From assembly GCF_036365525.1 (NCBI RefSeq), contig NC_090380.1:89606708-89670707 (forward strand): DNA of 64,000 bases. The letters are read 5' to 3'. The position numbers and the translations under genes were made by a program. Below the pieces are notes generated by a model. That model did no database searches. It was not told the DNA's origin and saw nothing but the letters and a program-made list of their open reading frames with translations. Below, piece after piece: positions 1-64,000 of the stretch (its first letter is position 1; each line of letters begins with the position of its first letter). The DNA comes from Heterodontus francisci (Eukaryota).

Positions 1-575
1 ATGACCCCCAGGTACGATAGCTGACATTTAGGACCTTCATGTCACACTTGCAAGCATCCTTGAAACGGAGCTTTGGGCACCCCACTAGTCATCTGGCCCC
101 AACTACCTCACCATACAGTAATCCTTGGGTATGCAACCGTCTTCCATCCTGTGGATGCGTCCTATCTACCAAAGCTGCCTCTTTGATTAGTGCCAACACA
201 CTTTGGAGCTCAGCCTTTGAGAGGACTGCCACATTTATGATTTTGTCCTGCCATGATATACCCATAATGCGCCGCAGATAGCAAAGATGGAAATTATTGA
301 GCTTCTTTTCCTGGTAGTCTTTGGTTGCCCACTTTTACAGCCATACAGCAAGATGATGAGAACAGAGGTCTTATAAACCATCAGCTTAGTCCCAAGGGTC
401 AGCTTGGTGTTATCCCATGCGCGTTTCGTGAGTCGGCCAAAGGTGGTAGCTGCTTTTCCTACACGTGTACCGGGCTCTGCATCAACAGACAGACTGTCTG
501 TCACTGTGGACCCAAGGTAGCAGAATTTGCTCATCACTTCCAGTGGGGTATTATTTAGTGTGATAAGGTTAATAT
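1..575 (-). mobile_element. RTE-clade LINE fragment (RT C-terminal region, decayed)
   Basis: ORF 235..588(-) reads FCYLGSTVTDSLSVDAE..VGKAATTFGRLTKRAWDNTKLTLGTKLMVYKTSVLIILLYG, typical of the RTE post-RT region; frameshifted. Confidence 0.85.
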
Positions 576-627
576 CTACCATGTACACAAGTTTAGAACA
601 GTCACCAGAGTCATTTAACTCTTAAGG

Positions 628-3400
628 ACATAACAGGAACAGGAATAGTCTACACGGCCCTTTGAGCCTGCTCTGCTATTCAATACAAACATGGCTGATC
701 TTCTGTCTCAACTCCACTTTCCTGCCCATTCCCCGTATTTTTACATTGCCTGAGAGACTAAATACCCTGTCTATCTCAGCCTTAAATATACTCAATGATA
801 GAACATCCGCAACCGTCTGAGGCAGTAGACAATTCCAAAGATTCACAACACTTTGAGTGAAGCAATTTCTCCTCAACTCAGTCATAAAATATCAACCTCT
901 TATCCTGAGGCTGTGCCCAGTGTTCTAGATTTCCCAGTCGGGTGGGGGAACATCCTCTCAGAGTCTACCCTGTCAAGCCCCTTCCAAATCTTGTATATTT
1001 CAATGAGCTCACCTCTCATTCTTCTAAACTCCAGAGAGTATAGGCCCAATTTACTCAGCCTCTCATCCCAGGCACCAACGCTCACATTCCAGGACCCAAT
1101 CTAGTGAACCTTCACCTCTGATGCAAATGTATCCTTGCTTAAATATGGAGGCCAAATCTGCACAGAGTACACCAGCTGTGATCTCAGCAAAGCCCTATGC
1201 AATTGTCGCAAGACTTCCTTGTTCTTGCACACCAGTTGCCTTGCAATAAAGGTCAACATGCTATTTGCTCCCTTAATTGCTTGCTGGACCAGCATGCTAA
1301 CTTTGTGTCTTCCTTGTACAAGTACACTATTATGACGGTCCTTGTACTTTTTTGTCAGGTTTTTTTTGAGAACTCATGTATTTTAGAATTATGGACACGG
1401 TTTTATTTGGGAAAACTGAAAAAGATTCCATGGATATTTTTTTCACTGGGGTCATTGAAAAGAGGTCATCGGAAGGTCTTTTGGACATGGTCTCTAAACA
1501 ACCTTTACTGGATGTCACCTGTCTTCAGATAAATACCCAGCAGGTGCTTTTTGAGTTGGGAGAGATGTTTACAGAGAAGTGATAGGTCAACATTTATAGG
1601 GGTCAGGAGGCTTGACTCTTGAGATATTGTTTTTGATTTTACTTTGGACAGTCAGTTGGGGTTTGGACAGGGTTTTGAAAGGACTCTTAAATCAACCTGC
1701 CAAGGACAAAACCCCAGCTCAGCCTGTTCCATCTCTTTGAAAAGCCTGCCAGTTTTTCCATCTCTTTGAGAAGCTCTTAGAAGTGAATACAAGAAATAGA
1801 GAAATTAATGCTGCATTCCTCCTGAAAAGGTCTGCCAGAAACCCCTGCTGCCACAGGAAAGCCTGCCAAACTGGTCTTCAACATCGCCTGAAAAGAACCC
1901 AGTGACAGCTGTCTACGGGTATTTGGGAGGCCAAACCAAAAAGGGACAACTGACATCTTTCCAGATCTTGTCTTTTGTTCTTCAATAATTAGCAAGTATT
2001 TGGCCAAAGTATTCTTTTATGTCTTTTTTTGTAACCGAGCTCTAAAGAGAAAATCTCTTTATTTTTAGGTTACCCGGTGTGCGTGTGTGTGTGAGAGGCT
2101 AAGGTAAAAAGGGAACTTTCATATTTCAATCTGTGTGTTAATGCTTTGCTTCATTACTGGTTAGGTCTGGTTTTATAATAAATTGATATTTTTTTGTTTA
2201 TTAAAGAAACCTGGGTGGTGTATTTTATTCTGAAATAAAAATAGAGTCTATGATTAACCATATCTGTAACTGGGTAAACATTTAAATATATGTTGCGACC
2301 TGTAGAAAAGAGGAACTAGGAAAAAACAGTGCATTCCTCCTGCCTCGGGTGTAACAACATCTAAGTATCTCTGAACATCAACATTTATAAGTTTCACACC
2401 TTTAAAAAAAATTCTGCTTTTCTATTCTTAATTACCAAAGTGAATAACCTCACACTTCCCTACATTATACTCTATCTTCCACCTTGTTACCCACTTATTT
2501 AACCTGTCTATATCTCTTTGCAGCCTCTTTGTGTCCTCGTCACAGCTTATAATCCCACCCAGCCTTGCATCATCAGCAAACTTGGACACATTACTCTTGG
2601 TCTCTTTGTAAATAGCTGAGGCCCCAGTACTGATCCTAGCAGCACTCCACTAGTTACTGTCTGCCAATTTGAAAATGCCCCATTTATTCCTACTGTCTGC
2701 TTCCTGTCGGTTAACGAATCCTCCATCCACACTCACATTAACACCAACTCCATGAGCCCTTCTCTTGTCCATTCAACTTTTGTGTGGCACTTTATCGAAT
2801 GCCTTTTGAAAATCCAAGTATATGACATTTACTGGTTCCCTTGTATCCACCCTACTACTTACATCTTCAAAAAGTAAATTTGTCAAACACAATTTCCCTT
2901 TTGTAAAACCATGTTGACTCTGTCTGATCATACTATGATTTTCCAAGTGCACTGTTGACTTTCTTAATAATAGATACCAGTGTTTGCCCAGCGACTGATG
3001 TTAGGCTAACTGGCCTTTCGATCCCGTTTTCTCTCTCCCTCCTTTCTTGAACAGCAGTGTTGCATTTGCTAGCTTCCAGTCTGCTGGAACCGTTCTAGTA
3101 AGCCACAGAGGGATCTTTCTTGCTGAGTTTTTGTTTTTTTAAATGGAATATTTTTTGAACATTTTGAATGGTTTCCCCACAGGTTATTTACTTCCATACC
3201 TTTTAGTTTATTTACCCAATAAACCTCAACCAGGTCTCCCCTCATACCTATGTAATTGGCTTTAAGTTTAAGGTTCTTGTCTTGGACTTGAGTATGTCGC
3301 TCTCAAACGTAATATGGAATTCAATTGTGTTATGACCATTTTTCCCAGAGGATCTTTTACTGAGAGATTACAAATTAATTCTTCCTCATTACACAACACT
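628..3400 (-). mobile_element. CR1 LINE (5'-truncated, decayed), interrupted by a solo LTR at 1328-2356
   Basis: Minus-strand ORFs LGLYSLEFRRMRGELIEIYKI, FTQSVVNLWNCL and VTSGVLLGSVLGPQLF are CR1 ORF2 motifs; CR1 3' end near 630-680. Confidence 0.85.
1328..2356 (+). mobile_element. Solo LTR (~1.03 kb, Gypsy-like) inserted in CR1
   Basis: Starts TATTA (decayed TGTTA) and ends TAACA; flanked by ACAC/ACAT near-TSD; CR1 sequence resumes across the insert; internal AATAAA near 2176 and 2234. Confidence 0.65.
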
Positions 3401-3439
3401 GGCCGGGACTGTCCATGATCAACTCATCCAACTGCGATC

Positions 3440-4112
3440 AGGGCACAGTAGCCTTGTAGTAATGTTACTGGACTAATAATCCTGTGGCCTAGACTAACGC
3501 TGCAGACACGCGAGTTCATAATCCCACCACTGCAGCTGGGGCGGGGGGGGGGGGGGATTTAAATTCAATTAATAAATAAATCTGGAATAAAATGCTAGTC
3601 TTATTAATAGTGATCCTAACAACACTGGATTGTTGTAAAACAAAAGCAAAATACTGTGGATGCTGGAAATCTGAAATAAAAACAGAAAGTGCTGGTAATA
3701 CTCAGCCGGTCTGGCACAGCATCTGTGGAGAAACAGAGTTAACGTTTCAGGTTGATGACCTTGCATCAGAACATTAACTCTGCCTCTCCCTCCACAGATG
3801 CTGACAGACCTGCTGAGGATTACTAACGTCCTTCAGCAGAAGAAATCTGCCATCCTTACCTGATCTGATCTACATGTGACTCCAGATCCACAGCAATGCA
3901 GTTGACTCTTAACTGCCTTTTGAAATGTCATAGCAAGCCACCCAGTTGCATCAAGCTGCTATAGAAAAAAAAGCACTTTGGGTGCACCTACAGCGCATAT
4001 ACTGCAGGAGTTCAAGAAGGCAGCTCACCACCACCTTCTCAAGGGTAATTAGGGATGAACAATAAATGTTGGCCTTGCCTGCAATGTTCACATCCCAAGA
4101 ATGAATGAAAAA
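3440..4112 (+). mobile_element. tRNA-derived SINE with CR1-like tail, carrying a nested Penelope-derived hairpin (3640-3820)
   Basis: tRNA-like head near 3440-3530; tail TTCAAGAAGGCAGCTCACCACCACCTTCTCAAGGG is shared with the LINE at 58143-59050. Confidence 0.6.
3640..3820. mobile_element. Penelope-like terminal inverted-repeat fragment with degenerate minimal hammerhead motif
   Basis: CAGCATCTGTGGAG..AGAGTTAAC followed by its reverse complement TTAACTCTG..CTCCACAGATGCTG; related units at 11712, 13425, 50047 and 63712. Confidence 0.65.
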
Positions 4113-4199
4113 ATTCCCAACTTTAGCACTCAGTTCCTAAATCATTCTGTACTTTACACTCTAGGCAGCAGCAGTGTCTACTTCATGGACAGCTTATGA

Positions 4200-6730
4200 C
4201 CCATCGTCATTGGCTGCCCCATGATTCGAGGAGGACATCTACTCAGGGTCACAAGTTACTACCATGGATCTTAATGTGACTGAACAGGCCAATTCTTGGC
4301 CCGCAGATCTTTGGGCACATTGGGCAGGACATCCCACATGGTAGTGGGATCCAAGTGCAGGACTTGCTTCTTTTTCTTTCCTTCTCTGCCTCATCATTTA
4401 GGCTCAAAGCATGATGCAGATTGATGGACAAGTTGTCGCCATTTTGAACAATTGGTAGCATGCTCCTTCCAGTCATCAATGTCACACTTCAGAGAGTTTC
4501 AGAGTGACTTTGAAGCGTTTTCTTTGTTCCCGTCCCCAGAACGCTGGCCATTTGAGAGTTGAGAAAACAGGACCTGGCGGTGGAGATGGTTTTTGGCCAT
4601 CAGGACACAGAATCCAGTCCATCAAAGTTGATTTTGCAGGATTTTTGCCTGAATGTTTGTGTAGTTGGCTTCAAGAACATTTGCACTCTCTTCACTTCTC
4701 TTATGCAGTCCGTCGAGAATGAGGATAACTTTCTTCCAATCCAGGGTTGTGGGTCCTTAGGTGACTGAATAAGTCCAATTCTGATTCCGCACACTCTGCC
4801 ACAGGTGGGGCATGTGGTGTTTGGTGAGGCAAGTGAATGGGATGCTCAAAATTCCAAACGCTCCTTCCACTGTTTGCATGTGGTCGTTGCCTGGGCATGT
4901 CTACGTTGTTCGAACTGGCTAGCACCTTCGCGGATGCTTCTTCTCTATTTTGGGCGATCTCAGCCAAGAGATTCCCACAAATCAGTAGAGATGTCACATT
5001 GTTTCAGGAAGGCTTTAAGGACATCCTTGTACTGTTTCCTCTGCCCTCCTGGTATCTTCTTGCTGTGACAGAGCTCAGAGTAGAAAGTTTGTTTTGGGAG
5101 TCTTGGGTCAAGCATCTGGACGATGTGGCCCGCACAGCGTAACTGACTAGCCATGAACAGTGTCTCAATGTTGGGGATGTGGTCCTGAGAGAGGACACTG
5201 ATATTGGAGCGCCTGTCCTGCCACTGAATTTGCAGGACCTTGCAGAGGCACCACTGGTAATATCTCTCCAAGGGCTTTGAAATGTCTGCTGTACAGTGTC
5301 CATGTTTCCGACACGTACAGGAGGGCAGGTAACTCTGTGGCCCTGTAGACCATGAGCTTGGCACCAGGTTTGAGGTATTTGTCGTCAAACACTCTTTTCC
5401 TCAGACGACCGAAGGCTGCATTGGCACAGTGGAGGCGATGCTGAGTTTCATAGTCGATATCTGCCCTTGCTCAGAGGAGGCTTCCAAGTATTGGGAAGTG
5501 ATCCACATTGTTCAATGGTTCGCCATGGATCTTGATAGTCAGGGGGCAGTGTTGCACTGTGGGAGCAGGCTGGTAGAGGCCCTTTGTCTTCCGGATGTTT
5601 TGCTTAAGGCCCATTCTTTCATACGCCTCCGTGAATGCATCAACGAGGGTTTGAAGCTCGGCCTCTCAGTGTGCACATACACAAGCATCGTCCGTGTACT
5701 GCAGCTTGATGACAGAGATTGGTTCTGGACTGGAGGTGATGTAGGTTGAATAGTTTGCCACTCATCCTGTAGAGTACATCTACTCCGATTTCAGGGAAAT
5801 CAGGTGGAGTGTTGCGGCAAGGAAGATGGAAAAGAGCGTTGGTGCAATGACACAGCCTTGCTTGACCCCGGTTTGCACTCACACTGGGTCAGTGGCAGAT
5901 CCGTTGACAAGGATTACAGCTTGCATGTCATGTCACAGGTGGAGGATGATGACGAATTTCTCCAAATCTGAGGAGGATGTTCCATAATCCCTCCCAGTTG
6001 ATAGAATCGAAGGCATTTGAGGTCAAAGAAGGCCATGTTTAAAGATTGCTGCTGCTCCCTACATTTTTCTTGGAGTTGTCTTGCTGTGAAGATCATGTCC
6101 ACTGTGTCTCTTGATAGACAAAATCCACATTTGTGATTCCGGTAGGAGCTCTTCAGGCACAGGGAGGAGGCGGTTGAGAAGGACTCTTACGATGATCTTC
6201 CCTGTGGTGGACAGCAAGGATACCCCTCTGTAGCTGCCATAGTCGGTCTTGTCGCCTTTTTTGAAGATGGTCACACTTACGGCACCTCAGAGATTCCCTG
6301 GCATGCTCTCCTCCTTCCAGCTGAGGGAGATGAGACCATGTATTTGTGTCACGAGTGCCTCTCTGCCATATTTTAGAATTTTAGTGGGAATCCCATCTAC
6401 GCCGGCAGCCATATTGTTTTTTTAGCTGTCGGATGGCCTTTTTAATCACGTCAGGCTGGGGTTGTGCTGAGGTCGTGGCGGGTAGCAAGCTGTGGAATGT
6501 GGTCGAGGGCGCTCACATTAAGGACTGAGTCGCGATTGAGAAGATCTTCAAAGTGCTCCTTCCAATGAGTCCTGATTGCCTCTTTGTCCTTGATCAGCAT
6601 TGCTCCAAAACTTTGCTCTCAGTGGGGTAGGTCCTTGGGTACTTGGGCCGTAAATGGTCTTGACTGCGCTAAAGAATGCACACATGTCATGGCTGTCAGC
6701 AAGTTGCTGTACTTCCTCGTCCAGCCCACC
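4200..6730 (-). mobile_element. RTE-clade LINE: two 3' ends (4200-4560 and 4700-6730), decayed
   Basis: Minus-strand ORFs IFKKGDKTDYGSYRGVSLLSTTGK, DMIFTARQLQEKCREQQ, RLPKQTFYSEL; C-terminal zinc-finger-like CPMCPKICGPRIGLFSHIKIH, with a second LFSHLRTH end. Confidence 0.85.
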
Positions 6731-7763
6731 AGCTGTTACTTACAACTGCTGTCAACTTCTAGGTATGGTAATTAATACCTATTCAGGCAATTCTGCTGAT
6801 TGGCAGTTAACTGCCACTGAGAGGCAGTTCCTGTGAACTTGGTATCTGAAATTGCTTGCAGGTTCTTGTACAGTTTTGAAGTTTTGAGTCATATTCTAAA
6901 TATTAATCTAAATTTCAGCTTGAGAAATACTAGAGATTGTATGTGAACAACAAATTCAAAAATAAATTGAATTTTAATTTATTTAAACCAGATCTGCCAC
7001 TATTGTAATACTGGAACAAAATGAACGTGTGTGGAAAGAAACTATACTTGGATTAGCCATTCTCATGTCATCTGCAACTTTCGGGGTCTACTACAAATTA
7101 CTTAAATTATTTTCCCAGCCCAAAATTATGAAGAACAAATACACAACCAGCCAAAACCTTCACAATTCCTTCTTTGCTACTATGGGAGGGATTGACAAGT
7201 ACTGCTGGGCGGGTTGCTCTCCAGTTATCAGAGTCACAGGTCGGGGAGGCAGTCTACTCCACTTTATCCCAGTCACCATTGGTCCGTTCAAAAAGACACC
7301 TCCTCGCACATATTGTTTAATAGTGCAATACCCAGAGCAGTTGCTGGTAGGTATTGTTAACCAGTATCACTGAGGCCCGGTGCATATACACACACAAAAT
7401 CCATAAACCATCAGATTAAGAGGGGCAAGAAATAATTTCCACAGGATGCAAAAAAAATTTTTGAAATTATGTATCTGAACACGGAAATTGCACAAAGGAG
7501 TAAACTGCTTCCCAAACGAACAAAAAAGTTTTGCAATATGTATTTCGATACATCACTTGAGAATTTTTTTTAAACCCCAGGCAAATGCCCCCCTCGCCGG
7601 CCACATGCGGCACACACTCAAGGGCCAATCATCTAACACTTAAACCCGGGGAGAAGGGTTCAACATAAACCCCTGGGAGTCAGGAGGGTAGTTGCCAAGC
7701 CTGTTGCCCCGACATCAGCGATTTAAGAGTGAGATTCCCTACCCATCGCCCAATTCCCAGTAC

Positions 7764-7941
7764 CTGAGTTCCAGTCCCGGTCCTGTTGCTGCTCCTCCTC
7801 CTCATCCGCTCCAGGCAACGCGGCACCGACACTGAGCCCGGGAGCACATTCCACACAAAGCGCCCTGCCACCACCTCCAACTTTATAAATCGGGAACAGG
7901 AGCAAAGAGGTCAGCAGTAAGTCTCGGGGTCGCGCAGGCAT
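7764..7941 (-). CDS. Probable first coding exon of an unidentified minus-strand gene, signal-peptide-like
   Basis: ATG at 7941 gives MPARPRDLLLTSLLLFPIYKVGGGGRALCVECAPGLSVGAALPGADEEEEQQQDRDWNS, then CAG|GTACTG donor (178 nt, phase 1); CpG-rich, repeat-free context. No further exons were identified in 1-7763. Confidence 0.5.
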
Positions 7942-7989
7942 CACCCTGTGACTGATTGATTTTTCTTTTAAAAATTTATTCCAAGTCTC

Positions 7990-8110
7990 ACCTCCCCTCG
8001 CTCCTATATATACTGAAACTGCTGCGCAGAAGATGAAACTACATATTTCCAAGGGAACCAGAGGACGCAGGAAGTGAGCAGCCAGCAGAAGGAGTTCTGT
8101 CCTGACCCCA
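7990..8110 (-). promoter_or_regulatory. Candidate promoter/5' region of the minus-strand gene
   Basis: TATATATAG on the minus strand near 8004-8012 and an ETS-like CAGGAAGTG near 8068-8076, upstream of the ATG at 7941. Confidence 0.3.
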
Positions 8111-8589
8111 GTGCACATAGCAGTATCCAAAACCAGCAAAAACCGTCAGCTCCCGTCTCATTCAAAAAGAAACACCTCCAGCACTGACTTGTCAAATGTA
8201 GCAGCATTGCAAGTGCAGTGGGTCCTATTAAGTTGCAGGCATATAACGACCCATCATAATCATAGTAGCAGAGATATTCCCCCCATATTTCTGGTGGAAA
8301 GTTGCAGATATATACTTGTTCTCCTGTTACAGCTCATTGTTAAATTATCACAGGTGCAGGATCACTCCTGTTACTTCTCCCTGGTTTATGTTGCCTCTCT
8401 TCTACCCCTCCTCCCCCAGACTAGAACTCTTCTCCCCATCCATCCAGGTGACATTGTTTTGACTCTCCCCATTCTATCAGTCCCCTCCCCCTACCCTCGT
8501 CCACTTTTCCTGTAATGGCTACATAAAAACAGCCTTTTGTTTTGATTCCTTATATGTAATGCCATGCGAGAGCCACTAATAGTTACCTT

Positions 8590-9280
8590 AGAATTTAGGA
8601 ACAGGAATAGGCCATTCAGCTCCTTCAGCCTGCTCTACCATTCAATGCCATTTACCTGATTTTAATCCATATCCTTGCAAAAATAATCAAACTCAGTCTT
8701 GAAAATTTCAATTGACTCAGCATCCACAATCTTACGACAGAGTAAATTCCATATTTCCACCACACGTTGTATCAAAAAAGATCCCTGGTTTTACTCCTAA
8801 ATGGCCGTGCTCTAATTTTAAGATTATGCCCTCTAGTTCTGGATCACCCCACCAGAGCAAATGGTTTCTCTGTATCAACCTTATTGAATCCCTTAATAAT
8901 TTTAAATGCCACGATTAGATCACCCCTCAACCTTCTAACCTCAAAGGAATACAAGTTTATGCAACCTGTCCTCATAGATGTAAACACTGGTATCATTTTG
9001 GTGAATCAACACTGTCCCTCTTCTGAGGCCAATATATATTTCCTGAGGTGCAGTGCCTAAAATTGAACACAATATTCCAGATGGGGGTCTGCCAAGGCTC
9101 TGTCCAACTAAAACATCAGTTCCTCACTTGTGAATTCCAATCCTCTTGAGATGAAGACCATCATTCCAATAGCTTTTTTGATTACTTTTTATCTGTTGCA
9201 CTAAGGTTTGGTAATTTATGTACATGGACATCTAAATCCCTTATCTCCTTCACAGCTCGTAGTATCTCATCAATATTATG
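8590..9280 (-). mobile_element. Old CR1 3' fragment
   Basis: AGGAACAGGAATAGGCCATTCAGC CR1 tail and AGATCACCCCTCAACCTTCT (reverse of RRLRGDL). Confidence 0.75.
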
Positions 9281-9359
9281 CTTGATTTATTGCTTGATTT
9301 TTTGACTAGATTTTAAATGTCTCTCAAATTCAAAGGAAGAAGACGAAAATTAAATGCCA

Positions 9360-9820
9360 ACTGGGGTTCAGTTGGTAGCACTCTCTTCTCTGAGTCACAA
9401 GGTTCTGGGATAAAGTCCCACAAACTCCCACAAAAATCAAGGCTGATATTCCAGTGCAGTACTGAGGGAGTGATGCACTGACAGAGGTGCTGTCTTTAAG
9501 ATGAGATGTTAAACCAAGGCCTCATCTGCTTGCTTGGGTGGATGTAAAAAATCCCTTGGCGCTATTTTGAAGAAGAGGAGGGGAGTTATCCCTAGGGTCT
9601 TGGCCAATATTTATCCCTCAATCAACGTCACTAAAACAGATTATCTGGTCATTATCACACTGCTGTTTGTGGGAGTTTGCTGTGCACATACCGGCTGCTG
9701 CGTTTCCTACTTTACAACAGTGACTACATTTTAAAAAGGTACTTCATTGGCTGTAATGCGCTTTGAGCCATCCGGTTGAGAAAGGCACTATATAAACGTA
9801 AGTCTGTCTTTCTTTCTTTA
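9360..9820 (+). mobile_element. Deu-domain SINE (SacSINE1/AmnSINE1-like)
   Basis: tRNA-like head TCAGTTGGTAGCACTCT, core CCAGTGCAGTACTGAGGGAG, TGGCCAATATTTATCCCTCAATCAAC, tail AAAGGCACTATATAAAC. Confidence 0.8.
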
Positions 9821-10004
9821 AAAATTGTGAAACTGTTAACATCATAGAATTTCTTTTGCTTCTTTCATGTTCTTGCCACTGAATTGATGATAATAGCTAT
9901 TAATAACATACCACATCTTGAGCCTCATTTTCTACTGAAAATCACCTAATGCCAACCATAGCTCTTGTGTAATTTTAAAGGATTCAAGGAGCAATCACTG
10001 AAAC

Positions 10005-10560
10005 CAAAATAGGATCCCCTTAGTTCTCATCTTCCATCCCACCAGCCTTCCCATTCAACGGATAATTCCTTCACCATTTTCCGCCACCTCCAGCACTATG
10101 CCATCACCAAATACATCTTTGTCTCCGCTTTCAGCATTCCAAAGACCAATGATTCCACAACAACCTAGTCCACTCTCCCATCACCCCAATACACACTTCC
10201 TTGCCCATGGTACTTTCCCATGCAAGAATAGAAGATGTAACACCTGCCCTTTTACCTCCTCTTTCCCACTGTGCAAGGCTCCTTCCAAGTGAAATAGTGA
10301 TTTACTTGTACTTTAATCAACACGGTATACTGTATTCGCTGCTCACAATGGGGACTCCTCTACATAGGGGAGACCAAGTGCAAAATGGGTAATCACTTTA
10401 CTGTACACCTCTGTTTAGTCAGCTTGCATGACCCTGAGCTTCTGGCTACTTGGCATTTAAATTTCCATTCCACTCCCACTCTGACCGCCCGGTCCTTGAC
10501 CTCCTGCACTGTTTCAATGAAGCTCAAAGCAACATTGAGGAAAAGCACCGCATCTACAAG
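10005..10560 (+). mobile_element. Penelope-like element, GIY-YIG endonuclease region (decayed)
   Basis: Translates GTFPCKNRRCNTCPF, then across frameshifts YCIRCSQ..LLYIGET (zinc knuckle plus GIY-YIG signature). Confidence 0.8.
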
Positions 10561-10675
10561 TTCTAGTAGTTCACGTCTGTGAGGTATTTTACAGCCATAA
10601 TATTGAGATCAACACTTTAGATCTTAGCCACTGCTCCCATTTTCTTTCATGTAGCAGGCACTTGGTGACAAAGAA

Positions 10676-10930
10676 GGGCGGCACAGTGGTTAGCACTGCA
10701 GCCTCACAGCTCCAGCGACCCGGGTTCAATTCTGGGTACTGCCTGTGTGGAGTTTGCAAGTTCTCCCTGTGACCGCGTGGGTTTCCGCCGGGTGCTCCGG
10801 TTTCCTCCCACAGCCAAAGACTTGCAGGTTGATAGGTAAATTGGCCATTACAAACTGCCCCTAGTATAGGTAGGTGGTAGGGAAATGGACTGTCAGTGGA
10901 CTGGAGGTATGGGCTGGTGCTTGGATAGGG
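10676..10930 (+). mobile_element. HE1-type V-SINE
   Basis: GGGCGGCACAGTGGTTAGCACTGCAGCCTCACAGCTCCAGCGACCCGGGTTCAATTC head (A/B boxes) and V-domain GGGTGCTCCGGTTTCCTCCCACA. Confidence 0.9.
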
Positions 10931-11114
10931 ATCCCTTACGGGCATGGTGGTCCACACCCCTGGGGCCTACTTGCTTTTCTTCCAGCTGAACCTCTCAAAG
11001 TGCTAAAGTATCTTTCTGCATGACCAGACATTGCTAATAAATTAGCCATTGTTTGGAATCAGCACAAAACAACAGCCCATCCCAGAAGTACCATGCTTCC
11101 CTTTCCTCTACTAA

Positions 11115-11900
11115 AAGAAAGACTTGCATTCATGTAGAACCTTTTGTGACCTCGGGACATCCCAAAACGCCTTACAGCCAATGAAGTACTTTTGAACTGT
11201 TCTCCCTGTGTCTGCGTGGGTTTTCTCCGGGCGCTCCGGTTTCCTCCCACAAGCCAAAAGACTTGCAGGTTGGTACATAAATTGGCCATTACAAACTGCC
11301 CCTAGTATAGGTAGGTGGTAGGGAAATACAGGAACAGGTAGGGATGTGGTAGGAATATGGGATTAGTGTAGGATTAGTATAAATGGGTGGTTGATGGTCA
11401 GCACAGACTCGGTGGGCCGAAGGGCCTGTTTCAGTGCTGTATCTCTAAACTAAACTAAACTAATGTAGGAAACACATCAACCAATATGTGCACAGCAAGC
11501 TCCCACAAACAACAATGTGGTAATGACCAGATAATCGTTTTATTAGTAATGTTGATTAAGGTATAAATATTGGCCAGGACACCAGTGATAACTCCCCTGC
11601 TCTTTGAAATAGTTCCAGAGGATCTTTTACATCCACCTGAGAGAAATAGACAGGGCCTAGGCTTAACGTTTCATCTTAAAGACAGTACCCCCAACAGTGC
11701 AGCACTCTCTCAAATGAGACCAGAAAGTGCTGGAAATACTCAGCAGGTCTGGCAGCATCTGTGTAGAGAGAAACAGAGTTAACTTTTCACTACCTCAATA
11801 CTGGCCTACTCCCACTCCTATTTCTTATGTTCTTATACTGAACTGCAGCGTCAGCCTAGATTTTTGTGATCGAGTCTCTGGTGTGCGACTTGAACTCACG
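11115..11900 (-). mobile_element. Deu-SINE interrupted by an HE1 fragment (11198-11461), a Penelope-derived piece (11712-11785) and a CR1 tail (11803-11832)
   Basis: Reverse complement of the 9360-9820 element, in collinear pieces separated by recognisable inserts. Confidence 0.75.
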
Positions 11901-12239
11901 ATTTCTACTGCTGTTTTTATAGCTTCTCTGAACCCATCTTTTCTTTATTTGGCCCATTATCACCTTCTTTTGCCTTGTACCATCATCCCTTTTGTCATTT
12001 AATCACTCCTACTCTCCATCCTACAGTTTTCGTTCTTTCGCACTCCCTAATTCTGACTCAGCAATCGTTTAAAAGCTGATATAAGCAAAAGTTTCTCTGA
12101 ATTTGCCCCTCTAGTGCGAATCCATTCAGTCAAACGGATGTCTGTCCTGCTTTATTCTTGCTAAATTCCTGAAAAGTCACGAGCACCTTTGACAGTGTCT
12201 GCCCTGTATAATTAATTAATTAATCAGCAATTTTCGAAG

Positions 12240-12480
12240 TGTAGGTGTATCTTTCGCACAAGCTGATTACAAAGTCTTCTTAGTATATTGGCAAGTGGTG
12301 AATTTGGAGTTCCGGTTAAAAGGACTGACGAGTATCCAATAGAAAGAGCTTAGGGGATGTGTGCGGCGACGGTATTGGGTGAAATTGACGAAGCCCCGCC
12401 CGCGCGGCAATTTCCATTTTGTTACATTGCAGCCAGAGGACGGAAAGGTTTTAGTGAATCTACCGCGAAGTCAGTCATTT
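12240..12480 (+). promoter_or_regulatory. CpG-rich promoter of the Cut8-like gene
   Basis: ATTGG 12287, CCAAT 12336, ATTGG 12374, GC box CCCCGCCC ~12394, E2F-like CGCGCGGCAA ~12401; non-repetitive sequence. Confidence 0.55.
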
Positions 12481-12766
12481 AGTGCAGTGCAGTCCAGTCA
12501 GGTGGATAGCAAAGACTCGGGCTGAGGGAAGGGAACAGGGGGGGAAAAAGATACAGCACCAGATTGCAACATCAGTCAGTGAACATTTATGGGAAAAAAC
12601 TTCCATCCTCTTTATCCCGTGCAATTTACAAGACGAAATCACTCATTTAGCAGGAAAACTGAGTCCGAATCCAGGAGCTTTTAATAGTTCCAAGATTCCC
12701 CCCCTCCCTCAAAATAAGTAGACTTTTGGGTAATTTAGTTTAGTTTTATATTCTATATATTTGTTA

Positions 12767-12833
12767 ATGGCTCCTGCTGTAAACCTGAGGCAAGTTCTGG
12801 TGGAAATTCCAAACCCGCAGCCTAAGATTGCTG
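12767..12833 (+). CDS. Cut8/Sts1-domain protein, exon 1 (MAPAVNLRQVLVEIPNPQPKIA)
   Basis: ATG 12767 with +4 G; strong donor G|GTGAGT; 67 nt, phase 1, joins exon 2 in frame. Confidence 0.72.
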
Positions 12834-13756
12834 GTGAGTAAAAACCCAGTTTTAAATAGACGCGGAAAAAATAAGGCGCTTAACTGAGACGAGGCGATGG
12901 GGGAGGGAAGGGGAGTGCAGTCGTTTGCCAGTTTAAAAAATACTGAAAGTCAATATAACGGTAATATACACAAAGTATTGCATCTGTGAAGTTAAACTAT
13001 CGATCTGTGTTGTTCTTGTCAGAAAAAGCTGAGTTATGTGCTTTAAGGAGATAGTCGTTTTACCGTGGTATTGGCGGGCAGATGAGAAAGCGGTTTTCGC
13101 CATCCTGCATATGCATACAAAATGTATCTTTTTAAACTTAAAATTAGAAAATATTGTGGGGGTAATCCAAGTAAATAAACCTAATGTATAAAGTTGATTT
13201 ATTAATTAGAAACAAATTGAGGGCATAGTTCACTATCGTAGGAAATCGAATTTGCAGTAGGCGCCAAACGTGAGCCAGCAATTAAAGGGTGTCATTAGTT
13301 TACCATCATAAAATACAAATTTTATTGTTCTGACAGATATTTAAATGTATAGTGTATTGATCAATAATCAATACAATGTATTTTATAGTGTAAAAACAAA
13401 ATGCATAACTAATAATGACTACATACAAAAGTAAAGTACTGCAGTTGCTGGAAGTGCTCAGCAGGTCAGGTAGCATCTGTGGAGAGAAAGTTACCAGATA
13501 TGATCTGATCGAGAAATTTTGGGAACAAATAAAACGAAGTACAGAAATTTATTCTTTCTACCTTATCCATGAATGTGGTGTGATTTTTTTTTTTAAAAAT
13601 CCAAACCCTAAAGCTAACCTTTTAGACATGTCATGAGACCCCTGTTGGCCAGTCTCTTCACCTTCGGCTTCATTGCGTGCCTGGTTAAATAAATGATAGC
13701 CACATTTATAATGGATTTTAAACTTCAAGTAATACAAAAATCAGCTCAAATCCAAT

Positions 13757-14890
13757 TGAGCCAATTGCCACCCCATCAGTCCACACACAATTATCAGCAA
13801 AGTGATGGAAGGTGTTGTCTCCAAATGACTTCAGACCCACAGCAATGTGGTTGACTCTTAAATGGCCTAGCAAACCATTCTCAGTTCAAGGGCAATTAGG
13901 GATGGGCAATAAATGCTGGCCTAGCCAGCGATGCCCACATTCCACAAACAAACAAATAAAAAAATTGGTGGTGGGGCAGTACTCTCCACTGGCTGGAGTC
14001 ATACCTGATTGTTGGAGGCCAGTCAGAAAGCTTTGCAGGTTCGTGTCCTACACCCAACCATTCTTCAGCTGCTGCCTCAATGATCTTCCCTCCATCATGA
14101 GGTCAGAAGTGGAGACATATGCTGATGATTGCAATGTTCAATTCCTTTCACAACTCCTCAGATAATGAAGCATGACCTGGACAACATTCAGGCTTGTGCT
14201 GATAAGTGGCAAGTAACATTAACATTCGTGCTATACAAGTGGCAGCTAATCGGCATCTCCAATAGGAGTCTAACCATTTTCCCTTGACATTCAACAGTAC
14301 TACCATTGCCAAATCCACCCCCCCCCCTCAACCATCAACATCCTAGGGGTCACCATTGATCTGAAACTTAACTGGATGAACCCCATAAATACTGTGGCTA
14401 CAAGAACAGGTCAGAGGCTGGGTATTCTGTGAAGAGTAACCCCCTCTCCACTCCCACCATTTACATGTCGTAAGTTAGCAGAGTGATGGAAAACTCCCCA
14501 CTAGCCTGGATGAGTGTAGCCCTAACAACACTTAAGCTTGACACCCATCCAGAACAAAGCTGGCCACTTGTTCGATACCCCATTCACCACCTTAAATATT
14601 CACTCCCTCCACCACCGGTGTACTGTGGCTGCAGTGTGTACCATCTATAAGATGGACTACAGCAACCCACCAAGACTTCTGCAATGGCATCTTCCGAACC
14701 CACAAGTTCTACTGCCAAGAAGAACATGGGCAGCAGGCAAGTGGAAATGCTGCCACCTACAAATTCCTTTCCAAGCCACACACCATCAGACTTGGAACTA
14801 TATCGCCGCTCTTTCTTCATCGTTGGGCCAAAATCCTGGAACTCCCTTCTCAGCAGCACTGTGGATGTACTTGCGCCACGTGGACTGCAG
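13757..14890 (+). mobile_element. CR1-group LINE fragment (second family) with nested SINE tail
   Basis: LNDLPSIMRSEVETYADDC RT motif; SLHHRCTVAAVCTIYKM; same family as 58143-59050. Confidence 0.8.
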
Positions 14891-15306
14891 CAATTTACAA
14901 ATTATTATGGATTTTGTTTCACTGCCTCTGGTAGGGGATTCCATGTCCTATCAATTTCAAATATTCAGCTTTTTTGATTATCTTAACTTGTACCCTGTAT
15001 GAAAGAAATATTTCTACTTTGCAAAATTCACTTAAAAACACAACTGGTGTTTATAAGGCAGTACATAGTGTAAGTGCTTATGGTAGTATATAGCGTAGTG
15101 AACAAAATATACTTCTTTAAAAATCTTTTTTTAATCCTCCTGGACCAAACATATGCCACAGTAGATGACTGCAGGGATGCTTGGTTGTCCCTTTGACATG
15201 TGCATTTGCCTTTGAAATAATGGAAGCAAAATAACTTGCAGGTGCTGTCACATAAATAAGCCAAAATTCTGTTGAATAATGTTTAAAATACCTTTTGTCC
15301 CTTCAG

Positions 15307-15459
15307 TCCACCTGCGCAGGTCCTATGAAGATATTCTGAATTCTACAAGAACACCGTCACAGTTAACAACACTTCATGTCAATATTCCAACGTCTTTCCG
15401 AAGAACAGACAACATCTCATCAGATGATTGTTTCGTTCAAAATCTGAATGTTACGCCAG
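15307..15459 (+). CDS. Cut8/Sts1-domain protein, exon 2
   Basis: Acceptor TTTTGTCCCTTCAG|, donor CAG|GTCTGT; 153 nt open, phase 1/1 (VHLRRSYEDILNSTRTPSQL...NLNVTP). Confidence 0.68.
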
Positions 15460-15699
15460 GTCTGTTTGTGTGTGTGTGTGTATTTTCCTCATAGTATAAT
15501 GATTAATAAGGCATCAGCCATCTTCATCCCATTTTTCTTTTAAGAAATTTAAAGAGGAATTGGGCTATTCTAATGCCTCTCTTGGGTTGTCACCAGGAGT
15601 ACAATAACAATCTGGCAGAGATGGGGAGTTCATCCCTTTTTCCACTCCCACTATCTGGTGAGATGGGGAGTTCAACAGAGTTGAAAGTTAACCTGTATT

Positions 15700-16225
15700 G
15701 GGCTACTTAGCACTCTGTAGGTACCACAAGTACAGGAGTAGGCCATTTAGCCCCTCAAGCCCAGGGTGCAGCTCCGACAACACAAGAAGCTCAACACTAT
15801 CCAGGACAAAGAAGCCTGCTTGATTGGCACCCCATCCACTACCTTCAACATTCACTCCCTTCACCACTGATGTACAGTGGCAGCAGTGTGTACCAGCTAC
15901 AAGATGCACTGCAGAAACTCACCAAGCCTTCTTCGATAGCACCTTCCAAACCCATGACCTCTACCATCTAGAAGTACAAGGGCAGCAGATGCATGCAGAC
16001 ACCACCACCTGCCGGTTCCCCTCCAAGCCGTACACCATCCTGACTTGGAACTATATTACCATTCCTTCACTGTTACTGGGTCAACATACTGGAACTCCCT
16101 TCCTAACAGCAGTGTACTTACACCCGAGGACTGCAGTGGTTCAAGAAGGAAGCTCACCACCACCTTCTCAAGGGCAATTAAGGATGGGCAACGACCATAT
16201 CCCTCAAACGAAAATTAAAAAAAAA
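15700..16225 (+). mobile_element. CR1-group 3' fragment (second family)
   Basis: ACTATCCAGGACAAAG..TTGATTGGCACCCCATCC and CACCACCTTCTCAAGGGCAATTA tail. Confidence 0.8.
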
Positions 16226-16736
16226 AGTCTGCTCCACCATCCACTGAGATCATGGCTGATCTGACTGAACTCCATATACCAGCCTTTGCACCATGTTCCT
16301 TAATAGAATTGTGTTAACCAAAGCTATCATATTCATTTTAAATTAACAATTCATATAGCATCAATTATTGTTTCCGGAAAACTTACAAACTTCTACCACC
16401 CTTTGTGCGTAGAAGTACTTCTTAATTTTACTCCTGAAAGGTTGGGCTCCAATTTTTAGACTATGCCCACCAGCCCTAGACTCCCCCAGCCAGTAGAAAT
16501 AGTTTCTACCTACTAGTATCTGTTCCCCTTAATATCTTACACTTCGATCAAATCACCCAACTACTTCTAAATTTCAGGGAATACAGCACTAGTTTGTATA
16601 ATCTCTCCTTGCAATTTAACCCTTGGAGTCCAGGTATCATTCTAGTAAACCTATGTTGCACGCATTCCAAGTACAAAATATCCTTCCTAAGGTGTGCCCA
16701 GAACTACTCCAGGTATGGCCTAACCAGGGGTTTGTG

Positions 16737-18955
16737 TAAGAACATACAAACATATAAATTAGGAGTAGGCCACTCGGCCCCTCGAGCCTGCTCTGCCATT
16801 CAATAAGTTCATGGCTGAACTGATTGCTCCACATTTCCACCTACCCCCGATAATCTTCCACTCCCTTGCTTATTAAGAATCTATCTACCTCTGCCTTAAA
16901 AATATTCAAAGACTCTGCTTCCACTGCCTTTTGTGGAAGAGAATTCCAAAGACTCTCAACCCTCTGAGAAAAGATTTATCTTCATCTCTATCTTAAATGG
17001 GCGACCCTTTATTTGTAAACAGTGACTCTTAGATTCTAGATTCTCCCACAAGGGGAAACATCCTACCCACCTCCATCCTGTCAAGACCCCTCCGGATCTT
17101 GTATGTTTCAATCAAGTCACCTCTTCCTCTTCTAAATTCCAGCCGATACAAGCCTAGTCTGACCAATCTTTCCTTGTAAGACAGCCCGCTCATTCAAGTT
17201 ATTAGTCTAGTAAACCTTCTCTGTACTGCCTCCAATGCATTTACATCCTTAAATAAAGAGACCAGCACTGTACACAGTACTCCAGATGTGGTCTCACCAA
17301 TGCCCTGTACGGTTGAAGCATAACCTCCCTACTTTTGCATTCAATTCCCCTTGTGATAAATGATATTTTATTAGCTTTCCTAATTACATGCTGTACCTGC
17401 ATACTAACCTTTTGTGATTCATGCACCAAGACACCCAAATCCCTCTGCATCTCGGAGCTCTGCAATTTCTCATCATTTAGATAATATGGTTCTTTTTTTA
17501 TTCTTCCTACCAAAGTGGACGATTTCCCACTTTCCCACATTATACTCCATTTGCCAGGTCTTTGCCCACTCACTTAACTTATCTATATCCCTTTGTAGTC
17601 ACCTTATGTCCTTCACAAGTTACTTTCCTACCTATCTTTGTGTCATCAGCAAATTTAGCAACCATACCTTAGGTCCCTTCATCTAAGTCATTTATATAAA
17701 TGGTAAAATGTTCAGGTCCTAGCACAGATCCCTGTGGCACACCACTCGTTGCATCTTGCCAACCAGAAAATGACCCATTTATGTCTACTCCCTGTTTCCT
17801 GTTAGCTAGCCAATTTTCAATCCATGCCAATATGTTACCCCCTACATCATGAGCTTTTATTTTCTGCAATAAACTCTGATGTGGCACCTTATCAAATGCC
17901 TTCTGGAAATCTAAGTACAATACATCCACCGGGTTGCCTTTATCCACAGCACATGTTGTTACTTCAAAGAACTCCAATAAATTGGTTAAACATGATTTCC
18001 CTTTCACAAAACCATGTTGACTCTGCCTGATTACCGTGAATTTTTCTAAATGCCCTGCTATACTGTCTTTAATAGCTTCCAACATTTTCCCTAAGTCAGA
18101 TGTTAAGCTATTGAGCCTGTAGTTTCCTGCTTTCTGCCTCCCTCATGTTTGAATAAAGGAGTTACATTCACTATTTTCCAATCTAACGGAACCTTCCCTG
18201 AATCTAGGGAATTTTGGAAAATTAAAACTAATGCATCAACTATCTCACTAGCCACTTCTTTTAAGACCCTCGGATGAAGTCCATCAGCCACAGCTCCAAC
18301 AATTTGTTCAGTACCGCTTTCTTGGTGATTGTAATTTTCTTGAGTTCCTCCCTCCCTTCCATTTCCTGACTTACAGCTAATACTGGGATGTTACTTGTAT
18401 CCTCAATAGTGAAGGTCCGATGCAAAATACCTGTTCATTTCATTTGCCATCTCCTTATTATCCATTATTAATTCCCCAGCCTCACTTTCTATAGGACCAA
18501 CGCTCACTTTAACTCTTTTCTTTCTTTTTAAAACATAGAAACTCTTACTATCTGTCTTTATATTTCTAGCTAGTTTTCTCTTGTACTCTAATTTTACTTT
18601 CCTTATCAATCTTAGTCATTCTTTGCTGTTTTTTATATTCTGTCCAATCTTCTGACCTGCCTCCCATCTTTGCGCAATTATAGGCTTTTTCTTTAAGTTT
18701 GATACTATCTTTAACTGTTTTAGTTAACCACGGATGGCGGGTCCCACCCTTGGAATTTTTCTTTCTCATTGAAATGTATTTATTCTGTGTATTCTGAAAT
18801 ATCCCCTTAAATGTCTGCCACTGCATCTCTATTGACCTATCCTTTAACCTGATTTGCCAGTTCACTTTAGCTAGCTCTGCTTTCATGCCCTCATAATTGC
18901 CCTTATTTAAGTTTAAAATACTAGTCTTGGACCCACTCTTCTCTCCCTCAAGCTG
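16737..18955 (-). mobile_element. CR1 LINE (2.2 kb) nested in an older CR1 (16226-19110)
   Basis: [57 protein letters not shown]; the older CR1 resumes after ~18955. Confidence 0.9.
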
Positions 18956-19109
18956 AAGCAAGACTTCCACCTCCTTGTATTCTCATCCTCTAGGTATAGA
19001 GGCCAGCATTCTATTAGCCTTTTCGATTCTTTCATGTACCTGTTCATGACATTTTAATGATCCAGGACACCCAAGTCTCTTTGGAGCTCCACTGTTTCTA
19101 GCTTTTCAA

Positions 19110-20015
19110 TGAAGGAATTGTGCTATATTTTCAAGTCAAGATGGTGTGTCAGTTGGAGGGGAACTTGCAGGTGGTGGTGTTCCCATGCACTTGCTACCCT
19201 TGTCCTTCTAGGGGGGAGAGGTCGTGGGTTTGGGAGTTGCTGTCAAAGAAGCCTTGGCAGGTTGAAGTGCATCTTGTAGATGGTATACATGCAGCCATGA
19301 TATCCCGATGGTGGACGAGTGAATCTTGAGTGTTGGAAATGTGCTCATCCAGGCAAGTGGAGAGTGTTCCATCACACTCCTGAATTGTTCCTTGCAGATG
19401 GTGGCAGGCTTTGCAGAATCAGGTGCTGAGTCACTCGCCGCAGAAGTCCCAACCTCTGACCTGCTCTTGTAGCCAGAGTATTTAAATGGCTGGTCCAGTT
19501 AAGCTTCTGGTTAGTGATGACCCCCAGGATGTTGATGGTATTTGGCAATGGTAATGCTATAGAACATCAAGGGAAGGTGGTTAGTCACTTTCTTGTTGGG
19601 TATGGTCATTGCCCATTGCTTGTGTGGCACAAATGTTACTTGCCACTTATCAACCCATGCCTGAATGTTCAGGTTTTGCTGCCTGCAGGCACAGACTACT
19701 TAATTATGAAGAGTTGCAAGCAAAATTGAATATTGTGCAATCATCAGCGAACATTCCCATTTCTGACCTTTTGATGATGGAGGGAAGGTAATTGATGAGG
19801 CAGCTGCAGGGATTTCCTGGGGCTGAGATGATTGGCCTCCAACAACCACAACAATTTTCCTTTGTGCTGGGTATGACTTCCACCAGTGGAGAGTTTTCCC
19901 CAAATTCCCATTGATTTAAATTTTACAAGGGCTTCTTGACATACTCTGTCAAATGCTGCCTTGATGTAAAGGACAATTACTCCCACCTCACCTATGGAGT
20001 TCAGCTATTTTGTCC
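19110..20015 (-). mobile_element. CR1-group fragment (second family)
   Basis: Minus-strand IKAAFDRVCQEALVKFKSMGI and KIVVVVGGQSSQPQEI. Confidence 0.75.
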
Positions 20016-20017
20016 AT

Positions 20018-20346
20018 AGTCATGGAGAGATACAGCACTGAAACAGGCCCTTCAGCCCACTGAGTCTGTGCCAACAAACAACCATCCATTTATACTAATC
20101 CTACATTAATCCCATATTCCCTACCACATCCCCACCATTCTCCTACCACCTACCTACACTAGGGGCAATTTACAATGGCCAATTTACCTATCAACCTGCA
20201 AGTTTTTGGCTGTGGGAGGAAACCAGAGCACCTGGCGGAACCCACGCGGTCACAGGGAGAACTTGCAAACTCCGCACAGGCTGTACCCAGAACCAAACCC
20301 AGGACGCTGGAGCTGTGAGGCTGCGGTGCTAACCACTGTGCCGCCC
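20018..20346 (-). mobile_element. HE1-type V-SINE, near full length
   Basis: Reverse complement of the 35104-35445 element. Confidence 0.9.
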
Positions 20347-20747
20347 ATGTTTGGACTATGGCCGTAGAATGGAGCTTGAACCTATAACCCTACTGACTTA
20401 GAATCGAGAGTGCGTTCGCTGAGTTGAGGTCCAGAATGATCTTCCTGGCCAAATTTATAGCAAAAGTTGTAACTTCAAGCCAAGCATTTAAGATAATACC
20501 ATTTTTCTGATTTGCTATTCATGAATTGCTTAGTCCAGGTCCTTGCTGGAGGACCAATAAAACTGCTACAACTGTAGTAGGTAGACTGAAGTTATCGACA
20601 GCTCCTGTGGTTATTTGGTTAATAGGTAGGAGCTCTGAAACCTTGCACTCTCATACCATCTTTGCTTATACTTGACTGTCAGTAGCCATTAGCTGTTATC
20701 TATCTTGTCATTTTGCTGTAAGTACATTTTAGTTTTCCTTTCAACAG

Positions 20748-20870
20748 AAAATATTTCTGAAGTCTCATCTTTTGTCAGAAGAAAATTTGGAAACGGAAGA
20801 AGATTGTGCTTCAGTTCACCAGCAGCTTCCAACTATCAGACAAAAACATTGCAAAATGGTAACGAGAAAG
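20748..20870 (+). CDS. Cut8/Sts1-domain protein, exon 3
   Basis: Acceptor TTTTCCTTTCAACAG|; 123 nt open (ENISEVSSFVRRKFGNGRRLCFSSPAASNYQTKTLQNGNEK); donor AAG|GTGTGT. An alternative in-frame donor ATG|GTAACG lies at 20858. Confidence 0.7.
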
Positions 20871-21253
20871 GTGTGTGAGATGGCATATAATACAAGCCTG
20901 AGTATTTCCCAGTGTTTACTTTGCATCCAAATCCAGATCATTTAGAATTTAGTGTTGGAGATCATTGTCCTCCGTGGGTGCAGATGCTATACAGTTGTCT
21001 TCATTTTCATATATGATTGACAGTTAAGTATGACTTGTGAAATGCTGTTTCTTACTTCCAAGGCAAGACATCTGTGCAGTGCTGGTGATTCCTTTGCTAT
21101 GCCAACTGTCAGTAAAGCAAATGCACACAACTAAAGCATTACAATAGAATTCCGAGAATAGTTTTGTAATGTTGGAAAATGATGACAACTGCCATAAAAA
21201 GCAAAACATTTCCATGAAAGACAAAATTTAGCTCATTTCTTTTTCCTCCTTAG

Positions 21254-21384
21254 AACTGCCTTTCAAGAAACAGCGACTGAATTTTAAGCCAGGTTCAAAT
21301 TTAGAATTCAAACTGAATGACCTCGCGTCATCCCAGCTTGTGCGTACTCTTTTATTGCACAGATATCCAGAACTTGATGATGAG
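21254..21384 (+). CDS. Cut8/Sts1-domain protein, exon 4
   Basis: Acceptor TTTTCCTCCTTAG|, donor GAG|GTATGT; ELPFKKQRLNFKPGSNLEFKLNDLASSQLVRTLLLHRYPELDDE; phase 1 to 0. Confidence 0.82.
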
Positions 21385-21439
21385 GTATGTACTTGCGTTA
21401 CAACAGTAATTTAATACTTCATAAACTTAATTTCTTACA

Positions 21440-21910
21440 TCTCAGATGGACTGGAGTCTGGTTCCTGAGATGAGAGGGTTATCCAATAATGAGAAGCTGA
21501 GTAAATTGGGTTTATATTCTCTGAAGCATAAAAAAAAATCTAATTGAAAGATACAAGATTCTGAAGGGGCTTGACACTGCGAGGTTATTTCCCCTGGCTA
21601 GGGAATCTAGAACACAGGTGCATTTGCAGAATAAGGGGACAATCATTTAGGATTGAGAAGAGGAAAACCTCTTCGCTGAAAAGGTTGTGAATCTTGGGAA
21701 TTCTGTACCCTAGAGGGTTGTAGATGATCCATCGTTGAGTATATTTCAGGCTGGGATAGATAGAGTTTTGGTTTCTCAGGGAATTGAGAGATATGGGGAG
21801 CAGGCAGGAAAGTGGAATTGAGGGAGAAGATCAGCCATGATATTGAATGACAGAGCAGGCTTGAAGCGCCATATCATCTAATCTTGCTCCTGTTTCTTGT
21901 GTTCTTATGA
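21440..21910 (+). mobile_element. CR1 3' fragment
   Basis: GGTTGTGAATCTTGGGAATTCT (RVVNLWNSL-like) and tail TCTTGTGTTCTTATG. Confidence 0.8.
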
Positions 21911-22021
21911 CCAATGCTTCCCTGTGGTAATTGTACCTTGACGAGATTTCAATTTACACCATGAATAAGGGTGTGTTTAGTTTGGAGATACGTCAAACTA
22001 TTATTTTTTTTCCTAAAACAG

Positions 22022-22183
22022 GACTTGAAATTGGTTCTTCCATCATTAAACTTGAAATTTGCTCAGGAACAGCTGGAGTTGAGTAAAATCAACATGTACC
22101 GATCAATACCTCGATGGCGCTTGGGTTCCAATAGAGATGCATACTGCTACCGAAAAGCACATGTCCATCTTCAGGCTTTTAAG
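22022..22183 (+). CDS. Cut8/Sts1-domain protein, exon 5
   Basis: Acceptor TTTTTTCCTAAAACAG|, donor AAG|GTTTGT; 162 nt DLKLVLPSLNLKFAQEQLELSKINMYRSIPRWRLGSNRDAYCYRKAHVHLQAFK. Confidence 0.85.
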
Positions 22184-22489
22184 GTTTGTGTTCTTCAACA
22201 AAATTGCTTTTAAACACTGAGTGGAAGGTCATCAAATGGGTTTGTTTTCTGTTCAATCTTCTACCTTTCTCTTTTTAAGTTACTAATATACTTCAATATA
22301 ATTTCACGGCTCCCATTAGCCTTCCGTACCTCGCTTATTTGTCAGCTCAGTAAGTGCAGCAGGCTATTTGATAGTAATGCTTAAATCTATTCTCATTACA
22401 TGCATGTTCTAGTCAAGGTCTGTGAATGATCAATGTAAAATCTTTATTTATTTTGAAACAAATCCTGAGGCCTGAGGATGTTGCATGAA

Positions 22490-22935
22490 CTGGGGAATTT
22501 GAGGAAAGATTGAATAGGCTAGAGTTGTTTTCTTTGGAACAGAGGAGGCTGCGGGGAGACCTAATTGAAGTGTATAAAATTGAGGGGTCTAGCTAGAGAG
22601 GATAGGAACGCCCTATTCCCCTTAGTTGAAGGGTCCATAACCAGGGGGTATAGGTTTAGGGCAAGAGGTAGGACATGTAGAGGGGATTTGAGGGGAATTT
22701 TTCTTCACCCAGAGGATGGTGAGGATTTGAAACTCACTACCTGAGAGGATGGTAGAAGGAGAAACCCACAACATTTAAAAAGTACTTGGATATGAACTTG
22801 AAGTGTTGTAACCTACAAGGCTACAGACCAAGAACTGGATACTGAGATTGGGCTGGATGGCTAATTGTTGGCCAGTGTGGACAGGACTGGATGAATGACC
22901 TCCTTCCATGTAGTAAATTTCTACGATTCTATGAA
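22490..22935 (+). mobile_element. CR1 3' fragment
   Basis: LFSLEQRRLRGDLIEVYKI-like sequence; TTCTACGATTCTATG tail. Confidence 0.8.
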
Positions 22936-24059
22936 ATGTAATGCTCCCAACTGTTTATAGATTTTATCTTAAATGTGTTGAGTTTTAATAAAAGGCTCAA
23001 TACTACTGCACTATGCATTTACTTACTAGGAAGGGATGTATTTACATTCTTGAAAAAATTTCTCTTCACAAGTGGGTATTGATAACATGAGTTTGGGTAT
23101 GGTTTGAATAGAGTTCTGGATTCCACTAAGGGAGCTGAGCTGACCACTACTAAACCTAGGGGGCAAATTTGGTCATCTGCTGTTGTGTGAAATGGGGTCA
23201 TGGCGAATCAGCAGTCTGCTTTACATTGTGCTCAATTTTCTTTTTCTGTTGAAGTTAATTGAAAAGATAGTTGTGTGTATTGTAAGAAGTTGCCTATTTG
23301 CTATGAGTCTATTTTGTACTACTGGTGGAAAAACATTCTCCCCACTGCCCATCTTTCAAGGTTTACAGGATAAATAACAGATGAGCAAGCCCATCATGGC
23401 ATCCAAAAGGACTTCAACTTTTTTTTTCTCTCACTGAAAATAAATCGCAATATCCAACTTTTTTTGCAGGGTTTTGCCTCCATTACCTTGCCTAGAATGT
23501 TGTTCCATGTTAACTTTGTATGAATAGCTTGCTTGCTTCAGTCCCCAAAACGTGTTTTTTACTGGTCTGCATCTATACACCCCCTTGTCCTGTCAAAGTC
23601 TACACTGAAGTAATATTCTGGATCTCCTTTTACATAACGTCATACTATCTTCTGGTCACTTCCTTTTGAAGGATTAAAAAGTTTAAATTTCTCCAGTCAT
23701 CCACAGCTTGAATGGCTTGGTCACTAGATGTGGCTTGTGCTCGCTATTAGGTTATATAGTTCAACATTCTATCTACTTTGTTGCTGTGCAGTGATTTGCC
23801 AGTTGACTACTGCTGTCTACTAAAAGCTTGCAATCTTTCATCCTCCCCCTTTGGCTATTTTAGTTATTAAATTTCATCTACATTGTTCTGCTTGCTTAAG
23901 AATTTTGTTAAACTATATTTTAGTTGCCTCCTCTGATTCAACAACGCCATTTGAGTTTGGTTGTACCTGTGAATCTGACTAACTGCAGAATTGAAGCCTC
24001 TACTATAAATTAGAAACAGCACAGGTCCAAACTCTCCCTCCCACCCGTACAAAAATCTT

Positions 24060-24665
24060 TAACTTCACCCCTGCCTCAGCTCATTTGCTGCTGAAACCCT
24101 CATTCACGTCTTAAGTTACCTCTAGACTTGACTATTCCAACACAGTCCTGACTGGTGTCTCATATTCTCTCTAAACTTGTCATCCAAAACACTACTGCCT
24201 GGGTTTTAACTCTCACTAAGTCCCGTGCCCCTAACACTGACCTACATTGGCTCCCAGTCAAGCAATGTCTTGATTTCAGAATTCTCATTCTTGTTTTCAA
24301 ATCCCTTTTATGGCCTTGTCCCTCCCTATCTCTGTAATCTCCTCCAGCCCCACAACCGTCCAAGATATCTGTGCCCCTCTAATTCTGGCCTCTTCCGCAT
24401 CCCTGATTTTAATCACTATCATTGATGGCTGTGCCTTAGCTACCTAGGCCCTAAACTGTGGAATACCCTCCCGATACCTCTCCACCTCCACCTTGTTTTC
24501 CTCCTTTTTAAGATGCTCCTGAAAACCTACCTCCTTGACTAAACATTTGGTCATCTGACCTAATATCTCCTTTTGTGGCTCGGTGTCATACTTTGTTTGA
24601 TGATGCTCCTGTGAAGTGCCTCGCGACGTTTTATTATGCTAAAGGCACTATGTAAAAGTTGTAAC
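24060..24665 (+). mobile_element. L2 LINE 3' fragment
   Basis: TSRLDYSN, DLHWLPVKQCLDFRILILVFKSL, LLKTYL and tail AAAGGCACTATGTAAA. Confidence 0.85.
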
Positions 24666-25131
24666 AAGTACCTGCAACCTACTAGGTTAAATCAACATCA
24701 ACTGTAATTCAAATTCAATATCTTTTAATACTTCCAAGACCCCTATCAACTGTTTTTTCCCTTGCTAATATTGTTAAAAGCGTTTCTTTTCAAAATTAAA
24801 AAATGAAGCACAAAAGTTGCTCCTTTTTGCTGTTGATGTATGCAAAGTTTAAGCATTTCCAATTATGAAGACTGGATGTTTCTGCAACTATTGTCTTTTT
24901 AACTTCAGTTTCCTTGGTCAGGAATTCATGAATGTGAAGGAGGAGAAATTAGGAACTATTTTTCTCTGCTTGTATAGTACCTTCTATCTGTTAAGCCCAG
25001 AGCATCCTGACCTAATGGAAAGATGCTGTCATGTACTACTGATGGGTCATGTGAAAATTCTGTGGATCAAGACAGAAGTGACTTTTTAGAATTTGTTAAT
25101 AATGCATATATTTTATTTTGTTGTCTTGCAG

Positions 25132-25358
25132 AAGATTTGCCTGGAACAAGGGAGACTATTATTGCAATCAGAGTGCTGGGAAACTGCATTAGACTATGTA
25201 CTAATTGCCTGGAGATATACAAGTGAACTTCCTCAGTGGGATAATAGCTTCCATAATGAATGCACGCAACAATGTTTCGCTGCTTTAGCTGTTCAGTGCA
25301 TAACTAGCTTGCAGAGAAGCTGTTTAGAATTGGAGAAGTATAAGCAACTTAAGAAACG
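25132..25358 (+). CDS. Cut8/Sts1-domain protein, exon 6
   Basis: Acceptor TTGTCTTGCAG|AAG, donor CG|GTACAT; 227 nt KICLEQGRLLLQSECWETALDYVLIAWRYTSELPQWDNSFHNECTQQCFAALAVQCITSLQRSCLELEKYKQLKK. Confidence 0.85.
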
Positions 25359-25859
25359 GTACATATCTATATGCTTTTTGTAATAAAATGTGCATTATAG
25401 ATTTATGTAAAAAGGGGATTTGAGTCTGGGGAGTTTCCTATCCAAAGTACTTTGCTGTACATTTGAAAATCAGCTATTAAAAATGTTGAGGGGTATTCTA
25501 AATGGCCAACTGATGATGCTTTCTCTGGGGTTAGTGACTTTGGAATGGCTTTCAGGTGGCCAGAAGCCCTGTATTCTATGGAGGTACTCTAGAACACATG
25601 GGTTCTTAACTTTTTGTTCTTGTTTTCTTTCTTGCTTTCCCTTTCCTGCCCCCTCTCCTCCTCCAGTAATGTCACTAAGCAAGTTAATGGGAATGCCTTG
25701 CATGACTAAATCAAAATTGAAGATGGACTTTTTTAAAATAATTTTTCAAATTCCTAATTTTCTTGTACTTTTTCTGCCAAATTTGCTCTTTATTTTTCCC
25801 CCTTACCAGAATATGGGTATTGAGATCCCTTGGGTACTTTGCTCTGGTTTGAACTTTGA

Positions 25860-28010
25860 CAGGCTCCTCGGGTGAAGGTGCTAAATTGGGGGAAGGCTAA
25901 TTCTAACAATATTAGGCAGGAACTGAAGAATTTAGATTGGGGGTGGCTGTTTGAGGGTAAATCAACATCTGACATGTGGGAGTCTTTCAAACTTCAGCTG
26001 ATTAGAATCCAGGACCAGCATGTTCCTGTGAGGAAGAAAGACAAGTTTGGCAAGTTTCGGGAAGCTTGGATAACACTGGATATTGTGAGCCTAGTCAAAA
26101 AGAAAAAGGAAGCATTTGTAAGGGCGGGAAGGCTAGGAACAGATGAAGCACTTGAGGAATATAAAGACAGTAGGAAGGAACTTAAGCAAGGAGTTAGGAG
26201 GGCTAAAAGGGGTCATGAAAAGTCATTGGCAAACAAGGCTTTTTATACATATATAAAGAGCAAGAGGGTAACCAGGGAAAGGGTCGGCCCACTCAAGGAC
26301 AGAGATGGGAATCGATGTGTGGAGCCAGAGGAAATGGGCGAGGTGCTAAATGAGTACTTTGCATCAGTATTCACCAAGGAGAAGGACTTGGTGGATGATG
26401 AGCCTAGGGAAAGGAGTGCAGATAGTCTCAGTCATCTCGTTATCAAAAAGGAGGTGTTGGGTGTCTTGCAAAGCATTAAGGTAGATAAGTCCCCAGGGCC
26501 TGATGGGATCTACCCCAGAATACTGAGGGAGGCAAGGGAAGAAATTGCTGGGGCCTTGACAGAAATCTTTGCATCATCATTGGCTACAGGTGAGATCCCA
26601 GAGGACTGGAAAATAGCCAATGTTGTTCCTTTGTTTAAGAAGGGTGGCAAGGATAATCCAGGAAATTATAGGCCGGTGAGCCTTACGTCAATGGTAGGGA
26701 AACTATTAGAGCGGATTCTTCGGGACAGGATTTACTCCCATTTGGAAACAAACGAACTTATTAGTGAGAGACAGCATGGTTTTGTGAAGGGGAGGTCGTG
26801 TCTTACTAATTTGATTGAGTTTTTTGAGGAAGTGACTAAGATGGTTGATGAGGGAAGGGCGGTGGATGTTGTCTATATGGACTTCAGTAAAGCCTTTGAC
26901 AAGGTCCCGCATGGCAGACTGGTGCAAAAGGTGAAGTCACATGGGATCAGAGGTGAGCTGGCAAGATGGATACAGAACTGGCTCAGTCACAGAAGACAGA
27001 GTAACAGTGGATGGGTGTTTTTCTGAATGGAGGGATGTGACTAGTGGTGTTCTGCAGGGATCAGTGCTGGGACCTTTGCTGTTTGTAGTATATATAAATG
27101 ATTTGGAGGAAAATGTAGCTGGTCTGATTAGTAAGTTTGCGGACGACACAAAGGTTGGTGGAGTTGCGGATAATGATGAGGATACAGCAGGATATAGATC
27201 GGTTAGAGACTTGGGCGGAGAAATGGCAGATGGAGTTTAATCCAGACAAATGTGAGGTAATGCATTTTGGAAGGTCTAATGCAGGTGGGAGGTATACAGT
27301 AAATGGCAGAACCCTTGGGAGTATTGACAGGCAGAGAGATCTGGGCGTACAGGTCCACAGGTCACTGAAAGTGGCAACGCAGGTGGATAAGGTAGTCAAG
27401 AAGGCATACAGCATGCTTGCCTTCATCGGTTGGGGCATAGAGTATAAAAATTGGCAAGTCATGTTGCAGCTGTACAGAACCTTAGTTAGGCCACACTTAG
27501 AATATTGCGTGCAATTCTGGTCGCCACACTACCAGAAGGACGTGGAGGCTTTATAGAGGGTACAGAGGAGGTTTACCAGGATGTTGCCTGGTCTGGAGGG
27601 CATTAGCAATGAGGAGAAGTTGGAAAAACTCGGATTGTTTTCACTGGGGCGACATGATAGAGGTTTACAATGTTATGAGTGGCATGGACAGAGTGGATAG
27701 TCAGAAGCTTTTTCCCAGGGTGGAAGAGTCAGTTACTAGGGGACATAGGTTTAAGGTGCGAGGGGATGTGCGAGGCAAGTTCTTTACACAGAGGGTGGTG
27801 AGTGCCTGGAACTTGCTGCCAGGGGAGGTGGTGGAAGCAGATACGATAGCGACATTTAAGAGACATCTTGACAAATACATGAATAGGGAGGGAATAGAGG
27901 GATATGGGCCCCGGAAGTGCAGAAGGTGTTAGTTTCGGCAGGCATCAGGATCGGTGCAGGCTTGGAGGGCCGAATGGCTTGTTCCTGTGCTGTACTGTTC
28001 TTTGTTCTTT
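25860..28010 (+). mobile_element. Young CR1 LINE, 5'-truncated, long RT reading frame
   Basis: 384 aa ORF 25872..27026 with [37 protein letters not shown]; then SKFADD and LEYCVQFWSP after frameshifts; TTCTTTGTTCTTT tail. Confidence 0.95.
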
Positions 28011-28339
28011 GATGCAAGAATTATCCAGCCCAATGCTACACATACCCTAATATTCACACTTCTGGTAGATGTTACTGAATTGTAATTTTTGTTCTCCAGA
28101 CTCCTGCCCCAGCCCAAACTCTGATGACTAAGGAACTTGGGCGTCTATCTTTTTTCTAATATAATAGGGATAGTGCTTTTTAAGGAAAATTGCCTGTCAC
28201 TACCTTGCCTTCTCCAATAAGTTTGTGTTGTGTATCTTGACGTATAACACATGAGCAAAGGGAACCTTCCTATTTCGAGTACAGTCTTGCATCTTTTTTT
28301 CTCTGAATCTATTGAATAAAACTTTCTCTTTCCCTGAAT

Positions 28340-28500
28340 GCTCAGTTGGAAAGTTCACTGAGCACAATAGAACTGAGCCACATAGACCAGGAAGCTTCTA
28401 AGTTCAATCTCTGTACTGAGCTGAGTTGCCTAATCTCAATTAGTGGCAGTAAGTTATTAGAACTTTCTCTAACCTGGGCTGGGGAGGGGAAAAATCAACC
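28340..28500 (+). mobile_element. LF-SINE-like ancient SINE head
   Basis: GCTCAGTTGG..CTGAGCCACATAGACCAGGAAG..GTTCAATC..GCTGAGTTG resembles the LF-SINE 5' region (from recall). Confidence 0.45.
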
Positions 28501-28619
28501 AGCGTTGGTATAAATGCAATATACTGTAAAAGCAAAGGATTGAGGCTGACTAACCCCATGGTTAAATACAGACTATTTCTCTGGAATCCTATATCAAAAA
28601 TGGCTACATAAGGGCTATA

Positions 28620-29970
28620 AAAACATCGTAGTAAACCATGTGGCCTGTCAAGCCTGCTCTGCCATTCACTATGATCATGGCTGATCTTTGGCTTCAACTC
28701 CACTTTCCTGCTTGCTCCCTAAATCCCTTGATTCCCTGAGACACTAAAAAATCTCCCTATCTTAGCCTTAAATGTATTCAATGATGGTACATCCACAGCC
28801 CTCTAGGGTAAAGAATTCCAAGATTCATAACCCTTTTGAGTGAAGAAATTTCTCATCTCCTAAACAATCAGCACCTGATCCTGAAACTGTCCACCCTTGT
28901 TCTAGATTCCCCAGCCAGAGGAAACAATGTCTGTTTCTACCCTGTCAAGCCCCTTCATAATCTTGAATGTTTCAATGAGATCACCTCTCATTCTTAATGC
29001 CAGAGAATACAGACTCAATTTACTCAGCCTCTCATCATAGGACACCTCTCTCATTGCAGGGACCAATCTAATGAAATATGGAGACCAAAACTGCACAGTA
29101 TTCCAGGTGTGGTCTCACCAAAACCTTGTACAATTGTAGCAAGACTACTTTTTCTTGTACCCTAATCCCCTCGCAATAAAGTCCAACATGCAATTTTCTT
29201 AATTGCTTGCTCTACCTGCATGCTGTGTTCTTCGTTCGAGTACACCAAGTCTCTCTGAACATTAACATTTTCATGCCTTTTCAAAAGAAATTCTGCTTTT
29301 CAATGCTCACTACCAAAGTGAATAACCTCTCACTTTCCCCACATTATACTCCATCTGTTATCTTATTAGCCTGTCTATCTCTCTTTGCAGCTTCTGTGTC
29401 CTCCTCACAACTTGTATTTCCACCTAACTTTGTCTCGCAGCAAATTTAGATACATTACTCTGTCTCTTTGTCTAAGCCTTTAGAAAATATAAACAGGAGT
29501 AGGGCATTCAGTCCCTCAAGCCTGTTCTGCCATTCAATTAGATCATGTCTGATCTGCATCTTTGTCCATTTATCTGCTTTGGTTTCATTTTCCATAATAT
29601 CCTTATAACAAAAATCTTATCAACCTCAGTTTTGAAATTTTCAACTGATCTAGTCTCCATAGTTTTTTTTTGGTTGGTTGGGTGGAGGGTGGTGGTTCAG
29701 AGTGTGGGAGTGTAAAGTACATCCTGGCATTACCCCCTGAACAGCCTAGCTCTAATTTCAAGGTTATGCCCCGTTGATCTGGACAATCTAACCAGAGGAA
29801 ATGGCTTCCCTATAAAATTATTCAATCATCTTAAACACCTCCATTTACGTCACTACTTAATCATTTTTTTTTATGTTCAAGGGAATATAAACTTAGTCTA
29901 CACAACCTTTCCTCATAATTTAACCCTGTTAGTCCTGTATCATTGCTGGTGAATCTGCATTGCTCCCTCT
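28620..29970 (-). mobile_element. Two CR1 3' fragments
   Basis: QFWSPY, LSKLSLYSLALRMRGDLIETFKIMKG; second tail AGGAGTAGGGCATTCAG near 29495. Confidence 0.8.
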
Positions 29971-30811
29971 CTCCTATATGCATCATCTGTTTGAGTGTCA
30001 AAAGCCTTAGCTCCGAAAAAATGTATAAAGACATCTCTGAACAATTGAGAAAATCTACCAAAAAATGACCAATCAATTCAATTTTCCCCCTAATAGTTGG
30101 CTCCCTCTTATGTCTGTAACAGAATATATCTCATACTACACGTTTCACAGTGTAATAAACTTGTATATGGAATTGTTTTCTTTGAGAGAGTGAGAAGCAT
30201 TGTCCTGGGCTTCAGATCACTTCGGTTGGCATGTATGTACATGTGCTGACCACACCACTTTCTTATTCACTCACCACTACTACCAAATTGTGGATTATAC
30301 TGCATCTTGGAATGTTCTGGCAGAAATATACTCAGTTGATTGAAGAATGGGGCATGGCTGTAAATTTGACAGTCCACTGTAAATCAATGGCCATGACTAA
30401 TAAATCATGCATTAAATTGCATAATGCCTCTATTGATGTACCTTCCTAATGCCATGAGAGATTCACTCACTACTTTTTTTTAAAAAACATAGTTACTACA
30501 CTTTTGGTAAATTCATCTGAGTTTACTACAGCGCTATGCTAACATTGTGCTTAAAACAGAGGTCCACTAAGATGCAAGCGCCCTCTCAATCCTTTGCACA
30601 GTTCTTGTTCAAGAACTATCAGCAAGCATTTTGGCTAACTATTTTGGGGAAGCAGTCCTGATGTTGGTAGCACTGTAAGCTTGATCCATGCACTAAAAAG
30701 TTGAATAATTTAAGAAAGTGAGGACGAAGCATTGTTTCGCAATCTATTTCATTAATGAAAAAAAAAGCTAGACTTTCAGGCATGAAATAACAAACTGTTC
30801 TTCTCTTACAG

Positions 30812-30923
30812 ACTTAGAATTGCATATACACAGAGCAAATTAATCAAACCCTGCCTTGAAGAGTTGGATAAGATTATCGAGGTGCTGAAATGCAGCCCAC
30901 CAGAACAAAATCTGTCTTGTTAA
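30812..30923 (+). CDS. Cut8/Sts1-domain protein, exon 7 (terminal)
   Basis: Acceptor TTCTTCTCTTACAG|; phase 2 completes CG+A (R), then LRIAYTQSKLIKPCLEELDKIIEVLKCSPPEQNLSC-TAA. Confidence 0.78.
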
Positions 30924-32200
30924 TTATTTAAAATATTTGAGATTGTATCTTGAATAAGTCATCATGCAGGTTTGTCCATAGTAAGAAAATCCTAGTGGCT
31001 TAATGGCAAATGACAGCTGGATTTCCTACAGTTGCACAAAAACTACAAATTGACTTTTTTTGTAAGACTAGAGGTGTCCAAATTAGGGCATTCTTACTTG
31101 GGATCCAGTCTTGGACAACATATGGAAAGTTGGAACGGAAATTGAGATTAAAAGGTGGGCACTGGGAAATACATGGAGAAAACTCCAGTATATTTGGTTG
31201 GTGGAGAAAATTAGTAGTTACATCGTCTTAAAATTGCATTTTTGGGGAGCTTGTGACGTAAAATTAAACTAGTTCACTTTTTTTTTAAGAATAGCTTGTT
31301 TTAACAACTTAACATTAAAAATGGTGACTACAGATGGTTGTCCACAATTGTGGACAATTAGAATAATAGATCCTCTGACATTCTTTAAGATTTGTGCAAA
31401 TTTGGTACTGTTCATTTTGGAAATTTCTAAAGGCATCTTTTTTCCGTGGAAATAAGCCATTGTGTGAAGTTGAGTTTTTAAGGTTAGAATTGCACACGTT
31501 GATTGAAAATGTACTGCTTTTTATTTAATTCCATTTGTATTAAACTAAAAATTAAATGTTTAGATCATAGTAAGCAGGTAGAATTTGTAGTTATAATTGC
31601 AACAGGAGTAATTTAGTGCAATAGCAATATTAGTAATCTAATAATGGCAATTGCACTTTAACCTTGACCAAGTATGTTGGGTTTTCGATATAAAACTTAA
31701 ACATATTTGGGAATGAATTTTGACCAGTGTTGGGGATACTTTGCATGTATGTATTAAAGAAAAAAGTAATTGTCTATGGATTTCGTAAATGTATACATTT
31801 GTCTTGTGTTATGAGTAGTGCTCTTAATGTAATATTGAAATGGCGTACAATGCCGCAAATGACACAAAATGTCATTTCATGTCTGTCTTTTGTGAGTAAT
31901 TTGGTTATTTAGAATTTTTCCAAATAAAATGAAATTGGATTACAAAAGTATGATTTTTTTAAAAATGCACGTAACATTGGTAAATCATACAAACTCTTTA
32001 ATCTAATTTAAATGCAAACAATGCTTTGTAGAAATATTGCAAATGGATTAATTTGCAACGTTTCTATCATGCAGGATGTATGAAGGATTCTATGTTCTAG
32101 TGAAAATGATACTTTTAACATTGGGCAATTAATTTTTACAATGCATTTACAACCTGATGAAGGAAAAATGCAACTAATAAATTCAACAGCTCATTCCATA
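30924..32200 (+). other. Probable 3' UTR with poly(A) signals
   Basis: AT-rich stretch without recognisable repeats after the stop; AATAAA at 31923 and 32176. Confidence 0.55.
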
Positions 32201-32269
32201 TTGAGAACACAATATGTTGGCCCTTGCCATCTATAATCATATTTTGAATGATTACATTTACATCCTAGC

Positions 32270-33170
32270 TTTGACTGAAACTTAGTCTCTTGCTCTCTAA
32301 ACTCTATTCCTACTAAACTGACCAGGCTGGCAACTATGTTAGCTGATATTAATGGTGCTCTCTCCTCAGGTACTATTCCCCTCTTCAAATCTGCAATTAT
32401 CACCCCTCTCCTCCAAAAAAAAACTCTTGACCCCTCTGACCTTACAAACAACTGCCCATCTCCAACCTCCTTTCATCTTCAAAGTCCTTGAATGTGTTGC
32501 CTCCTGAACCCATGCCCATCTTTCTTGGAACTTCATGTTTGAATCCCTCTGATCAGGATTTCACCCTGCCACAGTACTGAAACGGCTCTTATCAAAGTCA
32601 CAAATGACATCCTAGTTGACAGTGACAGAGGTGAACTATCCCTCCTTGTCCTTTCTTGACCTGTCTGCAACCGTTGACATGGTTGACTATGGAATTCTGC
32701 TCTAATGCCTGCGCACTGTCATCCAGCTGGGTGCAATTGCGCTTGCTTGGTTTCATTATCTATTCAGTTGCAGCCAGAGAATCGCTTCTCTTCCCACTCC
32801 TTTACTGTTAACTCCGATGTTCCCCAAGGATTTAGCCTTTGCCACAACCCCCCCACCCCCCACACATCCTATTTCTCCTCTACATGCTGCTGCTCGGTGA
32901 CATTATCTGAAAACACAGCGTCAGTTTCCACATGTGCACTGGCAATACCCAGTTCTACCTCACCTTCATTGTCTCTAAACTGTCAGACTGCTTGTCTGGC
33001 ATCCAGTACTGGATGAGCAAAAATTTCCTCCAACTAAATATTGGGAAGACAGAAGGCTATTGTCTCCAGATCCCATCTCACACTCTGTTCTATTGCCACC
33101 AATTCCATCCCTCTCCCTGTCAACTGTCTTGCAATTGAGCCAGATTGTTCACAAGCTTGTTGGATTTGAT
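32270..33170 (+). mobile_element. L2 LINE RT fragment
   Basis: HSTETALIKVTNDIL-like sequence, GACCTGTCTGCAACCGTTGAC (DLSAAFD-like), FLQLNIGKTE. Confidence 0.8.
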
Positions 33171-33909
33171 CCTGACATTCTCAACACAGGACAGGTTTTC
33201 TTGAACTTAAACAAGAAAGAGATAGCTTTATTATACTTAACACTCTAACTCGAATTAAAAATACGCTACACATTCACGCACACATTCACACACACAAATA
33301 GATTACAGGAGGGAAAATAGATTTGATGGTTGGATTAAAGTCCAGAATAAATGGAACTTAAATGCAGTCTGTAAAGTGGGTGATCCAGTAGTCCTCGTCT
33401 GAAGCTATATTCTTGAAGTACTTGGTTGGTTAAAGTATATTTTGGCTGGCTTGCTTTGCTCAGGGTTTTCCTGAAGGCAGAATCTGTAGTTGGCTCTCTT
33501 TCCCCTTGTCGCTGGCTGTAGCGGTCTGTAGGCTTCAAGGATCCCCCAGTCGCAGATGGTTTTCACTTGATGTTTTCTGGGGCGGGCGGGGGGGGGAGGG
33601 TGGTGGGGGAGGAGAGACGGCTGCTGTCCACCTGGTTACTGCCTGTCTGCTTCTGTGTTAAAACCTGCAGTTTCTTCTGAGATGGACAGACAGTCACATG
33701 GTTTTTTCAATCCTTTTTGTTTTTAATGAGGTCCAAAGTCTAAAACCCAAAACTTTTCTTAGGTGGGGTTGGCAGTGTTTACTCCCTGGAGGGACGTCTC
33801 CATTTACGAATGTCTCGAGATGGTTTGGAATGTCCCGCTAACGGGGGTGATTTGGCTAATCTACTCAGTTAGCCAAAGCAAAGGGTTGGGCTTCTAGTTA
33901 GACTTTTTG

Positions 33910-35100
33910 TCTCCAGCTCAACCTCCTAGTATTTCAAATGTCAATTACAGTGGTCTGAATGGCTTGCATCCCACGTTGTTAAAGGAAGTGGGGATGGAGA
34001 AAGCGGAAGGGCTTGTTATAATCTTCCAAGCTTCCTGACATATGAGGAAGGTGCCAGACGATTATTCAAGAAAGGGTGGAAGGACAGTCCTAGCAGCTAC
34101 AGGCCAGTTAGATTAACATCAGTGGTGGGTAAGGTTTTAGAAACAATCGTCAGGGAAAAAAATCAACAAATACTTGGAGAGATTCGAGTTAATTAAGTAT
34201 AGCCAGCACGGAGTTGTAAAAGGCAGATCATGCTTGACTAATCTAATTGAATTTTATGATGAAATAACAGACAAGGTTGATGAAAGGAATGCGGTGGATG
34301 TTGTTTATATGGAATTTTAAGAAAGCATTTGATGAGATGCCACATAGAAGGCTGGTTAACAAAACTGAGGGTCAATGTCCAAATGGATAAAAAAAAAAAT
34401 TGGCTTAAGGACAGAAAACAGTGAGTCATAGTAAATGGTTGTTTTTCAGACTGGAGGATGGTAGACAGTGGTGTTGGGTGTTCCCCAAGGGTCAGTGCGG
34501 GGACCACTTTTTTTTTTCTATATATAAATGACTTGGATCTTGGAATGCAGAGTAGAATCTCAAAATTTGCAGATGACACCAAACTTGGGCAGTGTGGCAA
34601 ACAGTGAGGATGATATGAACCATCTGCAACAGGATAGAGATAGGCTAGCAGAATGGGCAGACAGGTGGCAAATGGAATTTAATGCTGACAAGTGTGAGGT
34701 GATGCATTTTGGCAGAAGGACTAGGGAGAGGCAATATATACTTAAAGGCGCGGTTCTAAAGAGTGTGCAGGAACAGAGACACCTGGAGCTGCATGTGCAT
34801 CGATCTTTGAAGGTGGCAGGACATATTGAGAGAGTGGTTAGCTAAGCATATGGGATCTTGGGCTTTATAAATAGAGGCATTGAGTACAAAAGCAGGGAAG
34901 TTATGCTGAACCTTTATAAAGCTCTGGTTCGGCCCCAACTGCAGTATTGTGTCAAGTTCTGGTCACCACATCTCCGGAAGGATGTGACGGTTCTTGAAAG
35001 GGTGCAGAGGAGATTTGTCAGAATGGAGGATTGAGGGGAGATTTAAAACAAGTGTACAAGATTGTGACAGGTTTTGATAAGTTATATAAGGACAAACTTA
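33910..35100 (+). mobile_element. CR1 LINE fragment
   Basis: QHGVVKGRSCLTNLIEF, WADRWQMEFNADKCEVMHFGR. Confidence 0.85.
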
Positions 35101-35103
35101 TAT

Positions 35104-35445
35104 GGGCGGCGCAGTGGTTAGCACCGCAGCCTCACAGCTCCAGCGACCCGGGTTCAATTCTGGGTACTGCCTGTGCGGAGTTTGCAAGTTCTCCCTGTGT
35201 CTGCGTGGGTTTTCGCCGGGTACTCCGGTTTCCTCCCACCACCAAAAGACTTGCAGGTTGATAGGTAAATTGGCCATTATAAGTTGCCCCTAGTATAGGT
35301 AGGTGGTAGGAGAATATAGGGACAGGTGGGGATGTGGTAGGAATATGGGATTAGTGTAGGATTAGTATAAATGGGTGGTTGATGGTCGGCACAGACTTGG
35401 TGGGCCTGTTTCAGTGCTGTATCTCTAAATAAAATAAAAAATAAA
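35104..35445 (+). mobile_element. HE1-type V-SINE, full length
   Basis: Intact tRNA-like head, V-domain, CR1-derived tail TTTCAGTGCTGTATCTCTAAATAAAATAAA. Confidence 0.92.
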
Positions 35446-35454
35446 CACATACAC

Positions 35455-35965
35455 CATCACTAAAACTGCCTATTTCCATCTGGAATATTGCCCAACTCTG
35501 CCTCATCTCAGTTCATCTGCTGAAATCCTTGTCAATGCCTTTTTTACCTCCTAGATTTAGCTCTTCCAGCCACTTCTGGCTGGCCCCCCAAGTTCTACTC
35601 TCCACAAACTTGTCATTCAAAACTGATTCCCATGTCATCCTTGTTTTCAAATTCCTCCATGGACTGAACCCTCCCAGCTCTGTGATCTCCAGCCTTACAG
35701 CCCCTGAGATCTCTGCACTCTGCCAAATCTGGCCTCTTCAACATTCCTGATTTTCATTGCTGCACCACCAGCAGCCCTAAGCTCTAGAATTCCCTTCCTA
35801 AACCCCTCTGCCTCACTACTATTTCATCCTTTTAAGACTTCTTTTAAAACCTACTTCTATGACTAAGCTTTTGGCTGAATCTCCTGCTGTGACTCAGTCA
35901 AATTTTGCTTCATAATGCTTGTAAACACCTTGGCACATTTTGTTACATTAAAGGTGCTATAAATG
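35455..35965 (+). mobile_element. L2 3' fragment
   Basis: ILVFKFLHGL and tail AAAGGTGCTATAAATGCAA. Confidence 0.7.
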
Positions 35966-36189
35966 CAATTTTTCAAAGTTTTGCTGTCTGGCTATATTTT
36001 CTACCTGCTGTAATGAGGTGGTGGCCCTGTTCAAGTTGCAACTCAACAGGGCTGGGAACCAATTTCCTCCCAGTAAGTTTAGTCTGTGGAGTAAGGTTGA
36101 AGCTAATTTGGCAGGGGAAGGGGCACCAGAATGAAGCTTGAGAGGAGTTGCAAGATGAAGAGAGAGAGAGAAAGAATTATAATAGAGTA

Positions 36190-38350
36190 GTTCAGAATTG
36201 GGAGGGAGCAGACCAAAGTGTTGGGGGGGAGGGAAATAAAGCATTGATCAAAGATACTGACAGCACTAGAAAGAATGAATGGACTTGATTAGATTTAAAG
36301 AACAATAGAGAAGCTATTATGCTGCTGGATGTATACTATAGGCCACCAAATATTGGGAAGGAGATAAAGGAACAAATTGCAGACGGATGCAAGAACTTTC
36401 TATTCCCGCTAATCTGCTAACTGCCCAACTTCACTTCTTGGTCCCCATCTTAGCTGATATTAGTGGTTCTCTCTCTTTAGGTATAGTTCCCTCCTTCAAA
36501 TCTGCTGTCATTACTCTTCTCAAAAAAACAACCCTTGACCCTACTTTCCTTGCAAAATACTGTCCCATCTCCAACCTCAGTTTCCTTTCAAGTCTTTGAA
36601 TGTGTTGCCTCCCAAATTTATTCCTATCTTTCCCAGAGCTCCATGTCTGCATCCTTTCAATCAGGTTTCTGCCCTGCCACAGGACTCAAAAGGCTCTGTC
36701 ACAATGGCATCCTACGTGACTGACAAAGGTAAGTTATCTTTTCTTGTCCTTCTCAATCTTCCTGCAGCCTTTGACATGATTGACCACTCCATCCTCCTCC
36801 AACGCTTCTCCACTGTCATCCAGCTGGGTGGGACTGTTCTCACCTCTGGTTCTGTTCTTACCTCTGGTTCTGTTCTTACTCTACCTATGATTAGATTGGT
36901 ATCATCTGCAATGGTTTCTCTTCCTACTCCTGTATTGTTACCTCAGGTGTCCCACAAAGATCTATTCTTGGATCTACTTCTGGGGAATGAAGTGGGGTGG
37001 TGAGGCTAAGTGGAGCATGTTTCAGTAGGGGGAAGCTTTCATATTCAACTGATCATATTGGTTCAGAAAAGGACAAGATCAAATATGAAAATGCTCAATT
37101 GGAGGAAAGCTAATTTCAGTGAGTTGAAAAGGGATCTGGCCCATGTGGATTGGAATCAATGGTCATCAGGTAAAACAGTAAATGAGTGTTGGGAGGCTTC
37201 GAAGAGGCGGTAGCTTATGCAGACTCTCTAGATGACTAAACATAGAGTGAGTAAAAAAATAAAATAAGGAAGCTTATGACAAATTCTATGTTCATAATTC
37301 AGTGGAGAACCAAGTTGAATATAAAAAGTACAGGGAGAACTGAAAAAGGAAGTGAGAGGGGCAAAGAAGGTATGAGAATATATTAGCAGGTAACATAAAA
37401 GGGAACCCAACTGTGTTTTGTACAATGGAAGGGTGTGGCCAATGAGACTATAAATCTTTGGAAGCAGAGAGCTGGCTGAGGTACTAAATGAGTATTTTGA
37501 ATCAGTCTTCATGAAAGATGATAATGCCAATATCATACTTAAGGAGGACATAGTAGTGAAATGGCCAGATACATGGCAGATGATATTTAACACAAAAGTG
37601 TAAACTGATTCCTCTTGTTAGAATGAGGATAAGCAATATAAACTAAATGGTACAATTTTGAAGGGGGTATGGGAACAGAAAGACCTTGGGATATATTTAC
37701 ACAAATCTATGAAGTGGCAAGTTAAGAAGGCTGTTAAATCGGCATTCAAAATGCTTGGCTTTCTCAATGGTAACCTGAAGTACAAAAGCAAGGAAGTTAT
37801 GCTGAACTTTTATTAAATACTAGTTGGACCCCATCTGGAGTACTGCAGCCAACCTGGGCATCACAATTAAGGATGGCAAGACCTTTTCAGAGGATCCAGC
37901 AGAGATTTACCAGAATGGTATCAAGGATGAAAAATTCAGTAAAAGAAAGCAGAGGAAACTGGGGTTGTTCTTAAAGCAGGGAAGGTTAAGAGGAGATTTG
38001 ATAGAGGTGTTCAAAATCATGAAGTGTTTTTATAGAATAAATAAGAGGAAACTGCTTCCAGTAGAAGGTTTGGTAACCAGAAAAACAGGTTGAAGGTAAT
38101 TAGCAAAAGAACTACAGAGGCAACTTGAGGGAAATAAATACAACAAATTGTTATGCACTGCCACAAAGGGGCAGATTAAATAATAACTTTCAAAAGGGAA
38201 TTGGATAAATACTTGAAGACGACAAAAATTTGCCAGGCCATTGAGAAAGAGCAGGGGAGTGGAATTAACTAGGTAGCTCATTCAAAAGAACCACCAGAGG
38301 CATGATAGGCTGACTGGCCTCCTTTTGGGCAATATCATTCTATAATTCCA
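36190..38350 (+). mobile_element. Old CR1 (endonuclease to 3' end, with deletions) carrying an L2 fragment at 36400-36975
   Basis: LLDVYYRPP, LNWRKANFSELKRDLAHVDW, RLRGDLIEVFKIMK; L2 part FKSAVITLLKKTTLDP, LLNLPAAFDMIDHSILL. Confidence 0.75.
36835..36879. repeat. 18-bp tandem repeat, ~2.5 copies
   Basis: TGTTCTCACCTCTGGTTC TGTTCTTACCTCTGGTTC TGTTCTTAC. Confidence 0.85.
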
Positions 38351-39205
38351 ATGCACAACCAAATTCAACTTGAACTTCCGTCTTCTAGTAGGACACACAA
38401 TGACATAGAGCATGATTTCCCCCATCACCAATCACCATCCCCGTCCCCAATCCCCTGAACATACATGTATCAGCTCTGGATCAGGGTACATGCTAAACAT
38501 TTGGTTCCAGTTAAAAAGGGAATCAACCACAGTAATTTGCAAGGCTGACTATAATCTGAAGTGAAAGGAACAGAATAATTTATATTGTTCCTTCAATGTA
38601 GTAAACCGCACAGAGGCACAATTAAATAAAATGGATACAGAGCCATGGTCAAAGAGGTTGGTTTAAAACACCCTACATTTATTCTAAATCATCTTCTGTT
38701 TCAGTTGAATTTAAACAAACTTGTTTTTCTCCATTTTTCTTAAACTATCAATTACACTTGCTTGGAAGGAAACCGAATGACATATGTGTGACCTTGTCCA
38801 ATTATCCTGACCCTCTAACCTCAGTTCACCTCATGATTATGCTTGGTCTTAATTTCCTCTACAGTGATACAAGAGATTGAATTGTGGATTCTGTCCTTGT
38901 GGCTCATTCAAAGAACTTGTAACATAAAAGCAAAAGCAAGGAAACTGGACTCTACACCACAGCTGAAGGGATACAAAGAGACAGATTGAGCAGATTACAG
39001 TAGAGTGAGATTTGAAAATTCAATCAACTATAACTTTTTTCCTTCTAAAGGTTGTCTAGAAGTCAGTGCCATTCACTCACCCAATTATCCACAGCCACTT
39101 AAGCGTTGCTATGTCCCCCTTTCTACAGATAATTTAACTCTTAAATATGGGGAATGGAGTAGGAGAAAGACACCAGATAAATAGTTTTTCAGATATAGTT
39201 GTACT

Positions 39206-39520
39206 ATTTTATTTTATTTATTTTATTTAGAGATACAGCACTGAAACAGGCCCTTCAGCCCACCAAGTCTGTGCTGACCAACAACCACCCTTTTATACTA
39301 ACCCTACAGTAATCCCATATTCCCTACCACTTACCTACACTAGGGGCAATTTACAATGGCCAATTTACCTATCAATGTGGGAGGAAAACAGAGCACCCGG
39401 CGAAAACCCAAGCGGTCACAGGGAGAACTTGCAAACTCCGCACAGGCAGTAACCAGAATCGAACCCGGGTCCCTGGAGCTGTGAGGCTGCGGTGTTAACC
39501 ACTGCGCCACTGTGCTGCCC
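39206..39520 (-). mobile_element. HE1-type V-SINE with internal deletion
   Basis: Reverse complement of the HE1 head (ends TGTGCTGCCC) with a (TTTTA)n tail. Confidence 0.88.
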
Positions 39521-39952
39521 TCTAATTAGCTACATCTTTTCCTTTCTTAACATTAAGTTCCAAATGGCTTTTAATACCCATTCCACATGTTTTGAGAAAG
39601 CTATGTCTTTTACATTATACACAAATCCAAATATTGTAGATTAGAACCATTTAAATTCCTCCCCATCCCCAATTATCTCCTATTTGAAGACACAAACCCC
39701 AACTGGGATGCAGCTCCATGAGAAACCCTCTTATGCTTCAATATTTAGCTCATTCTTCAATTCCCTGAACTGGTTGAAAACCAGTTAACTGTGGAAGGCA
39801 TCAGAGATGAGGCCAATCGGGTTTTATGTCAGGTCACATATGCTTTGGAGCAGGGATGTTCAATAGAATTAGAAGCAGGAAAAGCAAAAGAAAAGACAGA
39901 AGTGCTCCATATAAAAAATTGTTGGCATTCTACAAAAAATGTTTGTCATTAT

Positions 39953-40015
39953 TTCTTCTTCTTCTTCTTTTGGGCCTCCTTATCTCGAGAGACAATGGAT
40001 ACGCGCCTGGAGGTG
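39953..40015 (-). mobile_element. Extremely 5'-truncated RTE insertion (3' hairpin plus (AAG)n tail)
   Basis: Reverse complement closely matches the RTE 3' end at 49402-49458. Confidence 0.85.
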
Positions 40016-40489
40016 ATCTCCATGGCGCATGCCTGGGAAAATTTATGGAGGTTATTTAATATATAGATAATTATTTTTATAGTTACAGGGTCAGTACCGG
40101 GGTAGGGACCCCACCTGATTTTCCCTCTACCACATGCTAAGCCGTATTGAAACATCTCCATTACAACTGTTAACAGTCTGCTAACGAACTATACTGTGGA
40201 TTGAGTATGGTACCTTGGTGTCTGGTTCGTACTTACTGAATAAAATGAGAAATGTTACCAATACAGAATAGACCTATCAACAACTGTAAAGAGAGAGGTA
40301 GTTCAGGTGTTTGAAGTTTCATGAGAAGAATTCTTCCTTCTTAACAAACTATTTGTGGGCCATTAAAATCAGAAATATCTAGTTTAATTTTTTTTAAAAA
40401 CTTTTTAAAAAATGAAAAGTTTTTCACCAGCCTGATGACGGTCATATTCACACCTTTAGCAATAATGGTGAATGGCAATGGCTCAATGC

Positions 40490-40607
40490 CGTAAATCAAC
40501 ATGGGGCTTTACGACGGTTTGTTTTACTGACGACACTTGGTGTGAAAAAAATCTGGCGATCCGGTTTCCGGCAGCAGCTGGGGATAGACGTGGAGGCTGG
40601 GAGCGGA
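40490..40607 (+). promoter_or_regulatory. TBC1D23: TBC1D23 promoter/5' UTR (CpG-rich)
   Basis: CpG-dense; TGACG half-site near 40528; ETS-like CCGGTTTCCGG at 40561-40571. Confidence 0.55.
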
Positions 40608-40660
40608 ATGGCGGCGGCCGCCGAGGAGGCGCAGCTGGTACCGGGTGCTAACAGTAGCTG
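40608..40660 (+). CDS. TBC1D23: TBC1 domain family member 23, exon 1
   Basis: GGAATGG start; MAAAAEEAQLVPGANSS plus TG|GTGGGT; phase 2 joins exon 2 to give W-DKDL. Confidence 0.85.
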
Positions 40661-42259
40661 GTGGGTGTCATTGGAGCTCGGCTTTTCTCTGTCCCAGCTG
40701 CTTGTGTGCGGCCTTAAATTGGACGCTAGGAAATTAACTAGTGGACCGTTTGTGTGCGTCCAGAGTGCTGGTGTCTCTGCCGGGTAGAAATGGCTTAACA
40801 TGAAGCTCAGCCAAGGAGCTTTAAATTGGGAAAGCGAATCGATTGAGGGGACAAGCTGTGTGATAGGCTCACTTTATTTTCCTTTCTTGAGAGTCCCGAT
40901 CACCTGCTAAACGAGTCATTCCCCCTCCTATGGGAATCTAGTCCATAAAAATCTGAATTCTGAATATGAAAATTCAGTATTGGTATTTTCTAAAAAAAAA
41001 TTGTACCAGTGCATTTTTAAGGGCTTGTGAATTGATTGTAGAGTCGATGTGTACGCTCTGTCACAGTTTGTTTCTCAGTGTTAGTGATAGGACTTTTAAC
41101 AACAGTAGCAAAAGAAAATCTGTCAAGTGTTTAAAAATTTGAAGAAAAGGCAGGGAGAACCTGTGTGTTAATAGAGCACCTCATTTTCATAAATTTAAGC
41201 TGAAGGTGAAAGAGAAATCCGTCTGGTCGGTCCAATTGTGTGTGAGATTGAGAGGGAGGGTTGTGTTTACAATAGTGACCATGAGAAGGAGCAGAGTGGG
41301 AGCTCTATGGTAGAAATACTTTGAAAGGAATTTGATGTGAACACACATCACACCTGCCTTTCATATTTTCTGGAACATCCTGTAATTGCGTGGAAAATAA
41401 TTTGGATTAGCTATTTCAAAAATGATTTCTGCCATTGGACATTGAGCTAGACTAAGTCTGTAATTATAATGTTTGAAAAATAATTAAATATTTTCTATAC
41501 AATTACTAAATTCTACAGTAATTATCTAGGATACCATAATGACAGAAGGTTATTAGAGTGCACTTATGCTTACAGAAATGTAGAACTGGCAGTGGTGAGC
41601 TGTGCTGCAAGCTCTTCATCGATATCTGGGTAAATAAAGCAGAGCTTTGTACCTGTGCTTCTGATGCACTGGTGTTCCAAGTTGAATTATATTTTAATGT
41701 GAGATAAGTTAGCTGATCTCTGTAAGGGTCCTGCTGTTAATACTTTGCTTCTTTCTGCTGATGGGAATTAAGTGAGTACACTGGTTTTCCTTTGACTGTT
41801 GGGTGAGGAGGAGATCAGATGTCACTGTGATGCCCATGTAGCTGAAAAGCTTGCTGAATCTGTCTAGGTTCATGCACAAAGAATGGTAATTTGGGAAGGG
41901 TCAGGAATCTGTGAAATCACAGAGTGAATCAATTTAAGGGGGAGGAGGAGAGAAAATTGGTGGCAAAAGTTTTTAAGTGGGTAATAGGCTGCTTTGAATT
42001 GCTGTTACACTGCAGTTGTTGCAAAGTGAAAGCATTACAAAACTACATCCTAGAGGTTGTTTCATATGCTTGTGTAAATTTTATTTAGGCAGCTTGTTAC
42101 CTGTGTCATATTTTACATTGGTACGAAGCTGAAGCTGCTTTGTAATCTGACTGGCTTGTTAGATAATTTATGAGATCACAATAGGAGCAATGACTGGTTA
42201 ATGTACAGTTATAAGATCACTTGAGTGCCCTTATGAAAAAGTCTTGCGTTTCTATAAAT

Positions 42260-42920
42260 AAAAGACTTTCATTTATATAGTGTCTTTCCCAACCACTGGA
42301 TCACTCAAAGCACTTTACAGCCAATGAAATACTTTTGGAGCATCGCCACTGTTGTAATGTAGAAATGTGGCAGTCTATTTGCGCGCAGCAAGCTCCTACA
42401 AATATTGGCCAGGACGCCGGGGATAACACTCATACTTTTCTTCGAAATAGTGCCACGGGATCTTTTATATCTATTGGAGAGTGCGGATGAGGCCTCACTT
42501 TAACGTGTTATCCAAAGGGCAGCCCCTCTGGTGTGGAGCACTCACTCAGTTCTGCATTGGAGTGTCAGACTTGATTTTTGAAATAGTACCTTATCACATC
42601 TCAGAATGCTTCACTTAGAATGAATTACTTGGACATTCAATAACTTGTATGTATTGCAAGTCAGCAATGATCAGTTAGTTGATCTGTTTTTGGTGGTGGT
42701 TGAGGGAGAAATATTTATTCAGATCGAGTCTGCTTGTGGATCTTTAATATCTATGGCAGATGGGCCTTTATTTAACATTTCATCCAAAGGACAGCATCTC
42801 TAGCAATGCAGCACTTCCTCAATACTGCATTGGAATGTCGACATAATTTATCCATTCAGGCTACACATGGCATTTAAACCCACACCTTCTGAATTGGGCA
42901 AGAGTGCTCCCAACTGATAG
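42260..42920 (-). mobile_element. Two Deu-SINE fragments
   Basis: Reverse-complement matches to 9360-9820 (AATATTGGCCAGGAC, GGGATCTTTTA, CTGCATTGGA). Confidence 0.7.
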
Positions 42921-43379
42921 AACTGTTTAGAAACTTGTCGTATCAGTGGCCCTACATTTTAATGTCATGTTTCTGACTCTTAGCAAAACAGTTTCAAACT
43001 CTAATTATTGTTGAATTGTAGAATTATTCTAATGCTGTCCTATCTTGATCCACCCTCCATAAACTCCAACTTGTCTAACAGCTGAATATCTGTCCTTCAC
43101 TAAGCCCTGCATGTCTCATCATTCCTGTCCTCTGCCTCATTGACTTCCTGTTCCTAGATACATTAAATTTAATTAAAATTCTTAACCATAAATTCCTCTG
43201 TGACCTCACTTTATCCTATTTCTGCATTCTTCTCCAGACCTCCTGCACCTTTCAAATTTCCAACTCCTGCCTCCTGCGCATCCCACTGTCCCTCCAACTT
43301 ATAAAAACGAGAATTTAACTAAGGCCATTAACTTTTGTTACAACTCTGAAGTGCCATGGGATCTTTTGTATATTAATTA

Positions 43380-43765
43380 ATGTGAGAGGTGATCTTATTT
43401 AAACATATAAGATCCTGAGGGAACTTGACAGGGCGATGCTGGAAAAATGTTTCCACTTATGGGCAAGACTAGAACTAAGGAATACAATTTAAAAATGACT
43501 TTCCCATTTAAGACAGAGATGAGGAGGAATTTTTACTCTGAGGGTCGTTAGTCTGTGGAATTCAGAGAGTAGTAGAGGTTGGATCATTGAATATAATCAA
43601 GGCTGAGTTAGATAGATTCTTCGTAGACAAGGGAGTCAAGTGTTATTGGGGACAGACAGGAAAGTGGAGTTGAGGCCACATTCAGATTAGCCAGGATATT
43701 ATCAATAGGCGGAGCAGGCTTGAGGGGCCGAGTGTTCTACTCCTGCTCCTAATTCGTATGTTTGT
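43380..43765 (+). mobile_element. CR1 3' fragment
   Basis: GAGAGGTGATCTTATT and tail CTACTCCTGCTCCTAATTCGTATGTT. Confidence 0.8.
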
Positions 43766-43799
43766 AAATATGCTATACAAATGTAAGTTATTTCCAGTT

Positions 43800-44145
43800 T
43801 TCTCCCACCATTTCCCTCTTCCTCTCCTAAAAGTGCTTACTTGTGCTGGGGTATGGTTCTCCAGGTGTTGGCAGTATCTCACTGAAGTGGATGTTTTCAT
43901 GTGTGAAGCTAGATGCAGGCTACTGAACCATAGGGATGGGGCACCATTGTGGAGTTTTCATTTCATGTCCAGATTTGTGCTATTTTCAGTCGTAATCATG
44001 GGGTAGCCTAGAGTGCTAATGATGACTGATTCTCCCCCTTTCACTAGCCTCGGGACATGAAAACCAATTGGCTGCCTCACTGAGATCAATTGGTTGACAC
44101 AGACTGCAAGTCAGACCTGAAACCTTCCTGATGTATATGGCTTTG
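43800..44145 (-). mobile_element. LF-SINE-like ancient SINE
   Basis: Minus strand AGCCATATACATCAGGAAGGTTTCAGGT..TTGATCTCAG..CACACATGAAAA..GAACCATACCCCAGCA..AGGAGAGG resembles LF-SINE (from recall). Confidence 0.5.
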
Positions 44146-45844
44146 AATCGTAGTTGTTAGAGCACTCAAATGGGCTGTTCAACACATCACGTCTAGAATC
44201 ATAGAATGGTTGCAGCTCAGAAGGAGGATATTTTGCCTGCCGTGCCCATGCTGGCTCCATGCATGAGTAATTTAGCTAGTCCCACTCCCCCTCCTTTTCC
44301 CTGGAGTCCTGCAGATTTTTTCTCTTCAGGTGCTTATGCACTTCCCTTTTGAAAGCCACAATGGAATCTGCCTCCACTAGTGTTTTTCTCCATATGAGCC
44401 ACCTAGTCTAATCTTGCTCTCCATATCACTAATATTCCTCTTTTTCAAGCAACAGCAGTCTACAGCTGATATTTTGTAGTCATTTTGTTTTTCAATCAGG
44501 ATGAAAGTGGGACATTATAGATAACTTCTGTTAACTTAGTAAACTGCTACTGCAAATGGTTTTGTACATTTTGTAGTTTGCAATGATAATTTGACAAGTT
44601 TAAATTTCTTTTTGTAATTAGTGTTCCACAGAGAAAGCTGTGTTAGTCTCTGTGTTTCTTCTACAAAGTAACTATTAATGACAAGAAATTTTTTGAAAGG
44701 AGAATGCCAGTGTCAGCTGCAAAGGATTTGTTTCTGTTCTTTACCATCTGCATGAATGTGAGAGAGATTGATCAGTTGATGCATGTGAGAATAACTATAG
44801 AATTTCAGAACGGTAGAAATTTACTGCGACATGAAAGACCCTTTGGCCCATCACGTCGGTGCTGGCCTTTTGCTAGAGCAATCTAAAACAAATTCACTGC
44901 TTTGCTTTCTCCTCGTAGCTTCTGATGCTTCAAATATTTATCTGTTTTTCTGTTAAAAGATGCAGTGGTCTTTGCCTCAACTGTTCCCTGTGGAAAAACA
45001 TTCCATGTTTCACCAACTCTATGAAATTTTCACATTTAAGACAGCAAGATTAGGAGAAATTTCTTTATTCAATTTGGCCCTTAGCAGAGTAAATCATCTC
45101 TCTGTTTATCCTGACAAAACTCTTGATGATTTTTAAAAACCTGTACTCCAGTGGAAGTAGCCCAAGTACCTGGAAGTTTTCATAATTATAGATTCCTATC
45201 CTGATAAATGGACATTCTGGATTGTCTGTAGCGTTAATGTCTTTTCTACAATGGGTGCTCAAAATCACACACTGCACTCTTAATTGTGGCCTAATCATTG
45301 CCTTGTACAAAGTTATCACTACATCTTTACTCTTACACCTTTTCTGTATTCATAAAATTCCAATATGCTATTGGCTTTTTTTAATAGCTTTATCTGCCTG
45401 CATTTTATTTCAGTTTTCATGTCCCTGTGAATTTATATAAATGCATCTTGTTCATTTTGCTGTCTTTCAAGGTATTATACATTGAACCCCTAATCTCTCT
45501 CGATCAATATCCTTCAGCAACTTTCCATTCCTCACTTTTCATCACAAAATTTATTACCGCCCCTCCAATTCTTTGCTTTAAATAGCATCTGCCACCTATC
45601 CCTGTCTACCTATTCTGCTAACCTGTTTATATCCTCCTGAAGAGTCTTACAGTCCTTACTGTTTGCCAAACCTGCTACTTTTCTGTATTCACTAACTTTT
45701 GATATTCTGTTCCCAAGTCCAAATCATCTAAATCGACTGGGAAACAAAAGCATACCCAGTACTTATCATGGGGATTTGTAACTTCCAAGCCTTCTCCAAT
45801 CAAAGCAGCACACATTAATTAAAGCCTCCTGTGAGATAGCTTTT

Positions 45845-46610
45845 TTCATTCTTTCATGGGATGTGGGTGTCACTGGCTAGGTCAGTATTTATTGCCTTTG
45901 AGGAGGTGGTGGTGAGCCACATTCTTGAACTGCTGCAGTCCATGTGCTGTAGGCACACCCACAGTGCTGTTAGGAAGGGAGTTCCATGATTTTGACCCAG
46001 TGACAGTGAAGGAACGCTGATATAGTTCCAAGCCAAGATGGTGTGTGGCTTGGAGGGGAACTTGCAGGGGTGGTGGTCCTATGTATCTGCTGCCCTTGCC
46101 CTTCTAGGTGATGGAGGTTGCAGGTTTGGAAGGTGCTGTTGAAGGAGCCTTGGTGAGTTGCTGCAGTGCATCTTGTTTATGGTGTACACTGCTGCCACTG
46201 TGTGTCGGTGGTGGAGGGAATGTATGTTGAAGGTGGTGGATGCAGTGTCAGTCAAGTGGGCTGCTTTGTCCTGGATGGTGTCCAGCTTCTTGAGTGTTGG
46301 AGGTGCACTCATCCAGGCAAGTGGAGAGTATTCCATTACACTCCTGACTTGTGCCTTGTAGATAGCGGACAGGCTTTGAGGAGTCAGGAGGTGAGTTACT
46401 CGCCACGTAATTCCCAGCCTCTGACCTCCTCTTGTAGCCACAGTACTTATATGGCTGCTTCGGTTCAGTTTCTGGTCAATGGTAACCCTCAGGTTGTTGA
46501 TAGTTGGGGGATTCGGTGATGGTAATGACATTGAATGTCAAGGGGAGATGGTTAGATTCTCACTTGTTGGAGATGGTCATTGCCTGGCACTTGTGTGGTG
46601 CGAATGTAAC
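45845..46610 (-). mobile_element. CR1-group 3' fragment (second family)
   Basis: ORF 46079..46531(-) LTPQSLSAIYKAQVRSVMEYSPLAW. Confidence 0.9.
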
Positions 46611-46669
46611 CTAACTGAATGCCTTCTAAAAATCTATATATATATATACCCACGTACTGCGTAGATTCA

Positions 46670-47140
46670 TTGTCATACAGCACAGAAACAGGCCCTTTGG
46701 CCCATCGTGTCAGTGCCGGACATGAAGCACCTATCTATTATAATCCCATTTTCCAGCACTTGACCCGTAGCCTTGTATGCTATGGCGTTTCAAGTGCTCA
46801 TCTAAATACTTAAGTGTTGTGAGGGTTCCTGCCTCTACCACCCCTTCAGGCAGTGTGTTCCAGGTTCCAACCACCCTCTGGGTGAAATTCTTTTTCCTCA
46901 AATCCCCTCTAAACCTCCTGCCCTTTACCTTAAGTCTATGCCCCCTGGTTATTAACCCCTCTGCTAAGGGAAAAAGTTTCTTCCTATCTATCCTATCGGT
47001 GCCCCTCATAATTTTGTATACCTCAATCAGGTCCCCCCTCAGCCTTCTCTGCACTAAGGAAAACAACCCTAGCCTGTCCAGTCTCTCTTCATAGCTGAAA
47101 TCATAGAATGCTCTAACCCAGGCAATATCCTGGTGAATCC
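46670..47140 (-). mobile_element. CR1 3' fragment
   Basis: FSLVQRRLRGDLIEVYKIMRG..FTQRVVGTWNTLP. Confidence 0.9.
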
Positions 47141-47439
47141 CCTATAGTGCTTAATCTTTATCTATTAAGATGTCACTTCTTCTCAAAACTTCATTAAATT
47201 TGTCAAACATGTCATGCTGTGCTGGTATTCTTGATCCCAGCCACCTATTAATGCTTTCCGAGCTTATAAATATAGCATAACGCCAATAAAAGGATTTTAA
47301 AATATGGTAGGTAGACATCTCACAGCCATTGGAACTTGGGAATTGTCTCTCCATGCAATTTTCAAAATTATTTAATTGTCTGCAATTCTTCAGAAGCAGC
47401 AGATTTTAGATGTACTTCTAAATGTAAATTACTTAAAAC

Positions 47440-49458
47440 TGACTACTGGCAACACCTATGCAGTCATATTCAGCTGGCCTCCGACACCGAAAACATCAGA
47501 GGAATGTATGATGGCATTAAGAGAGCTTTTGGGCTAACCATCAAGAAGATCGCCCCCCCTGAAATCTAAATCAGAGGACACAATCACTGACCAACGCAAG
47601 CAAATGGACTGCTGGGTGGAGCACTAACTAGAACTGTACTCCAGAGAAAATGTCACTGAGACTGCCCTCAATGCAGCCCAGACTCTGCCAGTCATGGCTG
47701 AGCTGGACATACAGCCAACAAAATCGGAACTCAGTGATGTCATTGATTCTCTAGCCGGTGGAAAAGCCCCTGGGAAGGACAGCATTACCCTTGAAATAAT
47801 CAAGAGTGCCAAGCCTGCTATACTTTCAGCACTCTACGAACTGCTTTGCCTGTGCTGGGACGAGAGAGCAGTACCACAGGACATGCGCGATGCCAATATC
47901 ATCACTCTCTATAAGAACAAGGGTGACTGTGGTGACTGCAGCAACTACCGTGGAATCTCCCTGCTCAGCATAGTGGGGAAAGTCTTTGCTGGAGTCGCTT
48001 TAAACAGGCTCCAGAAGCTGGCTGAGCGTGTCTACCCTGAGGCACAGTGTGGCTTTCGAACAGAGAGATCCACCATTGACATGCTGTTCTCCCTTCGCCA
48101 ACTGCAGGAGAAATGCCGCGAACAACAGATGCCCCTCTATGTTGCTTTCATTGATCTCACCAAAGCCTTTGACCTCGTCAGCTGACGTGGTCTCTTCAGA
48201 CTACTAGCAAAGATCGGATGTCCACCAAAGCTACTAAGTATCATCACCTCATTCTATGACAATATGAAAGGCACAATTCAGCATAGCGCCGCCTCATCAG
48301 ACCCTTTCCTATCCTGAGTGGCGTGAAACAGGGCTGTGTTCTCGCTCCTACACTGTTTGGGATCATCATCTTCCTGCTGCTCTCACATGCGTTTAAGTCT
48401 TCAGAAGAAGGAATTTTCCTCCACACAACATCAGGTGGCAGGTTGTTCAACCTTGCCCGTCAAAGAGTGAAGACAAAAGTACGGAAAGTCCTCATCAGGG
48501 AACAACTCTTTGCTGACGATGCTGCATTAACATCTTACACTGAAGAGTGTCTGCAGAAACTCATCAACAGGATTGCAGCTGCCTGCAACGAATTTGGCCT
48601 AACCATCAGCCTCAAGAAAACGAACATCATGGGACAGGGCGTCAGAAATGCTCCATCCATCAATATCGGCGACCACACTCTGGAAGTGGTTCAAGAGTTC
48701 ACCTACCTAGGCTCAACTATCACCAGTAACCTGTCTCTCAATGCAGAAATCAACAAGCGCATGGGAAAGGCTTCCACTGCTATGTCCAGACTGGCCAAGA
48801 GAGCGTGGGAAAATGGCGCACTGACACGGAACACAAAAGTCCGAGTGTATCAAGCCTGTGTCCTCAGTACCTTGCTCTACGGCAGCAAGGCATGGACAAC
48901 GTATGTCAGCCAAGAGCGACGTCTCAATTCATTCCATCTTCGCTTCCTCCGGAGAATCTTTGGCATCAGGTGGCAGGACTGTATCTCCAACACAGAAGTC
49001 CTCGAGGCGGCCAACGTCCCCAGCATATACGCCCTACTGAGCCAGCGGCGCTCGAGATGGCTTGGCCATGTGAGCCGCATGGAAGATGGCAGGATCCCCA
49101 AGGACACATTGTACAGCGAGCTCGTCACTGGTATCAGACCCACCGGCCGTCCATGTCTCCATTTTAAAGGCATCTGCAAACGTGACATGCAGTTGTGTGA
49201 CATTGATCACAAGTCGTGGGAGTCAGTTGCCAGTGATCGCCAGAGCTGGCGGGCAGCTGTAAAGGCGGGGCTAAAGTGTGACGAGTCGAAGAGACTTAGC
49301 TGTTCCGACAACCAACTTTATCTGCAGCACCTGTAGAATAGTCTGTCACTCCAGAATTGGCCTTTAAAGCAACTCCAGGTGTTGCTTCACAAACCACTGA
49401 CCACCTCCAGGCGCTTACCATTGTCTCGCGAGACAAGGAGGCCAAAGAAGAAGAGAAG
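47440..49458 (+). mobile_element. Young RTE-clade LINE, 5'-truncated (~2 kb)
   Basis: ORFs 47694..48185 and 48323..49336: NYRGISLLS, EAQCGFR, FIDLTKAFD, KQGCVLAPTLF, LFADDAAL, FTYLGS; 3' hairpin and (AAG)n tail. Confidence 0.95.
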
Positions 49459-50352
49459 ATTTAAAAGCTTTTGGATGTATTTTTCTTCTCTCATAGTCTG
49501 TGTAAAGTACCGCTCGTTAAGGCCTTTGTGACATGTTTGAATGTCTTTTGAGGGTATCCTCAACTGAATTTGGAAGTATAGCTGATCAAGGAGTGTTCAG
49601 AAAGACATGACAGAGTAAACATTGTATAATTTATTAATGCTGCCAGTGTTGTTAGGTTTAGTTACACCCATTGTTTCTTAAATGCTTTTTTTGTTTTAGT
49701 CTGTGGTTGTATGGACAAGATGATTAGAAATGTAAAATATCAGACGTGAAATGTAAAACATCATTGGAGTATACGCAGCATACTTTGCTAGAACCCGCAA
49801 CAAATTTTGTGTATCAAAACATTTCTTGTCATTGCAAAAAATTGTAGGAGACCAGTGCTATCACTGAAAACTTTATAAATTTTCTGTTTTATATTTGATG
49901 GTTTACTATAATGGAAGTTTGGCTGATTTAAAAAGGCCCACTTTGAAATATGTTTGACATTTTCTTAAACATTAGTAATTCTGATGAAAGGTACACATTT
50001 GAAGTATAATAAATGCTCTTCTGTTTACAGGTACTAATTTGCATTGAAACAAAAGCAAAATACTGTGGATGCTGAAAATTTGAAATATAAACAGAAAATA
50101 CTGGAAAACATTTGGGTCAGGAAGTATCTGTGGCAAGAGCATTTTTCTCCACAAATGTTACGGATGCTGTCTCCAGCATTTTCTGTTTTTCTTTATAAGG
50201 AATTTGGCTTGATTTATGGTCACAGTCAATTTTTAAACCCAACAAGCCACTTCTTGATATTAGACTAAATTCTCTTCCATTGTTGAGTCAGCCAGTGATG
50301 ATATGTTCTGAACAGTAGTTAGACCAACCTACTGCTAATTCTGTTAAGGTGA

Positions 50353-50511
<159 letters not shown>

Positions 50512-51399
50512 TAATGGTACAGATGTACTGAATTTGTCAATTTGACCTATCAGTTTTAGTACAATGTGACTGAACAGACATTTATTAAATCGCTCTGCTT
50601 GGGCAAATCGGAGCTCTGCGCACAAACAGTTAAGCATACTTTTAGAACTTAACTCACTTGTCACTGACTACTGGTTTAATTTCTGATGTTAACAAAGAGC
50701 CAATAGGATAGTCAGCTCTTTCTGAAGATTAGAAACATCTTATTGCTTGTTTTCATCTCTTGGCCTCTGAGGAAATTTGCTAAATGTTTTGGTACTAATC
50801 ACGCAAACCATAAGGTACTATGTTTGATTCTCAATCTTTGTAGATTCAGCCAATCTGAACAAGGAAAGAAATTTCAGTTGGCCTCAATGTTCCTGGCCTA
50901 TGGAGGGAAAATAACAATCAGAATTTACTTTAAGGTTGCTCTCCAGTGACTCATGCTAGAACACATGAGCACATGATGTCTGTCCTGCATGGTCAACCAG
51001 CCTTCTGATCATTGTCTCGGCTCTCAAGTAAAGAATGAGCACGTGGATGAGGTAGCTAGTTTCTCAGTGACCATCTGTTCCGCTGGAGATTTCTGCTTGT
51101 GCATCATTCTGACACAAGTTTTACATGATTTTTGCACAGTTTCAAATTTGACAGTTTGATAAAAAGGCTTTGCTCTGCGGGTTTCATCAATAAGTATACT
51201 TTATTTTAGCCTTTTGACAGAGTTGAATTGAGATTTCTAGTAGAGGGGTTAAATAATCTGTCCCAACTAGTGTTCAGATGTATTACCAACAATGATATAA
51301 TATGTAATACTTTCTCCTCTCCTGAACATTATGACCCTTGCTGGGGTATTGTTTGATGTACATTGCCTTATTCTTGTGTGAGCTTAGTTGGTGACTATG

Positions 51400-51890
51400 G
51401 GGACCATGCCTTAAGATTTATTGGCCTTGGAAGGAGTGCAACGCAGATTCACCAGAATGTTACCAAGGGTTAGATTATGAGGTGACATTACGTGAACTAG
51501 GCTTGTAGTTCCTGGAATATAGAATGTTGAGGGTTGATTTGATAGAGGCATTTTGGATTTTGAAAGGACTTTATAGAGTAGATAGTGTTTTTCTGCTGGT
51601 GGGGGAGTCGAAGACCAGGGGACATAACCTTAAAATCAGAGCCAGTTCAATCTGGAGAGAGGTAAGGAGACACTTACTGCAAATGGTGGTACAAGTGTGG
51701 CGCACTCTCCCACAAAAAGCAGTAGATGCTTGCTCAATTAATAATTTCAAATCTCAAATCAATTTGCTAGCCTAGAGCATTAATAGATATGGAGCCAAGG
51801 TGGGTGGATGGAGTTAGGATACAGATCAGCCTTAATCTCATTGAATTGTAGAACAGGCTGGAGGGGCTAAATGGCCTACTCCTGTTCCTA
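51400..51890 (+). mobile_element. CR1 3' fragment
   Basis: LRVDLIEAFWILKG..SKTRGHNLKIR; CTACTCCTGTTCCTATG tail. Confidence 0.8.
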
Positions 51891-52139
51891 TGCCATGGAA
51901 CTGTACCCCAGTAGGAAATTGCAACTTTAGGAGAAAAAAATGATAAAATATAAAATTGCTTCTGCATTAGGGTACAATGTGCTGCATCTCGGGTTATATT
52001 TTCTCCTATTTCTATTCCAACCACCTGGCAACATGCTTCCTCTTATACTATTTTGAGGACGGGATGTTTTGGGTTGTGAACTGGAGAACAGTTGTTCAAT
52101 GGGAAGTATACTTGTGCAGGGTAGACTGATCCCATTAGG

Positions 52140-53170
52140 CATGCCTTGACTTAGTGTTAGCATTCTGACCTGTAAATTAGAAGGTCGTGAGTTCAAGCCT
52201 CACTAAAGGGACTCGAATCTAAGCTAGCACTCCAGTGCACTACTCAGGGATTGCTTCACTGTTAGAAGTGCTACCTTACAGATGAGACATTAAGTCCAAA
52301 CCGCATCTATTTGCTCAGGTAGATGGAAAAGATCCAATAGCGTTTGTCAAGAAAACATGTTATGCCAAATGAGGATTTTTAATTCATCGGTTGTAAACTT
52401 CCATTAAGCTTAAGGAAAAACTAAAGCTGGAAGATTAGAGACAACATTTACAAAGACTTTGCCACCGCTAAAAATGGCTGCCACTATTTGCATTTGAAAA
52501 CCTGCCACATTCCAAGACATCAAAGTGGAAACACATGTCTGATTAGCCTATACCCAAAACAATGGCTTGAACTATTGATTGAACTACCTGAGATGGCTTT
52601 CATTAGCAAGACATTCAACACCATCCTGGGCCATTAACATTGAAAGGGTGAACATTGACACCAGGAGGTTTGAGAAATTGGAATTCCTAAACTTGAATCT
52701 CATTAGAGATACCAAACAATACACCGAAACAGTCATGTCACCGTCTGTCTATCTGTGAAAGCTGGGAGTTTCCTTGGGCAAGCAGACAAGCCAGAAACTC
52801 AATCTGTGCAGAAGCAAGAAGGGCTCACTCCCCCCTCTCCGGCCCCCCTCTCTGGCCCCCTGAAGTGGTAAGCGCATCTACTTTTTAAAAAGGAATAAAC
52901 CTTTTTACAGTCAAATAAGAGGAAGGGCAAGAGGGGAGCCTTGTGACCGCTCCTCACCTGATCGTAACACATTGTTCAGAGAAAAGCCAGAGGAATTCTC
53001 CCAGTGACCATTTATCTCTCAACCAACACCACAATTATCAGATCATCTGATCATTTATCTCATTGCTGTTTGTGGGACTTTAGTGTTTACGAATTACCTG
53101 CTTGTTTGCCTACATTACTAGTTACTGCAATTTAAAAGTAGCATGCTGTGAATGTGTAACACATATAAAT
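52140..53170 (+). mobile_element. Deu-SINE split by a solo LTR
   Basis: Head/core 52140-52340 and tail 52974-53170 are collinear with 9360-9820. Confidence 0.7.
52345..52969 (+). mobile_element. Solo LTR (~625 bp)
   Basis: TGTCA...TAACA termini, CGTT/CATT 4-bp near-TSD, internal AATAAA at ~52893. Confidence 0.65.
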
Positions 53171-53215
53171 GTGTTTTTTTTTTCAGTGATTTTTTTTCAT
53201 ATGTTTACATTTTAA

Positions 53216-53350
<135 letters not shown>

Positions 53351-54633
53351 TAATTGCTGTAAAGCAAAGGATGTTTGTCTGTCCTCAGGTTATTCCTTAT
53401 AATAATTGCCGTAAAAGCATGATGGAAAGAAGGAGAGCCATATAGCCAAGGCCCACAGTGCAGGACATTACCAAGATTGAAAAGAGTGAAAGTAAGAGCT
53501 AGATAAATTGAGAATTTATGATTGGTTTTGCTAAGCTTGGGCTTTAAAAACCTGAAGGTTGTAGGAGAAATTGAATTTTACAGCACGCAAGGAGGCCATT
53601 CAGCCAGTTTCACATGCTGGCTCTCTGAAAGAGCTATCCACTTAGTCCCATACGGTTTATATTCTTTTTCAAATATTTATCCACTTTTGTTGAAAAGCTA
53701 TTCTGCTTCCACCACTTTCGAGTATAGTATTCCATGTCCTAATTTCTTCCTTCATTCTTAAATTTCTGTCTTCTCCAGTAGGAATAGTTTTTTTTCCAAT
53801 CAATTGTCCTAAGGTCTCCTTCCTTGGCTCAGTGACAATTTTTGTCTGACTGTTTTATTATATTAAATGCACTACATAAATGCAAGTTATTGTTGATGCC
53901 TTCCTTGCTGGAAAATGCCACATTGGTTCATTTGCTGGTAAATTACTAGGAATTTGGAGATTACAGTTAAGAAATACGTAGGTAATTGGGGGCAGAGGTG
54001 TAATCGTTGGGCATCCGCATCCCTGTTTAGTGGTGGGAATATCATTCAGGGTTCTTGCTCTTGTTTTGTATCCAGCTACAAATGCATGTTAGTAGGACAA
54101 CAACTTGCATTTATATAGTACCTTTAATGTAGTAAAACATACCAAAGCACTTCATAGGAGCGATATCAAACAAAATTTGACAATGAGAACAATAAGAAAA
54201 TGTTAGGACAGGTGACCTAAAGCTCACTCAAAGTTTGTAGGTTTTAAGGACCATCTTAAAGGAGGAGAGTGAGGTGGAGGAGTTTTAGAGAGGGAATTCC
54301 AGGGCTTAGGCAGGTGAAGCTGTTTAACAACCTTTCTTCACACCCTCACATTTAAATAGCTTGCTAGCCCTCACTGACTGGGTTCCCACATAAATAATGA
54401 ACAATGGTTCAGTTGCCAGAGAGTACTGTCACCTGTGGAACTGTACTTCAACAAGAAGTCTGTGTCTTGAGGGCAGAACAATTGGTAGGAAGTAAGGGCC
54501 ATGGAAAAGAAAAGTTTAGAAAATGATATAAATTTTATTGATTTCTGACACTTTTGACTCCTTCAGCTTTATACGATTTTTTTTTCCCTCGATCAAACTT
54601 CAGAAGCTTAGCACAGTAACACTCTAAAGTAAT

Positions 54634-55374
<741 letters not shown>

Positions 55375-55517
55375 TAAGCCAACACACAAATGTCACCTGA
55401 ATTAACTTTCTTTTGTATGGCATATAGACAAGGTGTCTCCATTCTCGATCTCACAGTGCCACTTATTTGTCATTAATTAATTTGCATAGGAATGAATTGA
55501 TCCCACATTGTTGTTAA

Positions 55518-55778
<261 letters not shown>

Positions 55779-56298
55779 TAACCTGAAACCTCTTTTTGAT
55801 GTCTGTTCCAGTCATTTATGTATTACTTTGTATCCACATTTAAAGGTGGTGCTTTTCCTCAAAAAGTAGTATCTTTGGTAGAATTCCGTTAATTATAGTT
55901 TCTTAATCTAGCCTCACAATTTGGATCAACATTTTAAATTTTGGAAATGCTGTTAGTTCCATGTTCATTATTTACTAGTATCTGGCAAGCATTATTCTTA
56001 AGCTCAGTGCTCATTAGGACTTACTTGCGGCTTTTCTCTAATAGAATTTACACCAGCAGCCAATTTATCATCATGTACTTTCAGTAAATTATTTGAGAAT
56101 TCAAGTCATCCTCCATGTTTTGATAAGTGAAGACATTTCACTGTTTGTGCTTTATGATTTGGAATCATATCACTCCAGAATAAGACAGAATAATTTAATT
56201 CTATCTAAGCTGGCTTCTAACTCGTGTCCACGTCAGTACTAACTCTCAATCAGCTTCAGGAGTATCCTCCAATCGGGCAGTTTTCTTTTAAAGATCTT

Positions 56299-56956
56299 GG
56301 GCTGAATTTTACTAGCCCTCTGACATCGAGGATCATGGCATTTTGCCAGTGGCAATGAGGCCTTGGTGTTGCCCGCCGCTTGGTGGCGGGGCCTTCATTT
56401 CAATATGTTAATAAAGATTAATGAATGCAAATGAACTCGCCTTGTCCCGTCTACCGTCCCACGCTGATATTCCAGTTGCTGGCCGAAACTCTCGCGCCTT
56501 CAGAACTCAGTTCGGAGTTCCGAGGCGAGATACTGATGGGGAGGGGGGAGGAGTGAAATTATCAGAGCGAGAGTGGTTGGGGGGGGGGGGGGGGGGTAGT
56601 AGGAAAAACACTTTGTGTTGGCTGTGGGGATGGTGGGAAGGGGTTGAAGGGCAAATGTGACGAGGTTGTGGTGGAACGTTCAGGTTGGGAATAAAATAAA
56701 TTTTCGTGATATAGGCCAAAGAAAAACATGGAGGTTGGGAAACGGCCTCCAGCTTTAAATTTTTCTTTAAGAAAATGCACAATAATATAACTTCAAAAAT
56801 TCAAATTTTTTCTAAGGGCTTGAAGCCCTTTAAAAATGGCACCCTCCATTTAAATGAGCCCCCGCACGAAATATCGCGGGGGCTCAGCAGCATGCAAGTT
56901 GTGCCATCTTTTAAGCTTGCCGCCAAGAACGGCAGAGGGCTTATAAAATTCAGCTC
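56299..56956. mobile_element. MITE with 24-bp terminal inverted repeats (PIF/Harbinger-like)
   Basis: GGGCTGAATTTTACTAGCCCTCTG ... CAGAGGGCTTATAAAATTCAGCTC (21/24 complementary); flanks CTT/CTC. Confidence 0.75.
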
Positions 56957-57204
56957 CTCATCTTGTGCACTGTAGTTCTGCGTGGTCAGAGGTACTGTTT
57001 TAAAATCATTGACTATAACACAGAATATATATAAAGGCCTAAAACATAAGTAATTGTATCTTTTCTGAGGCACATTTTAAAAATATCTTTATATTTTCTA
57101 TTGGCCTTCCTAAACTAATTACCACCTTAGGTAGCTAGGTGACCTGTTTTCATTACTCTGCCAGTAATGTTCTGAAACTGGATGATTGGTTATGTCATAA
57201 CAAC

Positions 57205-58130
57205 AGGAACTTGCATTTATTAGCACATTTAATGTAACAAAATATCCCAAGGCATTTCACAGCATTATCAAACAAAATTTGATACCAAATCACCTAAAGA
57301 GATGTTAGGGCAAATGAACCATAGCTTGGTCATAGAGGTAGGTTTTAAGCAGCATCTTAAGGGAGGAAAGAGAGGCAGAGGGGTTTAGGGAGGAAATTCC
57401 AGAGCTTTGGAGCTTGACAGCTGAAGGCATGGCCACGAATGGTGGAGCAATTAAAATTGGGGATGCTGAAAAGACCAGAATCAGAAAATTGTAGGGCTGG
57501 AGGTGGGGAGGGATTTGACAATAAGGATGAGAATTTTAAAATCAAATCATTGTTTAACCGGGAGCCAATGTTGGTCAGCAAGCAATGTTCCCCGTAACTA
57601 CTGTTCGTCGTGTGCAGCTGGCCTGTAGCACTATGTGGTCCCTTTAAGATTGATGCACTGCCGTGCATGTGCATATCTTAAAAGGGAACTTTGCTTGTGT
57701 GCAGTCTTTTGTTCCCTGCTTGGCACAATCCTGATTACTTTGCAACTGCACCATGCAGCTTAGTGGGAACATTAGTGATGGGTGAATAGGATTTGGTGCA
57801 AGTTATGACATGAACAGCAGAGTTTTGGATGACCTCAAGTTTACAGAAATGGGAGGCCAACCAGGAGTCCATTGGAATAGTCAAGTCTAGAGGTAACAAA
57901 AGCATGGATGAGGGTTTCAGTAGATGAACTGAAGCAGGACAGAGTCAGGCGATGTTAAGCGGGTGGAAATAGGTGATCTTGGTGATGGCAAAGATAATTG
58001 GCTTGAAGTTTGGGGTCACATGACACCAGGGTTGCAAACAGTCTGGTTCGGCCTCACAGTTGTCAGGCGAGGGGCGGAGTCAGTGGCTAGAGAATGGCAT
58101 TTGCCATAGGGCCCGAAGATAATAACTTCA
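57205..58130 (-). mobile_element. L2 3' fragment with a small TIR element at 57583-57774
   Basis: AFSCQAPKLWNFLP, GGAATAGTCAAGTCTAGAGGTAAC (reverse of VTSRLDYS); insert bounded by CAATGTTCCC/GGGAACATTA. Confidence 0.75.
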
Positions 58131-58142
58131 GTGTTCCCAGTA

Positions 58143-59050
58143 TTCAGTTCGCTGATGATTGCACAATGTTCAGCACCATTCGCGACTCCTCAGATACTGA
58201 AGCAGTCTGTGTAGAAACGCAGCAAGACCTGGACAATATCCAGGCTTGGGCTGATAAGTGGCAAGTAACATTCGCGCCACACAAGTGCCAGGCAATGACC
58301 ATCTCCAACAAGAGAGAATCTAACCATCTCCCCTTGACATTCAATGGCATTACCATCACCGAATCCCCCACTCTCAACATCCTAGGGGCTACCATTGACC
58401 GAAAACTGAACTGGAGTAACCATATAAATACCGTGCCTACAAGAGCAGGTCAGAGGCTAGGAATCCTGAGGCAAGTAACTCACCACCTGACTCCCCAAAG
58501 CCTGTCCACAATCTACAAGGCACAAGTCAGGAGTGTGATGGAATACTCTCCACTTGCCTGGATGAGTGCAGCTCCAACAACACTCCAGAAGCTCGACACC
58601 ATCCAGGACAAAGCAGCCCACTTGATTGGCACCCCATCTACAAACATTCACTCCCTCCACCACCGACGCACAGTGGCAGCAGTGTGTACCATCTACAAGA
58701 TGCACTGCAGCAATGCACCAAGGCTCCTTAGACAGCACCTTCCAAACCCGCGACCTCTACCAACTAGAAGAACAAGGGCAGCAAATACATGGGAACACCA
58801 CCATCTGCAAGTTCCCCTCCAAGTCACACACCATCCTGACTTGGAACTATATCGCCGTTCCTTCACTGTCGCTGGGTCAAAATCCTGGAACTCCCTTCCT
58901 AACAGCACTGTGGGTGTACCTACCCCACATGGACTGCAGCGGTTCAAGAAGGCAGCTCACCACCACCTTCTCAAGGGCAATTAGGGATGGGCAATAAATG
59001 CTGGCCTGGCCAGCGACGCCCACATCCCGTGAATGTATTAAAAAAAAAAG
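58143..59050 (+). mobile_element. Young CR1-group LINE 3' part (second family), open frame
   Basis: ORF 58094..58984: FADDCTMF, WADKWQVTFAPHKCQAM, IYKAQVRSVMEYSPLAW; ends in an A-tail at 59040-59049. Confidence 0.92.
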
Positions 59051-59613
59051 TTGGTGGAAATTTTTGCTCATCTAGTACTGGATGTTGGACAAGCAGTCTT
59101 AACAATTTAGATACAGTGGAGGGGTCAAGAGGTAGAGCTGGTGTATGAGTCTTCCTTTCCCGTTACTCCTTCCAACTAAAACAGGACAGTTTTGCTCTTG
59201 TAGATCCATTATCATAGACTGATCTTTTACATTTTATACTACACAATTTAGTATAAGTGAAATGTTTGTACAGTTACATGGTATGGTTCAGAACATTCCA
59301 TTAATACCCTTTTGCTAGAATCCAATTAATGGGCCTTTATGAACCTTTCATGCTTGAAGAATCTGACCAAAAAAGCAGAATTATTCCTTTTCAGCAAAAA
59401 TTATATGCAAGTTATAATCTAATTCCGGGTTCAGATGATGGTTAGAAATGCCTTGAACTTACTTCACTTTTATTATGTCATATGTATGATAAAATTAGCC
59501 ATTAGCTAATTAGCCATTATTCTGTTTGTAGAGAATAAAGCTGTATTTTTGAACTATGGGTATGAATTGCTGTGAAGCTATGATACTGGATTTTTAATAA
59601 TTTCAGTTTATGA

Positions 59614-59775
<162 letters not shown>

Positions 59776-60184
59776 TAAGTATCCTTTTTATTTGCATGTC
59801 TGTAGCATATTATGGATAGAAAAATATGTTTGAAATGGTTGGTAGATAAATGATGTGTAGTTCTGCTCGATTCGTTGGTTCTGTTGATCTTGATTTCCAT
59901 GTTTACAACTTTATTTTAAAAATAGGCATCAAACCTTTGATGTAAAGTCCTTTTCTCATTTCATATCTTTTTTCCTCATTTTGTACTTAATTAAAACAGC
60001 TACTAAACATATAATATATTTACTTAAAGTATTAAGTGACAGGACTGATTTTTATATTTGAATCACCTTATCATTCTACTCCTGGATGCTGCCTTAATGC
60101 TGAACCATATAATTTATTGTACAACTGAAGCCTTTTTACCCATTCGTCTTAGCTCCACAACCTCTATCATTAATTTCTCCTGTC

Positions 60185-62100
60185 ATAGAGTCATAGAGAG
60201 ATACAGCACCAAAACAGGCCCTTCGGCCCACCGAGTCCGCGCCGACCATCAACCACCCATTTATACTAATCCTACATTAATCCCATTTTTCCATCTCACA
60301 TCCCCACCTTCCCTCAATTCTCCTACCACCTACCTACACACCACTCATTCTGAACTAATTTTTTCTATGACACCTATATCCTGCTCCCTTGATCTGCTCC
60401 CAACCTCGCCTCCTTGTGACCACTCAGCAACTTTTCTTCTGTTTGCTGGTCTTGTAAATGCAAATGCCTTCCCTTGCTTAGCCACTATATGCTCTCTTTC
60501 GGAACTGCTTCATCAATTATCTCATCAAAATAAACCATTTCTTATCCATTTGCCTTCTCTGGCATTCGTCCCCTCTCTCATATCCTTTTCCTTGAACATG
60601 ACAACACGTCCCACTTCATGCCACTTCTTTCAAAACTCCTTTCAGTCCAGCTTCTGCTGTGCTCGCAGCACTGAGACCAGCCTGGCCAGAGTTACAGATG
60701 ACATTCTTTGTTCCTACAGTGCATTATCTCTCCTCGACCTCTGTTGGCAAATGATGCAACTGCCATACCATCTTCCTCTATTGTCTCTCTTTTGTTGTCC
60801 AGCTGCATGGGACTGGCTTCACATATTTTCACTGCTACCTGCTCTAATGCAACCAGTGCACCTGCAGCACTGGCTTCTTTTTCCATGTCTTTGAAGTCTG
60901 CAAAGGACAGTTTCTTGTCTATTCGTTCCAGCTCAGTGATATCATTTAGAGGCATGCGTCAGGTTTAATAGATCCAGATCTAAGTCGCCACCAGTCATCT
61001 CTGCCTGCTAAATTGTAATCTAAGTTTCCTCCCAGTTAGCTATCAGGATGAGCAAAGTTATCATCTTTGACTCCTGGTATAAACTCTACTCCTTTTCCCC
61101 TAACTCCATTATCTCTCCTGATTACTTACACCATATGAAACTTCAGCATACTGTTTGAGTTTTAAATCCCACTTCCTATCTATCTTCCCAACTCTACAAT
61201 GCCTGGCCTCTGTTGGAGTATATTAGAAAATTTTGAGATTGTCTCTGTACTAGAAATAACAGTTCTAGACTCTGAATCCTTCACCTATAGCTTTATTCGA
61301 GGAAACAGTATACATGATACAAAGGCTACAAGAGACCTCGCATTTCAGTTGCTGTAACACATACTTTACTCTTGCTGCCACCAAAAAACGTATCCACGCT
61401 TTCGTTGCCTCTAGGTTTGATTTCTCATTTCCTGCCCTTGCATTCACACTTTCCTTGCTGACCTAAGCTGGCTTCTTGTCTCCCAATACACTGAATTTAA
61501 TATCCCATCCTCAAGACCCTTAATGGCCAAGCACCACCTCCAATCATAGATTCCTCCTTCACTTTTTGTCCTCTTTCTGACCTTCTGTATATCCTGCTTC
61601 CTGTCATCCTCGCAATGATGACAGATCCTTCAGTCATTCCATTCTACTCTCTCCAGAACACCCTTTTTAAACTCCTCTATGCTGTCTCCACCTTCTTATA
61701 AAACTTCTTAAAACCCATCTTTTTGACTAAGCTTTCTACTTTGTCTTCTAATTCTTCCATCATGGCTTAGCATCTGTTCCTTATATTTACTTCTTTTGAC
61801 TCTGTAAAGCACCTTGACATTTATAGCGTAAAGGTGCCATATAAATGCAAGTTGTTTTAATTTATTTGCACATCTCCGATTTTCACAGATCTACCAACAG
61901 CAGCCATGATTCAGCTGCTTGGGCCCTAAGTTCTGGCATTCTTTCTCTGAACCCCTTTAGCCCTCCTCCTTTTAAGATGCTCCTTAAAACCTATCTATTT
62001 TACCAAGTTTTTCACCATCTGTCTTAAAATCTCTGTGTGGCTCAATGTCAAATTTTGTTTGATCTTAATCCTGTGAAGCATCATGGGACCCTTCACCACT
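60185..62100. mobile_element. HE1 tail fragment (60185-60340, minus) followed by heavily decayed L2 pieces (plus)
   Basis: AGAGAGATACAGCACCAAAACAGGCCCTTCGGCCCACCGAG; STETSLARVTDDIL..LSLLDL; FKMLLKTYLF. Confidence 0.65.
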
Positions 62101-62189
62101 ACAACAACAAATAATTGTATTTATATTATGCCTTTAACATTATAAAACATTCCACCTTCTCAGTGGTGACCAAGAGAGTGCAGTCCTAG

Positions 62190-64000
62190 AGAAGTGTGGG
62201 TCTAAGACTAGTGTTTTAAACCTAAATAAAGGTAACTATAAGAGTATGAAGGCAAGGCCAGCCAAAGTGAACTGGGAATCTAGGTTAAAAGTTAGGGCAG
62301 TAGAGGTGCAGTGGCAGACTATTAAGGAGATATTTAATAACTCACAGCAAAGATTTATCCCAGTGAGAAAGATTCTTTGAGAAGGATGCGTCATCTGTGA
62401 CTAAATAAGGAAGTTAAGGATAGTGTCAAATTAAAAGTAACACTGTACAAATTTGCAAAGATTAGTGTTAGGTCAGAAAATTGGACAGAATTTAAGAACC
62501 AGCAAAGAATGACAAAAAAGGGAGAAAATAGAGTATGAGGGAAAGCTAGCCAGTAACAGAAAAGCAGATTGTAAGAGTTTATACAAGTATTTAAATAGGA
62601 AAAGAGTAACTAAAGCTAGTGTTGGTCCTCTAGAGAGAGCCTGGGGAATTGGTAATGAAAAACAAGAAAATGGCAACAGCATTGAACAGGTATTTTGTGT
62701 CTGTTTTCACTGTAGAAGACTTGGAAAGACTGCCAAAGATACTTGAACATCAAGAGGTGAAAGGGAGGGAGGAACTTAAAACAATCACCATCACGAGGGA
62801 AAAGCTGCTGGGCAAACTATTAGACTGACCAGTCCCCAGTACCAGATGGGCTGCTTCCTAAGGTTTTAAAAGAAGTGGCTGCAGAGATAGTAGAGGCTTT
62901 GGTTATAATTTTCCAAAATTTCTTAGAAGGGTTCCAGCGGATTGGAAAATAGCAAATGTAACACCTTCATTCAAGAAAGGAGGGAGACAGAAAGCAGAAA
63001 ACTGTAGGCCAGTTAACCTAACATCTGTCACAGGGAAATTACTAGAATCCATTATTAAGGAGGTTATATCAGGATACTTAGAAAATCGCAGTGGGATCAG
63101 ACAGAGTCAACAGGGTTTTGTGGAAGGGAAATCATGTTTAACTAATTTATTAGAATTCTTCGAGGAAGTAACAAGCAAGGTGGAACCAGTAGATGTGGTG
63201 TACTTAGATTTCCAAAAGGCATTTGATAAAGTGCCACATCAAAGGTTGATAAGAGCACAAGGTGTAGGGGGTAGCATTAGCATGGATAAAACACTGGTTA
63301 GCTAACAGGAAGCAGAGATCAGGGTTGGCAAGTTGTAGCAAGTGGAATGCCACGGATCAGTGCTGAGGCCTCAACTATAACAATTTATATCAATGACTTG
63401 GATGCAGGGACCGAATGTATGGTAGCTAAATTTGCTCATGACACTGAAATAGGCAGGAAAGTATGTTGTCGAGAGGAGGTAAAGAGTCTACAAAAGAATA
63501 TAAATAGGTTAAGTGAGTGGGTAGTAATTTGGCAGATGAAGTATAATGTGGGAAAATGTGAACTTGTCCACTTTGGCAGGAAGAATAGAAACGCTGTATA
63601 CTATTTAAATACAGAGAGATTGCAAAACTCAGTGGCACAGAGGGATCTGGGTGTCCTGCTATATGAATCACAAAAGATTAGTATGCAGGTACAGCAAGTG
63701 ATTAGGAAAGCGTCATAATAAAAGCAAAATACTGCAGCTGCTGGAAATCTGAAATAAAAACAAAGTGCTGGAAATACTCAGCAGGTCAGGCAGCATCTGT
63801 GGAGAGAAAGTTCCGTTAACTCTGCTTCTCTCTCCGGTGATGCTGCCTAATCTGCTGATGAGTATTTCTAGCACTTTCTGCTGATTAGGAAGGCAAATGG
63901 AATGTTAGTGTTTATTGTAAGGTGAATTGAGTATAAAAGGGAAGTTTTACTGCAGCTTTACAGGACCTTTTGTGAGATCACATCTGGAGCACTGTGTACC
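62190..64000 (+). mobile_element. CR1 LINE running off the window, with a Penelope-derived hairpin insert at 63712-63881
   Basis: [48 protein letters not shown]. Confidence 0.9.

What the first reader, a model, noticed from the sequence alone, without database searches (positions are those of the whole stretch)
12767..30923. Intact 7-exon gene encoding a 324-aa Cut8/Sts1-like nuclear proteasome tether in a vertebrate
Seen in sequence: seven exons (12767-12833, 15307-15459, 20748-20870, 21254-21384, 22022-22183, 25132-25358, 30812-30923). All have AG/GT ends and compatible phases (1,1,1,0,0,2), giving one 975-nt ORF with no internal stop. The C-terminal part reads LNDLASSQLVRTLLLHRYPEL..LPSL..RSIPR..RDAYCYRKAHVHLQAFK..LDYVLIAW..LPQWDNSFHN..CFAALA. 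Inference: this motif order (L..QL..LL..HPEL; S.P; D.Y.Y.R...HL..F; LP.W....HN) is what I recognise as the Cut8 domain (Pfam Cut8). Established: S. pombe Cut8 and S. cerevisiae Sts1 localise proteasomes to the nucleus, while human proteasome import is attributed to AKIRIN2 and no human Cut8 orthologue is commonly recognised. An intact shark copy would suggest a retained, little-studied vertebrate proteasome-targeting route.
Basis: partly seen in the sequence, partly recalled or inferred. Interest (0 to 1): 0.9.

Follow-up and report, generated by a model that had tools for sequence, protein, structure and literature searches.

The report
Shark orthologue of yeast Cut8/Sts1
This shark gene is a spliced, conserved member of the yeast Cut8/Sts1 family of proteins that bring proteasomes to the nucleus, a family that recent papers say vertebrates lack; it is kept in sharks and ray-finned fish and carries a cell-cycle destruction tag, but its job in a vertebrate has not been tested.

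Summary
Observation confirmed. The seven exons give one 324-aa ORF, identical to an NCBI 'uncharacterized protein'. Contigs from two runs join the exons at exactly the predicted spacing.

It is a Cut8/Sts1 family member: Pfam Cut8 86.9 bits against a cut-off of 26.2; an animal-only profile hits S. pombe Cut8 at E 5e-20; the model fits its six-helix bundle at Z 16-17, 2 Å.

It is not shark-specific. Relatives occur in 11 cartilaginous fish species, many ray-finned fish, lampreys, amphioxus and invertebrates. No lobe-finned fish or tetrapod was named. A 2026 paper says Sts1 has no vertebrate homologue, though databases already carry the Pfam tag.

New here: animal members share a disordered N-terminus with a D-box-like degron (115 of 120 fish; 29 of 73 others against 0.6 shuffled) and paired basic clusters, the first RxL-like. 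AKIRIN2 coexists in the genome.

Best reading: a short-lived, cell-cycle-timed nuclear proteasome adaptor working beside AKIRIN2. Function is inferred, not shown.

The parts
12001..13500 (.). CpG-enriched promoter region; three CCAAT boxes (12287, 12336, 12374), a GC box (12396) and an E2F-like site (12404)
   Evidence: CpG o/e 0.57-0.90 in 500-nt bins; motif scan without chance control
12547..12766 (+). 5' UTR, at least this long; one upstream ATG at 12589
   Evidence: X3 record 16 starts at 12547 and runs into exon 1
12767..12833 (+). Exon 1 coding part, aa 1-23
12788..12814 (+). D-box-like degron R8-x-x-L11-x-E13-I14-x-N16, followed by PQPK; conserved
   Evidence: 115 of 120 gnathostome relatives; coordinates. 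The D-box consensus is recalled
15307..15459 (+). Exon 2, aa 23-74: conserved RRSY helix (aa 26-35), then disordered linker
20748..20870 (+). Exon 3, aa 74-115: disordered; first basic cluster / RxL-like motif at aa 91-95 (20798-20812), followed by an S-P site
21254..21384 (+). Exon 4, aa 115-158: second basic cluster at aa 119-122 (from 21265) and first part of the Cut8 dimer-domain segment
22022..22183 (+). Exon 5, aa 159-212: end of the dimer segment and start of the six-helix bundle; the most conserved stretch in fishes (aa 181-200)
   Evidence: Pfam Cut8 E 6e-4 alone; column conservation 0.92
25132..25358 (+). Exon 6, aa 213-288: core of the six-helix bundle with the LPxW....HN motif; both borders shared with invertebrate genes
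   Evidence: Pfam Cut8 E 3e-11 alone
30812..30923 (+). Exon 7 coding part, aa 288-324 and stop: last helices and short tail
30924..31928 (+). 3' UTR of about 1 kb; AATAAA at 31923 is a candidate poly(A) signal
   Evidence: X3 record 16 reaches 31865; hexamer scan; contigs cannot show the true end

Best explanation
The gene is the single-copy orthologue of yeast Cut8/Sts1, inherited vertically through animals, kept in cartilaginous and ray-finned fishes (and at least in part in lampreys), and apparently lost on the line to tetrapods. It most likely works as a short-lived adaptor that concentrates 26S proteasomes in the nucleus or at the nuclear envelope. (1) Two basic clusters in the disordered N-terminus (aa 91-94 and 119-122) bind importin-alpha as a long-linker bipartite NLS [inferred]. 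(2) The aa 132-170 segment makes a homodimer [inferred from homology]. (3) The six-helix bundle (aa 164-310) binds the proteasome, probably the 19S lid side, unlike AKIRIN2, which binds the 20S alpha ring [fold shown; binding inferred from Sts1]. (4) The animal-type N-terminus carries an APC/C D-box, an RxL cyclin-docking-like motif and S/T-P sites, so the protein is probably phosphorylated by CDKs and destroyed by APC/C at mitotic exit or in G1. That would time its action to dividing cells [motif conservation shown; regulation inferred]. Shown here: gene structure, splicing, family, fold, distribution and motif conservation. Not shown: any binding, localisation or turnover.
For: Family: Pfam Cut8 E 2e-24, aa 110-309 on profile 39-239 of 241. 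A profile of 99 relatives found here, with no named fungal protein, hits S. pombe Cut8 at E 5e-20 over chain positions 35-234, from the basic cluster through the dimer segment to the bundle; the next hit is at E 0.13. Fold: Cut8 is Foldseek ranks 1-3, the only 3 matches with E under 0.001. VIA gives Z 16.4, 2.1 Å, 139 aa against 48,161 chains, the next row at 12.7; the second model gives Z 17.3, 2.0 Å. Descent: 359 hits among 1.84 billion representatives, with named ones from coral, hemichordate, brachiopod, priapulid, annelids, molluscs, tick, fly, amphioxus and two lampreys. Of 28 non-fish short fragments with a BLAST match, 11 begin with an acceptor-type Gln exactly before shark K213, a shared intron position. 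Constraint: mean identity to the shark protein in ray-finned fish is 0.57 in the bundle, 0.59 in aa 1-35 and 0.09 in the linker. Motifs in 73 full-length non-gnathostome representatives against 1000 shuffles: D-box in the first 45 aa 29 (mean 0.6, max 5); R[KR]RL 49 (1.1, max 6); S/T-P-x-K/R 67 (25, max 38). [quoted passage not shown]
Against: No experiment on any vertebrate member was found. Identity to S. pombe Cut8 is about 20%, and single-sequence or fish-only searches reach it only at E 0.02-0.03. A shared helical fold shows no function. The dimer segment is modelled at low to moderate confidence (pLDDT 43-79 over aa 131-160), is left out of the 2 Å superposition, and is eroded in ray-finned fish, which lack the H-P-x-L part (identity 0.25). 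The genome also has an AKIRIN2-like exon, and no lobe-finned or tetrapod member was named, so the gene looks dispensable in some vertebrates. The shark N-terminus has only 1 lysine in aa 1-60 and 7 in aa 1-130, poor for a ubiquitinated tail. The shark linker has 3 S/T-P sites, none a full CDK consensus. The motif patterns were written after seeing the sequences, and the shuffles ignore relatedness.
Confidence: 0.6

Rival explanations
1. True orthologue, but a membrane tether rather than an import carrier. It holds proteasomes at the inner nuclear membrane, as proposed for S. pombe and Drosophila Cut8, while AKIRIN2 does the import.
For: [quoted passage not shown] The fly homologue recruits proteasomes to the envelope (PMC5748218). 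AKIRIN2 is present in this genome, which leaves room for a division of labour.
Against: The conserved paired basic clusters and degron fit a short-lived carrier. A review argues that the very short half-life disputes a scaffold role (PMC6532418, passages). The sterol-binding motif of Cut8 (recalled) could not be checked because Takeda 2011 is not held.
Confidence: 0.15
2. True orthologue whose animal branch has been repurposed: a cell-cycle-regulated nuclear protein (APC/C and cyclin-CDK substrate or inhibitor, or a germline or early-embryo factor) whose bundle binds something other than the proteasome.
For: The N-terminal D-box, RxL and S/T-P module is strongly conserved across animals. Animals have akirins for import. 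The dimer segment decays in teleosts while aa 1-35 stay conserved. The promoter has three CCAAT boxes and an E2F-like site (no control).
Against: The only tested animal member (Drosophila) still acts on proteasome localisation. The bundle residues conserved from animals to S. pombe span the whole domain.
Confidence: 0.17
3. A redundant remnant, weakly needed since AKIRIN2 took over and decaying lineage by lineage.
For: No lobe-finned fish or tetrapod among 109 named hits or 41 hits. Both lamprey records lack the part matching shark exon 5. The teleost dimer segment is eroded.
Against: Full-length intact proteins in over 100 fish records spanning cartilaginous and ray-finned fish, 25 of 324 positions invariant in 46 diverse fishes, and spliced contigs in two organisms.
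Confidence: 0.06
4. Not a Cut8 orthologue but a fragment or paralogue of the ZSWIM4/5/6/8 family, for which a 'cut8/STS1 domain' has been described.
For: Xenopus Zswim4 is described with a cut8/STS1 domain after its SWIM finger (PMC10897318, passages). A ZSWIM8-TPR cluster appears at 0.84 in the language-model search (a lead only).
Against: No SWIM or ZSWIM Pfam family up to E 1. It is a complete 324-aa gene with start, stop and UTRs. Its relatives are stand-alone 250-410 aa proteins, several named Cut8/STS1 by NCBI. The Pfam Cut8 model found only this locus in the genome. The best structure and profile hit is Cut8 itself.
Confidence: 0.02

Closest known systems
Schizosaccharomyces pombe Cut8 (PDB 3Q5W/3Q5X; Pfam PF08559)
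   Same: Order of parts: disordered N-terminus with basic cluster, dimer segment, six-helix bundle, short tail. Profile E 5e-20; bundle superposes at 2.0-2.1 Å.
   Different: About 20% identity. The N-terminus is longer (about 130 aa), lysine-poor and carries a D-box-like motif. Cut8 turnover is attributed to Rhp6, Ubr1 and the proteasome. Membrane binding is untested here.
Saccharomyces cerevisiae Sts1
   Same: Same family. Bipartite NLS in an unstructured N-terminus, then three-helix and six-helix domains (PMC10808114); the shark protein has two basic clusters 28 aa apart, start to start.
   Different: Sts1 is degraded without ubiquitin and is essential in a closed-mitosis cell. The animal proteins carry an APC/C-type degron and coexist with akirins. 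Sts1 itself was not aligned here (no sequence available through the tools).
Drosophila Cut8-like protein and invertebrate proteins named 'tethering factor for nuclear proteasome cut8/STS1' in NCBI (Lingula, Acropora, Stomoxys)
   Same: Direct animal orthologues: about 30-44% identity in the core, shared D-box and basic clusters, shared exon-6 borders.
   Different: Invertebrates have an SP(D/E)ExxI motif (45 of 73) where jawed vertebrates have PQPKI...RRSY, and more CDK-type sites.
AKIRIN2 (vertebrate proteasome import adaptor)
   Same: Proposed role: NLS-bearing, short-lived proteasome adaptor.
   Different: Unrelated in sequence and fold. It binds the 20S alpha ring with a C-terminal SYVS tail, whereas the C-termini of the fish Cut8 proteins are not conserved across the set (commonest ending 44 of 120). 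Both genes are present in this genome.
ZSWIM4/5/6/8
   Same: A Cut8-like region has been annotated in Zswim4.
   Different: Large SWIM-finger cullin adaptors; no SWIM family found in this protein.

Membership tests
Cut8/Sts1 (PF08559) | Score above the Pfam Cut8 gathering cut-off over most of the model | tested here: met
   86.9 bits against 26.2; profile positions 39-239 of 241
Cut8/Sts1 (PF08559) | Reverse match: a profile of this protein's relatives finds S. pombe Cut8 as best solved protein | tested here: met
   E 5e-20, next hit E 0.13; weaker with the single sequence or fish-only profile, E 0.02-0.03 but still first
Cut8/Sts1 (PF08559) | C-terminal six-helix bundle with the Cut8 fold | tested here: met
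   Z 16.4, 2.1 Å, 139 aa; Z 17.3, 2.0 Å, 141 aa; pLDDT above 90 over most of the bundle
Cut8/Sts1 (PF08559) | Three-helix dimer domain before the bundle | tested here: inconclusive
   Aligns by sequence and is helical in the models, but at low to moderate pLDDT and outside the structural superposition; eroded in ray-finned fish
Cut8/Sts1 (PF08559) | Homodimer formation | tested here: inconclusive
   See Tried and rejected; needs a bench test
Cut8/Sts1 (PF08559) | Unstructured N-terminus with a bipartite NLS | tested here: inconclusive
   Disorder predicted for most of aa 36-136. Two basic clusters 28 aa apart; median spacing 28 (range 7-98) in the 50 of 80 proteins where both were found, with a loose pattern and no shuffle control. 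Importin binding was not tested
Cut8/Sts1 (PF08559) | Binds 26S proteasome (Rpn11/lid) and is needed for its nuclear localisation | not testable with these tools
   Needs co-IP, localisation and knockout
Cut8/Sts1 (PF08559) | Very short half-life, proteasome substrate | not testable with these tools
   Only indirect: conserved D-box-like motif
Cut8/Sts1 (PF08559) | Membrane or sterol-binding motif in the bundle (recalled from Takeda 2011) | not tested
   Paper not held; search listed no paper giving the motif among the 15 shown
APC/C D-box substrates | RxxLx[D/E/N][I/L/V] motif in a disordered region near a terminus, conserved (consensus recalled) | tested here: met
   aa 8-16; 115 of 120 gnathostome and 29 of 73 other representatives, far above shuffles
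APC/C D-box substrates | Motif-dependent destruction by APC/C-Cdc20 or Cdh1 | not testable with these tools
   Needs extract or cell assay
ZSWIM4/5/6/8 | SWIM zinc finger and large multi-domain body | tested here: not met
   No SWIM or ZSWIM family in Pfam scan to E 1; complete 324-aa ORF with UTRs
Akirin | C-terminal SYVS proteasome-docking tail and akirin sequence | tested here: not met
   No such ending among the eight commonest C-termini of 120 relatives, nor in this protein; separate akirin loci exist

The most novel reading that the evidence does not exclude
Fishes run two unrelated nuclear proteasome adaptors side by side: AKIRIN2 on the 20S core and an ancestral Cut8/Sts1 orthologue on the 19S lid. 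The animal Cut8 branch gained a D-box, cyclin-docking and CDK module, so that APC/C itself times the loading or anchoring of nuclear proteasomes around open mitosis. The line leading to tetrapods lost this arm. This would overturn the printed claim that vertebrates have no Sts1 homologue and make a lid-directed import route testable in medaka, killifish, carp or salmon cells.
Probability: 0.35. Interest if true: 0.82.

Novelty: new member of a known kind. Interest (0 to 1): 0.64.

Why it matters
The proteasome-import field states that Sts1 has no vertebrate homologue (PMC12979645, 2026), that a homologue has been found only in Drosophila (PMC10520889, 2023) or that Cut8 is absent from higher eukaryotes (PMC4588042, 2015). 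This gene and its many fish orthologues show that this is wrong for fishes, though it may hold for mammals (PMC9218506). PMC12979645 also leaves open how 19S particles enter the nucleus, and a lid-binding adaptor in a vertebrate is a ready test case. The conserved degron suggests a direct link between APC/C and proteasome localisation, with cheap, specific tests. Limits: the Pfam label is already in databases, function is untested, and no human gene is involved.

Tried and rejected
Homodimer prediction (aa 126-318, two copies): no verdict. Score 0.00, the alignment was not used and the fold was uncertain; it is no evidence either way.

Tetrapod test: no lobe-finned fish or tetrapod among 109 named of 120 listed hits (143 found, 23 not shown), 12 hits or 41 hits. 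In a quick tree of 111 of 157 rows (46 dropped for not covering the core, including both lamprey proteins), no unnamed row fell inside the 13-row jawed-vertebrate clade (SH-aLRT 100; the careful search did not finish). Only 150 of 359 representatives were listed and 28 of them looked up by name, so absence is likely but not proven. Danio was not among the listed names, though other cyprinids were. One search was meant to name invertebrates, but the word index returned almost only fish.

Sequencing runs: no holder is on record as RNA, and depth from contigs says nothing about tissue or level. Laying the 20-kb stretch filled the joint table with repeats, so the exon joints were read from the piece table.

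Language-model search: top hits were Cut8 clusters but under 0.9, a lead only.

Papers not held: Takeda 2011 PNAS and Budenholzer 2020. De Almeida 2021 and Takeda and Yanagida 2005 were not looked up. Their alignments or supplements may already list fish homologues. Nine full-text searches listed no paper on a fish or shark Cut8. 'Cut8 + D-box + proteasome' gave 0 papers. A recalled fly gene id gave 0.

Short recalled motifs for other expected neighbour genes (CMSS1, TMEM30) found nothing useful in the window or the 100 kb upstream. A candidate minus-strand first exon at 7765-7941 could not be identified. Earlier scan notes: none bore on this.

Full report
Observation. The seven exons are as described: GT-AG introns, phases 1,1,1,0,0,2, 975 nt, 324 aa, no internal stop, and an in-frame stop at 12731 upstream of the ATG. 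The protein is identical to P0002, an NCBI/UniRef 'uncharacterized protein [Heterodontus francisci]' that already carries the Pfam tag PF08559. Of 24 listed runs (all contigs, RNA guessed), 4 were laid. In X3 one 2159-nt contig with no other letters runs from 12547 through exon 1, exon 6 and exon 7 to 31865, and the 568 nt between exon 1 and exon 6 equals exons 2-5 exactly. A contig from another organism (X8) gives 567 observed and 567 expected. X1 joins exons 6 and 7; X12 showed exon 6 only. Three searches of the genome each found this locus alone.

Family. Pfam Cut8 scores 86.9 bits (cut-off 26.2; E 2e-24) over aa 110-309, with no other family near its cut-off. Exon 6 alone passes the cut-off. 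Against the PDB, the single sequence and a fish-only profile put S. pombe Cut8 first but weakly (E 0.021 and 0.029). A profile of 99 relatives found here (fishes, invertebrates, a few unnamed; no named fungal protein) reaches it at E 5e-20 over chain positions 35-234, the next hit at E 0.13. Two AlphaFold2 models (mean pLDDT 69 and 74) give a disordered N-terminal 135 aa and a confident helical C-terminal domain. Foldseek ranks the Cut8 chains 1-3 (E 1e-4 to 3e-4); the whole-length rmsd of 15-18 Å is probably due to a different hinge angle of the dimer segment. VIA superposes the six-helix bundle at Z 16.4, 2.1 Å, 139 aa against 48,161 chains, with designed repeats next at 12.7, and at Z 17.3, 2.0 Å for the second model. 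The dimer segment aligns by sequence but is not confidently modelled.

Distribution. The shark-based profile found 143 proteins and listed 120: 12 records from 11 cartilaginous fish species, 97 named ray-finned fish records (bichir, sturgeons, gar, bowfin, eels, salmonids, cyprinids, medaka relatives, killifish, pufferfish) and 11 unnamed. A full HMMER scan of 1.84 billion representatives gave 359 hits, 150 listed. Of 28 of these looked up, named non-gnathostome ones are Acropora, Ptychodera, Lingula, Priapulus, Paralvinella, Owenia, Patella, Solemya, Rhipicephalus, Stomoxys, Branchiostoma, Petromyzon and Lampetra. NCBI or UniRef already names some of the coral, brachiopod and fly proteins 'tethering factor for nuclear proteasome cut8/STS1'. 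Both lamprey records lack the part matching shark exon 5. After removing 18 teleost-like rows by hand, 11 of 28 short fragments with a BLAST match start with Gln exactly before shark K213, and several end or diverge at R288. These are the borders of exon 6, so intron positions are shared with invertebrates, which fits vertical descent. No lobe-finned fish or tetrapod was named, and no unnamed row joined the jawed-vertebrate clade in a quick tree. Loss on that line is likely but unproven, since lists were cut and most representatives have no name. The genome also has two akirin-like exons, one matching human AKIRIN2 at E 4e-11. The gene lies between a FILIP1/FILIP1L-type exon about 30 kb before the window (CortBP2 family) and TBC1D23 (E 5e-28). 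From recall, these two genes are neighbours on human 3q12 with no Cut8-like gene between; this was not checked.

Anatomy. Mean identity to the shark protein in 9 ray-finned fish is 0.59 for aa 1-35, 0.09 for the linker, 0.25 for the dimer segment and 0.57 for the bundle; in 10 cartilaginous fish it is 0.93, 0.56, 0.82 and 0.83. The conserved extreme N-terminus reads R8-x-x-L11-x-E13-I14, a D-box pattern (consensus recalled), found in 115 of 120 fish proteins (shuffle mean 1.9). In 73 full-length non-gnathostome representatives (of 126, the rest being partial or out of the 280-450 aa range), 29 have it in the first 45 aa (shuffle mean 0.6, max 5), 49 have R[KR]RL (1.1, max 6), 67 have a full S/T-P-x-K/R site (25, max 38) and 45 have SP(D/E)ExxI (0.04, max 1). 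In the shark the first basic cluster is RRLCF at aa 91-95, an RxL-like motif followed by S-P, and the second is KKQR at aa 119-122, 28 aa on; the median spacing in 50 proteins is also 28. The patterns were chosen after viewing the alignment and shuffles ignore kinship, but the representatives come from separate 50%-identity clusters and span several phyla. Against this reading, the shark linker has only 3 S/T-P sites, none a full CDK consensus, and few lysines near the degron. Fungal N-termini were not tested for these motifs, so 'animal-specific' is an inference.

Mechanism. For Sts1, the six-helix bundle suffices for 26S binding, the disordered N-terminus carries a bipartite NLS for importin-alpha, and the protein is destroyed in the nucleus (PMC10808114, passages). 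Sts1 interacts with the lid subunit Rpn11 (PMC6532418 and PMC4588042, passages). Cut8 anchors proteasomes at the nuclear envelope and is turned over through Rhp6 and Ubr1 (PMC5674884, passages). A fly homologue recruits proteasomes to the envelope (PMC5748218, passages). The shark protein keeps each structural part of that design and adds an APC/C-type degron. I therefore read it as a short-lived, importin-alpha-dependent proteasome adaptor or anchor whose level is set by the cell cycle and which works beside AKIRIN2 (0.6). Rivals are a pure membrane tether (0.15), a repurposed cell-cycle protein (0.17), a decaying remnant (0.06) and a ZSWIM relative (0.02). Family membership itself is about 0.97.

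What is in print. [quoted passage not shown] All were seen as matched passages, not whole texts, and no supplements were read. Nine searches listed no study of a fish Cut8 or of a D-box in the family. The library lacks most subscription papers, and Takeda 2011, which could list such homologues, was not held.

Verdict. A real, spliced, conserved gene and a new vertebrate member of a known family. It contradicts a current textbook-level statement and offers a specific, testable regulatory idea. It is already labelled in databases, appears absent from tetrapods, and has no functional data. Interest 0.64.

Noticed in passing
window 40600-55377 (+), continuing to the right: TBC1D23 gene: CpG-rich probable first exon near 40.6 kb (assignment recalled) and an internal exon at about 55183-55374 that matches human TBC1D23 at E 5e-28.
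   Followed up: partly
L006:35-2950 (+), about 27-30 kb before the window: A 972-aa open frame of FILIP1/FILIP1L type (CortBP2 family, E 5e-8). It is on the same strand as TBC1D23, whereas human FILIP1L is recalled to be on the opposite strand, which would imply a local inversion.
   Followed up: partly
window 7765-7941 (-): Candidate first exon of an unidentified minus-strand gene in a CpG-rich bin: ATG, a hydrophobic signal-like stretch, an acidic run and a GT donor. No match in the PDB or the Atlas.
   Followed up: partly
window 12287-12410: Three CCAAT boxes, a GC box and an E2F-like site upstream of the transcript, an arrangement common in cell-cycle genes but also in housekeeping promoters; no chance control.
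   Followed up: no
L013:1471-1542 (+) and L014 (contigs C3 and C31): Two akirin-like exons in the genome; L013 matches human AKIRIN2.
   Followed up: partly
P0198 (Petromyzon) and P0231 (Lampetra): Both lamprey proteins keep the last part of the bundle but lack the stretch matching shark exon 5; P0198 also keeps the D-box and an RRxYEDxL motif like the shark's. This may be exon skipping, mis-annotation or real loss.
   Followed up: no
Ray-finned fish orthologues (e.g. P0013, P0021, P0027, P0035): The H-P-x-L...P part of the dimer segment, kept from S. pombe to sharks, is lost, and most have a shorter linker; teleost proteins may no longer dimerise the same way.
   Followed up: partly
P0168, P0261, P0269 (unnamed environmental proteins): Short Cut8-family proteins without the animal N-terminal motifs (P0261 and P0269 pass the Pfam cut-off); possibly non-animal eukaryotes, which would widen the family beyond fungi and animals.
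   Followed up: no
P0006 and P0010: Shorter shark and ray forms lacking the exon-3 part (Pristiophorus isoform X2, Narcine) drop the first basic cluster, suggesting alternative splicing of the NLS/RxL exon.
   Followed up: no
introns, e.g. window 17241-18982 (-), 25860-27932 (-), 47628-49336 (+): Decayed LINE-type retrotransposon copies (CR1-like and RTE-like by recalled sequence features) fill the introns and flanks; ordinary for a shark genome.
   Followed up: no
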